Assembly (NCBI GenBank): GCA_965203485.1
Contig: OZ241892.1
Span: 2,272,001-2,336,000 of the forward strand
DNA: 64,000 nt
Direction of reading: 5' to 3'
Origin: Longimicrobiales bacterium
GTDB lineage: Bacteria; Gemmatimonadota; Gemmatimonadetes; Longimicrobiales; Gaopeijiaceae
Below, one piece after another: positions 1 through 64,000 of the stretch. The notes beneath the pieces are model-generated. The model was not told where the DNA came from. It saw only the letters and a list, made by a program, of their open reading frames with translations, and searched no databases. Position 1 is the stretch's first letter. Each line of letters opens with the position of its first letter. Both the position numbers and the translations under genes were made by a program.

Positions 1-61
1 GGCCGACGAGTTCCGCCCGTTGGCGGCGGCTCCCGAGTTCCAATCCACAGGAGGATCGTTC

Positions 62-2845
62 ATGCAACCAGCCATCCGACCGTCTCCTTGCCCGGCGGGC
101 CGTGTTCTCGCCGGCCTCCTGGCTGCGCTGGTGGTCGCCCCCGCCGTGCTGGCGGCTCAACCGCGGCCGTCGCGTCCCGACGGCCTGCGGCTCTACGCCG
201 TCGAAGGCGCGCGCATCGTCACCGTGTCCGGCGCGGTGGTCGACAACGGGGCCGTGGTGATCGACGACGGGCTGGTCGCCGCCGTCGGCGCCAACGTCAG
301 CGTGCCGCCCGGCGCATGGGTCCTGAACGGCGCCGGGAAGACCGTGTATCCCGGCATGATCGACGCCTTCACCACGCTCGGGCATGGGACCGAGCCCTCC
401 CTGCGGCGCGCCTTCGGCGGCGGCGGCCCGCCGGGCGCTGGGGGAAGCCAGCCGCCGAGCAAACACTCGTGGGGACCGGAGGACCGCCCCGGAACGTCGT
501 CGTGGCTCACGGCCGCCGACGACATCGACGCGGACGACGACCGGTTCGAGAGCTGGCGCGAAGCCGGCTTCACCACCGTGGTCAGCACCCGCCACTCGGG
601 GCTGATCGCCGGGCAGGCCGCCGTCCTCAACCTGGGATCGTTCGGGCACCCCCGCGAGATGGTGGTGGCCACGCCGGTCGGGATGCGGATCAACCTCCAG
701 GACCGATCGCGCACCTACACCGGCTACCCGGGCAGCTCGATGGGAGTTCTGGCCTACCTCAAGCAGTTCTACTACGACGCCATGCACTACCGGGACGTGT
801 GGGCCGACTACGACGGCGATCCAGCGGGCAAGCGCCGGCCCGAATGGGACATCTCGCTCGAACCCATCCGGATGCAGTTCGCGGAGGGATGGCCCGTGCT
901 CTTCCCCGCCAACAGCCGCGCCGACGTCGGACGCGCCATCCGCGCGACGAGCGAGATGGGCGTGACGCCGATCTTGTACGGGGCGCAGGGCGCGTACGCC
1001 GCGGCCGATCTGCTGGCGGAGCGCGGCATCCCGGCGCTGGTCGACCTGGACTGGCCCGAACCCGCCCGAGACGGCGATCCCGAGGCCGAACCGACGCTGG
1101 AGCAGCTGCGCCTCTACGACCGCGCGCCGACCACGCCGGGCGTGCTGGCGGCCCGGGGCGTCAAGTTCGCCTTCTACTCGGGCGGCCTGGACGGCCCCGG
1201 CGACGTGCTGGCGGCCGTGCGCCGCGCCGTCGCTCAAGGCCTGTCCGGAGAGGACGCGGTGCGGGCGCTCACGCTGTCGCCGGCCGAGATCTTCGGCGTG
1301 GACGACCGCCTGGGCTCGATCGACGAGGGCAAGATCGCCAACTTGGTCGTCGCCAGCGGAGACTTGCTGGACGAAGACGCGCGCGTGGACGCCGTCTTCG
1401 TGGACGGCGAGCTGTTCGAGCTGGGCGAGGCGGCGGCCGAAGACGACGGCGACGCGGACGGCGAGGGCGCGGACGAAGGCCCCAGAGCGGAGGCGGAGGC
1501 CGGCGCGGAGAGCGAGGAAGTGCGGCAGGGCCCCGGACGCCGAGGACGCGGAGGCAGGGCGGCGGCCGGTCCCGATCCGTCCACGCCGCCCGTCGAGATG
1601 AGCGCGAACAAGGGCCCCTACCGGAACGATCCCGTCACCCTGATCCGCAACGCCACCGTCCTGACGGCGTCGCGGGGGACGCTGGAGAACACGGACATCC
1701 TGATGCGCAACGGCAAGATCGAGCGCGTCGGCGCCGGCCTGGAAGCGCCGCGAGGGGCCGTCGTGGTGGACGCGACGGACAAGTTCGTGACCCCGGGGAT
1801 CATCGACGCCCACTCTCACATGGCGGCCACCAGCATCAACGAAGGCACCGTCAACATCTCGTCGATGGTGACGATCAAGGACGTGATCCGCCCCGAGGAC
1901 GTCGGCATGTACCGCGCGCTGGCGGGAGGCGTGACGACGATCAACATCCTGCACGGCTCGGCGAACCCCGTCGGCGGAGGCAACGCAGTGATCAAGCTGC
2001 GCTGGGGCGCGGACGCCGACGACCTCCTGATCGACGCGCCCAAGGGCATCAAGTTCGCGCTGGGCGAGAACACCAAGCGCGACCGCAACCCGGACCGCTA
2101 CCCGGCCACGCGCATGGGCGTCCAGGACGTGATCCGGCAAGCGTTCCTGGAGACGCGCGAGTACATGGAGGAATGGGACGCCTACGAGGAAGGCGGGCGC
2201 CGGGGCGTGGCGCCGAGACGCGACCTCAAGCTCGAGGCGCTCGGGGAGATCCTGACGGGCGACCGCTGGATCCACTCGCACTCCTACAGGGCGGACGAGA
2301 TCCTGCAGCTGCTCCGCTTGGCCGAGGAGTTCGGGTTCCAAGTCCGCACGCTCCAGCACGTGCTCGAGGGCTACAAGGTGGCCGACGAGATCGCCGCGCA
2401 CGGCGCGAGCGCGTCCACGTTCTCGGACTGGTGGGCGTACAAGGTCGAGGCGTACGACGCCATTCCGCACAATGCGGCCCTGATGACGGAGCGCGGCGTG
2501 CTGGTGTCGATCAACTCCGATTCGAACGAGGAGATCCGGCACCTCAACCAAGAAGCCGCCAAGGCCATGAAGTGGGGCGGCATGGAAGAGGAGCCCGCGT
2601 TGCGGCTCGTGACCTTGAATCCGGCGATTCAGCTGGGCATCGACGACCGGACCGGGTCGATCGACGAGGGCAAGGACGCCGACGTGACCGTGTGGGAGGG
2701 GCACCCGCTGAGCATGTTCGGCAAGGCCGTGCAGACCTACGTGGACGGCAAGCTGTACTTCGACATCGAAATGGACAAGGAGCGCCGAGCGGCCGTCCGG
2801 GCCGAGAAGGACGCGCTCCTCGCAAAGCACATGGGGAGGAACTGA
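62..2845 (+). CDS. Secreted amidohydrolase family protein with two tandem amidohydrolase domains
   Basis: GGAGG RBS before ATG62; signal peptide; PGMIDAFTT and PGIIDAHSH motifs; two GSIDEGK-A-(N/D) C-terminal motifs; acidic/Gly linker. Confidence 0.85.
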   Translation: MQPAIRPSPCPAGRVLAGLLAALVVAPAVLAAQPRPSRPDGLRLYAVEGARIVTVSGAVVDNGAVVIDDGLVAAVGANVSVPPGAWVLNGAGKTVYPGMIDAFTTLGHGTEPSLRRAFGGGGPPGAGGSQPPSKHSWGPEDRPGTSSWLTAADDIDADDDRFESWREAGFTTVVSTRHSGLIAGQAAVLNLGSFGHPREMVVATPVGMRINLQDRSRTYTGYPGSSMGVLAYLKQFYYDAMHYRDVWADYDGDPAGKRRPEWDISLEPIRMQFAEGWPVLFPANSRADVGRAIRATSEMGVTPILYGAQGAYAAADLLAERGIPALVDLDWPEPARDGDPEAEPTLEQLRLYDRAPTTPGVLAARGVKFAFYSGGLDGPGDVLAAVRRAVAQGLSGEDAVRALTLSPAEIFGVDDRLGSIDEGKIANLVVASGDLLDEDARVDAVFVDGELFELGEAAAEDDGDADGEGADEGPRAEAEAGAESEEVRQGPGRRGRGGRAAAGPDPSTPPVEMSANKGPYRNDPVTLIRNATVLTASRGTLENTDILMRNGKIERVGAGLEAPRGAVVVDATDKFVTPGIIDAHSHMAATSINEGTVNISSMVTIKDVIRPEDVGMYRALAGGVTTINILHGSANPVGGGNAVIKLRWGADADDLLIDAPKGIKFALGENTKRDRNPDRYPATRMGVQDVIRQAFLETREYMEEWDAYEEGGRRGVAPRRDLKLEALGEILTGDRWIHSHSYRADEILQLLRLAEEFGFQVRTLQHVLEGYKVADEIAAHGASASTFSDWWAYKVEAYDAIPHNAALMTERGVLVSINSDSNEEIRHLNQEAAKAMKWGGMEEEPALRLVTLNPAIQLGIDDRTGSIDEGKDADVTVWEGHPLSMFGKAVQTYVDGKLYFDIEMDKERRAAVRAEKDALLAKHMGRN

Positions 2846-4161
2846 TGAAGCGCGCCATACTCGGAGGCGGCAGGGCGGCGCTCGCCCTCGCGTTGGCCCT
2901 GGCGGGGACAGCGCCCTCGCTCGCGAGCCAGACCTACGCGATTCAGGGCGGGACGGTGCACACGCTGGCGGGCCGTACGTTCGTCGGCACGGTGGTCATC
3001 CGCGAAGGCCGGATCGTGGCCGTCGGCGAAGACGTCGAGGCGCCGGAGGGCGCGGAGGTGGTCGACGCCGCCGGCCGGCACGTCTATCCCGGCATGTTCG
3101 ACGCGGTGTCCGGCCTCGGGCTGACGGAGATCGGCGCCGTGGACGTCACCAACGACTCCCGCGAGCAGGGCGACTTCAATCCGCATCTCCAGGCCGCGAC
3201 CGCGATCCATCCGGCCAGCGAGCACATTCCGGTGGCGCGCGCCAACGGGATCGCGCTGACGATGGCGGCGCCGCAAGGAGGCAACGGCTCCATTCCCGGC
3301 CAAGCGTCGCTCATCGGACTCGATGGATGGACGATCGAGGAGATGCGGGTCGACCCCGGCGCGGCGATGGTGGTTCGCTACCCGAGCCTCGGCGGAGGCG
3401 GCGGATTCCGCGGACGACGGTTCGGGGCGCCGCAACAGTCCTGGCGCCAGCAGGAGGAGCGCTACCGCGAGGCCGTCGCGCGCCTCGACGAATGGCTGGA
3501 AGCCGGGCGGCGCTATGCGCATGCGATGGAAGCAGGCGTGGAAATGGCCCGCGACCTGAAGAACGAAGCCATGGCCAAGGTCGCCAGCGGCGAGATGCCC
3601 GTGCTGCTGGGCGCGGACGGGGAACGCAACATCCGCAACGCCGTCGAGTGGGCGCAGCGCCAGGAGCTGCGGTTCGTGATCACGGGCGGCAGAGAGGCTT
3701 GGCGAATCGCCGACTGGCTGGCCGAGCGCGACGTGGCCGTCATCCTGTCGCCCACGCAGTCCATGCCGTCGGGAGTGGACGAGGCATACGACGAGGCATA
3801 CGCCAACCCGGGCAAGCTTCACGCCGCCGGCGTGACGATCGCCTTCGCCACCTTCAACTCCTCGGCGTCGCGGACGCTGCCCTACGAGGCGGCGCAGGCC
3901 GTGCCCTACGGACTGCCCCACGAGGCCGCGCTGGCCGCCGTCACCAAGAACGTTGCCGAGATGCTCGGCCTCGGAGACATGATCGGGACCATCGAGGAAG
4001 GCAAGCTGGCCAACATCATGATCACCGACGGCGACCCGCTGGAGATTCAGACCCAGGTGACCGACCTCTTCATCCTCGGCCGCGGCGTGAGCCTCGACAA
4101 CAGGCACCAGTCGCTCTACGAGAAGTACCGCGCGCGGCCGGGACGGAGGATCGTTTCCTGA
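2845..4161 (+). CDS. Amidohydrolase family protein (secreted, metal ligands degenerate)
   Basis: TGATG coupling to the upstream gene; signal peptide MKRAILGG; YPGMFDA; GTIEEGKLANIMITDGDPL. Confidence 0.85.
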   Translation: MKRAILGGGRAALALALALAGTAPSLASQTYAIQGGTVHTLAGRTFVGTVVIREGRIVAVGEDVEAPEGAEVVDAAGRHVYPGMFDAVSGLGLTEIGAVDVTNDSREQGDFNPHLQAATAIHPASEHIPVARANGIALTMAAPQGGNGSIPGQASLIGLDGWTIEEMRVDPGAAMVVRYPSLGGGGGFRGRRFGAPQQSWRQQEERYREAVARLDEWLEAGRRYAHAMEAGVEMARDLKNEAMAKVASGEMPVLLGADGERNIRNAVEWAQRQELRFVITGGREAWRIADWLAERDVAVILSPTQSMPSGVDEAYDEAYANPGKLHAAGVTIAFATFNSSASRTLPYEAAQAVPYGLPHEAALAAVTKNVAEMLGLGDMIGTIEEGKLANIMITDGDPLEIQTQVTDLFILGRGVSLDNRHQSLYEKYRARPGRRIVS

Positions 4162-4192
4162 TCTTCCCAGGCTTCCGCAACACCGCGGGAGG

Positions 4193-5989
4193 CTAGGAGG
4201 CCGCACCCTCCCCGACCCGCGGGCCCGCGACGCGCAGCCGCACCTTGACGATGTCGCCGTCGGTGTACTGCTGGTGGCGGACCGACGAGGCCAAGTGGCG
4301 CAACAACCGCAACGACATCTCGCGCTCGGCGGGCCCTTCGGCAGGGTTGTCGGCGAGCATGGCCATGCGGTCCTGGATGTTGCTGTCGCCGATCGACGCC
4401 ATGAACTCCATCTCGGCGTCGTCTCCGTCGGCGCCGACCACGACGATCAGCTTGCCCCAGACGGCATCCTCGCGCTCCTTCTTTTGTTCGGTGAGGGTGA
4501 CCAGCGTCTCCTCGGCCACGAGGCACATGCGGTCGGCGGCCGTCTCGTCCCATCCCTGCTTCGACGCGTACGCCGCAACGAAGTCCTTGATCTGCGACAA
4601 CGAGTCCATGTCGAGCCCGACGGCGAGCCGCTTGCGGCGGGCACGAGTAAGCTCGAAGAACGCCGAGAGCGCCAAGGCCGTGAACCCGCCCGCCGTCATG
4701 CCGTTGCCGAGCAGCGAGGCCATGCGGTCGCTCCACAGGTCGGGGAAGATGGCGTTGGCCTGAAAGCCCGCGCCGATCCAGAACGACACCCCGACGACGA
4801 TGCCCTGGCGCAGGTCGAGGCCGTCCTTGACCGCGATCCTCATGCCGACGATGAACAGAATCGCCATCAGCACCAGCCCGTAGGCGCCGATGACGGCGTC
4901 GGGAACGGCCAGCAGCAACGAAGTCGCCTTGGGCGAGAACGCCAAGACGATGAAGATGCCGCCGATGAAGACGCCCACCCGGCGTGCCGCGACTCCCGTC
5001 ACTTCCGTGACCGACACGCTCGACGAGTAGGTCGTGTTCGGCACCGTGGCGGCCAAGCCCGAAAGCAGGTTGCCCACGCCGTCGGCGGCCACGGCTCCTT
5101 GGACGGCCCGGTAGTCGGTGGCCCGCGGCCGCCGCCACGAGACGTTCTGGATCGCCACCGAGTCGCCGATTGTCTCGATCGCGCCCACGAGCGTCACGAA
5201 GATGAACGCCGGCAGCAGGACCCAGAACTCCGGCCCGAAGCCCAAGTCGAAGCCCATCCACGTGGATCCCGGCAACCCGAACCACGCCGCTGAAGCAACC
5301 GCTTCCGTGTCGTAGAGGCCGGACGCCAACGAGCCGGCGATCACGCCGATCACCGGGGCCCAGAGCCGCCAGACGCCGCTGCCGCGCAAGACGATCGCGA
5401 CAATGACCGCCATGGTGACTCCGGCGCCGAACGCCCCGCCGAGGTTCCCGAGCATCCGCGACAGCCAGTCGTCGAACGCCGACCCTGTGGGCCGGACTTG
5501 CGACATCATGTCGAAGAGGATCGGCATGATGGTGACCGAGATGAGCATGATCACGGTGCCAGCGACGGGCGGCGTGATGATCCGGCGCAGGAGCGACAAC
5601 CGGGAAGCGAGCAAGAACTGGAAGAGCGACGACGCGACCACCAGGGTGGCCAGCAGGGCCGGACCTCCCTCGGTCAAGGCCGTGATGCAGACCGCGATGA
5701 ACGCACCGGAGGTGCCCATGAGCAGGACGTAGCCCGCCCCGAACCGTCCGACCCGAACCGCCTGCAGGATCGTGGTGAGACCCGCAACGAGCAACGCCGC
5801 GAACACGGCCCAGGACAAGTACGAGTCGCTCTGGCCGGCGGCGCGAATGACGATGAGGGGCGTGAGCACGATGCCCGCGATCGTCACCGTGACGAACTGC
5901 GCGGCCATGCCGAAGGACAGCAGGTGGGGCGGTTTGTCGTGGGGCTCGTAGCGGACCGGCGAGGAGCCGGCCGAGGATGCATGTGCCAT
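4193..5989 (-). CDS. Xanthine/uracil permease (NCS2) with C-terminal RsbW/HATPase-like extension
   Basis: GGAGG RBS before ATG; many TM segments; IETIGD, ADGVGNLL, PNTTYSS..EVTGVAAR NCS2-type motifs; soluble C-terminal domain. Confidence 0.8.
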   Translation of the reverse strand: MAHASSAGSSPVRYEPHDKPPHLLSFGMAAQFVTVTIAGIVLTPLIVIRAAGQSDSYLSWAVFAALLVAGLTTILQAVRVGRFGAGYVLLMGTSGAFIAVCITALTEGGPALLATLVVASSLFQFLLASRLSLLRRIITPPVAGTVIMLISVTIMPILFDMMSQVRPTGSAFDDWLSRMLGNLGGAFGAGVTMAVIVAIVLRGSGVWRLWAPVIGVIAGSLASGLYDTEAVASAAWFGLPGSTWMGFDLGFGPEFWVLLPAFIFVTLVGAIETIGDSVAIQNVSWRRPRATDYRAVQGAVAADGVGNLLSGLAATVPNTTYSSSVSVTEVTGVAARRVGVFIGGIFIVLAFSPKATSLLLAVPDAVIGAYGLVLMAILFIVGMRIAVKDGLDLRQGIVVGVSFWIGAGFQANAIFPDLWSDRMASLLGNGMTAGGFTALALSAFFELTRARRKRLAVGLDMDSLSQIKDFVAAYASKQGWDETAADRMCLVAEETLVTLTEQKKEREDAVWGKLIVVVGADGDDAEMEFMASIGDSNIQDRMAMLADNPAEGPAEREMSLRLLRHLASSVRHQQYTDGDIVKVRLRVAGPRVGEGAAS

Positions 5990-6188
5990 GCGGAATCCTC
6001 CGCGCAGAAGGGTGGTGGCGAGGGCTTGCTTGCGATTCCTCGCGGGATGCCCGTCGGGATGCGCGTCGGGACGCCCGGTCGGAGCGTCCCGCCACTTCAA
6101 GACGGGAGACTACGCGCGGCCGGTCCTCGGTGCAAGGACCGCGGACCCAGCGGCGACTACGATCATCGCCGGTCGCCCGGCGGCTCGC

Positions 6189-6398
6189 CTATGCGATGAT
6201 GGCGAGGGGCAGCAAGATCACGTAGCCGACCACGAGCAGTACCGGCGCCGCAGTGATGGAGCCCTGGTCCAGCAAGTAGTAGCCCACCGAGATCGCCGCG
6301 ACTGCCGCCAGCGCCAGCGCCGCGTTGGTTCGCGAGAACTTGAGCGACGGCAACGACGGCCTCGTCGTCGATGCGCCCTTGGACTTGTCGGTTGCCAT
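6189..6398 (-). CDS. Small 2-TM membrane protein (DUF3098-like)
   Basis: 69 aa, two hydrophobic helices, ITAAPVLLVVGY pattern. Confidence 0.6.
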   Translation of the reverse strand: MATDKSKGASTTRPSLPSLKFSRTNAALALAAVAAISVGYYLLDQGSITAAPVLLVVGYVILLPLAIIA

Positions 6399-6407
6399 GC
6401 TTCAAGC

Positions 6408-7376
6408 CTAGCGACAAGCGCCGGTGCGGGTCAATCCGGCGGCGGCGCGCTCAGACCAGTAGGCGGGGGCGTCGGGCGGATCGCGGGCGCGAAGCCTCGC
6501 CATGCGCTCGCGGTCCCGGCGGCGGCGGGACCACGCCAAGGCGAGGGCGGCGGCGCCGAGAAGGACCCAGAACGGGGCCGAGTGCGAGACGACGACCGCC
6601 CACCCGTACCGTCGCTTGACCCAACGGCGCCAATCCGCTTCCAACTGCGACGGGGTCGCCCCGTAGGTGGCCCGGAGCGCCTCGTCGAACGACCCGCCCT
6701 GGCGCCAACGCGCCAGCATGGCCTCCAAGCCGACGACGCCGCTCGACGCGACGAGGTACTCCACGGCGGACGCCGACAGCAGGTACGCGAGTTCCGCGCC
6801 GGGCCCCGTGCGCGGCCACGCCAGCGCGAGGGAGTCGAGCGGGGGCGCGGCGCCGAGCGCCAACGCAAGCCCCAGGCGCAACGAGCCATGGTCCAGCCAT
6901 CCGCCGACGGCCCATTCGGCGTACCCCTCCGCGAACCAGCGCGGGACCCGCCTGCCTTCGAGTTCGTGCGCGAGCATCAGGTGCGCCCACTCGTGACGCA
7001 GGATGCGCGCTTGGCCGGAGGCCGGAGCCGGGCCCGCCAGCGCACCGGGAATCACGATCTCCATCCGGTCCGGAAGCGCCATGGCAGCCGCCCACTCGGG
7101 CACTCGCCCGCCGGCAAGCGAGTCCATGGCGCCCCGGGTGGGCGCCACGACGAGACGCACCGGGGGCGGAGCCGCGCGGAGGGCCGGAAGACGCTCGAAG
7201 GAGCTCAGCACGACGAGCGCGGCGGCGGCTCGCGCCGAGTCGCGCGGCGCAAAGCGCGCTACGACGCCGGGCGCTCGGAGTTCGCGCCACGGCTGGACCG
7301 GGCCGAGTCCCGCCGCTTCGCCGGACGCGACGACCGCCAGCGCCAGAGCGGCCGCGGGCACGCGTCGCCGCGGCAT
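6408..7376 (-). CDS. Peptidase MA-like metallopeptidase (HEXXH), membrane anchored
   Basis: Signal peptide, LRHEWAH, VPRWFAEGYAEW, C-terminal TM. Confidence 0.75.
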   Translation of the reverse strand: MPRRRVPAAALALAVVASGEAAGLGPVQPWRELRAPGVVARFAPRDSARAAAALVVLSSFERLPALRAAPPPVRLVVAPTRGAMDSLAGGRVPEWAAAMALPDRMEIVIPGALAGPAPASGQARILRHEWAHLMLAHELEGRRVPRWFAEGYAEWAVGGWLDHGSLRLGLALALGAAPPLDSLALAWPRTGPGAELAYLLSASAVEYLVASSGVVGLEAMLARWRQGGSFDEALRATYGATPSQLEADWRRWVKRRYGWAVVVSHSAPFWVLLGAAALALAWSRRRRDRERMARLRARDPPDAPAYWSERAAAGLTRTGACR

Positions 7377-7378
7377 GG

Positions 7379-8479
7379 TCACGCCTCGTCGCTGGGCGGC
7401 GGCCAGGGTTGCGCGGCCCAGCGTCGCATGCCGTCCAGGCTGGGGGGCAGGGGCGACTCGAAGGCCATCGGCACGCCCGACACCGGGTGCGCGAACTCGA
7501 GGCGGTGCGCGTGCAGGAACTGGCGGGACGCCCGCCGCGCCAGCGCACGCGCCCATTGGCCGTCGGCGCCCTGGAATCCACGTTCGCGCCCGGCCCCGTA
7601 GACGGAGTCGCCCACGACGGGGTGGCCCACGGAGGCCGCGTGGACACGGATCTGGTGCGTGCGCCCCGTGGCCAGCTTGGCCTCGCAGAAACAGGCCGCC
7701 CGCCAGCGCTCGAGCACGCGAAAACGGGTCTGCGCGGGGCGGCCGGCGGCGACGACGGCCATGCGGGTGCGGTCGCGCGGGTGCCGTCCGACCGGGCGGT
7801 CCACCGTCGTGGGCGATTCCGGCAACTTTCCCCACAACGCCGCCATGTAGGTGCGGCCCACCGCGCGTTCCTGCAATGCGCCCGACAGGGCTCGGTGCGC
7901 CCGTTCGGACTTGGCCGCCACCATCAGGCCGGAGGTGTCGCGGTCGAGACGGTGCACGATCCCGGGCCGCCGCGGTCCGCCGATGCCGGACATTTCGCCC
8001 ACATGGTGCAGCAACGCGTTGACCAGCGTGCCGCTCGGATGGCCCGGCGCCGGGTGCACGACCAAGCCGGCCGGCTTTTCGACGACGACCAGGTCGGCGT
8101 CCTCGAACACGATGTCGAGCGGGATGTCCTCGGGCCGGGCGGAGACCGGCGGCGGCGGCGGAACCAGCGCCGCGACGCGCTGTCCGGCGGAGACGGCCTG
8201 GGACTTGCGCGCCGGAGAGCCGTCCACCCTCACCCAGCCCCCCTCGATCAGGCCGGCGGCCCGGCTGCGCGACGTGCCCAGCTCGGCGGCGACATGGCGG
8301 TCCAGACGGCCGGCCGCCCCGTCGGCGACGACCCAACGCCGCCGCTCCTCGGCCACGCCCTGCGGACCGGCGTCGTCTCCGCTCGCGCCGGGCCGACGTC
8401 CGCCCGGCGCCTCGTCGCGTCCGTCTCCGCCGTCGCCCGGCGGCGGCGCTTGCTCCGGGGCCGGGGCCAAGGCGTCCAT
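7379..8479 (-). CDS. rluD: RluA/RluD family pseudouridine synthase
   Basis: S4 domain RLDRHV..SRSRA, KPAGLVVHP, HRLDRDTSG, TGRTHQIRVH. Confidence 0.9.
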   Translation of the reverse strand: MDALAPAPEQAPPPGDGGDGRDEAPGGRRPGASGDDAGPQGVAEERRRWVVADGAAGRLDRHVAAELGTSRSRAAGLIEGGWVRVDGSPARKSQAVSAGQRVAALVPPPPPVSARPEDIPLDIVFEDADLVVVEKPAGLVVHPAPGHPSGTLVNALLHHVGEMSGIGGPRRPGIVHRLDRDTSGLMVAAKSERAHRALSGALQERAVGRTYMAALWGKLPESPTTVDRPVGRHPRDRTRMAVVAAGRPAQTRFRVLERWRAACFCEAKLATGRTHQIRVHAASVGHPVVGDSVYGAGRERGFQGADGQWARALARRASRQFLHAHRLEFAHPVSGVPMAFESPLPPSLDGMRRWAAQPWPPPSDEA

Positions 8480-11400
8480 CAGGATACGGCCGACAGCCCG
8501 AGCACCGCGGTCTCGCCCGCCACGACGCATTCGTGCCGCGATTCGAACCCGCCGCCCACCTCGTCGCCCGCCTCGACCGACACCGCCAACGTCTCCCGGG
8601 CGATGCGGGCGCGGTGCTCGCGGGCCGCCGCGACCACCTCGGCGGCGCCGCCGATCGCCACGCGAATCCGATCGGTGACGTTCAAGCCCTCGTCTCTGCG
8701 CACCCGTTGAATGCGGTTCACCAGGTCGCGCGCCACCCCCTCGCGCACGAGCTCTTCCGTGAGCACCGGATCCAAGGCGGCGACGCAGCGCCCGTCCGAG
8801 CGCACCACCCAGTCGCCCCGAGCCTCGGCGACCAGCTCGAAGTCGTCGGCGCCGAACTCGACCCTCTCGCCGCCGACCTCGAGACGCAACTCGCCCTCGC
8901 CGTCGCGGAACGCCGCCAGCTCCGCATGGCCGAGGGCGCGGATGCGCGCGGCGGCCTCTTGCGTCCGCTTGCCGAAGCGGCGCCCCAGCGAGCGAAACCG
9001 GGGCCGCGCCGACAGCGCGGTCAGGCCGTCGGCCGAGTCGGCGAACTCCACTTCCTTCACGTTGATCTCGTCCTTGAGCAGCTGCAGGACGTCGGGGGCG
9101 GGCGGCGGCCCCGGAACAACCGCGCGCATTCTGCGAAGCGGCTGGCGCACCCGCTCGCCGATTTCCTCGCGCGCCGCCCTCGCCAGGGCGCTCAGCGCGC
9201 GCGCGTGCCCCATCTGCTCCTCGAGCTCCGGGACGGCCAGCGCGGGGTCGGCCGCGGGAAAGGGTTCCGCGTGGCTCGAGCGCCCCACCAGCGCCCGGTG
9301 CAGCCAGTCGGACGCGAAGGGCGCGACCGGCGCAACGAGCAGGGCCACGACGCGCAACGCTTCGTGCAGCGTGGCGAACGCGGCCGCCGAATCCTCGGCG
9401 CCGGTGGCGCCCCAGAAGCGAGGGCGGGACCGCCGCACGTACCAGTTGGAGAGGTCGGCGTCCACGAAGGCGGCGACGTCCCGGTAGGCGCGCGTGGGGC
9501 CGTAGCCGTCCAGGCCGGCGCGCACCCGGCCCACCAAACCGTGAAGACGCGACAGGAGCCAGCGGTCCAACGCGGGCCGGGCGCTCGCGAGGGGCGGAGG
9601 ACCGGCGGGGTCCCACCCCTCGATCTTGCCGTAGAGAGCGAAGAAGCGATACGTGTTGAGCAACGTGTCGAAGAAGCGCGAAGCGGATTCCTTGGCGTCC
9701 TCGGGATCGTAGCGCGTCGGAAGCCACGGGTTGCTCACGGTCACCAAGTACCAGCGCAAGCCGTCCGCCCCCTGTTCGGCGACGGCGTCCCACGGATCTA
9801 CGGTGTTGCCGCGGGACTTGGACATCTTGCGGCCCTGGGCGTCCAGGATCATGTCGTTGACGACGACGTTGCGGAAGGCCGGACCCGAGCCCAGCAGCGT
9901 CGAGATCGCATGCATCGAGTAGAACCAGCCCCGCGTCTGGTCCACGGCTTCGCAAATGAAGTCGGCCGGGAAATGGCGGTCGAACCGCTCTCGATTCTCG
10001 AACGGATAGTGCCACTGGGCCCACGGCATCGCTCCCGAGTCGAACCAGACGTCCAGGACCTCCGGCGTCCGCCGCATTGCCGCACCGGACTCGGGGCAGG
10101 TCCACGTCACTTCGTCGACGAAGGGGCGATGCGGATCGAAGCCGGCGGGCAGGCCGCCCGCCTTGGCCGCGAGTTCGTCCAGGCCGCCGATCCACTCGAC
10201 GCGCCCCGGATCTTCCTCCGACACCCAAGCGGGGATCGGGGTGCCCCAGTAACGGTCTCGCGACAGCGCCCAGTCCACGTTCCCCTTCAACCACTCCTCG
10301 AAGCGGCCCCGGCCCACTTCGGGCGGATGCCACGATACTTGGCGGTTGTTCTCCAGCAGGGCGTCGCGGAGCGCGGACGTGCGGGCGAACCAGCTGTGGC
10401 GGGCCATGTAGACGAGCGGCGCGTCGCATCGCCAGCAGTGCGGATAGGAGTGGACGGCGCGTCCGCAACGAAACACGCGGCCGCGCCGACGGAGGTCGCC
10501 GACCAGCAGATCGTCGGCGTCCTTGAAGAAGACGCCGCCCACGAGCGGCAGGCCGGGATCGAAGGTCCCGTCGGTGCGAAGGGGCTCCAGCACGGCCAGG
10601 CCCAACTTCTCGCCGACCTCGTAGTCGTCCGCGCCGTACGCAGGCGCCAGGTGCACGATGCCGGTGCCCTCCGCCGCCGTCACGAACGCGCCCGGCACGA
10701 TCTCCCAGGCGCACCCCTTCGCGCGGCTCTCGGGAATCAGATCGAAGGGGCGGCGGTACCGCCTGCCCAGGAGATCGTCCGCCGGAACGCGCGCGCGAAC
10801 GGCGTCGGCGCCAAGAAGGGCTTCCGCTCTGTCGCGGGCAAGGACGACGCGGCGGCCCTCGTGCTCGGCCTCCACGTACTCGATCTCCGGGTTGACGGCC
10901 AGCGCGGCGTTGGCCACCAGCGTCCACGGCGTCGTGGTCCACACCAGCAGGCCGCGTCCCGATCCGTCCTCGAGGTCCAGGCGGACGTAGAGCGACGGAT
11001 CCTCCACGTCGCGGTAGCCCAGCGACAGCTCGTGCGCGGAGAGAACGGTCTCGTCCGCCGGGCACCACGGCACGACCTTGTGACCGCGGTAGAGCAGGCC
11101 CGTGGCCGCCATCCGCTTGAGAATCCACCACACGGACTCGACGTACTCGGGGCTGAGCGTTACGTAGGGCCGGGAGTAGTCGAGCCAGTAGCCGATGCGC
11201 TCCGAGAAGCGCTCCCACTCCGACTTGTAGGCGAAGACGGAGGACCTGCACTGCTCGTTGAACCAGGCGATGCCGCGGGCCTCGATCTCCTTCTTCCCGG
11301 CGATGCCGAGCCGCTTCTGCGCTTCGATCTCGACGGGCAGGCCGTGCGTGTCCCAGCCCGCGATGCGCGTCACGCGCTTGCCCAGCATCGTCTGGTAGCG

Positions 11401-11604
11401 GCAGAAGAGGTCCTTGAGCGCGCGGCTCACGACGTGGTGCAGGCCGGGCCGCCCGTTGGCGGTCGGGGGTCCTTCGAAGAACACGAAGTCCCCGGCGGCG
11501 CCGGCGGCTTCCTGGACCCGCCGGAAGGTGTCCTCGTCTCGCCACGCCGCCAGCACTTCCTCCTCCAGCAAAACGAGCGAGGAGGGCGCTTCGGGAAAGC
11601 GCAT
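8479..11604 (-). CDS. ileS: Isoleucine-tRNA ligase, type 2
   Basis: EGPPTANG, GWDTHGLPVE, WTTTPWT, GTGIVHLAP, SRDRYWGTP, DQTRGWFY, KMSKS. Confidence 0.97.
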   Translation of the reverse strand: MRFPEAPSSLVLLEEEVLAAWRDEDTFRRVQEAAGAAGDFVFFEGPPTANGRPGLHHVVSRALKDLFCRYQTMLGKRVTRIAGWDTHGLPVEIEAQKRLGIAGKKEIEARGIAWFNEQCRSSVFAYKSEWERFSERIGYWLDYSRPYVTLSPEYVESVWWILKRMAATGLLYRGHKVVPWCPADETVLSAHELSLGYRDVEDPSLYVRLDLEDGSGRGLLVWTTTPWTLVANAALAVNPEIEYVEAEHEGRRVVLARDRAEALLGADAVRARVPADDLLGRRYRRPFDLIPESRAKGCAWEIVPGAFVTAAEGTGIVHLAPAYGADDYEVGEKLGLAVLEPLRTDGTFDPGLPLVGGVFFKDADDLLVGDLRRRGRVFRCGRAVHSYPHCWRCDAPLVYMARHSWFARTSALRDALLENNRQVSWHPPEVGRGRFEEWLKGNVDWALSRDRYWGTPIPAWVSEEDPGRVEWIGGLDELAAKAGGLPAGFDPHRPFVDEVTWTCPESGAAMRRTPEVLDVWFDSGAMPWAQWHYPFENRERFDRHFPADFICEAVDQTRGWFYSMHAISTLLGSGPAFRNVVVNDMILDAQGRKMSKSRGNTVDPWDAVAEQGADGLRWYLVTVSNPWLPTRYDPEDAKESASRFFDTLLNTYRFFALYGKIEGWDPAGPPPLASARPALDRWLLSRLHGLVGRVRAGLDGYGPTRAYRDVAAFVDADLSNWYVRRSRPRFWGATGAEDSAAAFATLHEALRVVALLVAPVAPFASDWLHRALVGRSSHAEPFPAADPALAVPELEEQMGHARALSALARAAREEIGERVRQPLRRMRAVVPGPPPAPDVLQLLKDEINVKEVEFADSADGLTALSARPRFRSLGRRFGKRTQEAAARIRALGHAELAAFRDGEGELRLEVGGERVEFGADDFELVAEARGDWVVRSDGRCVAALDPVLTEELVREGVARDLVNRIQRVRRDEGLNVTDRIRVAIGGAAEVVAAAREHRARIARETLAVSVEAGDEVGGGFESRHECVVAGETAVLGLSAVS

Positions 11605-11606
11605 GG

Positions 11607-12563
11607 TCAGGCCCTGGAGGGGCGGGGCGGCGCACCGCCTCGCTGGGTCTCCGCCGGGACGAGGCGCGCATCCGGGGGAGCGGCGGCCGCGTCCCCCGGA
11701 GATCCGGCCGCGGGCCGGCACGCTTCGATCGCCGGGTCGCCGAGGACGCCGGAGAGGATGCGCAGCAGGGCGGGCTGGGCGGCCTGGGCCGCGGCGGCGA
11801 CACTCTCGGCCGTGGCCGCGTCCGGCACGGGAAGACACGTGTTGGCGACGACCGACAAGCCGAGGACCCTCATGCCCATGTGGCGCGCCGCGATCGTCTC
11901 GGGGACGGTGGACATTCCCACGACGTCGGCGCCCGCGGCGCGCAGCATGCGATTCTCGGCGCCGGTCTCCAGCTGGGGCCCTCTCACGGCGGCGTAGACG
12001 CCCCGCCGCAACGGCACGCCGCCGGCGGCGGCCGCCGCCGCCGCGCGCTCCCGCAACGCCTCGTCGTAGGGCGCCGACATGTCGGGGAAGCGCGGCCCGA
12101 GCTCGTCGAGGTTGGGGCCGATCAGCGGGCTCGTGCCTTGCAGGTTGACGTGGTCGTCGAGCGCAACCCAGTCTCCCGGGCGCCAACGGTCGTGCAGGCA
12201 TCCCGCGGCCGCCGTCACCACCAAGTCGCGGGCGCCCAGCAGCTTGAGGACGCGCACCGGGAAGACCACTTGAGCCGCGGAATAGCCCTCGTACAGGTGG
12301 ATGCGGCCCTGCATCGCAACCACCGGTGCCCCTCGGAGCCGCGCCAGGACCAGCCGGCCACGATGGTTGGAAGCGGTCGAACGAGGAAAGTGCGGGATCT
12401 CCTCGTACGGGATCTCGCATTCGACGTCCCATTCGGCGGCCGCGCCGCCCAGCCCCGTGCCGAGCACGACGCCCGCGCGGGGTTCGACGGAGCAACTCCG
12501 GCGCACGGCCGCCGCCGCTTCCCGGAGCCGCGCCATCTCGCCCTCGGCGAAGCCGGTCGTCAT
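11607..12563 (-). CDS. punA: Purine-nucleoside phosphorylase (trimeric type)
   Basis: VLGTGLG, MQGRIHLYEG, GPRFPDMS, GPQLETGAE, DVVGMSTVPE. Confidence 0.9.
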   Translation of the reverse strand: MTTGFAEGEMARLREAAAAVRRSCSVEPRAGVVLGTGLGGAAAEWDVECEIPYEEIPHFPRSTASNHRGRLVLARLRGAPVVAMQGRIHLYEGYSAAQVVFPVRVLKLLGARDLVVTAAAGCLHDRWRPGDWVALDDHVNLQGTSPLIGPNLDELGPRFPDMSAPYDEALRERAAAAAAAGGVPLRRGVYAAVRGPQLETGAENRMLRAAGADVVGMSTVPETIAARHMGMRVLGLSVVANTCLPVPDAATAESVAAAAQAAQPALLRILSGVLGDPAIEACRPAAGSPGDAAAAPPDARLVPAETQRGGAPPRPSRA

Positions 12564-13276
12564 GTCGGCCGGGCTCCCAGCAACGCCGTCCCCAGGCGCA
12601 CCATCGTGCTGCCCTCCTCCACGGCCACGGCGTAGTCGCTGGACATCCCCATCGAAAGTTCCAGCGACGCGACGCCGAGCGCCTTGGCCGCGAGCGCGGC
12701 CGCTTCCCGCGCGCGCCCGAAGGTCGCCCGCAGCACGGCCTCGTCGCTGGTGAACGGCGCCATCGTCATCATCCCCGTCATGCGCAGGCCGGGCAGTTCG
12801 GCAACGGCGGCGGCCTCGTCCGGCGCGGCGTCGGGCGCGAAGCCCCCCTTCGTCGCTTCGCCCGACGCGTTGACCTGCACCAGCACCGAGGTCTCGCGCC
12901 CAGCGGCCTCCGCGGCGCGCGACAGCTTGCGCGCGAGCTTGAGCGAATCCACGCTGTGGACGAGTCCGCCCAGTTGCACGGCGCGGGCCGCCTTGCGGCT
13001 CTGCACGTGCCCGATCACGTGCCAGCGCGCGCCGCGCGCGTGGAACAGGGGCGCCTTGGCCTCGAGCTCTTCCACGCGGTTCTCTCCCAAGTCGCGCACG
13101 CCCGCGTCCAGCACGGCCTCGGCGGCGGCGGGCGGGTGACCCTTGGTGACGGCCACCACGCGAACTGCGCTCGCCGGTCTTCCGCCGCGCCCCGCCGCAT
13201 CGGCGATCCGCTCGGCTACGAGCGGAAGGCGGTTGCCGAGGAAGCGCGAGTAGGCCGCGACGTCCAACGCGCTCAA
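12560..13276 (-). CDS. yggS: PLP homeostasis protein YggS
   Basis: VAVTK, LGENRVEE, WHVIGHVQSRK, LSMGMSSDY, GSTMVRLG. Confidence 0.93.
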   Translation of the reverse strand: MSALDVAAYSRFLGNRLPLVAERIADAAGRGGRPASAVRVVAVTKGHPPAAAEAVLDAGVRDLGENRVEELEAKAPLFHARGARWHVIGHVQSRKAARAVQLGGLVHSVDSLKLARKLSRAAEAAGRETSVLVQVNASGEATKGGFAPDAAPDEAAAVAELPGLRMTGMMTMAPFTSDEAVLRATFGRAREAAALAAKALGVASLELSMGMSSDYAVAVEEGSTMVRLGTALLGARPT

Positions 13277-13280
13277 GGCA

Positions 13281-13320
13281 AGAGCGCCCCGCCGGCTCCC
13301 GGTTGCCGGCGGGGCGCTCT
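13281..13320 (-). terminator. Perfect 16-bp stem hairpin downstream of tonB
   Basis: AGAGCGCCCCGCCGGC-N8-GCCGGCGGGGCGCTCT; U-tail is weak. Confidence 0.5.
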
Positions 13321-13340
13321 CCCTCTCGGCGAAGCTGCGG

Positions 13341-14057
13341 CTAATTCGCTCGGAACGTCACCGAAAGGTAGACCCACACGGGCACCGGCTTGTCGCGGTT
13401 CATGGCCGGCGAAAACTTGAAGAGATGGGCCACCGAGAGCGCGGCGTCGTCGAGCGACTTGTGGCCGGACGTCTCTCGCAAGTACGAGTTGGCCACGTTG
13501 CCCTTTTCGTCGACGTAGAAGTTGATCGTCGGACTGCCGCCGATGCCGGCATCCTTGAGGATCGCCGGATAGGCGCGCTGCAACAGTCGGTCGACCTCGG
13601 CGCTGTTCCGCAAGGAAGGCCGGACCTCGGTCGGCGTGTAGACGTACTGCTGCGAGATGTCGGTCTCCACCTCTTCGGGCGGCGGAGGCAGGTTCTCGAC
13701 CGGGTTCGCCTCCATCGTCGTGAGGTCGATCGTCACGTCGTCGTCGACCAAGTTCGAATCGACGATCAGCGGCGTCGCCGGGCGGGCGACTTGGGCGGGC
13801 GGCGGCGGAATGTCGATTTCCGGCTGGATGTTCTCGATCTGGATCTCGTCGACGTTGATCGAGACGTCTTCCGCCTGCAGTTCCGGCCAGAACGCGAACA
13901 CGCAGAAGTGCACCAGCGTGGCGGCGGTCATCGAACCCCAGAACCAAGCCGGAAACCCTTGCTTGAAGCGATCGTTGGCAGTGAACGGCCCGCCGTCGGC
14001 GGCAAGCGCGTCCTCGGCCTCACGGGCCGCCCAGTCGTCCATGTTCTGTTCGTTCAT
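13341..14057 (-). CDS. tonB: Energy transducer TonB
   Basis: N-terminal TM with His, Pro-rich linker, YP..(L)K..GIGG, SG..SLDDAAL TonB_C motifs. Confidence 0.9.
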   Translation of the reverse strand: MNEQNMDDWAAREAEDALAADGGPFTANDRFKQGFPAWFWGSMTAATLVHFCVFAFWPELQAEDVSINVDEIQIENIQPEIDIPPPPAQVARPATPLIVDSNLVDDDVTIDLTTMEANPVENLPPPPEEVETDISQQYVYTPTEVRPSLRNSAEVDRLLQRAYPAILKDAGIGGSPTINFYVDEKGNVANSYLRETSGHKSLDDAALSVAHLFKFSPAMNRDKPVPVWVYLSVTFRAN

Positions 14058-14503
14058 CAGCGTCTCTCCCTTGTGAGGCTGCGTTCCACCTCGGTCGCGA
14101 ACACGACGCGAAGCACTCCTGCCGACACCAGCTCCTGCTGAACGGCGTCGACGAACCGGTACGGAACCGTGCGGTCCGACCGGATCGATATGACCAGATT
14201 GCGGTTGTCCCGGTAGAGGGGAGCGACGATCGTGCTGACCTCGTCCATCGACCGCCGCGCGTCGCTGATGTACACGTCCCCGTTCTGCTCTACCCAAATG
14301 TTGAGGATGTTCTTCTGCTTCTCGTCGATCTTCTCGGTGGCCTCGGCCTGCGCCCACTCGATGTTGCGGTTCGTGTCCGTCTGGAAGACGGTGGAAACCA
14401 TGAAGAAGATCAGGAGGAGGAACGCGATGTCCGCCATCGACGACGACGGGATCTCGTGCGAGGCCTTGGACTTGCGTTCCAGTCCGCCGGATTTCAGCGC
14501 CAT
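14057..14503 (-). CDS. exbD: Biopolymer transporter ExbD
   Basis: SSMADIAFLLLIFFMV; IRSDRTVPY. Confidence 0.9.
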   Translation of the reverse strand: MALKSGGLERKSKASHEIPSSSMADIAFLLLIFFMVSTVFQTDTNRNIEWAQAEATEKIDEKQKNILNIWVEQNGDVYISDARRSMDEVSTIVAPLYRDNRNLVISIRSDRTVPYRFVDAVQQELVSAGVLRVVFATEVERSLTRERR

Positions 14504-14509
14504 GTCGCC

Positions 14510-14935
14510 CTAGCCTTCCAGCATCTCGATGGAAATGCGCTCGGAGCCGGCCGACTGCAACGCGTCGAGCACGTCGATCATGAACCGGTAGGGCGCTTCC
14601 GGGTGCGTCTTCAGAGCAGCGATCAGAAGCGGATTCTGGGTCACGTCCTGCCTCCAGATGCGCTCCACGTCGCCGGGGCGCACGGTCTGCTCCTGCTGGC
14701 TCTCGCCTCGCTTGATCGTCACGCGCCCGTCCGCATTGACGATGATGTGGAGGATGTTCTTCTGGCTGACCTCCACCGTTTCCTCGCGCTCGGGCAGGAC
14801 GATGGCGAGACCCTTGTCCTTGGGGAACGTGGTCGTGACCAGAAAGAAGATGAGAAGCAGGAACGCGATGTCCGCCATGGAGGACGACGGGATCTCGTCC
14901 GAGACCTTCGACTTCTTGTTGCCCATCAACGCCAT
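14510..14935 (-). CDS. exbD: Biopolymer transporter ExbD
   Basis: SSMADIAFLLLIFFLV; APYRFMIDVLD. Confidence 0.9.
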   Translation of the reverse strand: MALMGNKKSKVSDEIPSSSMADIAFLLLIFFLVTTTFPKDKGLAIVLPEREETVEVSQKNILHIIVNADGRVTIKRGESQQEQTVRPGDVERIWRQDVTQNPLLIAALKTHPEAPYRFMIDVLDALQSAGSERISIEMLEG

Positions 14936-14966
14936 GCGCCGCCTCCGGCCGGTGTCGGGGTGGTGG

Positions 14967-15644
14967 TCAAGTGCTTGCCTGCGCGTCCCGGACGACCTGC
15001 AGCCTGCCGTCGCGCTCCAGGTCCCAGGCGATGTTGAGAATCTTCTGCGTGCTCTCGTCCATGTCCAGGATCAGCTTGTCGATGCGGGACACGAAGAAGT
15101 TGTAGCCGATGTTGACCGGAATGGCGATCGCCAGCCCCGCCGCCGTAGTCAGCAGGGCCACCTTGATGCCCCCCGCGACCAAGCTGGGCTCCACCGTGCC
15201 GGCCTCGGCGATCGCGTCGAAGGCGAAGATCATGCCCGCCACCGTTCCCAGGAAGCCCATGAGCGGCGCCACGTTGGCGATCGTAGCCAGGATCACCAAG
15301 CCGCGTTCCAGGAAGCTCAGCTCGATGGCGCCGGTCGTCGCCACCACCTGCTCGAGCTCGCCCTTGCCGAGCTTGAGGTTGCGGATCCGCCGGAGCCCGG
15401 CCAGCAGGATCGCCGCCGCCGGCCCCGGAGTGGCGGAGGCAATGTCGGACGCCCGCTCCAGGTCGCCGGCCCCGGCGGCCTCCTCCACGTTCTTGATCAC
15501 GGCCGTCGCTCCCCGGTGGGCCACCCAAAGCGTCCACGCCTTCGCGATGATGACGCCCACCGCGATGAGGGAACACAGGACCAGCGGGTACATCATCCCG
15601 CCGCCGTCGGCGAACAAGCTGGTCAGCCGGTATTGGGTGTCCAA
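14967..15644 (-). CDS. exbB: MotA/TolQ/ExbB proton channel
   Basis: APLMGFLGTVAGMI, GIKVALLTTAAGL. Confidence 0.92.
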   Translation of the reverse strand: MDTQYRLTSLFADGGGMMYPLVLCSLIAVGVIIAKAWTLWVAHRGATAVIKNVEEAAGAGDLERASDIASATPGPAAAILLAGLRRIRNLKLGKGELEQVVATTGAIELSFLERGLVILATIANVAPLMGFLGTVAGMIFAFDAIAEAGTVEPSLVAGGIKVALLTTAAGLAIAIPVNIGYNFFVSRIDKLILDMDESTQKILNIAWDLERDGRLQVVRDAQAST

Positions 15645-16156
15645 CGCTCAAAGCTCCCTGGGGATCGAGGAAAGGGCGGCTCCGCGGGCGACGCTCGCCG
15701 CGCGCGAGGCGTCCACGAAATCTATGGGCGCGCGCCCCGCGCCGCACGAAGGCGAGACGCCGCGCGGGAGCGACCGATGCCCGCGACCGCCGTCCGCTGC
15801 GGCTCTGAATCCGCGGGCACGCGAGGGTTCCTTGCCAATGTAAGCACGGAACGGCGTCGGCGCCAACAAGCGGCCACGGCGAGGCGGCGCCCGCGTGCGC
15901 GAAGGGACGCCAACGTGGACGGCGAACGTCGGTGTTGCGAGCGCGGCCCCCGCGTGCGCGAGGGGACACGCCCAACACCACGGGCGGCGTCAACCCCTCT
16001 TGCGCAACGCGCCCAGCCGCTCGGCGGGGACGTCCGCGGCCCCTGGAGCCTCCGCGGGGCGGCTCCCTGGTTATCGTTGGAAGCGAGACGCGGAACCGGA
16101 CGGGCGCGGCCGCTCGGGACAAGTCGCGGAGCGAGGAGACCGGCGAGGGAGGGCGC

Positions 16157-16966
16157 GTGGGCGGTTTCGGGCAGCAGTTGCGGTTCCTGGCACCGGGGTG
16201 GACCGATCTGTTCGAGATCGGGATCGTGTTCTTCCTCTTCTACCGCATCCTTCTGTTCATGCGCGACACTCGCGCCATGCGGATGCTCGTGGGGATGGTC
16301 TTCATCGCCGGGCTCTACTTGCTGGCGGTCATCCTCGACTTCGCGGTGATCCGGGCGTTGCTTGCGGCGCTGCTGCAGTACGGCGTCATCGCCGCGCTCG
16401 TGGTGTTCCAGCCCGAGATGCGGGCGGCTCTCACGCGCCTGGGCGAGACGAGGCTGGCGCGCCTCCTGGCGTCCGGCCCCAAGGGCAGCGTGGTCGACCA
16501 GCTGGTGGCAGGGACGGAGCGCTTGGCGCGCTCCGGTTGCGGGGCGATCCTCGCGGTGCAGCGCGAGACCGGATTGCGGGACTACGCGCAGACGGGCGCT
16601 CCGGTGGACGGGAAGCTGTCCACGGAGCTGCTGGAGACGATCTTCGCCGCGCGGTCCCCGTTGCACGACGGGGCCGTGATCGTGGTGGGCGACCGCATCG
16701 CCGCGGCGGGCGTGATCCTGCCGCTCACGCAGAACCCGGTGGGCGACCGCACGCTGGGAACGCGGCACAGGGCGGCGATCGGCCTCAGCGAGGAGACGGA
16801 CGCGGTTGTGATCGTCGTGAGCGAGGAGACGGCGCGCGTCTCGGTGGCCCAGCACGGACGAATCGAGACGGGCGTGGACGCGAGGAGCCTGCGCGAGGCG
16901 TTGGAGCGCGCTCTGTCGGCAAGCGCCCACGGATTGGCGGGGCCGGCGACGGTCGGGCGCGCATGA
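16157..16966 (+). CDS. cdaA: Diadenylate cyclase CdaA/DacA
   Basis: 3 N-terminal TMs, VFQPEMR, PLHDGAV and GTRHRAA catalytic motifs, VSEET; GGGAGG upstream of GTG. Confidence 0.92.
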   Translation: MGGFGQQLRFLAPGWTDLFEIGIVFFLFYRILLFMRDTRAMRMLVGMVFIAGLYLLAVILDFAVIRALLAALLQYGVIAALVVFQPEMRAALTRLGETRLARLLASGPKGSVVDQLVAGTERLARSGCGAILAVQRETGLRDYAQTGAPVDGKLSTELLETIFAARSPLHDGAVIVVGDRIAAAGVILPLTQNPVGDRTLGTRHRAAIGLSEETDAVVIVVSEETARVSVAQHGRIETGVDARSLREALERALSASAHGLAGPATVGRA

Positions 16967-17032
16967 GGGACGGCTTCGACCGGCCGCGCGGCCGGCTACT
17001 GGGGCGTCCCTCGGCCGGCGGGGGCGCGCCGG

Positions 17033-18676
17033 CTAGGAGTCTGTAGGCCGTAGGGAAGGGGCCGGGGCGTAGCAGACGGGGCGGCGGGCAGGCGTTAGGC
17101 GGACGGGTCGGGCGATGGGCGGCATGGGGCGTCGGCGGGCGTGCAACGGACGACGCGAGGCCGATTTTGGGCGGGAAAGGGCGCGCGGGGCGTGCGGAGC
17201 GTCGCGTTTGGGCGCACGACGCCTGGGGGGCGTACGGTTCGCGAAGAGCTTGAGCAGGTTGTGGCAGGCGCAGACCAGCGCCCACTCGGCCTCGACCGCC
17301 TCGAGTCTTCGGAACGAGAAGCGCCGAAAGCCGCGCGCCTGCTTGATCTGGCCATTGACCGGCTCGACGACGGCCTTGCGGCGCGCGTACAACGCTCGTC
17401 CGTCCTCGCTGGCGACCCGGGCCCGCATCCGCTCCCGTGGCGACGCGTCCTGCCGCGCGGCGGCGTCCGTTTTCGGAGATGTCCCTTGGGGCTTGCGCGC
17501 CGTCGCGACCCAGGCCTCCGTCCCCAGGGCGCGCGCTTGCGCCTCGACGCCCGGACGCCAGTATCCGGCGTCGGCCGTCGCGTTCGCCGGCGCCTCGCCC
17601 AGGTTCGCCCTGGCCCGCTCGAGCACCGGCTCCAGATTGCGGCAGTCGGCCGGCTGGTTCGTCACGCCGTGCGCCACGACGACCTGCGCGGCGTCGTCGA
17701 CCGCCAGTTGCGCGTTGTACGCCTGCACGAATCCGTGCGCCCCCATCATGATGTGGCTCTCCGGGTCCGTGAAGTTGCATTGCGCCCCGCCGACCGGTCG
17801 CCCGCCCGGCGTCGCCGGCGTCTCCTTGCGCGGCAACTGTCCCGGCTCGCTCGCGGACGCGCCGCCTTGCGGGTCCAGCGCGTCCGCACGCGCCCGCCGC
17901 CGCGCCGCCTTCGTGCGCAATCCCTTCGCCACGACCGAACTCCCACAGCGCGCCGCCGTCCGCTCCATGCCCTGCGCTTGTGCCCGCAACTTGCGCGCCC
18001 GCGCCCGCCGCGCCTCGTCCTCCAATCGCGCCTTCGCTTCCCGGATCCGCGCCAGCCGGCCCTCGCGCCGGCTCAGCGCCTCCGGCAATCCCTCCGCGCT
18101 TCCCTCCCCCTGCGACTCGGCCCGGTCCGCCGCTTCCGCCTCCGCCAGCATCCGCGCCACCTCCTCGGCCAACCGCTTCTCTTCGGCCACCATGCGCGCA
18201 TAGCTCATCGCCTTGTGCTTGCTCGCGTTCGCCTCGACCTTCGTCCCGTCCACCGCCACGTGCTTCAGCTTCACCAGCCCCGCCGCCCCGCACAGCTTCA
18301 GCACCTCCACGAACAAGCGCTCGAAGCGCTTGCGGTGCACACGGCGAAACTCGTTGATCGTCGTGAAGTGCGGCTCCGCGTTGCCCGTCAGCACACGAAA
18401 CGCCACATGCTCCCGGCACGCCCGAGCCATGCGCCGCGACGAGTACACGCCCGAGCTGTACGCGTACACCAGCAACGCCACCATCATCCTCGGATCGTAC
18501 GGCCGCTGGCCCCGCGCGTCCTTCGCCTGAACCGCCGCCTCGATCCCCGAAATGTCCAGCTCCGACACCACGTCCAATACGAACCACACCAAGTGGTCCT
18601 CCGGCAACCAGTCCCGCATCGACGGCGGCATCAGGTACAGCTGGTCCAGCCTCCACGCCTGGTACTGCTTCTTCAC
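17033..18676 (-). CDS. IS1182 family DDE transposase
   Basis: QLYLMPPSMRDWLPEDHL, PYDPRMM, AVDGTKVEANASKHK, NFTDPES, YNAQLAVD, ADAGY, RKAVVEPVNGQIK. Confidence 0.92.
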   Translation of the reverse strand: MKKQYQAWRLDQLYLMPPSMRDWLPEDHLVWFVLDVVSELDISGIEAAVQAKDARGQRPYDPRMMVALLVYAYSSGVYSSRRMARACREHVAFRVLTGNAEPHFTTINEFRRVHRKRFERLFVEVLKLCGAAGLVKLKHVAVDGTKVEANASKHKAMSYARMVAEEKRLAEEVARMLAEAEAADRAESQGEGSAEGLPEALSRREGRLARIREAKARLEDEARRARARKLRAQAQGMERTAARCGSSVVAKGLRTKAARRRARADALDPQGGASASEPGQLPRKETPATPGGRPVGGAQCNFTDPESHIMMGAHGFVQAYNAQLAVDDAAQVVVAHGVTNQPADCRNLEPVLERARANLGEAPANATADAGYWRPGVEAQARALGTEAWVATARKPQGTSPKTDAAARQDASPRERMRARVASEDGRALYARRKAVVEPVNGQIKQARGFRRFSFRRLEAVEAEWALVCACHNLLKLFANRTPPRRRAPKRDAPHAPRALSRPKSASRRPLHARRRPMPPIARPVRLTPARRPVCYAPAPSLRPTDS

Positions 18677-18780
18677 TCGACCCCCCCGTTGAAGAATCGC
18701 TCGCCTCCCCCGCACACCCCCAATATTGCCCCCCCGCCACATCCCGCCACAAGAAGAAACGAGCTATGCGCTACAGGCTC
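17037..18780 (-). mobile_element. IS1182 family insertion sequence with imperfect 17-bp terminal IRs and CTAG target duplication
   Basis: Left end GAGTCTGTAGGCCGTAG vs right end (rc) GAGCCTGTAGCGCATAG, 13/17 identical; CTAG at 17033-17036 and 18781-18784. Confidence 0.88.
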
Positions 18781-20775
18781 CTAGCCGGGCGACGGCAACG
18801 GTTCGACGCCGCCCAATCCGGCCTTGGGCTTCGGCGCCGGCTTCTCGGCGCCGGGCAAGGGCAACTGGGGCTGCTCGGGCTCCCACGCGCCCGCCAGCGG
18901 GGGCAGCGGCGTTCCGGCCACGAGGAGGGCGAGTTCGTCGGCGTCGAGGGTCTCGCGGTCGAGGAGCGCCTTGGCGATCGCGCGGAGAAGCGCCTTGTTG
19001 TTCTCCAGGACTTCGCGAGCGCGGTCGTGGGCCTCGCCGATGATGCGCTTCACCTCTTCGTCCACCTGCTGGGCGGTGTGGTCGGAGACTTCGCGGCGTT
19101 GAACCAGCTCGCGCCCGATGAACACCTCCTGCTCAGCGTCGCCCACGGCCATGAGGCCGATCTGGTCGGACATCCCGAAGCGCGTCACCATGCGGCGGGC
19201 CATCGCGGTGGCGCGCTCGATGTCGTTGCTGGCGCCCGTGGTGATCTTGCCCGGGCCGAACGTCATCTCCTCCGCCACGCGGCCGCCGAAGAGCATCGCC
19301 AACTGCCCGTTCATCCAATCGCGCGTGTAGGCGCGCCGGTCCTCTTCGGGCAACGACGCGGTGAGGCCCAGCGCGCTGCCGCGCGGCACGATCGTCACCT
19401 TGTGGACGGGGTCGAGCCCGGGAACCTTGACGGCGATGACGGCGTGTCCCGCCTCGTGGTAGGCGGTCAGCTCGCGCTCCGATTCGGTGAGCGCCATGCT
19501 GCGGCGCTCCGTGCCCAGCATCACCTTGTCCTTGGCCTGCTCGAAGTCCTCCATCGCGACCTGGTCCACGCCGCGGCGCGCGGCGAACAGCGCGGCCTCG
19601 TTGCAGATGTTGGACAGGTCGGCGCCGCTCAGCCCCGGCGTCCCGCGGGCGACGATCGACAGCTCGACGTCCTCCTTCAAGGGCAACTGCTTCGCATGGA
19701 CGCGCAGAATGCCCTCGCGACCCTTCACGTCCGGCAGGTCCACCACGACTTGGCGGTCGAACCTGCCCGGCCGCAGGAGAGCCGGGTCGAGCACGTCGGG
19801 ACGGTTGGTGGCCGCCAGGAGGATGACGCCCTCGTTGGAGTCGAAGCCGTCCATCTCGACGAGCAGCGCGTTGAGCGTCTGCTCGCGTTCGTCGTGGCCA
19901 CCGCCCAGGCCGGCTCCGCGGTGGCGTCCAACGGCGTCGATCTCGTCGACGAAGATGATGCACGGAGCGTGCGCCTTTCCCTGCTCGAAGAGGTCGCGCA
20001 CACGGGACGCGCCCACGCCGACGAACATCTCGACGAAGTCGGAACCCGACATCTGGAAGAACGGGCGCCCCGCCTCGCCGGCCACGGCGCGCGCCAGCAG
20101 CGTCTTGCCCGTGCCCGGAGGGCCGATCAGCAGGACGCCCTTCGGCAAGCGCCCGCCCAAGCGCGAGAAGCGCGGCGGGTCCTTGAGGAACTCGACGATC
20201 TCCTCGAGTTCCTCCTTGGCCTCGTCGGCGCCCGCCACGTCGGAGAACTGCACCTGCGACGTGTCGGGGCTGATGAGCTTGGCCCGGGAGCGGCCGAACT
20301 GGAATGCCTTGTTTCCGCCCGCCTGCATGGTGCGAAGAATCCAGATCCAGAAAACGATCAGGACGATCCACGGAAGGAAGATGAAGATGCGCTGTCCCCA
20401 TGCGGCGCTCGCGGGCCTAGCCGCCGTTTCGACGCCGTGTTCGCGAAAGGCTTCGACCAGGTCGACCGATATGCCCGGCGGCAACTTCGCCGAAAACCGG
20501 TTGATGTCCTCGTTCTCGGAATGGGAGACGGTGTTGCGGAACTCGCCCTCGACGCGCTCTTCGCCGTGGAAGACGACGTCGAGGACGTTGTCGGCCTCGA
20601 TCTGGCGATACAGCTCCGAGAGGCTGATCTCGCCCGCGGCCCGCTCGGCGCCCCGGAACAGAGTGGCCGCCAGCAACGCCATGACGCCGGTGAGTATCCA
20701 GAACGAGGCGCGCCGCGGCATCTTCGCCAGCGGCTGCTCGCGCTCCTTCTTCTCCGGCGTCTTGCGTTCGGTCAT
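18781..20775 (-). CDS. ftsH: ATP-dependent zinc metalloprotease FtsH
   Basis: [38 protein letters not shown]. Confidence 0.97.
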
Positions 20776-20791
20776 TGTCGTCCGGCTGGGG

Positions 20792-21364
20792 TCAAATCGA
20801 TCCGATGCAGGAAAGATGCCGGAATTCCTCCGCATAATCCAATCCATAGCCCACCAAGTATTCGTCGGGGGCGTCGAATCCGACCCAGCGCGGCTCCTCG
20901 GCCAAGCCGGGCCTGCGCTTGTGCAGCAGCGCGCAGATGTCCAGGCTCGCGGGGCGCCGCGCCCGCAACAGGGGCGCCAAGCGCTTGATGGTGAGGCCGC
21001 TGTCCACGATGTCCTCCACCAGAACCACGCTGCGGCCCGCCAGGGACTTCTCGGGCATGTAGAGGAGCTGGAGCGTCCCGCTGCTCGCGCGCTGGTCGCC
21101 GTAGCTGCCCGCCGCGACGAAGTCGAACTGGATGGGCCGGGGAATCCGGCGCACCAAGTCCGCGACGAAGATGAACGAGCCCTTCATCAACGCGAGCACT
21201 AGGACGTCGGCCTCGGGAGGGTAGGCCGCGGCAATCTCGCCGCCGAGCTCGGCGACCCGGCGTTCGATTGCCTCGGCCGAGTAGATGACGCGCAGAAGGG
21301 GACGTCCGGCCAGTTGGCGGCGGGCGACTGCGTCCGCTTGGGGGGGCGGGCTGAGCGGCGTCAT
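20792..21364 (-). CDS. hpt: Hypoxanthine phosphoribosyltransferase
   Basis: [25 protein letters not shown]; tilS-hpt-ftsH synteny. Confidence 0.93.
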
Positions 21365-22905
21365 GGGAACGGCGGCGGCTCCGGCGGCGGGACGCGCGAT
21401 GCACGAACGTGGACGTAGAGGCAGGCGCGCGACGGGGAGGGGGCGGCGCGCGGGGCGGCCATCGCTCCCGGCACCCACAGGACGGGGCCCTCCGCAACCG
21501 CCACCACCGGCACGCCGGCGCGGCGGCGGCGCGGGACGCGCGCTTCGAGAAGCAGTTTCTTCACCTTCTTCCTTCCGTACGGCATCGCCACGCGGTCGCC
21601 GGGCTCCCACGGCCGCACCACGAGCTGCAACGATAGGTCCAAGCCGCCGAATCTCGCCATGTCCGGGAAGCCGGGAAGGGGGCGGCGGCCCCAGGCCACG
21701 TCGACGCGAACGCCCGCGTGCGTGTAGGCGGCCTCGCCGGCGGCGGTCGCGACGGCGACGCGCGGGCGGGCCGAGGAGCGGGTGGCCGGAGAGGGAGTCG
21801 TGCCCGTGGATGGACTGCTGGCGCCCGCGGCACGGGGCGGGACGGACGAACCAGGCGCGGCGGGCAGATGCGGGGCGGGCGCGGGCGGCGCGAGGAAGCG
21901 AAGCGTGCCGAGGTCGTGTTCGGCGACGGCGCCGCCGGGGAGGTCGAGGCGCCTGCCGCTCTGGGCGCCGCGAACGAAGCGCACCAGTGCGGCGGTGGCG
22001 CTTCGGCCGAGGCCGCTGCCGATTCGGGCGGCGGCGCGCCGGAGCACGAGCGACAGCAGAGGATCCGGGAGGCGGGCAAGCGCGTCGCGGTCCAGGGAGA
22101 GCGCCGGAGAGGCCGGGGTGGATGGGTCGGCTGGACGGGCCGGAGCGGCGTTCGGCGAGGCTAGGCCGGCGATGCGGTCGTCCAGGAGCTCGTCGAGCGC
22201 GCGGGCCTGGAGGCGGCTCGTCTCCGCATGGGCGGCAAGCGCCGCCCCGGCGCCGGGGACGGCGTCTTCCAGGGCAGGCAGGATGGTGCGGCGCAGGCGG
22301 TTGCGCACCCAGCGGGCATCGAGGTTCGAGGGGTCGTCGCGAAACGGCACCTGTCCGCCGCGGGCGAAGTCGCGGAGTTCCTTGCGCCAGAACGGCAGGA
22401 GCGGCCGCGCGACGGCCGGCGAACGCCAAGGGAGAATGCCGGCGAGGCCGGCCGGGCCGCTTCCGCGCGCGAGCCTGAACAACACCGTTTCGGCTTGGTC
22501 GTCGGCCGTGTGTCCCGTCGCGACGACGGCGCCGTGCCCGCCGAGCGCCTGCCGCGTCGCTTCGAGAAACCGATAGCGAAGCGCGCGTCCGTCGGCTTCG
22601 GTTCGCGCGGCGGAGGGCGCTCGGCCCACATGCGCGGTCACGTCCCATTTCCGGCAGATGTTCGCGACCCAGCGCGCGTCGTCTTCGCTCTCGGGTCTCA
22701 TGGCGTGGTCGAAGTGGGCCGCGTGCAACTCGGCGCCGCGCGGAGCGGCCCCGCAGAAGCGGAGCAGGTGGAGGAGGGTCATCGAGTCGAGGCCGCCCGA
22801 CACCGCGACGACCACCGTCCGCGCTCGCTGGAAAGGCGCCAGCGTCCCGACGTGCGCGCGGACCCTCGTCTCGAGGGCGCCGGGATCGATCTTGGCCGTC
22901 GCCAC
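21361..22905 (-). CDS. tilS: tRNA(Ile)-lysidine synthetase
   Basis: AVSGGLDS, HFDHAMR, TGHTADDQAET, DDPSN..RNRLR. Confidence 0.93.
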   Translation of the reverse strand: MATAKIDPGALETRVRAHVGTLAPFQRARTVVVAVSGGLDSMTLLHLLRFCGAAPRGAELHAAHFDHAMRPESEDDARWVANICRKWDVTAHVGRAPSAARTEADGRALRYRFLEATRQALGGHGAVVATGHTADDQAETVLFRLARGSGPAGLAGILPWRSPAVARPLLPFWRKELRDFARGGQVPFRDDPSNLDARWVRNRLRRTILPALEDAVPGAGAALAAHAETSRLQARALDELLDDRIAGLASPNAAPARPADPSTPASPALSLDRDALARLPDPLLSLVLRRAAARIGSGLGRSATAALVRFVRGAQSGRRLDLPGGAVAEHDLGTLRFLAPPAPAPHLPAAPGSSVPPRAAGASSPSTGTTPSPATRSSARPRVAVATAAGEAAYTHAGVRVDVAWGRRPLPGFPDMARFGGLDLSLQLVVRPWEPGDRVAMPYGRKKVKKLLLEARVPRRRRAGVPVVAVAEGPVLWVPGAMAAPRAAPSPSRACLYVHVRASRVPPPEPPPFP

Positions 22906-22906
22906 G

Positions 22907-23719
22907 TCAGCCGCCCCGGATTCGTCGTCCGAAGGTCGCCCGCAGCACCCGGTCGTACCAGCGCCGGGGGACGGCGCGCGCCAGCATCGCGGCCGGGGCG
23001 AGCTGCCACGGGAACGCGACGGAGGATTGCTTCGCCAGGATCGCATGCACGACTCGGGCGGCGGCGGGGTCCAGCTCCATCATGAAGGGCCGGGGCTGGT
23101 CGTCGGCGCTGGTCATCGCGGTGCGGACGAAGCCCGGATTGACCACGGTGACCGCCACGCCCGCCCCGCGGAGCTCCAGGCGCAGGCTCTCGAAGAAGGC
23201 GATCATGGCCGCCTTGGAAGCCGAGTAGGCGGCGCGCCCCGGAATCCCGTTCAGGCCGGCTAGGCTGGCCATCGCGACCAGGTGCCCCGAACCGCGGCGA
23301 ATCATCTCGGGAAGCGTGCGCTCCACCACGTGGACGGCGCCCATGAAGTTGACGGCCATCACCCGCTCCACTTCGTCGGCGTCCAGGTCCGCCGCCCGGC
23401 TCCGCGCCGCGACTCCGGCATTGGCGACTACGAGATCGATCGGTCCCAGCTCGACGCGGCAAGCCGCGACGGCATCGCTGACCTGCTGCGGGTCCGACAC
23501 GTCGCACCGATGCGCCGACGCCGCGCCGTGGTAGTCGTCGATGTCCCCCGCCACCTCCCGCAACCGCTCAACGCGTCGTGCCGCGAGGCCGACCGCGTAC
23601 CCTTCCTGGGCGAGGCGCACGGCCACGGCCCGACCGATTCCGGACGACGCGCCAGTCACGAAGGCGACGGGCCGGCTGGCCGCTCCCGTGGGTCCGTTCT
23701 GGCTGGAACCTGGATGCAT
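22907..23719 (-). CDS. Short-chain dehydrogenase/reductase
   Basis: TGASSGIG, NAG, YSASK. Confidence 0.9.
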   Translation of the reverse strand: MHPGSSQNGPTGAASRPVAFVTGASSGIGRAVAVRLAQEGYAVGLAARRVERLREVAGDIDDYHGAASAHRCDVSDPQQVSDAVAACRVELGPIDLVVANAGVAARSRAADLDADEVERVMAVNFMGAVHVVERTLPEMIRRGSGHLVAMASLAGLNGIPGRAAYSASKAAMIAFFESLRLELRGAGVAVTVVNPGFVRTAMTSADDQPRPFMMELDPAAARVVHAILAKQSSVAFPWQLAPAAMLARAVPRRWYDRVLRATFGRRIRGG

Positions 23720-24164
23720 TGCCGCCGCCGGCGGGAGTCTGGTGGACGCAACGGGGCCTCGGCTCGCCCCGCCCCAAATGTCGCGAAGCCGCGCAAACGA
23801 GGCCAATGGCCTTGCGGAGCCGGCGAGCGCCGCCGCCCCTGAAGCCTTGCAGGCTCGGCATCGAGGCGCCTCCTTTGGGACGCCTCGCGGCCAGTGGCGC
23901 GCCAGCCGGGAACGGCGCCAAGGGCCGTTGCGGAGCGGGCTCCGAGCGTTCCGAGCCCGGCTGCGCGCACCACGCTCATGTGCTATGTTCCCGCGTTGGA
24001 CGCCGCCGGGCATGCCGGTCCACGCGGTGGACGAGACGCGGCCTCGAGGCAGGTCGCGGAGCACGGCGTCGCCCCGCCCGCGCGGCGCGGCCGCCGTTGC
24101 GCTTCCGGCCGTTGCGCCTCCGTGCGCGCCTCCGCCCCGCCACCAACGGAAGAGGAGCCGCTCC

Positions 24165-25070
24165 ATGTCCGCGCTTCCGCTCAGGCCCCTTGGCTTCGGC
24201 GAGGTGCTGGACTATTCGTTTCAGCTCTACCGGAAGGACTTCGCGGCCTACACCTCGATCGCCCTGCTGGGTCTGTTGCCCGCCAAGTTCCTCGGCGTGC
24301 TGTCGCTGGACGCCTCGAACGAGATGGTGCTGAGCTTCACCGGCACCGGCGGGCTGGACTTGGCGGCGATGGCGTCCGCGCTCGGCATGAGCGCCCTCGC
24401 GATCCTGGCGGTGCTCGCGGTGGACCTGGCCCTGGCGGTCGGCATGGCCAGCGGTGCGCAAGGGCACGCGCCACCCGCCACCGGGTGGTGCTACCGGCGC
24501 GGCGCGAGGCGGTTGCCCCGGCTGGTGGCGTCGGGGCTCGTGGTCATGGCCGCGGTCGGTCTGCTTCTCGCGTTTTGGACCGCAACGACGATCCTCGCCG
24601 TCGCGTTCGTTGCGCGCGGCGGCTTGTGGCTGGCCGTGCCGACCGCAGCGCTCGGAATGGCTTGCGGAGTCCTGGCCGGGATATGGCTGGTGGCGGGCAC
24701 CGCGGTGCTGTTGCCCGTCGTGGCGCTGGAGGAGCACGGGCCGGCAAGTTCGTTGCGCAGAAGCTTCCGCTTGGCGCGGGGGGCGACGATGCGCACGGCC
24801 GCCGTGATCGCCGTGGCTGCGGTCATGATGTCGTTGCCGGCGGCGGCGGTGGCGACGTTCACGGGCACGTGGCAGCAACTGACCGAAGGCGCCTCGTCGG
24901 TCGTCGCCGCCAGCGGCGCGCAACGGTGGCTGTGGGAAGCCGTCGGCCTTCTGGTGGCGTCGGTCACCACGCCGTTGTGGGTGGCGTGCAAGATGCTGCT
25001 CTTCCACGACCGCCGCGTGCGTGCCGAGGGGTACGACATCGAGGCGGCCGCGGGCGCGCTCGCGAGCTGA
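24165..25070 (+). CDS. Multi-TM membrane protein of MoxR-associated cluster
   Basis: LRPLGFGEVLD N-terminus, SLRRSFRL, DRRVRAEGYDIE C-terminus. Confidence 0.7.
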   Translation: MSALPLRPLGFGEVLDYSFQLYRKDFAAYTSIALLGLLPAKFLGVLSLDASNEMVLSFTGTGGLDLAAMASALGMSALAILAVLAVDLALAVGMASGAQGHAPPATGWCYRRGARRLPRLVASGLVVMAAVGLLLAFWTATTILAVAFVARGGLWLAVPTAALGMACGVLAGIWLVAGTAVLLPVVALEEHGPASSLRRSFRLARGATMRTAAVIAVAAVMMSLPAAAVATFTGTWQQLTEGASSVVAASGAQRWLWEAVGLLVASVTTPLWVACKMLLFHDRRVRAEGYDIEAAAGALAS

Positions 25071-25073
25071 TCC

Positions 25074-25811
25074 GTGCCGCAGGATCCCGGACCTTCGCCG
25101 GACGAGATCGTCAGAGCGGTCGAGGCGGTCCTGAGCGGCCCCGAGTTCCAAGCGCGCGCGGTCGGCGTCCGCGCGTTGCTGTCGGAATGGATCGAGGAGC
25201 ATCTCTGGGGCCCGGTCCGCGCGATCCTCGAGACGTTGTTCGACGGCATGCCCGCCGGCGTCCCCGTGGCAGCGGCCGGCGTCGTCTTGGCCGCGGCCGT
25301 CTGGGCCGCGTGGCGCGCGGGCGCCGCATGGGCGGCGGCGCGGAAGCGCGGGCGGACGGGAGACCCGCTGGACGACGGTGGGCGCGCCTCGGTCCGCTCG
25401 CCGGACGATTGGACCCGCGTCGCGGCCGCGCGGGCCGGCGCGGGAAGGCTTCGGAGCGCGGCGACGGCTCTGTACATGGCGATGCTCGGGCGCCTCGACC
25501 AAGGGGGAGCGCTGGTCTTCCATGCCTCCAAGACGCCCGCCGAGTACGCCCGCGAAGTCGCGCGCGGGCCCGGCCACGCCGGAGCACATCGGTTCTTCGG
25601 CGCCTTTCAGGCGCTGGCCTTCGGGCGCGGAGAGCCGACGCCGTCCGCGTATCGCGAACTGGAGAGCTTGGCATGCGCCTCGGGCAGGGGAGCGGGCGAG
25701 GCGGGAGAGCCGCGCGCGGGGTGCGGCCGGCGCCGCGAACTCGCCGGCCTCGATGCGGCCGACGCGGCGGGGCGGCGGCTGGACGTGGCCGGCCCGGGAG
25801 GCCCGGCATGA
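25074..25811 (+). CDS. DUF4129-like protein
   Basis: TM followed by LY..L..LD..SKTPAEY motif; cluster context. Confidence 0.65.
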   Translation: MPQDPGPSPDEIVRAVEAVLSGPEFQARAVGVRALLSEWIEEHLWGPVRAILETLFDGMPAGVPVAAAGVVLAAAVWAAWRAGAAWAAARKRGRTGDPLDDGGRASVRSPDDWTRVAAARAGAGRLRSAATALYMAMLGRLDQGGALVFHASKTPAEYAREVARGPGHAGAHRFFGAFQALAFGRGEPTPSAYRELESLACASGRGAGEAGEPRAGCGRRRELAGLDAADAAGRRLDVAGPGGPA

Positions 25812-27040
25812 GCAGCCCTGCGCGGGCTGGGGCGTTGGGCGTCGCGCTGGCCGCGGCGCTGGGCGTGGGCACGTGGCTGGTGGGCGGAAGCGGGTACGTG
25901 GCGGGCGGCGTCCCCGTCCGGAGCAGCCTGCGGACCAGCCCGGACGGGGTCGCGGCGCTGAGCAGGGCCATCGCGCGGCTGGGCACGCCGGCGGCGCCGC
26001 GCATGACGCCGTTCGCCGACGCCGACTCGCTGCGCGGAACCCTGGTGGCGCTGGAGGTGGACGATCCCATCAGCCCACGCGAAGCAGGCGCGTTGCTCGG
26101 GTGGGTGCGGGCGGGCGGCGTTCTGCTGTACGCGCCGGCCCTGCCCCGCTCCGGCCTGCGGTTGGGCGGGGGGAGCAGCTCGGTCCAGCCGTTGCTCCTC
26201 GACTCGTTGGGGCTTGCAGCGCAACCTGCGGCGGCCGGCGGGCTCGCCCGCGGCCCACCGCCGGACCGGCTGGCCGCGCGCTGGGCGCCCCACCCGCTCA
26301 CGGCCGGCTTGGCGTCGCCCGGGCAGGTGCGCTACGTGGTCGTGGAGGATTCGCCGACACGCGAAGCGCCGACGTTGAGCGTCGACACGTTGTTGGCCGC
26401 GCCCGGGGCGGACCAAGAAGGCTGGGCCGCCGCCGTGGTCGCGCTGGGCCGGGGCCGCATCGTACTGTTCGCGAGCGCGGAACCGCTGGCCAACGGGCGG
26501 GCCGCCGAGGCTCCGCTAGCCCATCTCGCCATCCGAGCCGCGGTCGCCTACACGTCCCCGCCCGACACCGTGTTCTTCGACGAATTCCACCACGGCGTGC
26601 ACGGCCTGGGATCGCCCCTCGACGCGGCTTCCGGCTTCGCGCTGGGCACGCCCGCGGGGCGGGCCGTCCTCCATGGAGCGGTCGTACTCGTGGTCGCGTT
26701 GGCCTTCGCGGGCATCCGCTTGGGCGCACCCCGCGATCCGCGCCCGCAAGAGCGGCGGTCGCCGCTCGAGCACGCCTCCGCGCTGGCCAGCCTCTACGAG
26801 CGGGCCGGCGCGCGCAACACGGCGGCGGCGCTGCTGGCGGCCCGGCTGGCCCGGGAAGCGGGCCTGCCCGCTCCCCGCGACCCCGACGAAGCCGCGGCGC
26901 TGCTGGCCAACTTGGAGCGCAGGCGGGGCCCCAGCGCCGCCCTCGATCGCATCGGACGGGGGTTGCGGGCGAGTCCCCCGGACTTGGTGGCCGTCGCGGG
27001 CGGAATCGACCAGTACTCCGAAACGAACGCGCGCCGATGA
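25808..27040 (+). CDS. DUF4350-like protein
   Basis: SS..PDGVAAL, LLGWVRAGG, VFFDEFHHG, EHASALASLY; ATGA coupling. Confidence 0.7.
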   Translation: MSSPARAGALGVALAAALGVGTWLVGGSGYVAGGVPVRSSLRTSPDGVAALSRAIARLGTPAAPRMTPFADADSLRGTLVALEVDDPISPREAGALLGWVRAGGVLLYAPALPRSGLRLGGGSSSVQPLLLDSLGLAAQPAAAGGLARGPPPDRLAARWAPHPLTAGLASPGQVRYVVVEDSPTREAPTLSVDTLLAAPGADQEGWAAAVVALGRGRIVLFASAEPLANGRAAEAPLAHLAIRAAVAYTSPPDTVFFDEFHHGVHGLGSPLDAASGFALGTPAGRAVLHGAVVLVVALAFAGIRLGAPRDPRPQERRSPLEHASALASLYERAGARNTAAALLAARLAREAGLPAPRDPDEAAALLANLERRRGPSAALDRIGRGLRASPPDLVAVAGGIDQYSETNARR

Positions 27041-27984
27041 CGCCGACAGACGGAATCCGCCGTTTGGCGAACGAGCTGGAGCAAGTCGTCCTGGGCCAGA
27101 CCGAGATGGTGCGCCAGATGTTGGTGGCGCTGCTCGCGGGCGGACACGCCCTGGTCGAGGGCGTGCCCGGAACCGCCAAGACGCTCGCGGTGCGGGCCCT
27201 GGCCCGGGGGCTGAGCCTCGGCTTCGGCCGGATTCAGTTCACGCCGGACCTCATGCCTACCGACCTCGTGGGGGTGAACGTGCTGGACGAGTCCGGCCGC
27301 CGCTTCGAGTATCGGCCCGGCCCCGTCTTCGCCGACGTCCTCCTGGCCGACGAGATCAACCGCGCGCCTCCCAAGACCCAGTCCGCCCTGCTGGAGGCGA
27401 TGGAGGAGGGCCGGGTGACGGTGGACGGCGCGACGCGCCCGCTTCCCGGCGCGTTCACGGTGTTCGCCACGCAGAACCCCGTGGAACACGAGGGCACCTA
27501 TCCGTTGCCCGAGGCCCAAGTGGACCGCTTCATGATGAAGATCGCGGCCGGCTACCCGGATGCGGAGGACGAGGCGCGGATACTGGATCGCTACGACGAT
27601 GGATTTCGCGCGGGCGACGAGCGGACCTTCTCGATCGGCGAACACGTGTCGCGCGAACAGCTGTTGGAGGCCCGGCTCGCCGCGGACCGCCTTCATGTGG
27701 ACGAACGCATCCGCCGCTACGTGACGAGCATCGTGAGGGCCACCCGCGACGAGCCGACTCTGTCGCTGGGCGCAAGCCCCCGGGCGGGCGTGGCTCTCTA
27801 CCAAGCGGCCAAGGCGCAGGCGTTCCTGGAGGACCGGGACTACGTGACGCCAAGCGACGTGAAGGAGCTGTCGTTTCCCGTGCTCCGGCACCGGGTGATC
27901 CTGGCGCCGGAGGCCGAAGTGGAGGGAAGATCGTCGGACGACGAGCTCGCGTCCCTGCTCGAGCGGACCGAAGCGCCCAAGTAG
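27037..27984 (+). CDS. moxR: MoxR family AAA+ ATPase
   Basis: EGVPGTAKT, RIQFTPDLMP, DEINRAPPKTQSALLE, ATQNPVE, EGTYPLPEAQ, GASPR. Confidence 0.95.
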   Translation: MTPTDGIRRLANELEQVVLGQTEMVRQMLVALLAGGHALVEGVPGTAKTLAVRALARGLSLGFGRIQFTPDLMPTDLVGVNVLDESGRRFEYRPGPVFADVLLADEINRAPPKTQSALLEAMEEGRVTVDGATRPLPGAFTVFATQNPVEHEGTYPLPEAQVDRFMMKIAAGYPDAEDEARILDRYDDGFRAGDERTFSIGEHVSREQLLEARLAADRLHVDERIRRYVTSIVRATRDEPTLSLGASPRAGVALYQAAKAQAFLEDRDYVTPSDVKELSFPVLRHRVILAPEAEVEGRSSDDELASLLERTEAPK

Positions 27985-27986
27985 GC

Positions 27987-29288
27987 GTGGCGAGGGTCGT
28001 TCCCGCGGCGCGGGCCCTGTGGCTGTTCGGGGGTGCGTCCCTGCTGTTCCTGGCGTCGGCGGCGGGCGCGCTGGCGGCGGACGTGCTGGTCGCGGCCCTC
28101 GTGCTGGCGGACGCGCGGCGAGCCCGGATGCCCTCGGTGGCGCGCCGCGCACCCGCGACGCTCGCGTTGGGCGAGGCGGCCGAGGTGACGCTGGACGTCC
28201 GAAACGAAGGTCGCCGATTCGCTCGCGTGCGCCTGACGGACGACGTCGGCGCCAACCTCGAGCGCGCCGAATCGGGCGTCTGGGACCGGTACGCGAGCGT
28301 CGGCGTGCCCGCCGCCTCCACCGTCCGCCGCTCCTATCGCGTGCGGGCGCGCAAGCGAGGCTTCGCGCGCTTGGGTCACGTCCACCTTCGCGTCCGGGGC
28401 CCCTGGGGCTTGGCTTGGAGGCAGGGCGAAGTCGCCTGCAGCCAGGAAGTGCGCGTGCAACCGGGCATCGGCGCGTTGCGCGAGCGGCGGACGCACGCCG
28501 TGCGGCGGACGCTGGCCGAGGCCGGCCCCCGCAGAACCCGCCGCAGAGGCGAAGGCCGCGAGTTCGAGAGCCTGCGCGACTACGCTCGGGGAGACGACCC
28601 GCGCGCGCTCGACTGGAAGGCGTCCGCCAAGCGCGGCAGGCTGACGGTGCGCAGCTACGAAGCAGACCGGCACCAAAACGTGGTCCTCGCCATCGACGCC
28701 GGCCGGCTCATGCGGGAGCGCTTGCTCGACAGGGAGCGGGCCGACTACGCGTTGGCCGCCGCGCTGCTGCTCTCCACGCGCGCCCGCGCCTACGGCGACC
28801 GCGTCGGCGTGCTGGTCTTCGACGACCGCGTGCGCTACGTCGCCCCGCCCCGGCGTCCCGACCCCGCAGAGCTGGCCGAGACCTTGGCGGGCGTGCAGAC
28901 GCGGCTGGTCGAGCCGAACTACCCGCTGGCGATGGCCACGCTGGCCCGCACCTTCCGCCGACGGTCGCTCGTGGCGCTGTTCAGCGACGTGATCGACGAG
29001 ACGGTCTCGCGCTCGCTCGTGCGTTCGTTGGCCCGCACCGGCCGCGTCCATCTGCCGATGGCGGTGGCGATCCAGAACCCCAGCCTGGCGGAGGCTGCCG
29101 CCGCACCTGCGACGACCGAACGAGCGGCCTTTCGGCGGGCGGCGGCCGAAGAGCTGGTGCAGGCGCGGGCCGCCGCGCTTGCAACGATGCGTCGCTCGGG
29201 CGTCCTCGTGGTGGATGTCCGTCCCGGCGACACCATGGCGCGCACGCTCGACATGTACGCGGAGGTCAGGGAACGAGGACTGCTGTAG
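27987..29288 (+). CDS. DUF58 domain protein
   Basis: EFESLRDYARGDD..DWKASA, AIDAGRLM; follows moxR. Confidence 0.88.
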   Translation: MARVVPAARALWLFGGASLLFLASAAGALAADVLVAALVLADARRARMPSVARRAPATLALGEAAEVTLDVRNEGRRFARVRLTDDVGANLERAESGVWDRYASVGVPAASTVRRSYRVRARKRGFARLGHVHLRVRGPWGLAWRQGEVACSQEVRVQPGIGALRERRTHAVRRTLAEAGPRRTRRRGEGREFESLRDYARGDDPRALDWKASAKRGRLTVRSYEADRHQNVVLAIDAGRLMRERLLDRERADYALAAALLLSTRARAYGDRVGVLVFDDRVRYVAPPRRPDPAELAETLAGVQTRLVEPNYPLAMATLARTFRRRSLVALFSDVIDETVSRSLVRSLARTGRVHLPMAVAIQNPSLAEAAAAPATTERAAFRRAAAEELVQARAAALATMRRSGVLVVDVRPGDTMARTLDMYAEVRERGLL

Positions 29289-29344
29289 GCTGAACGCGCC
29301 TCTTCGGGCAAGCCGGAGCCGGACGGCGCGGCGCCACTTGAGTC

Positions 29345-29835
29345 GTGAGGGATTCGGCGCGCGGCGGCGAGGCGGTGGGCCAACCGGATTCGGCGCACCC
29401 TGCGATCGAGGACGAAGACGTGGTGTCCGCATCGGAACGGGGCCGGGTGATGACGCGTACGCCCGAAGACTACAGGACCACCACCGGCTGGACGCGCTCG
29501 ATTTTCGTTCGCCAGATGGAGGACGGCGACATTCTGACCGTCGTGAAGGTGTGGCCCGAGAACGTCGCCGCGGGCGCGAGCGCCGAATGGCTCGTCGTGT
29601 CGCCGGACGGACGCATCTTGGCCCGCACGCCCGTCGCGAAGGCGTACCACGTCCGGAACGCGACGCCCGACGGCCATTGTTTGGCGGCATATTGGGACGG
29701 CGACTCGCCGCAGACGGCGGTGGCCAAGCTGGACGTGGACAGTGGCGCCGAACCGGTGAGTCTTCCGGCTCGGCGTGCTGGCGGGCGTCTCGGGCAACGT
29801 CGACGTTGGACGAGCCAAGGCCCGGAGGGCCGCCG
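29345..29835 (+). pseudogene. Possible gene remnant (beta-rich, propeller-like C-terminus)
   Basis: WLVVSPDGRILAR-type segment, no clear start, frame runs into the opposite-strand gene. Confidence 0.3.
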
Positions 29836-31632
29836 TCAGCTCCTGCGGGTCGCGGCGGCGGTGCGCCCCGCCATGCCGAAGTACAGCGCCAAGCCGGCCG
29901 CGCTTGCCGCGCTGAACGCAAACTTGGCCGCGGAAGGCAACCCGGAAGGCGAGTAGAATCCTTCCACCAAGCCCGCCGCCAGCAGCAGCAGCGCGGCGCA
30001 ACCCAGCGTCGAGAGCGATCGGCGGGCCTGTTCCGCCAACGCCGCCCGCCGAGTGCGCCGACCGGGAAGCAGGACCGCCTTGCCCACGCCGAAGCCGGCG
30101 CCTCCGGCCAGGCAGATGGCCGTCAGCTCGATCACGCCGTGCGGCGCCACGAAGGCGAGCAGCACCGGCAACACGCCGGAGTTCGCGTAGATGCCGAACA
30201 CGGCGCCCAGGAAGACGCCGTTCAACACGAGGACGCAGGCCGTGCCGAGACCGCCCAGCACCCCGGCGGCGAAGGTCAGGAAGGCGACCTGCAAGTTGTT
30301 CGTCGCGACGCCCGACGCCAGCACCGCCATCGAGTTCGGCGACACGTCGACGTAGGCGGCCTCGGCGTCGCCGCGCGGCGTGTTCTCCACGCGGGCGAAC
30401 ATCTCGGCGGGCACCACGGACCGGCCGAAGCCGGGGTCGGCGCGGACGGCCGCATAGGTGGCCGCCCCCGATCCGAAGAGCAGCAGCGCCGCCAGCCCGG
30501 CGCCGAGCGCCTGCGCACGCGCCGCGCGCGGCAGCACGACGCCGACCCAGCGGGCCACCGAGGGCCCGGCGCCCCTCTGCGCCCGGTACAGCAGGTTGTG
30601 CCCGGTGCTCGTCCACTTCTCGAGACCGTAGAGCAACGACGGGGGCGCCCCGTAGGCCCGCGCCCGGGCCAAGTCCGCCGCCATGCCCCGGTAGAGGCGT
30701 CCAAAGCTCCGCACATCGCCCTCCGACAGGCGGGCCAACCCGCGCTTCCTGGCACGAACCACCAGACGGCCGTACGCGCTCCAAGCCGTGCTCCGCCCGC
30801 GCGCGAGGGCGGCAGCTTGGCGTCCCCAAGCGTCCGAGGCGCCGCCGCGGCGCGCGGCCTCCTCGCGGTGCAGGCGCTCCAGTCCGTCCACGAGTCGTCC
30901 GCGGCCGAACTCTTGGCCGGCCGCCGTCTCCGGCAACGCAGCCGCCACCTTCGCCGCGAGCTTGGCCCGAATCGGCGGGGCCAAGCCGTCCCTGCGAGCC
31001 ATGTAGCGACACAGCAACGCGAACTGCTCCTCGCCCAGCTGCGGACGCCCCTGCCCCGGCGGCGGAAGGGCCTCCTCCCACGGCGCCTTGCCCCAACCGT
31101 CGTCGCGGACGACGATCGTGTCGGCGGCCATGTCGCCCAAGCGTTGCGTGCGGCCGCTGCCCATCATGACCGCGCCCCCAAGCGCGCCCGTGATCCCCGG
31201 TTGCAAGTCCACCGGCCGAATCAAGTTGCGAATCACCGCCCCCCTCGGCGTGAGCGGATGGCCGGCCGCGTGAAGCACGCGCAAGCCGAGGAGGCGCTTG
31301 CCCGGAGTGCGCCCGTCCCACAGAGCCTCGAACCCCATGAAGTAGCCCCAGGCGAGGACGAACACCGCGACGATCATCGCGGAGAGCCCAAGTCCCTCCG
31401 CCAACCCTTCCCCACCTGCAAACGCCGCCACGCTCAAGAGCACCGCGCTCATCGCGCCAGCCAGCAATGCCGCGTCGGCCAGGAACGCGGCGAACCGCGA
31501 CCCCAGGTCCGCCAAGTCGTAGTCCAGGCGGACATGCTCCGGCGCCTCCAAGCGCACGCGCCGCCGCGCCCGGTCCACGGCCGAGCCGCCCGCCGTCGCA
31601 GAATCGCGCACCGATGATGAGTTCGCGGCCAA
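29836..31632 (-). CDS. RDD domain + stage II sporulation protein M (DUF95) fusion
   Basis: LADLGSRFAA, GRTPGKR, QRLGDMAADT; NNLQVAF, PHGVIEL, AGLVEGF; exact start uncertain. Confidence 0.85.
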   Translation of the reverse strand: MAANSSSVRDSATAGGSAVDRARRRVRLEAPEHVRLDYDLADLGSRFAAFLADAALLAGAMSAVLLSVAAFAGGEGLAEGLGLSAMIVAVFVLAWGYFMGFEALWDGRTPGKRLLGLRVLHAAGHPLTPRGAVIRNLIRPVDLQPGITGALGGAVMMGSGRTQRLGDMAADTIVVRDDGWGKAPWEEALPPPGQGRPQLGEEQFALLCRYMARRDGLAPPIRAKLAAKVAAALPETAAGQEFGRGRLVDGLERLHREEAARRGGASDAWGRQAAALARGRSTAWSAYGRLVVRARKRGLARLSEGDVRSFGRLYRGMAADLARARAYGAPPSLLYGLEKWTSTGHNLLYRAQRGAGPSVARWVGVVLPRAARAQALGAGLAALLLFGSGAATYAAVRADPGFGRSVVPAEMFARVENTPRGDAEAAYVDVSPNSMAVLASGVATNNLQVAFLTFAAGVLGGLGTACVLVLNGVFLGAVFGIYANSGVLPVLLAFVAPHGVIELTAICLAGGAGFGVGKAVLLPGRRTRRAALAEQARRSLSTLGCAALLLLAAGLVEGFYSPSGLPSAAKFAFSAASAAGLALYFGMAGRTAAATRRS

Positions 31633-31633
31633 G

Positions 31634-31707
31634 TGCCGGAGGAGGGACTCGAACCCCCGACACGCGGATTATGATTCCGCTGCTCTAACCGACTGAGCTA
31701 CTCCGGC
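31634..31707 (-). tRNA. tRNA-Met(CAT), elongator type; CCA not encoded
   Basis: GCCGGAGTAGCTCAGTCGGTTAGAGCAGCGGAATCATAATCCGCGTGTCGGGGGTTCGAGTCCCTCCTCCGGCA folds as a cloverleaf; G1-C72 paired, so not initiator. Confidence 0.93.
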
Positions 31708-31849
31708 GAGGGTAGCCAAAGCTCCCGTAACGGCACCGGCGTGTCAAGCCGGGATTTGGTCGGCGCCGGGAGGCGTCGGGCCGGGTCTTAGTTCGGACTC
31801 AATGGACGCAAGCATTCCGCTTCCGATTCCCGTCCAGCGTCGCCCGCTT

Positions 31850-32660
31850 CCGCTAGACGTTCTGCTTCGTACGCGGCTCCGTCTTCCGGGTAACCGGCGT
31901 CGCCGGGCTCTCCCACCGGATGCTAGAACGAGTTGGCCCGAGACAAGATCCAGGCCCATATGTTGGCAGAGTCCCCGGACCCGCCGTAGAGACGGTCCGG
32001 CGCGAGCGCGAAGGCCTATGTCTTCCCGAAGGGAAACCCACGGAACGAGAAGGTCCCGCCGCTCGCGCGCGCGAACAACTCGCTGCCCGGCAACGCCGCG
32101 ATGGTGTCCAGCAACACGGCCGACCGAGCCGAGCAACGAAGCGCCAGCAATGAATGTCGCTGACGCCCGTATCCCGCTCCATAGACCGAAGCGAGGTCAA
32201 GTCCGTTGGTAAGCACGAACGTGCCATCTCGCGGCATGCCGACGATCCGAACCAAGTGGCCGTAGGTGGGACGCGGCTCCAATGCGCGTGCCACGTCGCC
32301 GCTGGAGCTCAAGATCGTCCGCCGTTCGTTGCCCGTGTCCCAAAGCGCAACCGAGTCCGATCCGAGCGGCAGCACAAGCTGAATCTGACGGAAATCACCC
32401 GGTCCGTTCTCTCTCGGTCCACTGAATTCCTGACCCGTCCGCCCCGGTCGAAGAACGAGACGGTGGTGCGCTGCGCCACGATGATGCAGCCTCCGGCGAG
32501 CGACGAAGCTCTGCACGATGAGCACGCCCGCGCTGTCCGCAGCCACGAACCCGTCGCCTGGTCCGTCGGCGCCCTCGCAAGTTGCCGAGTGCGCCACCAA
32601 CAGGACGCTGGCCAGCAAGAAGTCGCCTCTCTCATCGGTTCACCCTCCAAGGCAAGAGCC
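31850..32660 (-). pseudogene. Degraded lipoprotein / 6-bladed beta-propeller-like gene
   Basis: DSAGVLIV, GPGDFRQI, DSVALWD motifs; broken frames; visibly lower GC. Confidence 0.5.
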
Positions 32661-32829
32661 ATGCTTGCAACAGGTCCCCGTCCGCGTCGTACAACTCGAC
32701 GGATTGGTGGCCGTCGGCGTTGGCATCCAATGCACCCAAAGTCAGCACTTGTCTCGTACTCAGGATCGTGAAGTCCACTAGCGCGCCTGGTAGCATGGGT
32801 CGCATTCGGCACGGACAACGGACATGATT

Positions 32830-33273
32830 TCAGGTGGCAACCCCGCTATGGCTTTCGGTCTCGTCGCGTGCGCCTGGACATGCGCGGTCCTTCGCCGCGA
32901 CGGCCCCAGCGTGCGACTTCGTCCAGGCGATCGTCCAACTCCAGCACCTGTCCGTCGTATCGTACACAAGCCATCCGCCCGGCACTCGCTCCGCCATGCT
33001 AGGACTGAAGGCGAGATTGATTGAGATTTCCTTGACGACGAGCGGAGAGCGATCCAAGGCACAAGCCGTGGTGAGTTCCTCGGGCATCGCCAGCATCTCC
33101 GCCGTGCCCCGAAACGAAGTAGGGAATTCGTCCTGCGCTCCGAGTTCGGTGCCTGGTGAAGCCGGGAGCACAGATCCAACGAGCACCGTCAATACAACTT
33201 GGGCGGCTTCGCGGATACGAGCGAACGGATTGCCAGTGCGACGCATCATCATTCCGGCGAGACCGGAAAACAC
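32830..33273 (-). CDS. Hypothetical secreted protein or remnant
   Basis: 147-aa ORF with signal-like segment and non-shadow composition. Confidence 0.35.
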   Translation of the reverse strand: MFSGLAGMMMRRTGNPFARIREAAQVVLTVLVGSVLPASPGTELGAQDEFPTSFRGTAEMLAMPEELTTACALDRSPLVVKEISINLAFSPSMAERVPGGWLVYDTTDRCWSWTIAWTKSHAGAVAAKDRACPGARDETESHSGVAT

Positions 33274-33870
33274 CTCGTGCGTTAACGCGAAAACAGTTCG
33301 GTTCGTCCATGGAAGACGGCCGCTCCGGCTCCTGCACGCCGCGTTCGGGCGTCGCCAACACGGGCACGAGCGGTGCGCTCACGGGAATCCAAAGGTGCAG
33401 GACAGCCCGACCATGCGCACCAGCGAGCCGACGTCGCCGGGGGCGCCGCGAGACGATCCGCCGGTCGGACGGCTCCCACTTCGGGCGCCGGGGCTAGGGC
33501 GAGCAAACAGCGCGCGCGGCTCTACGTTCCTCGTGGCACGTTCGCAGGCGCGACTCGTCCTGCAACTTGAAGAGCGCCCGCCTCGTCAGGCCGCGCTACC
33601 GTGCGCGGCTCAGCGTTGCCGCCTCACGCTCTCGGTCCGGCAACCGGTCTGGGGCCTTGTAGACGGCGTCCGGGCGTGGAGGAGCTCCAGGTCGACATCG
33701 AGACTGGGAAGACTCTCCATCGGTTCGGCGTTCCGAGCAGGTGGCGGCTACTACTTCCCTCGGCGCAACATAGTCCGGCTCCTGACGCCGAGCAAAGGAC
33801 CTGCGGGCCGCACTGTCGCGTTCGCTGGTTGGGTCGGAGGGCAGTCTCGTCGCCCGGTGCGGCGTTCCGT

Positions 33871-34173
33871 TCAGCGGGCGGTGGAATCGGCTTCGGGAAG
33901 CGGTTCCGAGATGCGGTACAGGAGTTCGCCGTCGCGGATGAATCCGTAGCGCTCGCGGGCCAAGCGCTCCAGCGCCTCGTCGTGGTTCTGGAGGGAATCT
34001 ATGCGCGCCCGCAACGAGTCGATCTCCCGCCGGGCCAGCGGCAGGCGTGTGCGTTGCGCCTCCAGGTCGGCGCGCGCGCGGCGGGCTTCGATCTCCGAGT
34101 ACTCGCCGCCCGCGACCGCGATGTACAGGGCCAGCGCGAGCGCGCACGGCAGAAACAGTCGTCTCACGGCCAC
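33871..34173 (-). CDS. ftsB: Septum formation initiator (FtsB/DivIC)
   Basis: TM + coiled coil, [16 protein letters not shown]; downstream of eno. Confidence 0.88.
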
Positions 34174-35441
34174 AGGCTCCTTCCCGGGTAGCGCGAGCGG
34201 GCTCCGAGCGCTTCCTCGATTCGCAACAGCTGGTTGTACTTGGCGACGCGATCCGTGCGGCTGGGCGCGCCCGTCTTGATTTGGCCTCCGCCGAGAGCCA
34301 CGGCCAAGTCTGCGATCAGCGTGTCCTCGGTCTCTCCCGACCGATGAGAGACGACGACGCCGAAGCCGGCTTCGCGGGCCGCGCGGGCCGCCTCGACCGC
34401 TTCAGTGAGCGTGCCCGCCTGGTTGACCTTGACGAGGATGGCGTTCGCGGCCCTCTCGCGGATGCAGCGATCCAGTCGCCCGCGGTTGGTCGCCAGCAAG
34501 TCGTCGCCCACGATCTGGCACCGCCCGCCCAGCTTCGCCGTCAGCGCCGCCCAGCCGTCCCAGTCGTCCTCCGCCAGCGGGTCCTCGATGCTCGCGATGG
34601 GGAAGCGGCGCGCCAGGGCATCCCAGAATTCGATCATCTCGTCGCGGTCCAGCGGCGGCCTCGAAGACTTGCGAAACTCGTAGCGCCCGCCTTGGAGCAG
34701 TTCGGAAGCGGCCGCGTCGATCGTCACCACCACGTCTTCTCCCGGCCGGTACCCCGCCTCGTCCGTCGCGGCGAGGATCGCCTCGATCGCCTCGGCGTCG
34801 GAACCCTGGTCCGGCGCGAACCCGCCCTCGTCGCCCACTGCCGTGCTCCGGCCCGCCCGCGCCAGCACCCGCTTAAGCGCGTGGAAGATCTCGGCGCCCA
34901 TGCGCAGCGCCGCTCCGAAGGTGTCCGCCCCCACCGGCATCACCATGAACTCCTGCACGTCGAGGTTGTTGGACGCGTGAGCGCCGCCGTTGAGGACGTT
35001 CATCATGGGGACGGGAAGCGTGCACGCTTCGGGGCCGCCGACGTGCTCGAAGAGCGGGACTCCTGCGTCCTCGGCGGCGGCGCGCGCAACGGCCACCGAG
35101 ACGGCGAGGATCGCGTTGGCGCCGAGGCGGCGCTTGGCCGCCGAGCCGTCGAGCTCGATCATCGCGGCGTCGATCCGGCTCTGCTCGTTCGCGTCCATGC
35201 CGCGCAGCGCGGGCAGGATCTCGTCGCGGACGTGGGCGACGGCTCTGCGCACGCCGCGCCCGCCGTAGCGCCGGGGGTCGCCGTCGCGAAGCTCCACGGC
35301 CTCGTGGGCACCGGTGGACGCGCCGCTCGGGACGGAAGCGCGCGCCCGCGAGCCGGTGTCGAGCACGACTTCGGCTTCGACGGTTGGGTTGCCGCGCGAA
35401 TCGAGGATTTCGCGCGCGGTCATGTCGGCGACGGCGGGCAC
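34164..35441 (-). CDS. eno: Enolase
   Basis: [39 protein letters not shown]. Confidence 0.97.
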
Positions 35442-35460
35442 GTGGACGCGCCGTGCCGGC

Positions 35461-36297
35461 TCAGCGGCCGCCCGCTGGTGAGAGCCCGGCCCCGGACGCG
35501 GGAGACGCCGCCGCGGGCTCGGGGATGGTTGCCGGGCGTTCGGCCGACCTGACGACGCCGGTGTCCGGTTCGGCGGCGTCCGCGCAGGAGTCGGCCCCGA
35601 GCAGCTCGGCGACCGAATCCCGCGCCCTTCGGGCCAGGGCCTGGCGGTCCGAGCGGCGGAGCCCCGTCGTGGAAATGGGCTCGCCGACGCGGACTTGGAC
35701 CCGGCCGCGCCGGATCGCCCAGCTGCCCTTCGGCATGACGCGGCGCGTTCCGACGAGCGCGACCGGCACGACAGGGACCTGGGCCTTGATGGCGATCAGG
35801 AACGCACCCGTCTTGAAGTCGCCCATGCGATCCGAGTCGGAGCGCGTGCCCTCGGGGAACACCACGACCGTCGCCGTGTCGGCGGCGATCCGCTTCCCCA
35901 CTTTTCCGAGGGCGGCGGCGGCGGCCTTGCCGTCGCTCCGGTCCACCGCGTAGTGGCCGATCTTCTGCCACGCGGCGCCGAAGACGGGGATGCGCGTGAG
36001 CTCCTTCTTGCCGACGATGCTGTACTTGACCGGCAGCGTGGCGGCCAGCACGAAGATGTCGAACCAGCTCGCGTGGTTGGCCACGAGGATCTGCGCTCGC
36101 TCGCGGAGCCTGTCGGAGTTGGCCCACTTCACGCGCACGTCGGCGGCGCGCAGGATCGCGGCGCCCCAGCGGGTCGGTCCCGCTTGCGCGTAGGACTCCA
36201 GCGTCCTCGGCCGCAACGCCGCGCGCACGATGACCATGACGCTCACCCGCGCCGTCCAGAAGGCTCCGACGAGGTAGGTGCGGAGGGCCCGCGTCAC
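35461..36297 (-). CDS. plsC: 1-acyl-sn-glycerol-3-phosphate acyltransferase
   Basis: NHASWFD, FPEGTRS. Confidence 0.9.
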
Positions 36298-37370
36298 GTC
36301 CCGCCCTCCGAGGACTCCGAGTCTCCCCGAGCGGCAACCGGAACGACCGAGACGGACGAGGCGAAGTGATCGTGTCCGCCGGGGTCGTCGATGGTCCGCC
36401 GAATTCCGTTGCCCTCCATGACGACGCCCTCTCCACGCTCGACGAGGCCGATCCGGTTAAGCGGCACCGACAGCGCCCGCGAAAGCGGCGGAAGGCGCGA
36501 TTCCGCGCCGACGGGCACAGTAAACATCAGTTCATAATCTTCGCCCCCTCGCAGGGCGGAATTCAAGTCGGCGCCGGCGGACGAGTCCACCGGCACGCGC
36601 GCCTCTTCGACGCACAGGCGCGCCCCGGACCGCTCCGCGACTTGGCCGGCGTCCGCCAGGAGACCGTCCGAGAGATCGACGAGCGCGGTGGCCAAGCCTT
36701 CCGACGCCAAGGCCCGGCCGAGCGGAACGCGGTCGGGCGGAGCGGCGAACCGAGAACGGGCCGCAGGGAGGGGCTCGCGGTTTCGGTCCCAAGCGGCCAC
36801 GGCCGCAGCCGCGCCGCCCAGCGATCCCGAGACCCAAAGCGAGTCGCCCGGCCGGGCGCCGCTGCGCTCGATCGGCCGTGCTGCTCGGCCCAACGCCGCC
36901 ACGTCCACCACAAGCGGTCCCGGCGACCGCGAGACGTCCCCGCCGGCGATGGGAACGCCCACGCGGTCGCCCGCGGCCGCGGCGCCCCGCTGCACGCGCT
37001 CGGCAACCCCGAACGCCGCCGCGGTTCCGGCGGTGGCGTCCGTCCCGCTGGTTCCGCCTCCGCTCGCGGCCAACGCAATCGAGACCAGGAGGCACGCGGG
37101 CTCGGCTCCCATGGCCGCGATGTCGCTCAGCGCGGCGGCCGCCGCCCGGAAGCCGACCTCCTGCGCCGAGATCCAGCCAAGGCGAAAGTGCACCCCTTCA
37201 ACGCTCATGTCCGTGCTGGCGACCAAGCCGCCCCGAAGCACGGCCGCGTCGTCGCCCGGTCCCAAGAGCACGCCTCGGTGGCCCTTCCAACCGATTGCCG
37301 CGAGCCGGCGCACCAACGCGCGTTCGCTGAGGGCTCCGGCCGGCAGGGCCGCCGCCGCGCCGTCCCTCAT
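36294..37370 (-). CDS. thiL: Thiamine-phosphate kinase
   Basis: GPGDDAA, EGVHF, SDIAAMG, DLSDGL, GGEDYEL. Confidence 0.93.
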   Translation of the reverse strand: MRDGAAAALPAGALSERALVRRLAAIGWKGHRGVLLGPGDDAAVLRGGLVASTDMSVEGVHFRLGWISAQEVGFRAAAAALSDIAAMGAEPACLLVSIALAASGGGTSGTDATAGTAAAFGVAERVQRGAAAAGDRVGVPIAGGDVSRSPGPLVVDVAALGRAARPIERSGARPGDSLWVSGSLGGAAAAVAAWDRNREPLPAARSRFAAPPDRVPLGRALASEGLATALVDLSDGLLADAGQVAERSGARLCVEEARVPVDSSAGADLNSALRGGEDYELMFTVPVGAESRLPPLSRALSVPLNRIGLVERGEGVVMEGNGIRRTIDDPGGHDHFASSVSVVPVAARGDSESSEGGT

Positions 37371-38956
37371 CGCGGTGCGAACTGGTCGAAGACGACGAAG
37401 GGAAACGGCAACCTTTCCGGCCCCGGCCCCCGCTCCGCCAGCGCCGCGGGCAACGCCTCCACGACGTCGGAGGGCGAGAGCGACGGGCCGAGGCTCAAGG
37501 CCGCGGCCGCCCGATCCGTCGCTCCCAGAGCCAGTCCCGCCGCCTCGAACGCGGGCACGCCCTGGGCGAGAAACGCGCCCACCGCGCCGGCGAGCACGTC
37601 CCCCATCCCGGCCACCGCCAAGTCCGACGGCGCCTCGCAGGTGGAGACCAGCAGGCCCCCGCCGGGGTCGGCCACCAGGGTGGGAGCCCCCTTGAGCAGC
37701 ACGACGACCCGAGCCGACTCCGCCAGCGAGCGCGCCGCGCCGACCCGGTCGCGCTGCACCTCGGCCACGCTCGCGCCGGCCAGCCGCGCCATTTCGCCGG
37801 GGTGCGGCGTGATCACGATTTCGCCGCCGCCGGCCCCGCGGAGCGTCGCGAGCCCATCCGCCGGGCCCGCCGCCGCGGCCAGCGTGAGCGCGTCCGCGTC
37901 CAGCACGGCCGGCCGGCTCCCGCGGGCCCGCATCGCCCACTCCAACTCGCGCGCCGCCCGCGGTCCCGTGCCCAGCCCGGGCCCAGCCGCGAGCGCCGCG
38001 CTGGCCTCGGCCGCATCCGCCACCGCCCTCTCGTCCTCGGCCGCCACGAAGATCGCCTCCGGCAGGGCCGCGACCAGCTCCGCGCCCGGCGGAGCCGCGC
38101 AGACCCGCACCAGGCCCGCGCCGCACCGAAACGCGCTGCGGGCCGCCAGCGCCGCCGCGCCCGGCATCGCCGAGCCGGCCACGACAGCGAGCGCGCCCAC
38201 CTCGGTCTTGTGCGTGGCGGCCGGGCGGCTCGGCAACCGCTGCGAGACCCAACCGGGCGTGACGAGCCGCGCCCATTCGCGGTCCGGCGGCGGCAAGCCG
38301 ATCTCGACCGCCACGATACGCCCGCACCAAGCCCGCGCGGGCCGCAGCAGCGTCCCCAGCTTCGGGCCGCCGAACGCCACGGTCACCTCGGCCGAGATGC
38401 TCGTTCCCGGCAGGGCGCCCGTGTTCCCGTCCACGCCGGACGGCGCGTCCAGCGCCACAACGGGGGCAGGCGCGTCGTTGGCGGCCTCTATCGCGTGGGC
38501 GAACGGACCCCGCGGAGCGCCCCGCGCGCCCGTGCCCAGCAGTCCGTCCACGATCACCGAGGCGCCGGAAAGCATGCGAGCCAAGTCCTCCTCGGCCTCC
38601 GGCTTGTCCGCTTCGAAGACGGTCCGGGGCAAGTCCCATGCGTGGAGCGGCGGGTCCGGCTCGGCTCGGCGCCCCACGACGACCGCGGCCACTTCCCGCC
38701 CCCACGCCGCCAGCGAACGAAGACAAACCAGCGCGTCGCCGCCGTTGTTGCCGCCGCCGGCCAGCCCGACGACTCGCCCTTCGGGATAGAGGCGCTGCAC
38801 GAGAAGCGCCGCCTGGCGGCCCGCGTTTTCCATGAGGGCCGGACCCGGCACGGCGCGATCGCGGATCGCGTCGTCGTCGAAGCGCGCCGCCTGATCAGCT
38901 GTCGGGGCTGCCGCTCCGGGCCTTCCGAACGCCCCCCGGGGGCTGTCCGGGCCCAC
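37367..38956 (-). CDS. nnr: Bifunctional NAD(P)H-hydrate epimerase/dehydratase
   Basis: LMENAG, GNNGGD, DGLLGTG, DAPSG, GPGLG, LDADAL, TPHPGE, AGMGDVL. Confidence 0.92.
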   Translation of the reverse strand: MGPDSPRGAFGRPGAAAPTADQAARFDDDAIRDRAVPGPALMENAGRQAALLVQRLYPEGRVVGLAGGGNNGGDALVCLRSLAAWGREVAAVVVGRRAEPDPPLHAWDLPRTVFEADKPEAEEDLARMLSGASVIVDGLLGTGARGAPRGPFAHAIEAANDAPAPVVALDAPSGVDGNTGALPGTSISAEVTVAFGGPKLGTLLRPARAWCGRIVAVEIGLPPPDREWARLVTPGWVSQRLPSRPAATHKTEVGALAVVAGSAMPGAAALAARSAFRCGAGLVRVCAAPPGAELVAALPEAIFVAAEDERAVADAAEASAALAAGPGLGTGPRAARELEWAMRARGSRPAVLDADALTLAAAAGPADGLATLRGAGGGEIVITPHPGEMARLAGASVAEVQRDRVGAARSLAESARVVVLLKGAPTLVADPGGGLLVSTCEAPSDLAVAGMGDVLAGAVGAFLAQGVPAFEAAGLALGATDRAAAALSLGPSLSPSDVVEALPAALAERGPGPERLPFPFVVFDQFAPR

Positions 38957-38958
38957 CG

Positions 38959-39159
38959 CTACTTGGCGCTCTGTCCGATCGAACGGCCGAAGGTGATCTC
39001 GCCGTTGTCGATGCGGATGTTGAATCCGCAGTCGGGGTGGGAGCAGACCCACGCCTTGTAGCGAATGGCCGCGCCCTGCCGCCCGTAGTCCGAGAGCGGC
39101 AACATGACTCCTTCGTTGCACTTTCTGCAGGCGGTCAAGCTCGCTTCGGCCGTGTTCAT
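38959..39159 (-). CDS. Small zinc-ribbon-like protein
   Basis: 66 aa, CRKC and CSHPDC motifs. Confidence 0.7.
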   Translation of the reverse strand: MNTAEASLTACRKCNEGVMLPLSDYGRQGAAIRYKAWVCSHPDCGFNIRIDNGEITFGRSIGQSAK

Positions 39160-39172
39160 CCGATCGCCCCCG

Positions 39173-39553
39173 TCACGTAGCCACGGTCCATGGATAGTTG
39201 CGGTCGAAGACCTCCTCGAAGTCGAACAGGTCCTTGAAGTCGTCCGGGCAGTCTTCGTCCCGCTTGACGAGCACGCCCACATCCACCAGCGCGAAGACCA
39301 TCCGGCCCAGATCGTCGGTGGAGTGGATCCCCCAATGCTCCAGCACCGCCCTGGCCAGCGGACCGTAGCGCCGCATCGCCAAGCTGCGCGCGCCGTCGAC
39401 CAGCTCCTGGCCGGACACATGGCGTCTCGCGCCCACCCCACCGCGGACCACGTGCAAAGCCTCGATCACGAAGCCGTAGGCATCGTCGTGATAGCGCGGA
39501 TGCCGCCGCCGAAGTCGTTCCAGCATCTCTTCGAAGGTCCGAGGTGGGCTCAT
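39173..39553 (-). CDS. Minf_1886 family protein
   Basis: [36 protein letters not shown]. Confidence 0.75.
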
Positions 39554-40875
39554 GACGCCCCAATCTTGCACGCCGTCGCGGATTGCGCCAGTTCGGCCGC
39601 GCCGGACCGCGCGTCAGGGGAGGCCGCTTCGGCGGCCGTTTCGCGAAACAGCGGGAAGGCCGCGCACAGCTCGGTCGTCGCGTCGCGCACGCGCGCGATT
39701 TGGGCTTCGTCGCCGGGCCGCTCCAGCACGTCGGCGATCCACGTGCCTACGAGCTCCATCTCGGCCGGCCCCATGCCGCGCGTGGCGAGCGCGGGCGTGC
39801 CGATGCGCAGGCCGGACGTGACGAACGGCGACCGCGTCTCGCCGGGCACCGTGTTCTTGTTCGCCGTGACGCCGGCCCGCTCGAGGCTCTCCTCCGCGTC
39901 CTTGCCGGTGAGATCGCGGTCGCGCAGGTCCACGAGAACCAAGTGCGTGTCGGTGCCGCCGGACACGAGCGGCACGCCGCGCTCGGTCAACGTTCGCGCC
40001 AGTGCGCGGGCGTTCTCCACGACGCGGGCGGCGTAGGCGCGAAACGACGGGCGCGACGCCTCGCCGAAGGCCACCGCCTTGGCCGCGACGACGTGCATGA
40101 GCGGCCCTCCCTGCACGCACGGAAACACCGCGCGATCGACCGACCCGGCCAGCTCCGCCCGGCACATGACGAGTCCTCCGCGCGGCCCGCGCAACGTCTT
40201 GTGGGTCGTCGTGGTGACCACCGGCGCGTGCGGGACGGGGTTGGGGTGCTGTCCGCCCGCCACCAAGCCCGCGATGTGCGCGATGTCGGCGACCAGAACC
40301 GCGCCGGCCTCCTCGGCGATGCGGCCGAACGCCTCGAAGTCGAGCGTCCGAGGATAGGCGGTGGCGCCGGCCACGATCACCTGCGGGCGCGTCCGCAGGG
40401 CCCGGTCGCGCAACTCGTCGTAGTCGAGTCGCCCGTCTTCGGTGCGCACGCCGTAGGCGGCGAAGTCGTAAAGCTGCCCGCTGAAGTTGACGGGCGACCC
40501 GTGCGTCAAGTGGCCGCCGTGGCTGAGGTCCATCCCCAGCACGCGGTCGCCCGGCTTCAGAAGCGCGAAGTAGGCCGCCATGTTGGCCTGCGCCCCCGAA
40601 TGAGGCTGGACGTTGGCGTGCTCCGCCCCGAAGAGCTCCTTCGCGCGGGTTCGGGCCGTCTCTTCGACGGCGTCGGCGACCCCGCAACCGCCGTAGTAGC
40701 GGCGGCCGGGCAGTCCTTCGGCGTACTTATGCGTGAAGACCGTTCCCAGCGCTTCTCTCACCGCGGGGGACGCGAAGTTCTCGCTTGCGATCATCGTCAG
40801 GCCCGCTCGCTGCCTGCGCTCCTCCTCGCGCACCGCCTCGTACACCAGCGCGTCTTCCGTCTTGAGGTGGTCCAT
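39550..40875 (-). CDS. glyA: Serine hydroxymethyltransferase
   Basis: [42 protein letters not shown]. Confidence 0.97.
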
Positions 40876-42013
40876 TCGGCTCCTGGCTCCCGTTCTCGCC
40901 CGCGCCGTCGTCTTCGGTCGCCGGCTTTCGAACGCGGCCGGCCTCCAAGAGCCGGGCCCGCCCCAAGCGGTCGGCCGCGAGGCTCGTGGCCACGTCCTGG
41001 TTCTTGGACAGCTGGAAGATACGCAGAAGAGTGTCGAAGATCTCCGCGACCTTCTGCTTGCCCTGGTCGGCGTCCCATCCTTGGAGTTCGCCGTAGACGT
41101 TGACCAGGCCGCCGGCGTTGATGACGTAGTCCGGGGCATAGAGAATCTCGCGGGCGTGCAGCACCTCGCCGTGGTGGCTCTCGGCGAGCTGGTTGTTGGC
41201 CGCGCCCGCGATGATGTCCACGGCGAGCACGCGCAACGTGTGGTCGTTGACGACCGATCCCAGCGCGCAGGGCGCGAAGATGTCCGCCTTGACGGCGTAG
41301 ATCTCGTCCGGCGCCACAGTCTCCGCTTGCGGCAGCTGGCGCGCCACGTCGTTCACTTTGTCGGGGCGGATGTCGGTGACCACGAGCCGCGCGCCCGCAT
41401 CGGCCAAGTAGCGGCACAGATGCCGTCCGACGTTGCCGAGCCCCTGCACGGCCACGCGCTTGTCCTCCAGCGACTCGCTGCCGTAGCGCTCCATGGCGCA
41501 CGCCTTCATTCCGACGAAGACTCCGTACGCGGTGACGGGCGACGGATCGCCGGACCGGCCCAGGAGTCCCACGACGTGCTCCGTCTGCTCGCGGACGTAC
41601 TCCATGTCGTGCACGGACGTCCCCACGTCCTCCGCCGTGATGTAGCGCCCTCCCAGCGACTCGACGGCTCGCCCGTGGGCGCGGAAGAGCTCCCTGCGGT
41701 CGATCACGCGGTTGTCGCCGATGATCACCGACTTGCCGCCGCCCAGGTCGACCCCGCAGATCGCCGCCTTGTACGTCATCCCGCGGGACAGGCGCAAGGC
41801 GTCGACGATCGCGTCCGCGTCCGCGTCGTAGTTCCAGAAGCGCGTGCCGCCCAACGCCGGGCCCAACATCGTGTTGTGGATGGCGATGATGCCCCGGTAG
41901 CCGCACGCCGGCTCGCTCCACAGAGCCAGCTGCTCGTGGCGAAACTGCGTCATGAGCCCGAACAGGCCCGTCTCCGCCGCGGCCTCGGCCGCGGAAGTCA
42001 CTGCTACGTTCAT
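40727..42013 (-). CDS. Leu/Val/Phe dehydrogenase
   Basis: [47 protein letters not shown]. Confidence 0.92.
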
Positions 42014-42050
42014 GCCGCTGCTCTCCATTGCCCCAAGACAAGGGCGGTTG

Positions 42051-43232
42051 TCAAGTCTCTTCTTCGCCGTCGCGTTCGATCAGGCTCCGTCCGATCACGA
42101 GCCTCATCGTCTCGCTGGTGCCTTCGAAGATCTCGGTTCCCTTGGCGTCTCTCATCAGCTTCTCCACGGGAAACTCCTTCATGTAGCCGTTGCCTCCCAG
42201 CACGTGCACGGCCTGCTCGGCGACCCAAGCGGCCGTGTCGCTGGCCACCAGCTTCGCCATCGCGGCGCGGGCCGCGCGGTCCCGACGCGCCGCGGCGCCG
42301 CCCTCGCAACGCCACCGCCGGGCGGCGTCCATTACCAGCGCGCGGGACGCCGCCGTTCGCGCCGCCATCCAAGCCAGCTTGGCCCGCACTGCGCCGAACT
42401 TGGCCAGCGCGCGGCCGAACTGCCGCCGCCCGATCGCGTACGCCGTGGCATGCTCCATCGCCGCCTGCGCGATGCCCACGGCCTGCGCGCCGATCCCCAA
42501 CCGCCCCAGGTCGAGCGCGCCCAGCACGCCGTCCGCGCCGCCGTCCGGATCGCCCAGCACGCGGCCGGGACCGAGCCGCACGCCGTCCAGGCGTAACGGC
42601 GCCGTGCCCGACGCCCGGTACCCCATTGTGGCCTCGCGCCGCCCGAGACGGCAACCCTCCGCCGCCGCATCCACCAAGAAAGCGGCCACGCGGGCTCGCG
42701 CGCCGGGCGCCTCCGTTCGCGCCAAGACCGCCACGACGCCGGCCGCGGCGCCTCCCGCCACCCACGGCTCCGTGCCGGAGAGCGTCCAGCCGCCGTCGTC
42801 CCCGCGGCGCGCCGCCGTGCTCAGGCCGGACGCGTCCGCCTCGTCGATCGCGGCGCCGTCCTCGGGCAACGCGAACGCGGCCGAGATCTCGCCCGCCGCG
42901 AGCCGGGGCAACCACCGCTCCCTCTGCTCCTCGGTGCCCAGCTCCAGGAGCAGGTGCGGGACCGGCCCGTTCTGGATCGCGACGACCAGCGCCACCGAAG
43001 CGTCCGCGCGCGCGATCTCCTCGAGGGCGACCAAGTACGTGGGCACGTCCAGCCCGAGGCCGCCGTACTGCTCCGGGACGAGCATGCCGAGGAAGCCGAG
43101 CGCGGCGAGCTGGTCGAGCACTGTCCGGTCGAAGGCCCGGTCGCGATCCCATGCCGCGGCCCGCGGAGCGATTTCCTGCTCGGCGAAGTCGCGGGCCAGC
43201 CGCTGCACGTCGCGCTGCTCGGCGGTCAGCAC
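42051..43232 (-). CDS. Acyl-CoA dehydrogenase
   Basis: PEQYGGLG, GRLGIGAQAVG, RRQFG, GGNGY, IFEGTSE. Confidence 0.92.
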   Translation of the reverse strand: MLTAEQRDVQRLARDFAEQEIAPRAAAWDRDRAFDRTVLDQLAALGFLGMLVPEQYGGLGLDVPTYLVALEEIARADASVALVVAIQNGPVPHLLLELGTEEQRERWLPRLAAGEISAAFALPEDGAAIDEADASGLSTAARRGDDGGWTLSGTEPWVAGGAAAGVVAVLARTEAPGARARVAAFLVDAAAEGCRLGRREATMGYRASGTAPLRLDGVRLGPGRVLGDPDGGADGVLGALDLGRLGIGAQAVGIAQAAMEHATAYAIGRRQFGRALAKFGAVRAKLAWMAARTAASRALVMDAARRWRCEGGAAARRDRAARAAMAKLVASDTAAWVAEQAVHVLGGNGYMKEFPVEKLMRDAKGTEIFEGTSETMRLVIGRSLIERDGEEET

Positions 43233-43268
43233 GACGCGCCCGTCCGCCAGCCGTGAAGCGGGCCCGCG

Positions 43269-44129
43269 CTAGGCCGCATCGTCGTAGGCGAAGAAGCCGC
43301 GGCCCGCCTTGCGGCCGAGCCATCCCGCGGCCACGTACTGGCGCAGGAGCGGACAGGGGCGGTAGCGATCGTTGCCCAGCTCGCGGTGCAGCACCTCGAG
43401 GATCGACAGGCACGTGTCCAAGCCGATGAGGTCGGCCAGGGCGAGCGGTCCCATCGGGTGGTTCATGCCCAGGGTCATCACTTGGTCGATCGCCTCGGCG
43501 TCGGCGACCCCCTCCATCAGCGCGAAGACGGCCTCGTTGATCATCGGGGTCAGGACGCGGTTGGAAACGAAGCCGGGAAAGTCGCGCACCTCCACGGGCG
43601 TCTTGCCGAGCGTCCGGGCGAAGTCGGCCACCACGCGCGCCGTCCGGTCGCTGGTGGCCAGCCCTCGGATCACCTCGACGAGCTTCATGACCGGAACCGG
43701 ATTCATGAAGTGCATTCCGATTACCTGCTGCGGGCGCCGCGTGCGGGCCGCAATCGCGGTAATGGAGATCGAGGAGGTGTTGGACGCGAGGATCGCGGCC
43801 GCCTGCGCAATGCCGTCGAGGGCCGCGAAGACCTTGAACTTGAGGTCCGCCGACTCCGGGACGGCTTCCACGACCAAGTCGGCAGCCGACGCGGCGCCCA
43901 TGTCGGTGGACGGCGCGATCCGCTCGAGGGCGGCCGAGCGCTGGCCGCGCGTGATCGCGTCCTTGGCCAGCTGCCTGCCGAGGTTGCGCCCCACGGCGTC
44001 GATGCCGCGGGCGACGGCCTGCTCCGACACGTCGATCAGGTCCACCCGCGCCCCCGCCAGCGCGCACACGTGGGCGATGCCGTGGCCCATGGCGCCCGCG
44101 CCGACGACGGCGATCCGGCCGATGCTCAC
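43269..44129 (-). CDS. hbd: 3-hydroxybutyryl-CoA dehydrogenase
   Basis: GAGAMG, ASNTSS, MHFMNP, PGFVSNR, NHPMGPL. Confidence 0.92.
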   Translation of the reverse strand: MSIGRIAVVGAGAMGHGIAHVCALAGARVDLIDVSEQAVARGIDAVGRNLGRQLAKDAITRGQRSAALERIAPSTDMGAASAADLVVEAVPESADLKFKVFAALDGIAQAAAILASNTSSISITAIAARTRRPQQVIGMHFMNPVPVMKLVEVIRGLATSDRTARVVADFARTLGKTPVEVRDFPGFVSNRVLTPMINEAVFALMEGVADAEAIDQVMTLGMNHPMGPLALADLIGLDTCLSILEVLHRELGNDRYRPCPLLRQYVAAGWLGRKAGRGFFAYDDAA

Positions 44130-44163
44130 GGGCGCGCGCGTCCGCCCGCCCCCGGCCCGGCGC

Positions 44164-44757
44164 TCAGCGGGCCCCTCCCCGGACCGCCCGGATCACCGCC
44201 AAGGCGATCGCGGCCTTGATCGCCGCGCCCAGCAGGAACGGCTGCACGGCCAGCGCGAATATCTCGGCCGGGGCGCGATCGCTGACCACCGCGATCCACG
44301 AAGCGCCGAGCGCGAAGACCGCCGCGGTGCCCGCCGCGAGCCCCGCGGCCGGGCGCGCGAGGCCCTTCGACTCGCCGGAAATCCAGCCGACCAGCGCCGA
44401 AGCGAGCGGAAACGCCAGGAGATAGCCGCCGGTGGGCCCGAGCAGCCACGGCCACCCACCGCCGCCCATGGCGAACACCGGAACGCCCGAGACGCCCAGC
44501 GCCAAGTAGAGCAGTTGCGACGCCGCGCCTCCGACCGGCCCGAGCACGCCGCCCGACAGAAGGACGAACAGCGTCTGCCACGTCATCGGCACGGGCGTGA
44601 AGCCCAGCGGGACGGCGAAGTGGGCCCCGGCCGCGGTCAGCACGGAAAAGCAAAGCGTCCACGCGGCGATCCCCAGGGGGCGGCTGCGGGAGAACGCCTG
44701 CGCGGCCTCCCAGGCGGGCGGGCGGGCGGCCAAGCCGGCCGTCTTCGGTTCGATCAT
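44164..44757 (-). CDS. bioY: Biotin transporter BioY
   Basis: [15 protein letters not shown]; strong RBS before ATG44757. Confidence 0.88.
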
Positions 44758-44863
44758 TCGTCTGGTCCTCTTCCTTTTCGGATCGCTGCTTTCCGGTTCG
44801 TCCCGCACTGCGTAGTCCGGGCGCGCGTCCGCGTCCGCCTCGGACCCCTTCACGAGCCCCCGC

Positions 44864-46072
44864 CTACGCCTGCCGGACCGAGAGCGCGACCGCGGCGCCG
44901 CCTCCCAAGCAGAGGGCGGCCAAGCCGCGCTCCTCGTCCCTGTCCGCCATCGCGTGGAGCAAGGTCACCAAGATCCGCGCGCCCGACGCCCCGATCGGAT
45001 GGCCGAGGGCCACTGCGCCGCCTCTCACGTTCATGCGCTCGGGATCCAGCTCGAGCTCGCGGGCGTTGGCGACCGCCTGCACCGCGAACGCCTCGTTGAT
45101 CTCGGCCAGCCCGTAGTCGCCCACCTCGGACCGCTCGCTCCGCGCCAGCCTGCGCACCGCGCGCACCGGCGCGAAGAACAGATCGCGGGGCTCGGCGCCC
45201 GCGGCCGCGTAGCCGGTCACCACGGCGCGCCAGCGCAGTCCGTGGGCCTCGGCGTACTCCTTGCTGGCGACGACCAGCGCCGCGGCCCCGTCGTTGAGTC
45301 CCGGGGCGTTGCCGGCCGTCACCACCAGCTCCTCGACTCCCGCGGGAGCGTCGCGCTCGAACGCCGGGCGCAAGCGGGCCAGGGCATCGATCGACGTGTC
45401 CCTCCGCGGGCATTCGTCGGCCTCCACGACGGCAGCGCCCTTGCGCGTCTCGACCGGCACGGGCACGGTCTCGCGCTGGAATTCCCCCGCGTCGAGGGCC
45501 GCCACCGCTCGCCGGTGCGACTCCGCGGCGAAGGCGTCGGCGTCGGCGCGCGTCACGCCGGCCCGGGCGGCCGTGTACTCCGCGTGCCCTCCCATGTGGC
45601 GGTTCTCGAAGGCGCACCACAGGCCGTCGTGCACCAGTCCGTCCTCCAAGGTCCGGTCGCCGAACTTGACGCCGCCGCGCAGGCCCCGCGCGTAGTGCGG
45701 CGCGTTGGACATCGACTCGAAGCCGCCCGCCGCCACCAGGCGCGCGTCGCCCGCGCGAACGGCCTGGGCGGCCAGCATGACCGCCTTGAGCCCCGACCCG
45801 CAAACCTTGTTGACCGTGAGCGCGGGCACGTCGGCCGGCACGCCGCCGGCGATCGCCGCCTGCCGGGCCGGCGCCTGCCCCGCCCCCGCGCTCACCACGT
45901 TGCCCAGCACGACTTCGTCGAGCTCCGCCGGGTCCGCCCCCGCTCTCTCGATCGCGGCGCGCACCGCCACGGCCCCAAGCTGCGGTCCCGAGAGCGGAGC
46001 GAGCCCGCCCAGGAAGCGCCCGACGGGCGTTCTGGCCCCGTCCAATATGACGGGCGTCGTCGCTGGATTCAC
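44864..46072 (-). CDS. Acetyl-CoA C-acetyltransferase (thiolase)
   Basis: [25 protein letters not shown]. Confidence 0.94.
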
Positions 46073-46280
46073 GCTGTGCTCCTCGCTCTTTCGCCGTAGT
46101 GGCCGGAGGGAAACCGCAAGGCCTCAAATGTACCAGGAAGCAGGTCGCGAGGGGCCGCTGGGGACGTGGGCAGCGGGGTGGCCCGCGGCCGAGACCGCCG
46201 CCGGGGGGCGGTCAGCGCCGCCGAGACGCCCCGCCCGCGCTGCAGGTCGAAACGGACCCGCCGACGGACGTCGCAGACGT

Positions 46281-47144
46281 TCAGCCGCTGCCGAGGACTG
46301 GCCGGTCCGCCTCCCTGAACAGGTCGCGCTGCCGCCTGGAGCGGCGCGGCGGGCGGTGCCTCCTGAGGGCGCGCAGGTCGCCTACGCCCAGCGACTCGGC
46401 CCTGTCCAAAAGGCGGAGCAGAACGCGCGCCGTCGCGAGCGCGTCGCCGCCCGCGCGGTGCCGACGGTGGACGCCGATGCGAAAGTGCTCCGCCAGCGCG
46501 TCCAGGTTGCGCCGCCCCAGCTCCGGCGCGAAACGGCGGGCCAAGCTCATCGTGCAGACCCGTGGCACGGCGGGGGCGTCGCCGCGAGCGTCGTGGAGCT
46601 GGGCGCGCACCCACCCCCAGTCGAACCCAGCGTTGTGGGCGGCGAACACGCGTCCCTCGATGCGCCCGAATATCTCGTCGGCGATCTCGTCGAACGTGGG
46701 CGCCCCGGCCACCATGCGATCGTCGATGCCGGTCAGCCGCGCCGCCCATCGCGGAATCCGCCGGCCCGGATTCACGAGCGTTTCGAACACGTCCTGCACC
46801 GCCCCGCCGTCCACCTCCACGACCGCGATCTCCGTGATGCGGTGCCCCGCCGCGTGCGTGCCTCCGGTCGTCTCGACATCCACCACCGAGTAACGCAGCG
46901 CCGACACCGGCGTCCCCGGCCCGCGCGCCCCCGGCCGGGCGCTCCACACGCCCTCGCCGTCCACGACGAAGCGGTCGTCGCCGCCCAGCAGGGCGAACAC
47001 GGCGGCCGCGGCCGCTCTCCGTCCGCCCCGAAGCCGCAGCACGTCCGCCGCCAGCTCGGTCGTGTGCAACGGGCCGTCCTGCAACGCGGCCCACGCCTCC
47101 TGCAGCAACGAGACCCGCGCAGCCGGCATCCTCACGAACCGCAT
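46281..47144 (-). CDS. DEDDh 3'-5' exonuclease (DnaQ-like)
   Basis: VDVETTG, AHNAGFD, HRAGGDA. Confidence 0.88.
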   Translation of the reverse strand: MRFVRMPAARVSLLQEAWAALQDGPLHTTELAADVLRLRGGRRAAAAAVFALLGGDDRFVVDGEGVWSARPGARGPGTPVSALRYSVVDVETTGGTHAAGHRITEIAVVEVDGGAVQDVFETLVNPGRRIPRWAARLTGIDDRMVAGAPTFDEIADEIFGRIEGRVFAAHNAGFDWGWVRAQLHDARGDAPAVPRVCTMSLARRFAPELGRRNLDALAEHFRIGVHRRHRAGGDALATARVLLRLLDRAESLGVGDLRALRRHRPPRRSRRQRDLFREADRPVLGSG

Positions 47145-47247
47145 GCGGCGCCGGTCCCGAACCGGTCCGCGACGGCCTGCCTACGCGTCCCGCCGCCGAG
47201 CCCGTCCCCGAGCCGTCGAGCCGTCGCCCAAGGCCGGAGCGCCGGGC

Positions 47248-47898
47248 TCATCCGGGACGGCCGCCCCGCCCCCGGACCAGCGCGTGCGACAGGCTCTCCA
47301 GCTCGACGAGCATGCTCACGTTGCGCAACGTCACTTCGTCGGGAACCCGCAACTGCACGGGCGCGTAGTTGAGCACCGCCTTGACGCCCGCGTCCACGAC
47401 CCGGTCCGCCACTTCCTGCGTCGCGGCCGCCGGCACCGCGAGGATCGCCAAGTCGGTTCGGTCCTCCTCGACGACCCTCTCCAGCTCCCGGACACCGCGG
47501 ATCCGCACGTCGCCGAGGCGCGTCCCCACCTTGGCCGGGTCGGCGTCCACCACCGCAGTGATCACGAACCCCCGCTTTCGGAACAGCTCGTACTCGAAGA
47601 GCGCCGTGCCGATGCGGCCCGCCCCCACCAGCGCAACGCGCCACTTCGTGTCCAAGCCCAGCGTTCGGCGCAACGCCCGCACGAGATCCGGCACCGAGTA
47701 GCCCAGGCCGCGCTTCCCCATGGAACCCAAGTGCTGGAGGTCCTTGCGCACCTGCGCAGCGGTGGCCCCAGTGTGCTCCGCCAGCGCCATGCTGGCCGTC
47801 GTGGTTCTGCCCGCCCGCTCGAACTCCTCCAGGAACCGCAAGTACAAGGAAAACCGGCGCACTGTGGCGTCCGGAATGCGGTTTGAAGGGGTTTTCAC
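47248..47898 (-). CDS. rex: Redox-sensing transcriptional repressor Rex
   Basis: TVRRFSLY, QVRKDL, GKRGLGY, GAGRIG; start codon GTG inferred. Confidence 0.93.
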   Translation of the reverse strand: MKTPSNRIPDATVRRFSLYLRFLEEFERAGRTTTASMALAEHTGATAAQVRKDLQHLGSMGKRGLGYSVPDLVRALRRTLGLDTKWRVALVGAGRIGTALFEYELFRKRGFVITAVVDADPAKVGTRLGDVRIRGVRELERVVEEDRTDLAILAVPAAATQEVADRVVDAGVKAVLNYAPVQLRVPDEVTLRNVSMLVELESLSHALVRGRGGRPG

Positions 47899-47988
47899 AA
47901 GGGCCAAGCTAACATGGCGCGGGACGGTCAAATCCGGCTCGGCCGGCTGTCGGGGCGCCCTGCGGCGGGGCCGCGCGGGCGTTGCGCG

Positions 47989-48843
47989 TCACGCCGGTCC
48001 CGGCCGGCCGCCGGCCCTTTCCGCCGGGTGCGGCGGGCCGGCGTCCGCGAGGGCCGCGCTCAGCGCCGCGAAGTCGTCCGGGGCCAGCTGTTCGGGCCGC
48101 GCGGCCGGATCGATCGAACGGGCCTCCAGCGCCTCCATGCCCGCCCGCCGGGCCGCGCGCAATTCCGGGTGAGTCCGGAGGATCGTGCCGATCTGCTTGC
48201 GCCGCCACGAGAACGCCGCACGCACCAGCCTGCGGGCGCGCGCGGCTTCGGCCGGCCCCATCGCCGGCGGCGACCGCGGCGTGAGGCGAACCACCGCCGA
48301 GTCGACCCGGGGCTTCGGCCAAAACGCGCTTCGCGGCACGGAGAACAAGCGTTCGGCCCGGGCGCGCAAGGCCACGCCGACCGAGAGCGCGCCGTACGTC
48401 TTGCCGCCCGGGCCGGCCAGCATCCGCCGGGCCACCTCCGCCTGCACCATCAGCACGATCTCGGCCGGGCAGGGCGGCTCCAGCAGGCTAAACACGATCG
48501 GCGTCGTGATGTTGTAGGGGATGTTTCCCACCACGCGGGTGCGCGCCCAAGAGTCCGTCAGCCCTGCCAAGTCCTGCTCGAGCACGTCGCCGTGAACGAC
48601 CGCCACGCTCGGCCGGTCCTCGAACGCCGCGCGGAGCCGCTCGGCCAGCACGTCGTCGAGTTCGACCGCCACCACCCGCGCCCCGCGGTCCGCCAAGCGC
48701 CGGGTCAGCTCGCCCCGTCCAGGGCCGATCTCCAGTACCTGCTCGCCCTCGCTCGCCCCGCAGGCCGCCGCGATCCGCCGTTGCGCCGCCTCCGAGACGA
48801 GGAAGTTCTGCCCCAGCGAGCGCTTCGGCCGGTGCGCCCTCAC
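47989..48843 (-). CDS. rsmA: 16S rRNA dimethyltransferase RsmA/KsgA
   Basis: LGQNFL, EIGPGRG, GNIPYNIT, F.PKPRVDSAV. Confidence 0.95.
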   Translation of the reverse strand: MRAHRPKRSLGQNFLVSEAAQRRIAAACGASEGEQVLEIGPGRGELTRRLADRGARVVAVELDDVLAERLRAAFEDRPSVAVVHGDVLEQDLAGLTDSWARTRVVGNIPYNITTPIVFSLLEPPCPAEIVLMVQAEVARRMLAGPGGKTYGALSVGVALRARAERLFSVPRSAFWPKPRVDSAVVRLTPRSPPAMGPAEAARARRLVRAAFSWRRKQIGTILRTHPELRAARRAGMEALEARSIDPAARPEQLAPDDFAALSAALADAGPPHPAERAGGRPGPA

Positions 48844-48972
48844 CGAACCGGCTTCGGCGGGGCCGCGCGCGCTGGGACGGCGGCTCGACGCCGTCGGGGA
48901 CGGCGGCTTCGGCGGGGCTCGGCTACGCGCACGAGGACGACCAGGACGGCAGGGCGGCCTGCGCCACCATGG

Positions 48973-50064
48973 TCACGGCTCGGCCGTGCGCACGAGGACG
49001 GCGGTGCGATCGTCCGCCAGCAGAGAACGGGCGGGGGCGCGCATGGCGAAGAGCCGTTGCAGGACGAACGCGGGCGGGCGGGCGCGGTGCCGGGCCGCCA
49101 TCGCGACGACGCGGCCCTCGCCGTCTTGGCGGCGGCGCGAAGCGAGCGTGTCGGAGAGGCCGTCGGTGAAGAGCAGGAGCAGGTCCTCGCCCGAGCGCCA
49201 GGGGACGGCGGCCTCGGCGAAGGGCGGGGACGCGATGCCCATGGGTGGCTCGGTGGCGCCGAGGCGTTTCTGCGCGCCGGCGCCCGCGACCAGGAACGCG
49301 TGCGCATGGCCCGCGTTGGAGTAGACCAGCCGGGCCCGAGCGGCGGGGCCGCCCGTTGCACCGGGCTCGCCGGGCGAAAGGACGCCGTAGAAGAGCGTCA
49401 CGAACATTTCGGTGGACTCGAGCTCGTCGCCGATGGCGTTGTGGATGCGCTCCATCACGGTGGCCGGCCGGTCGCCGCCCTCGGCGGAGATGACGGCGGC
49501 GCTGACGGCGTGCGCCATGACGAGAGCGGCCGGCAGCCCGTGCCCGGACACGTCGCCGATCATCACTCCGGCTCGGCCGCCCGACAGGGCCACCACCTGG
49601 TAGAAGTCGCCGCCGACGGACGCCGCCGGCACGACGCGGGCAGCCGCCTCCACGCCGGGGATCGGCGGGATCGGCGGGATGAGCTTGAGTTGCAGGTCGT
49701 GGGCCAGTTGCATCTCGCGCGACACCTGGTCGCCCGCGACGCGGGCCAGCCCGCAGGTGCGCCGAAGCGTGTCCTCGAGCAGGTCCGCTTCGGGACGACG
49801 GCCGTCGGGGCATGCGACCTCGACGTGAAGCACGGACCGGTCGTCCACATCGACCTGGAACGACTTCGCGGCGGAGGACAGGCCGGCCCCGGCGTTCGGC
49901 GGCCCCGCAGCCGCCGCGTCCGCCGAGGACGACGGCGCCACGGGCACGCGGCCCGATTCGGTCACGTGCCAAGCTCGCACGTCCAGGCCCAGCGCGTCGC
50001 GGAAGCCCCCGACGACGGCCGCCGCTTCCTCGAGCGGGCGGGGCGGCGAACCGTTCTCCGTCAC
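48973..50064 (-). CDS. PP2C-type SpoIIE/RsbU phosphatase
   Basis: VGGDFY, GDVSGHG, NAGH, FTDGL, DDRT. Confidence 0.88.
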   Translation of the reverse strand: MTENGSPPRPLEEAAAVVGGFRDALGLDVRAWHVTESGRVPVAPSSSADAAAAGPPNAGAGLSSAAKSFQVDVDDRSVLHVEVACPDGRRPEADLLEDTLRRTCGLARVAGDQVSREMQLAHDLQLKLIPPIPPIPGVEAAARVVPAASVGGDFYQVVALSGGRAGVMIGDVSGHGLPAALVMAHAVSAAVISAEGGDRPATVMERIHNAIGDELESTEMFVTLFYGVLSPGEPGATGGPAARARLVYSNAGHAHAFLVAGAGAQKRLGATEPPMGIASPPFAEAAVPWRSGEDLLLLFTDGLSDTLASRRRQDGEGRVVAMAARHRARPPAFVLQRLFAMRAPARSLLADDRTAVLVRTAEP

Positions 50065-50549
50065 GGCGACGGCGGCGGATCGCGCAGAACCAGCGTCACG
50101 GCGCTGCCCTCGCCGCTGTAGGCCACCTCGTCCATCAACGCTCGCATGATGAAGATGCCGCGGCCCGTGGACTTGGAGATGTTCGCGGGCAATCGGGGGT
50201 CCGGCACGCCGGCCGGGTCGAAGCCCGCTCCCGAATCGCTGACGCGCACCCGTATCTCGCCCGGCTCGGCCCGGAGTTCGACGCGGACCCGCTTGTCGCC
50301 GCCGGATCCGCCGTAGAGCACCGCGTTGGCGAGCGCCTCGGTCACCCCGAGGCGGAAGTTGAAGCGCAACCGCTGGGGATCGCGCCACGTCCCGGCGCAA
50401 CGATCCATCAGCAGGTCCACCGTGGGTTCGATGTCGTCGACGCCTTCGACGAACTGCACCATGTCCGCCGAGGGGCCGGGCGCTCCGGACGCCCCCGCGT
50501 CTCCGCCGCGAACGCCGCCCGCCGCCGGCGTTGCCTGCTCGCCCTCCAT
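50061..50549 (-). CDS. Anti-sigma factor / Ser kinase (RsbW-like)
   Basis: EALANAV, VSDSGAGFD, GRGIFIM. Confidence 0.88.
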   Translation of the reverse strand: MEGEQATPAAGGVRGGDAGASGAPGPSADMVQFVEGVDDIEPTVDLLMDRCAGTWRDPQRLRFNFRLGVTEALANAVLYGGSGGDKRVRVELRAEPGEIRVRVSDSGAGFDPAGVPDPRLPANISKSTGRGIFIMRALMDEVAYSGEGSAVTLVLRDPPPSP

Positions 50550-50881
50550 CACAACTCCGCCAGCGAGTCCTCCAACGCGGAATCGATGTGGAAGAGGGTG
50601 TCCAGCTTCGTGAGTTCGAAAAGGGAGCGCAGGTCGTCGTCCAAGCCGCAGAGGCGCAACTCGCCGCCCTCGTAGCGAATCTTCTTGGAGAGGCTCACGA
50701 GCACGCCCAGGCCCGAGGAGTCGACGTAGGTCGCGGCGGAGAAGTCCATCGCGAACTTGCGCGCGCCGTCTTCCACCGCCGCGAGCACCTTGTCCTTGAG
50801 GTCCTGCCGGTTGGCCACGATGAGCTTGTCCGCCACCCGAACGACCGCAACGCCGTCCTGCAAGTGGACGCTGAATGCCAT
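50549..50881 (-). CDS. STAS anti-sigma factor antagonist (RsbV-like)
   Basis: YVDSSGLGVL, FELTKL. Confidence 0.9.
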   Translation of the reverse strand: MAFSVHLQDGVAVVRVADKLIVANRQDLKDKVLAAVEDGARKFAMDFSAATYVDSSGLGVLVSLSKKIRYEGGELRLCGLDDDLRSLFELTKLDTLFHIDSALEDSLAEL

Positions 50882-50974
50882 GAAGCGAGTCCTTCCACGC
50901 CTTGAACGGCTGCACGAGGAAACGGAGGACGCTTGGCCAAGTTGCACCGGAACGGCGCGCGGGTCAAGCCGTCG

Positions 50975-51889
50975 TCAGCCCGCCTTCGCGAGCGGGGGGT
51001 CCCGGAAGATCCGCCGGCGATGCCATGCGACGAACACGGGCGACGGCGCGAGCTCGGGCGTTGTCGGCGGCCGGACGGCCTTGCCGTGCAAGTCGAGCAG
51101 CTGCCTCGTCGCCGGACTCGCGCCTTCGACTTCGCCCGACACCAGCACGCGGAGGCGCCGTTCCACGGGCTCGAGGCCCAGCGCGCCCCGGTCCAGCGCC
51201 CTGCGGTGAGGCAGACAGAGCGCGAGCGCGTTCGAGACCTCGCTGGGCCCCCCGCGAGAACGCCACTTGATCCGCGCCGCCCGCAGTCCGAACACCCACT
51301 CGTCCGCCCGGCTGGCCGGATCGCACACGGCGCAACGGCGGCGGTACTCCTCGAGCACTTTCGCCTCGAAGGACGCGTCGCGCGCGCCCGCGCGCCGATC
51401 CGGCCGCAGCAGACCCCAGTCCCAGCTGATTCCGGCGGCGGCCTTGACGTCGTCGTGGACCGACGGCGGAAAGTGCTCGTCCAAAAGCTGCTCGGCCGCC
51501 GCCACGACCAACGCTGGATCGGACGCCAGCAACTCGTGAACCCGCGCCGGAAAGCCTCCCATCGCCCCGCGCTCGCGCAACTCCTTCGGCCGCAGGTCCC
51601 CGCTGGCGCTCGTCGAGAAGTCCTCGTCTCCCGGAATCTCCCATAGGCCGTCCCGCCGGAGCCGTCCGAAGGGAAACTCCGGGTGCACGACGCTCCTCGA
51701 CGGACCGAAGCGCGCCAGCAAGTCGCCGAGCTCCCGCTCCACGTTCGCATACGCGACCAGCCGCGGCCGACCCCGCGTCACGCGCCCCAGCGCCAGCAAC
51801 AGCAGGAGCGGCTTGTGCGGCGCGCGTCGGCCGTGCCGCTTCCCAGTTCTGATCGCCTCGACGCGGCGGAGGAACTCGGCCTTAGTCAT
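50975..51889 (-). CDS. SBD-HNH type (phosphorothioated-DNA-binding) restriction endonuclease homolog with degenerate active site
   Basis: APHKPLLLL, PEFPFGRL..DGLW, CAVC, AARIKW..GGP..VSNALALC..H, WHRR.IF. Confidence 0.75.
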   Translation of the reverse strand: MTKAEFLRRVEAIRTGKRHGRRAPHKPLLLLLALGRVTRGRPRLVAYANVERELGDLLARFGPSRSVVHPEFPFGRLRRDGLWEIPGDEDFSTSASGDLRPKELRERGAMGGFPARVHELLASDPALVVAAAEQLLDEHFPPSVHDDVKAAAGISWDWGLLRPDRRAGARDASFEAKVLEEYRRRCAVCDPASRADEWVFGLRAARIKWRSRGGPSEVSNALALCLPHRRALDRGALGLEPVERRLRVLVSGEVEGASPATRQLLDLHGKAVRPPTTPELAPSPVFVAWHRRRIFRDPPLAKAG

Positions 51890-52022
51890 CGATCGGACGT
51901 TGTCTTCATGGCCGCCAATGTGGGCCGACGACGACTGGGACGCCAGCCGGTCCCGACTCGGGGTCGGATTGTTCCAATCGACGCATCCAACCCCAGCAGG
52001 CGCGGGGCCGACGCGCCCCGAA

Positions 52023-52980
52023 TCAGGGCCGCGCTCGTCGTAGAACGCCACGCTGAGCACAAGGCTCGCCAGACGCGGGCCGAACCGGCCGCACGAAGAT
52101 GTGCGTCTCCGTTGGGTCGAACACGGGGACTTGCCTGCCGTTCACCCTTCTCCTCGTCGGTTGCCGACTGCTCTCCAGCGTCACGACGCTGTCGCCGAAC
52201 ATCCCGACATAGCTCAGGCCGCCTGGGGAGCGCCTGTCCTTCAGCAAAGCGTAGCAACCCGTCGCCCGCTCCACGACGGCCCCCGCGAGTCCGTCCTTTG
52301 GCGACGTTATGACGACAAGCCGACCATCGTCGGCCAGGAAAAGGTTGTGGTACCCGTCTTGTACTCCGTGAGGACGTGGTGCATGCCGTACAGCACATAT
52401 GCGGCCGAATCAGTACACGTCATCAAGGTTTCAAAGTAGCTGCTCACGTCATCCATGGAGACCGGTGTCCGAGCCCGAGCTTCGCCGCCCAACGCAACGC
52501 TTTCGCCGTCTTCGCCACGGAACACCACGCCCTTCCGCAGCGCCGGGACGGCGGGGCGGCCGTTCAACGCGCAAAGAGCCAACGTTCCCGGCACGGGCAA
52601 CCTCCATTGATGGAAAAGGTCACCCGACCAACTCCAGTAGAGCACCCTGCCCGGGCCCGAAACGAAGACCCCGTCCGGTCCCACGGCCGTCGCGTTCACT
52701 TGCGTGAGTTCGCCCGGCCCGTCGCCCGGCCGACCGCCTCCGAAGACGCCCAGCGCCGAACCGTCGTCCAGCGAGTAGGCCGTCACCGCCAGCGGATCGG
52801 CGGCCTCCGAGACGACCACCAGCCGACGGCCGTAGTCCACGGCGACCGCCGGGCCGAACGATATTCTGCGCCGCCGGCGATCTCGCGCCCCGAGTCCAGG
52901 TCCACTTCCAGAACTTGTTGCGTCGCCGCTTCCGTCGCGGCCGCCGCAACGGCGGCTACGACGCTGGTCCAACGGCGCAT
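52023..52980 (-). pseudogene. Frameshifted secreted beta-propeller-like gene
   Basis: Signal peptide MRRWTSVVAA, frame change near 52860, GDGPGEL motif, further break near 52300. Confidence 0.55.
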
Positions 52981-53250
52981 GTCCGGTTCCCGCCGCACTT
53001 GCGGGCGGTGGAAGGCGCGCGCCGGCGCTGGTGAGGGGGCCGCTGGTTGCCGTGGGCGAAGACGGCGCGACGACGCAGGGACGCAAGGGCGCCTTGTGCA
53101 GGTGCGGCGCATCGTTGTCCAGCCGTTCTGCGACGGGGCCCACCGGGAGTGCGGCTTCGAGGCGGGGTGGATTCAACGCCTTCCGATGCGCCCCTCCACG
53201 AATCGAAGAGCGATCCCTTCACCGTGAAGCGTCCGAGCCCATGGCAGGCG

Positions 53251-54150
53251 TCAACACACGTAGTCCCGAAGGTCGTACCCCAGCTCCGTCATGACCTGTC
53301 CGTGAGCGTCCACGAGCCGCCGCGCTTGCGCCGCGGTCAAGTGGCGCCGCCATCCGCCCACCTTGCCGGAGCGAAAGAACCGGCGGCCCTGTTGCAGGTA
53401 GTTGCGGTACCCGTCTTGTTCTTCGGCACTCCGCAAGTTCGCGAAGCTCGCAAGGCCGACCGCGCGCCGCAGCCGAGCTTGGTCGGCGGCGCCTTCGAGC
53501 CCGAGGAACCGCGCCATCCTGCCCAGTTCGCCCGCTGGATTCGCCAGCATGTCCTCGTAGCGCACCGTCAGCACTGGAAAGGGCGCCGCCTGCCAGCTCG
53601 TCACGTGGCTCGACCAGTCGCTCACGATCTCCCTCAGGCGAGGCCATTCGGCATGTCCAATCTGGTGATTGGGATTGCAGAGATTGTTGACGGCGCTCTC
53701 GAAGTCGCCGCCCAGATAGAACGCCCACGAGACCGCCACGTCAAGAGGATTGCGCACCGCGTACAACGCCCCGCAAGTCGCGTCGTCCGGGAACAGCGGC
53801 TCGCCCGCCGCCGTGTCGACGAAGGTCTCGTGGGCCGGACAGTACAGGCGCACTCCGGAAGAGTCGGGTGGTTGCGCGGCCAGAACCCGGTAGACGGCGG
53901 GCCGGAGCGCGTCGGCTTCGTCCTGCGTCAAGTCCGACGCCACGAGCCCCGTGAGCCGCTCGAAGAGCGCCGGGTCGCAAGAACGCCGCCCGGGCAGCGC
54001 CTCGTCGATGTCGTTGATCGCGACGGCAGGCCCGCAGCGATCCGCCAGGAAGTTGGCCAGCAACGCCTCTCGCCACGTGGTGCCCGACCGCACGTAGCCC
54101 GCCAGCCAAACGAGCCGCCGCCCGCCGGCAACGCGACGCGACTGGATCAA
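53251..54150 (-). CDS. Sulfotransferase (Sulfotransfer_1 type)
   Basis: 5'-PSB-like WLAGYVRSGTTW, 3'-PB YAVRNPLDVAVS, RYEDM, FFRSGKVGGW; TTGA coupling to the upstream gene. Confidence 0.88.
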   Translation of the reverse strand: MIQSRRVAGGRRLVWLAGYVRSGTTWREALLANFLADRCGPAVAINDIDEALPGRRSCDPALFERLTGLVASDLTQDEADALRPAVYRVLAAQPPDSSGVRLYCPAHETFVDTAAGEPLFPDDATCGALYAVRNPLDVAVSWAFYLGGDFESAVNNLCNPNHQIGHAEWPRLREIVSDWSSHVTSWQAAPFPVLTVRYEDMLANPAGELGRMARFLGLEGAADQARLRRAVGLASFANLRSAEEQDGYRNYLQQGRRFFRSGKVGGWRRHLTAAQARRLVDAHGQVMTELGYDLRDYVC

Positions 54151-55082
54151 ACCGGGTCCGGAGCCAACAGTCGCTCGGCCACGGCGTTCACGCACTGGGG
54201 CAGCCACGCGGCGTCGTTGGACAGGGGGAATCCGAAACGATGCACTTGAACACGGCGGGCAAGCGCAATCACGCGGCGGAACAGCTCCTCTTGCCCCAGA
54301 ACCGCGACGGCAACGCGCGCCTGGAAGACCACCGTCCAGATGATCCTCATCATTTCCGGGCCGGTCACGCGCTTGAAGTCCATGCGGTCCTCGTCGTCCG
54401 GTGGACAGATGTGCGATCCAAGAAAATGCATCGTTCGCAACAACCCCGACACCCGGGGCGAGCGCGTGCGCGGGGCGACATGCCACTTTTCGTAGCCTTC
54501 GACCGACCGCACCGGCTTGCGTTCCTGACCGTCGAGGCCGACGGCCGCCAATGCCCGCGGGCCCAGCCTCAGGTCGTCGCAACGCCAGCACCGCACATCG
54601 TCCCCGCTTCGGGCCGGATCGACGATCAGTACATTGTCGGCGAAGAAGGAACAACCCCGTCCGGCCAGCCCCGCCGCCAGCGTCGACTTGCCCCAAAATG
54701 GGCTGGAGCCAAAGGCGTGCACAACTGCCTCCAACGCCACGGCGCTGGCGCGGAGCGCAAGCAGTCCGCGATGCAAGACCAGAGCCGGCAGCGCGGCCTC
54801 CAGCACGAACAGCCGAACGTCCGCTTCCGCAAGCTCCGGCTTGGCTGCCCAGCGGATGCGCTCCCCGCCTTCCACCAGCAACCGCAGGCCGCACGGCAAG
54901 CGGAACAGCAGGCGGTCTCGTGCACGGGCCCAGGCCACGCCCTCGCTCTCGGGGTTCGCAAGCGCGTCCGGCACCTCGCCGCGCCGAATCGTCACGTCGG
55001 CTCCGTGGCGGCGCACCCAAGGCTGAGCCCCGGCCCCAAGGTCGATGTCGGCGTCCATCGTGAACGGAGGCGCGTCGGTCAA
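54147..55082 (-). CDS. HPr kinase-related protein, degenerate catalytic motifs
   Basis: LALRASAV, GSSPFWGKST, FFADNV; paralog of 61498-62442. Confidence 0.78.
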   Translation of the reverse strand: MTDAPPFTMDADIDLGAGAQPWVRRHGADVTIRRGEVPDALANPESEGVAWARARDRLLFRLPCGLRLLVEGGERIRWAAKPELAEADVRLFVLEAALPALVLHRGLLALRASAVALEAVVHAFGSSPFWGKSTLAAGLAGRGCSFFADNVLIVDPARSGDDVRCWRCDDLRLGPRALAAVGLDGQERKPVRSVEGYEKWHVAPRTRSPRVSGLLRTMHFLGSHICPPDDEDRMDFKRVTGPEMMRIIWTVVFQARVAVAVLGQEELFRRVIALARRVQVHRFGFPLSNDAAWLPQCVNAVAERLLAPDPV

Positions 55083-55592
55083 GGCGGGCCAGCCCCAGCA
55101 GGGTCGGCCTCGCCGAACGAAGCCGGATCGAGGGCCAAGATGTCGTCGGCAAAACGATATCCGTGTGCCGCCAGTCCCGCGGCCAACGTGGACTTGCCCG
55201 CCCCCGGCGGCCCCGTGAAGGCATGGACGTCGTCTCCCGCGCGGGCCGTGTTGGCACTGGCATGCATGGGAAGCAACCTCCCAATGAGCATCCCATACGG
55301 GACCCACGATCGCGTCTTCTCCGCCATTCGCCTCATTGTTGCGGCGTCCCGGCCGGACGGCCATGCGTCAGCGAACGGTCCGGCCATCCTCCAGCGGGAA
55401 GCGGCTGCCGTTCCATGTGGTGAACGGCAAGCGGCCTTCCACGCACTGGCGCCGTGGCGCGTTCCACGCCGGCTTCGGCAAGGACTCCGGCGCCGGTCCG
55501 CGCCAGACGGTCACGTCGCTGCCATGGTCGCGCAACCAAGGCGACCCCGCCCGCTCCAAGTCCGGGTCGGCGTCGACGGTGAACGGTGCCAG
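55079..55592 (-). pseudogene. Truncated/frameshifted HPr kinase-related gene
   Basis: APFTVDAD N-terminus, internal stop at 55368, then LPMHASA, GPPGAGKST, FADDIL in another frame, early stop. Confidence 0.75.
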
Positions 55593-55593
55593 C

Positions 55594-55803
<210 letters not shown>

Positions 55804-55862
55804 GCATGGAGTTCTTTCCTTTGCCGAAGAGGTCCGAAATGCCCGAAGAAGCCAGCGGCGTC

Positions 55863-55891
55863 AAGGTAGCTCGGGCCGTCAAGGGAGGCAA
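55863..55891 (-). promoter_or_regulatory. Putative sigma70-type promoter for the precursor (repeated in every unit)
   Basis: TTGCCT-N17-TACCTT on the minus strand about 60 nt upstream of the ATG. Confidence 0.45.
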
Positions 55892-56518
55892 GGAAGCGGC
55901 CCCGGAGATTGTCGCAGGCTCTTCGCTGAACCTGGTGGTTCGCGGTCTACCGCCCAGGCGCGGGAAGCGGTCGAACGCCGTCTTCAGCTCCGCGCCCGGC
56001 ACCCACTCCCCCGTCGCCGCCATGTGGGACCCCACATGTCCAATCGACACGCTCCCCAACGCGGCCAGCCAGCCCCCGGACCTGTTCCGCCTTTCGGCGC
56101 TCGAGCTCCCGGCGCACCGCCGGCTCCGTGATGCCGCTCACGGCGTTTCCCAGCTCATCTCATGCGCTTCGACCCCCCCCCCCCCCCCCCCCGAGGATGC
56201 TGCCTCCCCGACTGAGCATCCCACACGGGACCCACGATCGCGTCTTCTCCGCCATTCGCCTCATTGTTGCGGCGTCCCGGCCGGCCATGCGTCAGCGAAA
56301 CGGTCCGGCCATCCTCCAGCAGGAAGCGGCTGCCGTTCCATGTGGTGAACGGCAAGCGGCCTTCCACGCACTGGCGCCGTGGCATGTTCCACGCCGGCTT
56401 CGGCAAGGACTCCGGCGCCGGTCCGCGCCAGACGGTCACGTCGCTGCCATGGTCGCGCAACCAAGGCGACCCCGCCCGCTCCAAGTCCGGGTCGGCGTCG
56501 ACAGTGAACGGTGCCAGC

Positions 56519-56737
56519 CTAGCAGTTCATGGGTGTGGCGGCATCATCGGAGTTGGTCTTGTCAGTTGGGCTCCCGGGTTCGTAGCAACCGCCGCCGGGG
56601 TAGAAGGAGCCGATGCGGTCGAAGGGGGAACAGTCGAGCTTGGGGGGCGTCCACGGCCGTCTGGCCCCCTTGGCCGATCGTTCCTCGGTCTGCGCGCTCA
56701 ACAGGGGGGGGGGGGGGGGGGGGGGGGAGAGAGACAT
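56519..56737 (-). CDS. Putative RiPP precursor 2 (in frame; core GSFYPGGGCYEPGSPTDKTNSDDAATPMNC)
   Basis: Same leader as copy 1, different core. Confidence 0.75.
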   Translation of the reverse strand: MSLSPPPPPPPLLSAQTEERSAKGARRPWTPPKLDCSPFDRIGSFYPGGGCYEPGSPTDKTNSDDAATPMNC

Positions 56738-57443
56738 GATGGAGTTCTTTCCTTTTGCCGAACAGGTCCGAAATGCCCGAAGAAGCCAGCGGCGTCAAGG
56801 TAGCTCGGGCCGTCAAGGGAGGCAAGCAAGCGGCCCCGGAGATTGTCGCAGGCTCTTCGCTGAACCTGATGGTTCGCGGTCTACCGCCCAGCCGCGGGAA
56901 GCGGTCGAACGCCGTCTTCAGCTCCGCGCCCGGCACCACTCCCCCGTCGCCGCCATGTAGGGACCCCACATGTCCAATCGACACGCTCCCCAACGCGGCC
57001 AGCCAGCCCCCGGACCTGCTCCGCCTTCCGGCGCTCGAGCTCCCGGCGCGCCGCCGGCATCCATGATGCCGCTCACGGCGTTTCCCAGCTCATCTCATAC
57101 GCTTCGACCCCCTGAGGATGCTGGCCTCCCCGACTGAGCATCCCACACGGGACCCACGATCGCGTCTTCTCCGCCATTCGCCTCATTGTTGCGGCGTCCC
57201 GGCCGGACGGCCATGCGTCAGCGAAACGGTCCGGCCATCCTCCAGCAGGAAGCGGCTGCCGTTCCATGTGGTGAACGGCAAGCGGCCTTCCACGCACTGG
57301 CGCCGTGGCATGTTCCACGCCGGCTTCGGCAAGGACTCCGGCGCCGGTCCGCGCCAGAGGTCACGTCGCTGCCATGGTCGCGCAACCAGTGCGACCCCGC
57401 CCGCTCCAAGTCCGGGTCGGCGTCGACAGTGAACGGTGCCAGC

Positions 57444-57666
57444 CTAGCAGTTCATGGGTGTGGCGGCATCATCGGAGTTGGTCTTGTCAGTTGGGCTCCC
57501 GGGTTCGTAGCAACCGCCGCCGGGGTAGAAGGAGCCGATGCGGTCGAAGGGGGAACAGTCGAGCTTGGGGGGCGTCCACGGCCGTCTGGGCCCCTTGGCC
57601 GATCGTTCCTCGGTCTGCGCGCTCAACAGGGGGGGGGGGGGGGGGGGGGGGGAGAGAGAGAGACAT
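57444..57666 (-). CDS. Putative RiPP precursor 3 (same core as copy 2; ATG out of frame, alternative TTG at 57626)
   Basis: GA run next to the poly-G is 4 nt longer than in copy 2; ATG-to-stop length 223 nt. Confidence 0.6.
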
Positions 57667-58375
57667 GATGGAGTTCTTCCTTTTGCCGAACAGGTCCGAA
57701 ATGCCCGAAGAAGCCAGCGGCGTCAAGGTAGCTCGGGCCGTCAAGGGAGGCAAGGAAGCGGCCCCGGAGATTGTCGCAGGCTCTTCGCTGAACTTGATGG
57801 TTCGCGGTTTGCCGCCCAAGCGCGGGCGGTCCGGTCCACGTTCTTGCGCAACGCCGCGAACAGCCTCTCGACACGAATCGTCTTGCCGCGTCCGGTCAGC
57901 CACCGGTCCATCGACACGCTCCCCAACGCGGCCAGCCAGCCCCCGGACCTGCTCCGCCTTCCGGCGCTCGAGCTCCCGGCGCGCCGCCGACTCCATGATG
58001 CCGCTCACGGCGTTTCCCAGCTCATCTCATGCGCTTCGACCCCCCGAGGATGCTGGCCTCCCCGACTGAGCATCCCACACGGGACCCACGATCGCGTCTT
58101 CTCCGCCATTCGCCTCATTGTTGCGGCGTCCCCGCCGGACGGCCATGCGTCAGCGAACGGTCCGGCCATCCTCCAGCAGGAAGCGGCTGCCGTTCCATGT
58201 GGTGAACGGCAAGCGGCCTTCCACGCACTGGCGCCGTGGCATGTTCCACGCCGGCTTCGGCAAGGACTCCGGCGCCGGTCCGCGCCAGACGGTCACGTCG
58301 CTGCCATGGTCGCGCAACCAAGGCGACCCCGCCCGCTCCAAGTCCGGGTCGGCGTCGACGGTGAACGGTGCCAGC

Positions 58376-58587
58376 CTAGCAGGTAACGCCTCCGGAAGGC
58401 TGGGAGTTGGTCTTGTATTTGGTGCTCCCGGGTTCGAAGCAGTTGCTACCGGGGTAGAAGGAGCCGATGCGGTCGAAGGGGGAACAGTCGAGCTTCGGGG
58501 GCGTCCACGGCCGTCTGGGCCCCTTGGCCGTTCCTCGGTCTGCGCGCTCAACAGGGGGGGGGGGGGGGGGGGGGGGGAGAGAGACAT
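58376..58587 (-). pseudogene. Putative RiPP precursor 4, out of frame (core GSFYPGSNCFEPGSTKYKTNSQPSGGVTC)
   Basis: 4-nt deletion near 58530 in the leader; ATG-to-stop length 212 nt. Confidence 0.6.
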
Positions 58588-59296
58588 GATGGAGTTCTTT
58601 CCTTTGCCGAAGAGGTCCGAAATGCCCGAAGAAGCCAGCGGCGTCAAGGTAGCTCGGGCCGTCAAGGGAGGCAAGGAAGCGGCCCCGGAGATTGTCGCAG
58701 GCTCTTCGCTGAACTTGATGGTTCGCGGTTTGCCGCCCAAGCGCGGGCGGTCCGGTCCACGTTCTTGCGCAACGCCGCGAACAGCCTCTCGACACGAATC
58801 GTCTTGCCGCGTCCGGTCAGCCACCGGTCCATCGACACGCTCCCCAACGCGGCCAGCCAGCCCCCGGACCTGCTCCGCCTTCCGGCGCTCGAGCTCCCGG
58901 CGCGCCGCCGACTCCATGATGCCGCTCACGGCGTTTCCCAGCTCATCTCATGCGCTTCGACCCCCCGAGGATGCTGGCCTCCCCGACTGAGCATCCCACA
59001 CGGGACCCACGATCGCGTCTTCTCCGCCATTCGCCTCATTGTTGCGGCGTCCCCGCCGGACGGCCATGCGTCAGCGAACGGTCCGGCCATCCTCCAGCAG
59101 GAAGCGGCTGCCGTTCCATGTGGTGAACGGCAAGCGGCCTTCCACGCACTGGCGCCGTGGCATGTTCCACGCCGGCTTCGGCAAGGACTCCGGCGCCGGT
59201 CCGCGCCAGACGGTCACGTCGCTGCCATGGTCGCGCAACCAAGGCGACCCCGCCCGCTCCAAGTCCGGGTCGGCGTCGACGGTGAACGGTGCCAGC

Positions 59297-59513
59297 CTAG
59301 CAGGTAACGCCTCCGGAAGGCTGGGAGTTGGTCTTGTATTTGGTGCTCCCGGGTTCGAAGCAGTTGCTACCGGGGTAGAAGGAGCCGATGCGGTCGAAGG
59401 GGGAACAGTCGAGCTTCGGGGGCGTCCACGGCCGTCTGGGCCCCTTGGCCGATCGTTCCTCGGTCTGCGCGCTCAACAAGGGGGGGGGGGGGGGGGGGGG
59501 GGGAGAGAGACAT
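59297..59513 (-). CDS. Putative RiPP precursor 5 (same core as copy 4; ATG out of frame, alternative TTG downstream)
   Basis: Extra A at the tract edge; ATG-to-stop length 217 nt. Confidence 0.6.
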
Positions 59514-59625
59514 GATGGAGTTCTTTCCTTTGCCGAAGAGGTCCGAAATGCCCGAAGAAGCCAGCGGCGTCAAGGTAGCTCGGGCCGTCAAAGAAGGCAA
59601 GGAAGCGGCCCCGGAGATTGTCGCA

Positions 59626-60100
59626 GGCTCTTCGCTGAACCTGATGGTTCGCGGTCTACCGCCCAGGCGCGGGCGGTCCGGTCCACGTTCTTGCGCAACG
59701 CCGCGAACGCCAGCTTCTCGGCACGAGTCTTGCCGCGTCCGGTCGGCCACCGGCAACGCGTCCTCGCGAGCGCGGCGCTGTCCTGGGCCAGCAGCTCGCG
59801 GTGTTCGGCGTGCCGCGCCTTGTCCACCGCGTCCGCCTGGTGCTCGGCCACATGGAAGCGGTCGAACGCCGTCTTCAGCTCCGCGCCCGCCACCCACTCC
59901 CCCGTCGCCGCCATGTTAGGGATACCACATGTCCATCGACACGCTCTCCAACGCGGCCAGCCAGCCCCCGGACCTGCTCCGCCTTCCGGCACTCGAGCCC
60001 CCGGCGCACCGCCGACTCCATGATGCCGCTCACGGCGTTTCCCAGCTCATCTCATGCCCCCCCCCCCCCCCCCCCCCCCCCGAGGATGCTGCCTCCCCGA
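59626..60100 (-). mobile_element. ISL3 family transposase remnant (longest internal fragment, unit 5)
   Basis: VSMDMW, FDRFHVAEH..DAVDKAR..EHREL, LRK..RTARAWA are ISL3 DDE-domain motifs; right IR GGCTCTTCG. Confidence 0.8.
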
Positions 60101-60410
60101 CTGAGCATCCCACACGGGACCCACGATCGCGTCTTCTCCGCCATTCGCCTCATTGTTGCGGCGTCCCGGCCGGACGGCCATGCGTCAGCGAACGGTCCGG
60201 CCATCCTCCAGCAGGAAGCGGTTGCCGTTCCATGTGGTGAACAGCAAGCGGCCTTCCACGCACTGGCGCCGTGGCGCGTTCCACGCCGGCTTCGGCAAGG
60301 ACTCCGGCGCCGGTCCGCGCCAGACGGTCACGTCGCTGCCATGGTCGCGCAACCAGTGCGACCCCGCCCGCTCCAAGTCCGGGTCGGCGTCGACGGTGAA
60401 CGGTGCCAGC

Positions 60411-60629
60411 CTAGCAGTTCAAAGGGATTCCTCCTAGATTAGTGGAGTTGGTCTTGTCAGTTGGGCTCCCGGGTTCGTAGCAACCGCTGCCGGGATAGAA
60501 GGAGCCGATGCGGTCGAAGGGGGAACAGTCGAGCTTGGGGGGCGTCCACGGCCGTCTGGGCCCCTTGGCCGATCGTTCCTCGGTCTGCACGCTCAACAGG
60601 GGGGGGGGGGGGGGGGGGGGGGGAGACAT
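60411..60629 (-). CDS. Putative RiPP precursor 6 (in frame; core GSFYPGSGCYEPGSPTDKTNSTNLGGIPLNC)
   Basis: Same leader; ATG-to-stop length 219 nt. Confidence 0.75.
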   Translation of the reverse strand: MSPPPPPPPPLLSVQTEERSAKGPRRPWTPPKLDCSPFDRIGSFYPGSGCYEPGSPTDKTNSTNLGGIPLNC

Positions 60630-60743
60630 GCTTTGGAGTTCTTTCCTTTGCCGAAGAGGTCCGAAATGCCCGAAGAAGCCAGCGGCATCAAGGTAGCTCG
60701 GGCCGTCAAAGAAGGCAAGGAAGCGGCCCCGGAGATTGTCGCA

Positions 60744-61394
60744 GGCTCTTCGCTGAGCCTGGTGGTTCGCGGTCCACCGCCCAGGCGTGGGCGGTCCGGT
60801 CCACATTCTTGCGCAACGCCGCGAACAGCCTCTCGGCACGAATCGTCTTGCCGCGTCCGGTCAGCCACCGGTCCATCGACACGCTCTCCAACGCGGCCAG
60901 CCAGCCCCTGGACCTGCTCCGCCTTCCGGCGCTCGAGCTCCCGGCGCACCGCCGGCTCCATGATGCCGCTCACGGCGTTTTCCAGCTCATCTCATGCGCT
61001 TCGACCCCCCGAGGATGCGGGCCTCCCCGAGCCACGCCGCCACCTCGTCCTCGAACGCCGCCGTGTACCTCGACCTGTCCGCCGCCCAGGGCATGGAGAC
61101 CGTTCTTCACCCCGTGCTCTGGAGACTCGACCAGATGCCACCACTCCCGCTCCCGAGCGTCGTAGCCCGGACACGGCTGGCCGCGCTCGGGACACGTCAG
61201 AGGCTCGCCCGACCGCCTCGCCGCGCACACGCGCCTCCTTTCAGCACCGGGTCCCCCTCGACCCCCTCCACCTTCCAGCCCGGCCCCAACGCCATCAAGC
61301 TCCTGCACCCACTTCGCATCTCCAACCTCGCCTCCTCGGTTCATGGTCCATGTCGCCCCCGATCCCACCCAGCCACACCAATATGGGAAGCGCC
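60744..61394 (-). mobile_element. Internally deleted ISL3 family element with both ends
   Basis: IRs GGCTCTTCGCTGAGCCTGGTGG and (rc) GGCGCTTCCCATATTGGTGTGG; flanks TTGTCGCA / TGTTCGCA resemble a decayed 8-bp TSD; CPGYD.RER.W.HL, PEHGVK, PWA..RSRYT motifs. Confidence 0.78.
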
Positions 61395-61497
61395 TGTTCG
61401 CAGTGGCCCAGCACCGGGCGGACCGAGTAGCTTTGCGTGTCTCTCGCATCAGATTCCGCCGGACGGACGTCCGGCAAGGCATCCGGCAGGCATTGTC

Positions 61498-62442
61498 ATG
61501 CAAGCTCCCTTCACGGTCGACGCCGACATCGACTTGGGCGTGCGAGCCGCTCCCTGGATCCGCGCCCACGGCGCCGACGTGGTCGTCCGGCGCGGGCCGG
61601 TGCCGACGGTCCTCCCCAACCCGGCGCGGTGCAGTGTCGCGTGTCAGTGCGCTGAAAACCAAGTGCTGATCACGGTCCCTTGCGGCATCCGCTTCTTGGT
61701 GGAGGGCGGCGAGTCGATTCGCTACGCCGTGGACGAAGGCCGAGGGGCGGCAGAGGTGGACTTGCGGACATTCCTCGTCGGCGCCGCTTGGCCGGCCCTG
61801 GCGCTGCAACGGGGCTTCTTGCCACTGCACGCAAGCGCAGTGAGCCGCCGCGGCAACGTGCATGGCTTCGCCGCCGGGGCGGGCGGCGGCAAGTCCACGA
61901 TGGCAGCGGCTCTCGCCGGGCGGGGCTGGTCGTTCTTCGCCGACGACGTGCTGCTCATTGCTCCCGCACCGCCCGGACAGGAAGTCCTTTGCCATTCGCT
62001 TGGCGACCTCAAGCTTCCGCGCGAGGGACTGGCCGCCGTCGGAGCGTCCGCCCGGGGGCCGGTCCGAGATGTCGACAGTGGGATCGCCTTGCACGCCAGC
62101 TTCAAGGTGTATGCTGAACCACGCCAGTGGTCGTCGGGAATCGGCGGCCGACTCGCGACGCTCCATGGATTGGAAGGGTGGGGCTTTCCGGAGGCCGATC
62201 CAACCCGAATTGAGCGGTTGACCGGCCGCCGTGCCGCAGAGTTCATGTGGGGAGCGGTGTACAACTCTACCCTGGCGCACGAGATCGCGAGACAACGGCG
62301 GTTGTACCAAGCGGTCGCGGCCACCAGCCGACAGGTCGTTATGTCAAAGTTCCATTTCAGCCGCGTTGCCAATCGTTTCGAGGAGATCGTGGAGAGGCTG
62401 GCTCGGGACTTGTCCGCCGTCGCGGCCGCGGGGCCCCAGTGA
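61498..62442 (+). CDS. HPr kinase-related protein (lasso-cluster kinase-like), motifs intact
   Basis: LPLHASAV, AGAGGGKST, FFADDV. Confidence 0.85.
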   Translation: MQAPFTVDADIDLGVRAAPWIRAHGADVVVRRGPVPTVLPNPARCSVACQCAENQVLITVPCGIRFLVEGGESIRYAVDEGRGAAEVDLRTFLVGAAWPALALQRGFLPLHASAVSRRGNVHGFAAGAGGGKSTMAAALAGRGWSFFADDVLLIAPAPPGQEVLCHSLGDLKLPREGLAAVGASARGPVRDVDSGIALHASFKVYAEPRQWSSGIGGRLATLHGLEGWGFPEADPTRIERLTGRRAAEFMWGAVYNSTLAHEIARQRRLYQAVAATSRQVVMSKFHFSRVANRFEEIVERLARDLSAVAAAGPQ

Positions 62443-63332
62443 CGACGGCGGCACGTGCCACGCGACGCGGTGCGCAATTGGCGGGCAAAGACGGCATCGT
62501 GTGGCTGGCGTCGTATCCCAGGTCCGGCAATACGTGGACCAGAATCCTCCTGGCCAATTTCCTATCCCGGTCGGACGAACCCATACCCGCCAATGCCTTG
62601 CCGCAGGCGTTGTCGAGGTCCGCAAGCAGCCGTGCTAGGTTCGAGCGTCTTGTCGGGCTGGAATCCTTCGACCTTGCCGACGCCGAAATCGAGTCGTTGC
62701 TTCCCGCCGCCTGCCGAGCGGAGGCCGAGCGCGCCGCGCGCCTCGGGACACGGTCGTTCCGCAAAGTTCACGACGCCCGCCGCGACACGTTGGTCGGCGA
62801 GTCGCTGTTTCCGGCCGCCGCGACGGCTGGAGCGATCTATCTCGTGCGCAACCCGCTGGACGTCGCGGTGTCGTGGACTTTTTACATGGGCCGACTGAAC
62901 TTCGGCGCAGCCGTAAGGATGCTGAACGAGGGCAACGTTATCGGTGGGAGCCCGTATCAGTTTCCGCAACAGTTGCTGAACTGGTCGAGCCATGTGGAGA
63001 GCTGGACGGACGCGCCGTTTCCAGTGCTGGCGGTGCGGTACGAGGACCTGTTGGCCGATACGGCCGGGCAACTGGCCGCCATGGTGCGCTTCTTGGGGCT
63101 TGAAGGCAACGCCGACGGAGACCGGATCCGGCGGGCGGTCTCCTTCTCGGCATTTGAGCAATTGCAGGAGGACGAGGCGAACAACGGGTTCAGGAACCGC
63201 GCTCGCTCGTGTCGGACGTTCTTTCGTTCCGGCAAGGCCGGGCAGTGGCGGCAACACCTGACTTCGAAGCAGGTGGCGGAAGTCGTCCGCGCAAATGAGC
63301 GGGTCATGAAGGAATGGGGATACTGGGACTGA
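62439..63332 (+). CDS. Sulfotransferase (Sulfotransfer_1 type)
   Basis: WLASYPRSGNTW, YLVRNPLDVAVS, RYEDL, FFRSGKAGQW; GTGA coupling. Confidence 0.9.
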   Translation: MTTAARATRRGAQLAGKDGIVWLASYPRSGNTWTRILLANFLSRSDEPIPANALPQALSRSASSRARFERLVGLESFDLADAEIESLLPAACRAEAERAARLGTRSFRKVHDARRDTLVGESLFPAAATAGAIYLVRNPLDVAVSWTFYMGRLNFGAAVRMLNEGNVIGGSPYQFPQQLLNWSSHVESWTDAPFPVLAVRYEDLLADTAGQLAAMVRFLGLEGNADGDRIRRAVSFSAFEQLQEDEANNGFRNRARSCRTFFRSGKAGQWRQHLTSKQVAEVVRANERVMKEWGYWD

Positions 63333-63696
63333 CGCGGCCCGGGCGACGTGAGCCGCTTCCGGCATGGTCCCGGCGCGGTCCAAGGGCTGGAGACCACGAC
63401 GCCGCGCGAATGTCCAAGTGTTTGAGTCGCGCGGGCGTCGCCGTTGGACGCGGGAACCTCCGCGAAGCATCCTGCCAATCAGAATCTCCAAGGGCCCCCG
63501 AACACCCAAACCTACCACGCCCGCCCGCTCTTCGGTACCTTCCGACCTTCAATCCCCGGTCAGATCAACAGAGTCGGCCTTCTCTGGCAGACTCTAGGCT
63601 AGGATTTGTTCCAAGTGGAGCGCCACGATCCCGTCATCGACTGATCCGTCTACGCCCAGCGTTCCCGCTCTGGTTCGGGCACGCCTAGCTGAAGAC

Positions 63697-64000
63697 ATGA
63701 GCCGCGCAGGGGTCGCCTGGTGGCCGCTTGGCCGCCGGTACCTCGCCGATCCCTACCCCGCGCTGCGCCGTTTGCGGGAAGCGGATCCCTGCCACTGCAG
63801 CGCTCTGGCCCAGCATTTCCTGGTGTCGCGCTACAGCGATGTCGACCGCGTCCTCCGGGATCACGAGCACTTCCGCAACGGCGAACGCCGGAGCCCGCCG
63901 GGCACGCCGGCACGTATTCGCCCAATGCACCACACGGACCCACCGGTCCACACGCGCTTGCGCCGTTTGGCCAACCAAGCGTTCAGCACGCGTCATCAAA
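63697..64000 (+). CDS. Cytochrome P450, N-terminal part (truncated by the window edge)
   Basis: Hand translation: MSRAGVAWWPLGRRYLADPYPALRRLREADPCH..VSRYSDVDRVLRD..DPPVHTRLRRLANQAFS. Confidence 0.85.
   Translation, partial: MSRAGVAWWPLGRRYLADPYPALRRLREADPCHCSALAQHFLVSRYSDVDRVLRDHEHFRNGERRSPPGTPARIRPMHHTDPPVHTRLRRLANQAFSTRHQ

Follow-up and report, generated by a model that had tools for sequence, protein, structure and literature searches.

A lasso-peptide cluster from a Longimicrobiales bacterium with a tandem array of precursor genes that are likely switched by poly-C slippage

Lasso-peptide clusters with an HPr-kinase, a sulfotransferase and a nucleotidyltransferase have been noted for Firmicutes, and the known lasso kinases need a C-terminal Ser, according to the excerpted text of PMC8498205. 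In sponge metagenomes, "highly modified lassopeptide" clusters carry oxidoreductases along with sulfo-, glyco- and nucleotidyltransferases, and their products are unknown (PMC9426513, excerpts). P450-containing lasso clusters are known as well, and the rings are described as having 7–9 residues in the sections of PMC10664482 compared here. In addition, the class III lassos BI-32169 and 9401-LP1 carry one disulfide and a C-terminal Cys, and Snou-LP shows that Tyr is accepted at position 1 (PMC5974421, excerpts).

The window, which is the whole 64,000-nt stretch of DNA analysed, is predicted from its gene content to hold the left, precursor-and-tailoring half of a lasso cluster that extends into locus L001, the positions of which become window coordinates when 58000 is added, with the cyclase, B1, B2 and nucleotidyltransferase genes 3–7 kb beyond. 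A preliminary description of the window placed a sulfotransferase and an HprK-like gene on the left, six precursor-like frames next to them, and an HprK-like kinase, a sulfotransferase and a P450 on the right, all of which were located. It also proposed a new RiPP system, which gave way to a lasso cluster of the kinase/sulfotransferase/nucleotidyltransferase type already noted in print (excerpts of PMC8498205 and PMC9426513). The RiPP kind itself is known; its variant features are the array of shared-leader lasso precursors and their probable slippage switches. The reading considered probable is that a single enzyme set matures disulfide-locked Tyr1–Glu8 lassos, each precursor of which is likely switched by slippage in a C run.

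The following genes past the window lie on the plus strand. Cyclase C (L001:8750-10687; PF00733) is Asn-synthetase-like with the ATP-binding motif SGGLDS, B1 is the RRE protein (L001 ~11284-11577; PF05402, E 1.5e-17, the sole match in the genome), and the nucleotidyltransferase follows (L001 ~11574-12725; PF14907, E 5e-49). The B2 peptidase (L001 ~12722-13213), the only genomic match to NF033537 (78.5 bits, over the cut-off of 33), is of the transglutaminase-like Cys peptidase type, with Cys and His present on motif inspection. Their detection answers the suggestion of the preliminary description to look past 64 kb, and its paeninodin-type link holds, with an HprK-like kinase, cyclase, B1, B2 and nucleotidyltransferase all in the cluster. 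The best NCBIfam match of cyclase C is NF033535 (E 6e-46), although its 157 bits lie below the cut-off of 525, and no solved lasso cyclase resembling it was found by sequence. Both points would suit a categorically new RiPP class in which kinase, sulfotransferase and P450 act without lasso formation, but this is very improbable, given that B2 scores above the lasso cut-off, B1 and the leader motif are of the lasso type, position 8 of the core is always Glu and C matches the lasso cyclase family best. The closest cyclases to C are P0003-P0010 (58–78%); locus scans with the cyclase as a single protein and a cyclase alignment scan of metagenome contigs gave no result. Related clusters with 39–42% identical cyclases contain a kinase, a sulfotransferase and precursors with like leaders in three of four loci.

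The six precursor genes of the array are encoded on the minus strand. A1 (55594..55803; P0039) has a run of C27, is in frame and has a predicted 25-aa core with Gly at position 7, whereas A5 (59297..59513; C24), which is +1 out of frame from its ATG, has a predicted 26-aa core with Phe at this position. A2 (56519..56737; P0001; C24, predicted 27-aa core) and A6 (60411..60629; P0040; C25, predicted 28-aa core) are in frame; A3 (57444..57666; C24) is +1 out of frame from its ATG with a core identical to that of A2, and A4 (58376..58587; C24) is out of frame with a core identical to that of A5. The site of the frameshift is the C run in A3 and A5, and a 4-nt leader deletion in A4. The six precursor-like ORFs of the preliminary description therefore stand as six minus-strand frames, but they hold four distinct cores (A2 = A3, A4 = A5), and only A1, A2 and A6 are in frame from the ATG; the small peptide library that it expected is upheld with these four cores. 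A seventh precursor, A7 (L001:11000-11242, minus strand), has no C run and is possibly degenerate, with Arg replacing the Trp of the leader RRE motif W-x-x-P-x-L (W-T-P-P-K-L) that is found in the other six; lasso leaders generally show Y/W-x-x-P-x-L together with Thr at -2. A precursor-family profile yields seven matches across the whole 3.56-Mb genome, all within the cluster, which argues that the family is real and not due to chance. A direct precursor search retrieved similar sequences in this genome's cluster and nothing outside it.

Nine family precursors were compared, a 724-aa repeat protein (P0086) being dropped as spurious and P0097-P0099 left out, and Y-P-G-x4-E-P-G plus a Lys is invariant in all of them. 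Given cleavage before the Tyr, an invariant Glu8 falls within the positions 7–9 at which lasso peptides carry their Asp or Glu. The canonical Thr at -2 is present in two of the four homologs outside this genome (P0084 and P0085), and the other precursors have Ser, Ala, Val or Ile, with Ser in the array and Ala in A7. Because the motif is kept in nine precursors and Thr stands at -2 in two, a Tyr1–Glu8 ring is predicted: B2 would cut before the invariant Tyr, and the cyclase would link Tyr1 to Glu8, as suggested by the homologs. Furthermore, Cys6 and a terminal Cys (penultimate in A7) occur in all five distinct cores of the genome, and two Cys also occur in two of the four outside homologs. The two-Cys pattern is that of class III, and the disulfide-containing peptides of the preliminary description are likely. 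The predicted product has a Tyr1–Glu8 ring, a class III-like disulfide between Cys6 and the terminal Cys, and a hypervariable tail, and this ring-to-tail disulfide would close a loop around the hypervariable residues that follow a conserved K-T-N-S. Several such peptides would be matured from the tandem array by a single B1/B2/cyclase set. BI-32169, 9401-LP1 and Snou-LP are, in the excerpts of PMC5974421, single 18–19-aa Streptomyces peptides, whereas the present cluster joins Tyr1 with the Cys pair in predicted cores of 25–28 aa and adds tailoring enzymes.

Cleavage elsewhere, after I-G to give a ten-residue Ser1–Glu10 ring or after K-T-N to give short non-lasso peptides from Ser to Cys, is quite improbable. 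In some leaders from clade relatives, Gly at -1 is preceded by Val or Ile at -2, and A7 aligns with them through V-G; the hypervariable tail is preceded by a Thr two residues ahead of the Ser. However, P0084, P0087 and P0088 lack the I-G/V-G pair, lasso rings have 7–9 residues (PMC10664482, excerpts), the short tails have no Asp or Glu at positions 7–9, and two homologs stop just after K-V-N. The ten-residue ring was dropped, since P0084 and P0085 have the canonical Thr exactly two residues before the invariant Tyr.

Like the present locus, the paeninodin/pseudomycoidin type has a split B1/B2, a cyclase, an HprK-like kinase beside the precursor, a nucleotidyltransferase and sometimes a sulfotransferase (PMC8498205, excerpts). 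The present cluster differs in its three kinases plus remnants, two sulfotransferases, P450 and seven precursors, in array cores that end in Cys and not Ser, and in that no transporter was recognised in or beside it. The kinase HprK_L (54147..55082, minus strand; TIGR04352, E 4e-4), the start of which is uncertain (TTG at 55082 or ATG at 55058), is possibly impaired, its P-loop having one extra residue and DN replacing DD in motif inspection and alignment. HprK_R1 (61498..62442, plus strand) and a third kinase, HprK_R2 (L001:7349-8311, plus strand), have an intact P-loop and DD motif. The TIGR04352 matches of both window kinases are weak, far below cut-off; a structural model of HprK_R1 (pLDDT 86.9) nevertheless has a predicted PEPCK/HprK fold with Foldseek matches to PEPCK and HprK/P, and this fold and the intact motifs of HprK_R1 and HprK_R2 provide the HprK-like kinase of paeninodin-type lassos. 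Most kinase copies in the cluster are broken (three kinases and at least six remnants), and HprK_L-like remnants flank HprK_R2 (L001:7254-7328 and 8374-8732). The C-terminal Ser acceptor is present in none of the seven cores, in contrast to 20 of 20 related precursors in the genomes G441-G443. Since this usual acceptor is absent, the Ser of K-T-N-S would be the most likely Ser/Thr for the kinase to phosphorylate, and the nucleotidyltransferase may glycosylate the phosphate added.

The left sulfotransferase (ST_L, 53251..54150, minus strand; PF00685, E 3.9e-25), the TTG start of which overlaps the kinase stop, has a slightly altered PAPS motif and is without the Lys of the K-x-H motif found in the right one (ST_R, 62439..63332, plus strand; PF00685, E 2e-25), which has intact motifs and Teg12, Teg14 and StaL as its nearest solved relatives. 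Either Tyr or Ser/Thr may be sulfated, although Tyr sulfation is disfavoured as a rule, because two related clusters have sulfotransferases alongside Tyr-free cores. A literature search for the substrates of lasso-cluster sulfotransferases found no paper. The mirror-image pairs of the preliminary description persist as a mirrored gene order, but the left and right copies are just 44% (kinase) and 48% (sulfotransferase) identical, which points to old paralogs and rules out a recent inverted duplication. The P450 (5' part at 63697..64000, whole gene L001:5697-6992, plus strand; PF00067) has an intact heme Cys motif, and its substrates may be Tyr1 and the aromatic residue at position 7, two residues that would be neighbours after ring closure and could be oxidised or linked. 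Nocapeptin A and longipeptin A likewise combine a P450 in the cluster with ring aromatics, but they are actinomycete peptides with Gly1–Asp8 rings and cross-linked adjacent Trp/Tyr (PMC10664482, excerpts), whereas the aromatics of the present cores stand at positions 1 and 7 (A1 has none at 7), no Trp is present and there is no adjacent Trp/Tyr pair. The P450 family also resides outside RiPP clusters, in this genome and in a congener (58–60% identity). The phosphorylation, sulfation and aryl cross-linking put forward in the preliminary description are hypothetical, with a finding against each of them. The sponge families share sulfo- and nucleotidyltransferases with this lasso cluster, and the text compared gives no cores, arrays or C runs; the present cluster family may be among them (PMC9426513, excerpts).

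The array (55269..61030) is built of tandem units of ~925 bp that are 90–95% identical, each holding an ISL3 remnant, a precursor and the 5' third of a kinase gene. The longest ISL3 transposase remnant lies at 59591..60090 on the minus strand (PF01610, E 1.1e-7), and shorter ones occur in every unit and at ~60640-61340; they are 79% identical to an intact copy elsewhere, and the spacers between the precursors are thus not empty. A frameshifted, truncated kinase pseudogene (55092..55598, minus strand) has 85% nucleotide identity to the intact HprK_R2. This structure suggests that ISL3 inserted beside an ancestral precursor–kinase pair to form the unit, which would then have been tandemly amplified. 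Among the four distinct copies, 10 of 558 leader sites (1.8%), 27 of 180 ring-region sites and 103 of 318 tail sites (32%) differ, as do 53 of 1926 sites in the downstream kinase remnant, and synonymous divergence is 0.021 in the leader versus 0.345 in the ring. Recombination may homogenise leaders and flanks without erasing the ancient divergence of the cores. For the cores, positive selection acting through point mutations is not supported, as non-synonymous divergence does not exceed synonymous divergence (0.148 vs 0.345 in the ring); in core residues 9–17, with the indel-rich tail left out, the values are 0.169 and 0.184. The transposon-remnant repeat unit, the sharp divergence of cores versus flanks and the poly-C runs described below are absent from the preliminary description.

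The ISL3 and kinase remnants in the units, three of six copies out of frame, the degenerate look of A7 and the lack of a cyclase match in two complete congeneric genomes would all fit an array of mostly decaying debris, that is, transposon-driven amplification of a precursor and pseudogene unit, little expressed, in an eroding cluster. This is unlikely: intact open frames encode C, B1, B2, the nucleotidyltransferase, two kinases, ST_R and the P450, and those inspected for catalytic motifs have them. The four divergent cores remain open and, although they contain indels, none has lost Tyr1, Cys6, Glu8 or the terminal Cys. Moreover, contigs from a second sample, which do not cover the C runs, show zero differences across the cyclase-to-B2 part.

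In simple-sequence-repeat contingency loci, a homopolymer at a 5' coding position sets the reading frame, and in cyanobactin patE hypervariable cassettes a constant leader is joined to a variable core; here, the run heads RiPP precursor genes. Each of the six array genes has a poly-C run of C24–27 on the minus strand (G on the plus strand; 55773..60623, low ends 55773, 56704, 57629, 58554, 59480 and 60599) that begins 4–14 nt from the ATG, and two more runs (C on the plus strand) lie at the unit junctions 56173 and 60057. Of 27 related precursor genes from four genomes, 25 have a C run of 14–27 nt behind the ATG, paralogous copies not being independent counts, and in one Longimicrobiales genome all 16 precursor genes are headed by one; the chance of such a run is ~1–2 in 10,000 per gene. 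As in contingency loci, the position is 5' coding, and run lengths and frames vary between copies in the assemblies. Because runs head 25 of 27 related genes in four genomes, phase variation is likely: slippage in the C run would switch each precursor on or off, with homopolymer assembly error as the alternative, and the subset of the library that is expressed would differ from cell to cell within a population. A3 and A5 have an in-frame TTG directly behind the run that could circumvent the switch. A literature search on poly-C slippage control combined with RiPP or lasso precursors found no paper, and a promoter scan gave 0 sites versus 0.5 expected, a result that carries no information at this GC content.

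At the assembly level, 8 of the 25 run-bearing genes are in frame, as expected from random frames, 14 are at +1 and 3 at +2. Of the 17 out-of-frame copies, 14 are thus at +1, a skew that biased homopolymer assembly error would also produce, and it is a sizeable minority possibility that the same lasso cluster has runs that are not switches, being slippage-expanded poly-Pro in a tolerant leader with all copies truly in frame. Long C/G runs are indeed common across the six genomes counted (42 in G000 and 36, 11, 31, 10 and 45 in the others), and called homologs of other assemblies have in-frame poly-Pro starts (P0085, P0087, P0088, P0092 and P0096), although gene callers detect in-frame copies only. 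On the other hand, Pro codons in the genome are mostly CCG (54% vs 35% CCC) yet the run is pure C, which marks it as a DNA feature. Two phyla, as well as the distantly related lasso cluster L052, have it at the same place right behind the ATG, identical duplicates share their run lengths (two G443 copies with C16, A2–A5 with C24), and 17 wrong frames of 25 would require a very high consensus error. Loss of mismatch repair was rejected as the cause of the runs, since MutS, the one component looked at, is present in five of five genomes, this one included.

A wider reading, somewhat less probable than even, is that a lineage of lasso clusters in Longimicrobiales and gammaproteobacterial genomes has phase-variable precursors, with up to 16 genes that each carry a poly-C switch, so that a single enzyme set yields cocktails that differ between cells. 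In this genome, the library would be an array of tandem cassettes encoding Tyr1 lassos that are locked by a disulfide, have a hypervariable loop and are tailored away from the C-terminal Ser. If the C runs are switches, a natural-product library would be regulated in each cell individually, as a variable surface antigen is, which would suggest that the peptides act on an adapting host or competitor. If they are only assembly noise, the locus is still an unusual yet recognisable lasso cluster. Genome mining is affected too, since two thirds of these precursor genes appear to be frameshifted and risk being overlooked or discarded as pseudogenes. With this enzyme set, one could directly test the substrates of lasso-cluster sulfotransferases, the role of an HprK-like kinase without a C-terminal Ser, and whether a Tyr1 cyclase accepts so long and variable a disulfide loop, in which case the loop could serve as a useful scaffold for grafting.

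DNA methylases, surface proteins and polysaccharide-modifying enzymes are the usual targets of phase variation. Among 19 frames that follow other C runs of the genome, from 20 loci hand-picked among 34 non-array runs after the translations were known and hence not a blind sample, 10 have a Pfam label and 9 do not, and the labels fall mainly into these three groups.

The window belongs to one 3.56-Mb contig, and the 7 kb beyond it hold the remainder of the P450 gene, a third kinase-like gene, an Asn-synthetase-like cyclase, a seventh precursor (A7), a PqqD-type RRE, a nucleotidyltransferase and a B2 leader peptidase, so the advice of the preliminary description to look past 64 kb for a cyclase, an RRE and a B2 peptidase was well placed. 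A transporter, also named there as a check, was not recognised in or beside the cluster. The B2 peptidase lies above its lasso cut-off, and the best family of the cyclase is the lasso cyclase (E 6e-46), yet under its cut-off, while motif reading found the catalytic motifs of the cyclase, B2 and the P450 intact. In a whole-genome profile search, PqqD and B2 have one match each, and all 7 matches to the precursor family fall within the cluster. Taken together, we regard the region as very probably a lasso cluster. Judged from its genes, it is predicted to work like the paeninodin-type clusters, but the C-terminal Ser of that group is absent from its cores. Lasso clusters with a kinase, a sulfotransferase and a nucleotidyltransferase have already been described in the available part of PMC8498205, and the accessible text of PMC9426513 treats them as uncharacterised families in sponge microbiomes; the figures and supplements of the latter may list the present cluster family.

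Inside the window, re-reading confirmed the gene order, that is, sulfotransferase and HprK-like genes pointing left, the short precursors A1 to A6, and HprK-like, sulfotransferase and P450 genes pointing right, the last with its start at 63697. Both sulfotransferases match PF00685 (E ~1e-25), and the kinase-like genes give only weak family matches in profile searches; a model of the right-hand kinase (pLDDT 86.9) matches PEP carboxykinases and HPr kinases in a structure search. The left and right pairs are 44% and 48% identical and are hence old paralogs, so their mirror-image arrangement holds for gene order but goes no further.

A precursor profile search over 1.84 billion proteins returned 6 matches: one from the genome itself, four genuine homologs and a repeat protein that is spurious. 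The five distinct precursors of the genome and the four homologs share an invariant Y-P-G-x4-E-P-G and a later Lys, and in two homologs a Thr lies two residues ahead of the Tyr, with the customary spacing to the W-x-x-P-x-L motif. These features indicate that the predicted ring most likely joins Tyr1 to Glu8. Each of the five cores has one Cys at position 6 and a second at the last or next-to-last position, an arrangement like that of class III lassos, and Tyr1-Glu8, disulfide-bearing cores are predicted with good confidence. With macrolactam and disulfide, the calculated monoisotopic masses of the predicted products are 2389.98 (A1), 2727.05 (A2), 2688.16 (A5) and 2821.23 (A6). As far as the available text goes, Streptomyces provides separate examples of Tyr1 and of class III lassos (PMC5974421), and a recent paper reports a cyclase with tolerance at position 1 (PMC13632552). 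One low-depth contig, read by hand, suggests a further precursor variant in which Val and His precede the Tyr. The distantly related lasso precursor at L052:9700-9930 carries Thr at -2; its acidic residues would lie at core positions 6 and 10, and its ring is possibly of unusual size.

The array is cassette-like and consists of six units of ~925 bp that are 90-95% identical, each comprising an ISL3 transposase remnant, a precursor and the 5' third of a kinase gene. Because a precursor with a kinase immediately after it is the order seen in several relatives, the unit is likely an ancestral precursor-kinase pair that a transposon interrupted before the amplification took place. The array encodes four distinct cores, and the four distinct copies differ at 10/558 sites in the leader, 27/180 in the ring region, 103/318 in the tail and 53/1926 in the downstream kinase remnant, the last count being inflated by a ragged end. 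Synonymous divergence of the cores equals or exceeds the non-synonymous, so the cores look like old alleles kept within homogenised flanks rather than the outcome of recent selection on point mutations. The stretch from A6 to B2 is mostly covered by contigs of three samples from two studies (one run carries the label sponge metagenome), and the best-covering sample may be the source sample; many of the differences in these contigs sit in the core, as the other array copies predict.

Phosphorylation, sulfation and P450 modification of these cores are predictions. The phosphate acceptor of known lasso kinases is a C-terminal Ser, according to the available part of PMC8498205, and this residue is present in 20/20 related precursors of two Azotimanducaceae genomes (G441, G442) and one Longimicrobiales genome (G443), and in 0/7 of the genome under study. 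The segment K-[TV]-[NA]-[ST] is kept in 9/9 precursors and lies at most two residues from the end in two homologs, and thus may represent the old C-terminus and the present candidate acceptor. The nearest solved relatives of the sulfotransferase are Teg12, Teg14 and StaL, whose substrate is a glycopeptide, which points to a phenol on the peptide as the predicted target; against this, sulfotransferases are paired with Tyr-free cores in two related clusters. In G443 the P450 family is represented by 20 matches, many of which adjoin precursors and cyclases; G441 and G442, the cores of which are without Tyr and Trp, give no match. A resident copy is found outside a RiPP context in the genome under study and in one congener, and the nearest solved relatives are general P450s. 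P450 lassos are already known (PMC10664482, available part).

Each array gene contains 24-27 C's that start 4-14 nt from an ATG, which is preceded by a purine-rich, ribosome-site-like stretch; the reading frame is kept in A1, A2 and A6 and displaced by +1 in A3 and A5, and in A4 a deletion in the leader shifts it. A cyclase-alignment scan over 185,579 species genomes yielded four loci, in G441, G442, G443 and a Bryobacterales genome (G444), the last with a cyclase only and no PqqD or precursor match in the genome. This orphan cyclase (L025) belongs to the same clade as the one studied here, and its neighbours are presumably glycosyltransferases. All 16 related precursor genes of G443 (15 from one search and one more from another) have a C14-C22 run behind the ATG, accounting for 16 of the 45 long runs of that genome, which makes it a stronger case of the pattern than the window. 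The three related precursors of G441, one of them in a distant lasso cluster, also have runs, and the run is absent from the G442 precursor and from A7. Overall, 25/27 precursor genes bear a run versus ~1-2 in 10,000 by chance, although paralogs are not independent; 8 of the 25 are in frame, 14 at +1 and 3 at +2.

The placement of the runs and the types of genes concerned match the pattern of contingency loci, and we consider the case for a phase-variable switch on each precursor to be evenly balanced. Against it, the +1 skew (14 vs 3) is compatible with a biased assembly error, the sample contigs over A6 to B2 skip the C run, and a TTG behind the run could bypass it. Elsewhere in the genome, runs are located within or ahead of genes for DNA methylases, surface proteins of the fibronectin and TonB types and polysaccharide-modifying enzymes (10 of 19 hand-picked frames were labelled). 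The genome uses mostly CCG for Pro and contains MutS. Literature searches, with subscription papers mostly outside their reach, found no report of a 10-residue lasso ring, no relevant paper on lasso sulfation, and nothing that links phase variation and homopolymers together with RiPP precursor peptides or that concerns phase-variable homopolymeric tracts in sponge symbionts. In all, another 34 C/G runs, 14-30 nt long, are spread over the genome (L086-L105), several of them within or ahead of genes for DNA methylases, large surface proteins and SGNH-type products, and one just upstream of a gene reading like mutS.

In G443 (OZ251577.1; L024, L049, L059-L076, L109, L110), one lasso system is scattered over the chromosome; its 16 precursors are mostly of the Gly1-Asp8 type, Cys-rich and all end in G-S, and besides the related P450s there are five kinase matches, at least two cyclases and one fused nucleotidyltransferase-B2. 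In the Azotimanducaceae lasso clusters (L022, L023, L050), genes for sulfotransferase, PqqD and kinase occur repeatedly, TPR/2OG-Fe(II) oxygenases are present, and the cores are predicted as Thr1-Glu8 with Val/Ile at -2. L023 also contains two C runs that come after B2 and the nucleotidyltransferase and lead into no precursor.

The cyclase has no match in two congeneric complete genomes, and 36 of 60 relatives gave matches, all weak (best E 5e-22, mostly 22-33% identity), which makes the cluster look acquired by this lineage. It is flanked by housekeeping genes. Gene fragments without a Pfam match on both sides (window 52310-53176(-) and L001:10748-11149(+), L001 being the locus that continues rightward) resemble parts of a single beta-propeller-type protein and may flag the point of insertion. 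A 361-aa gene at the island's left end (window 50975-52060(-)), also without a Pfam match, presumably encodes an HNH restriction nuclease whose N-terminal region is of the phosphorothioate-binding type.
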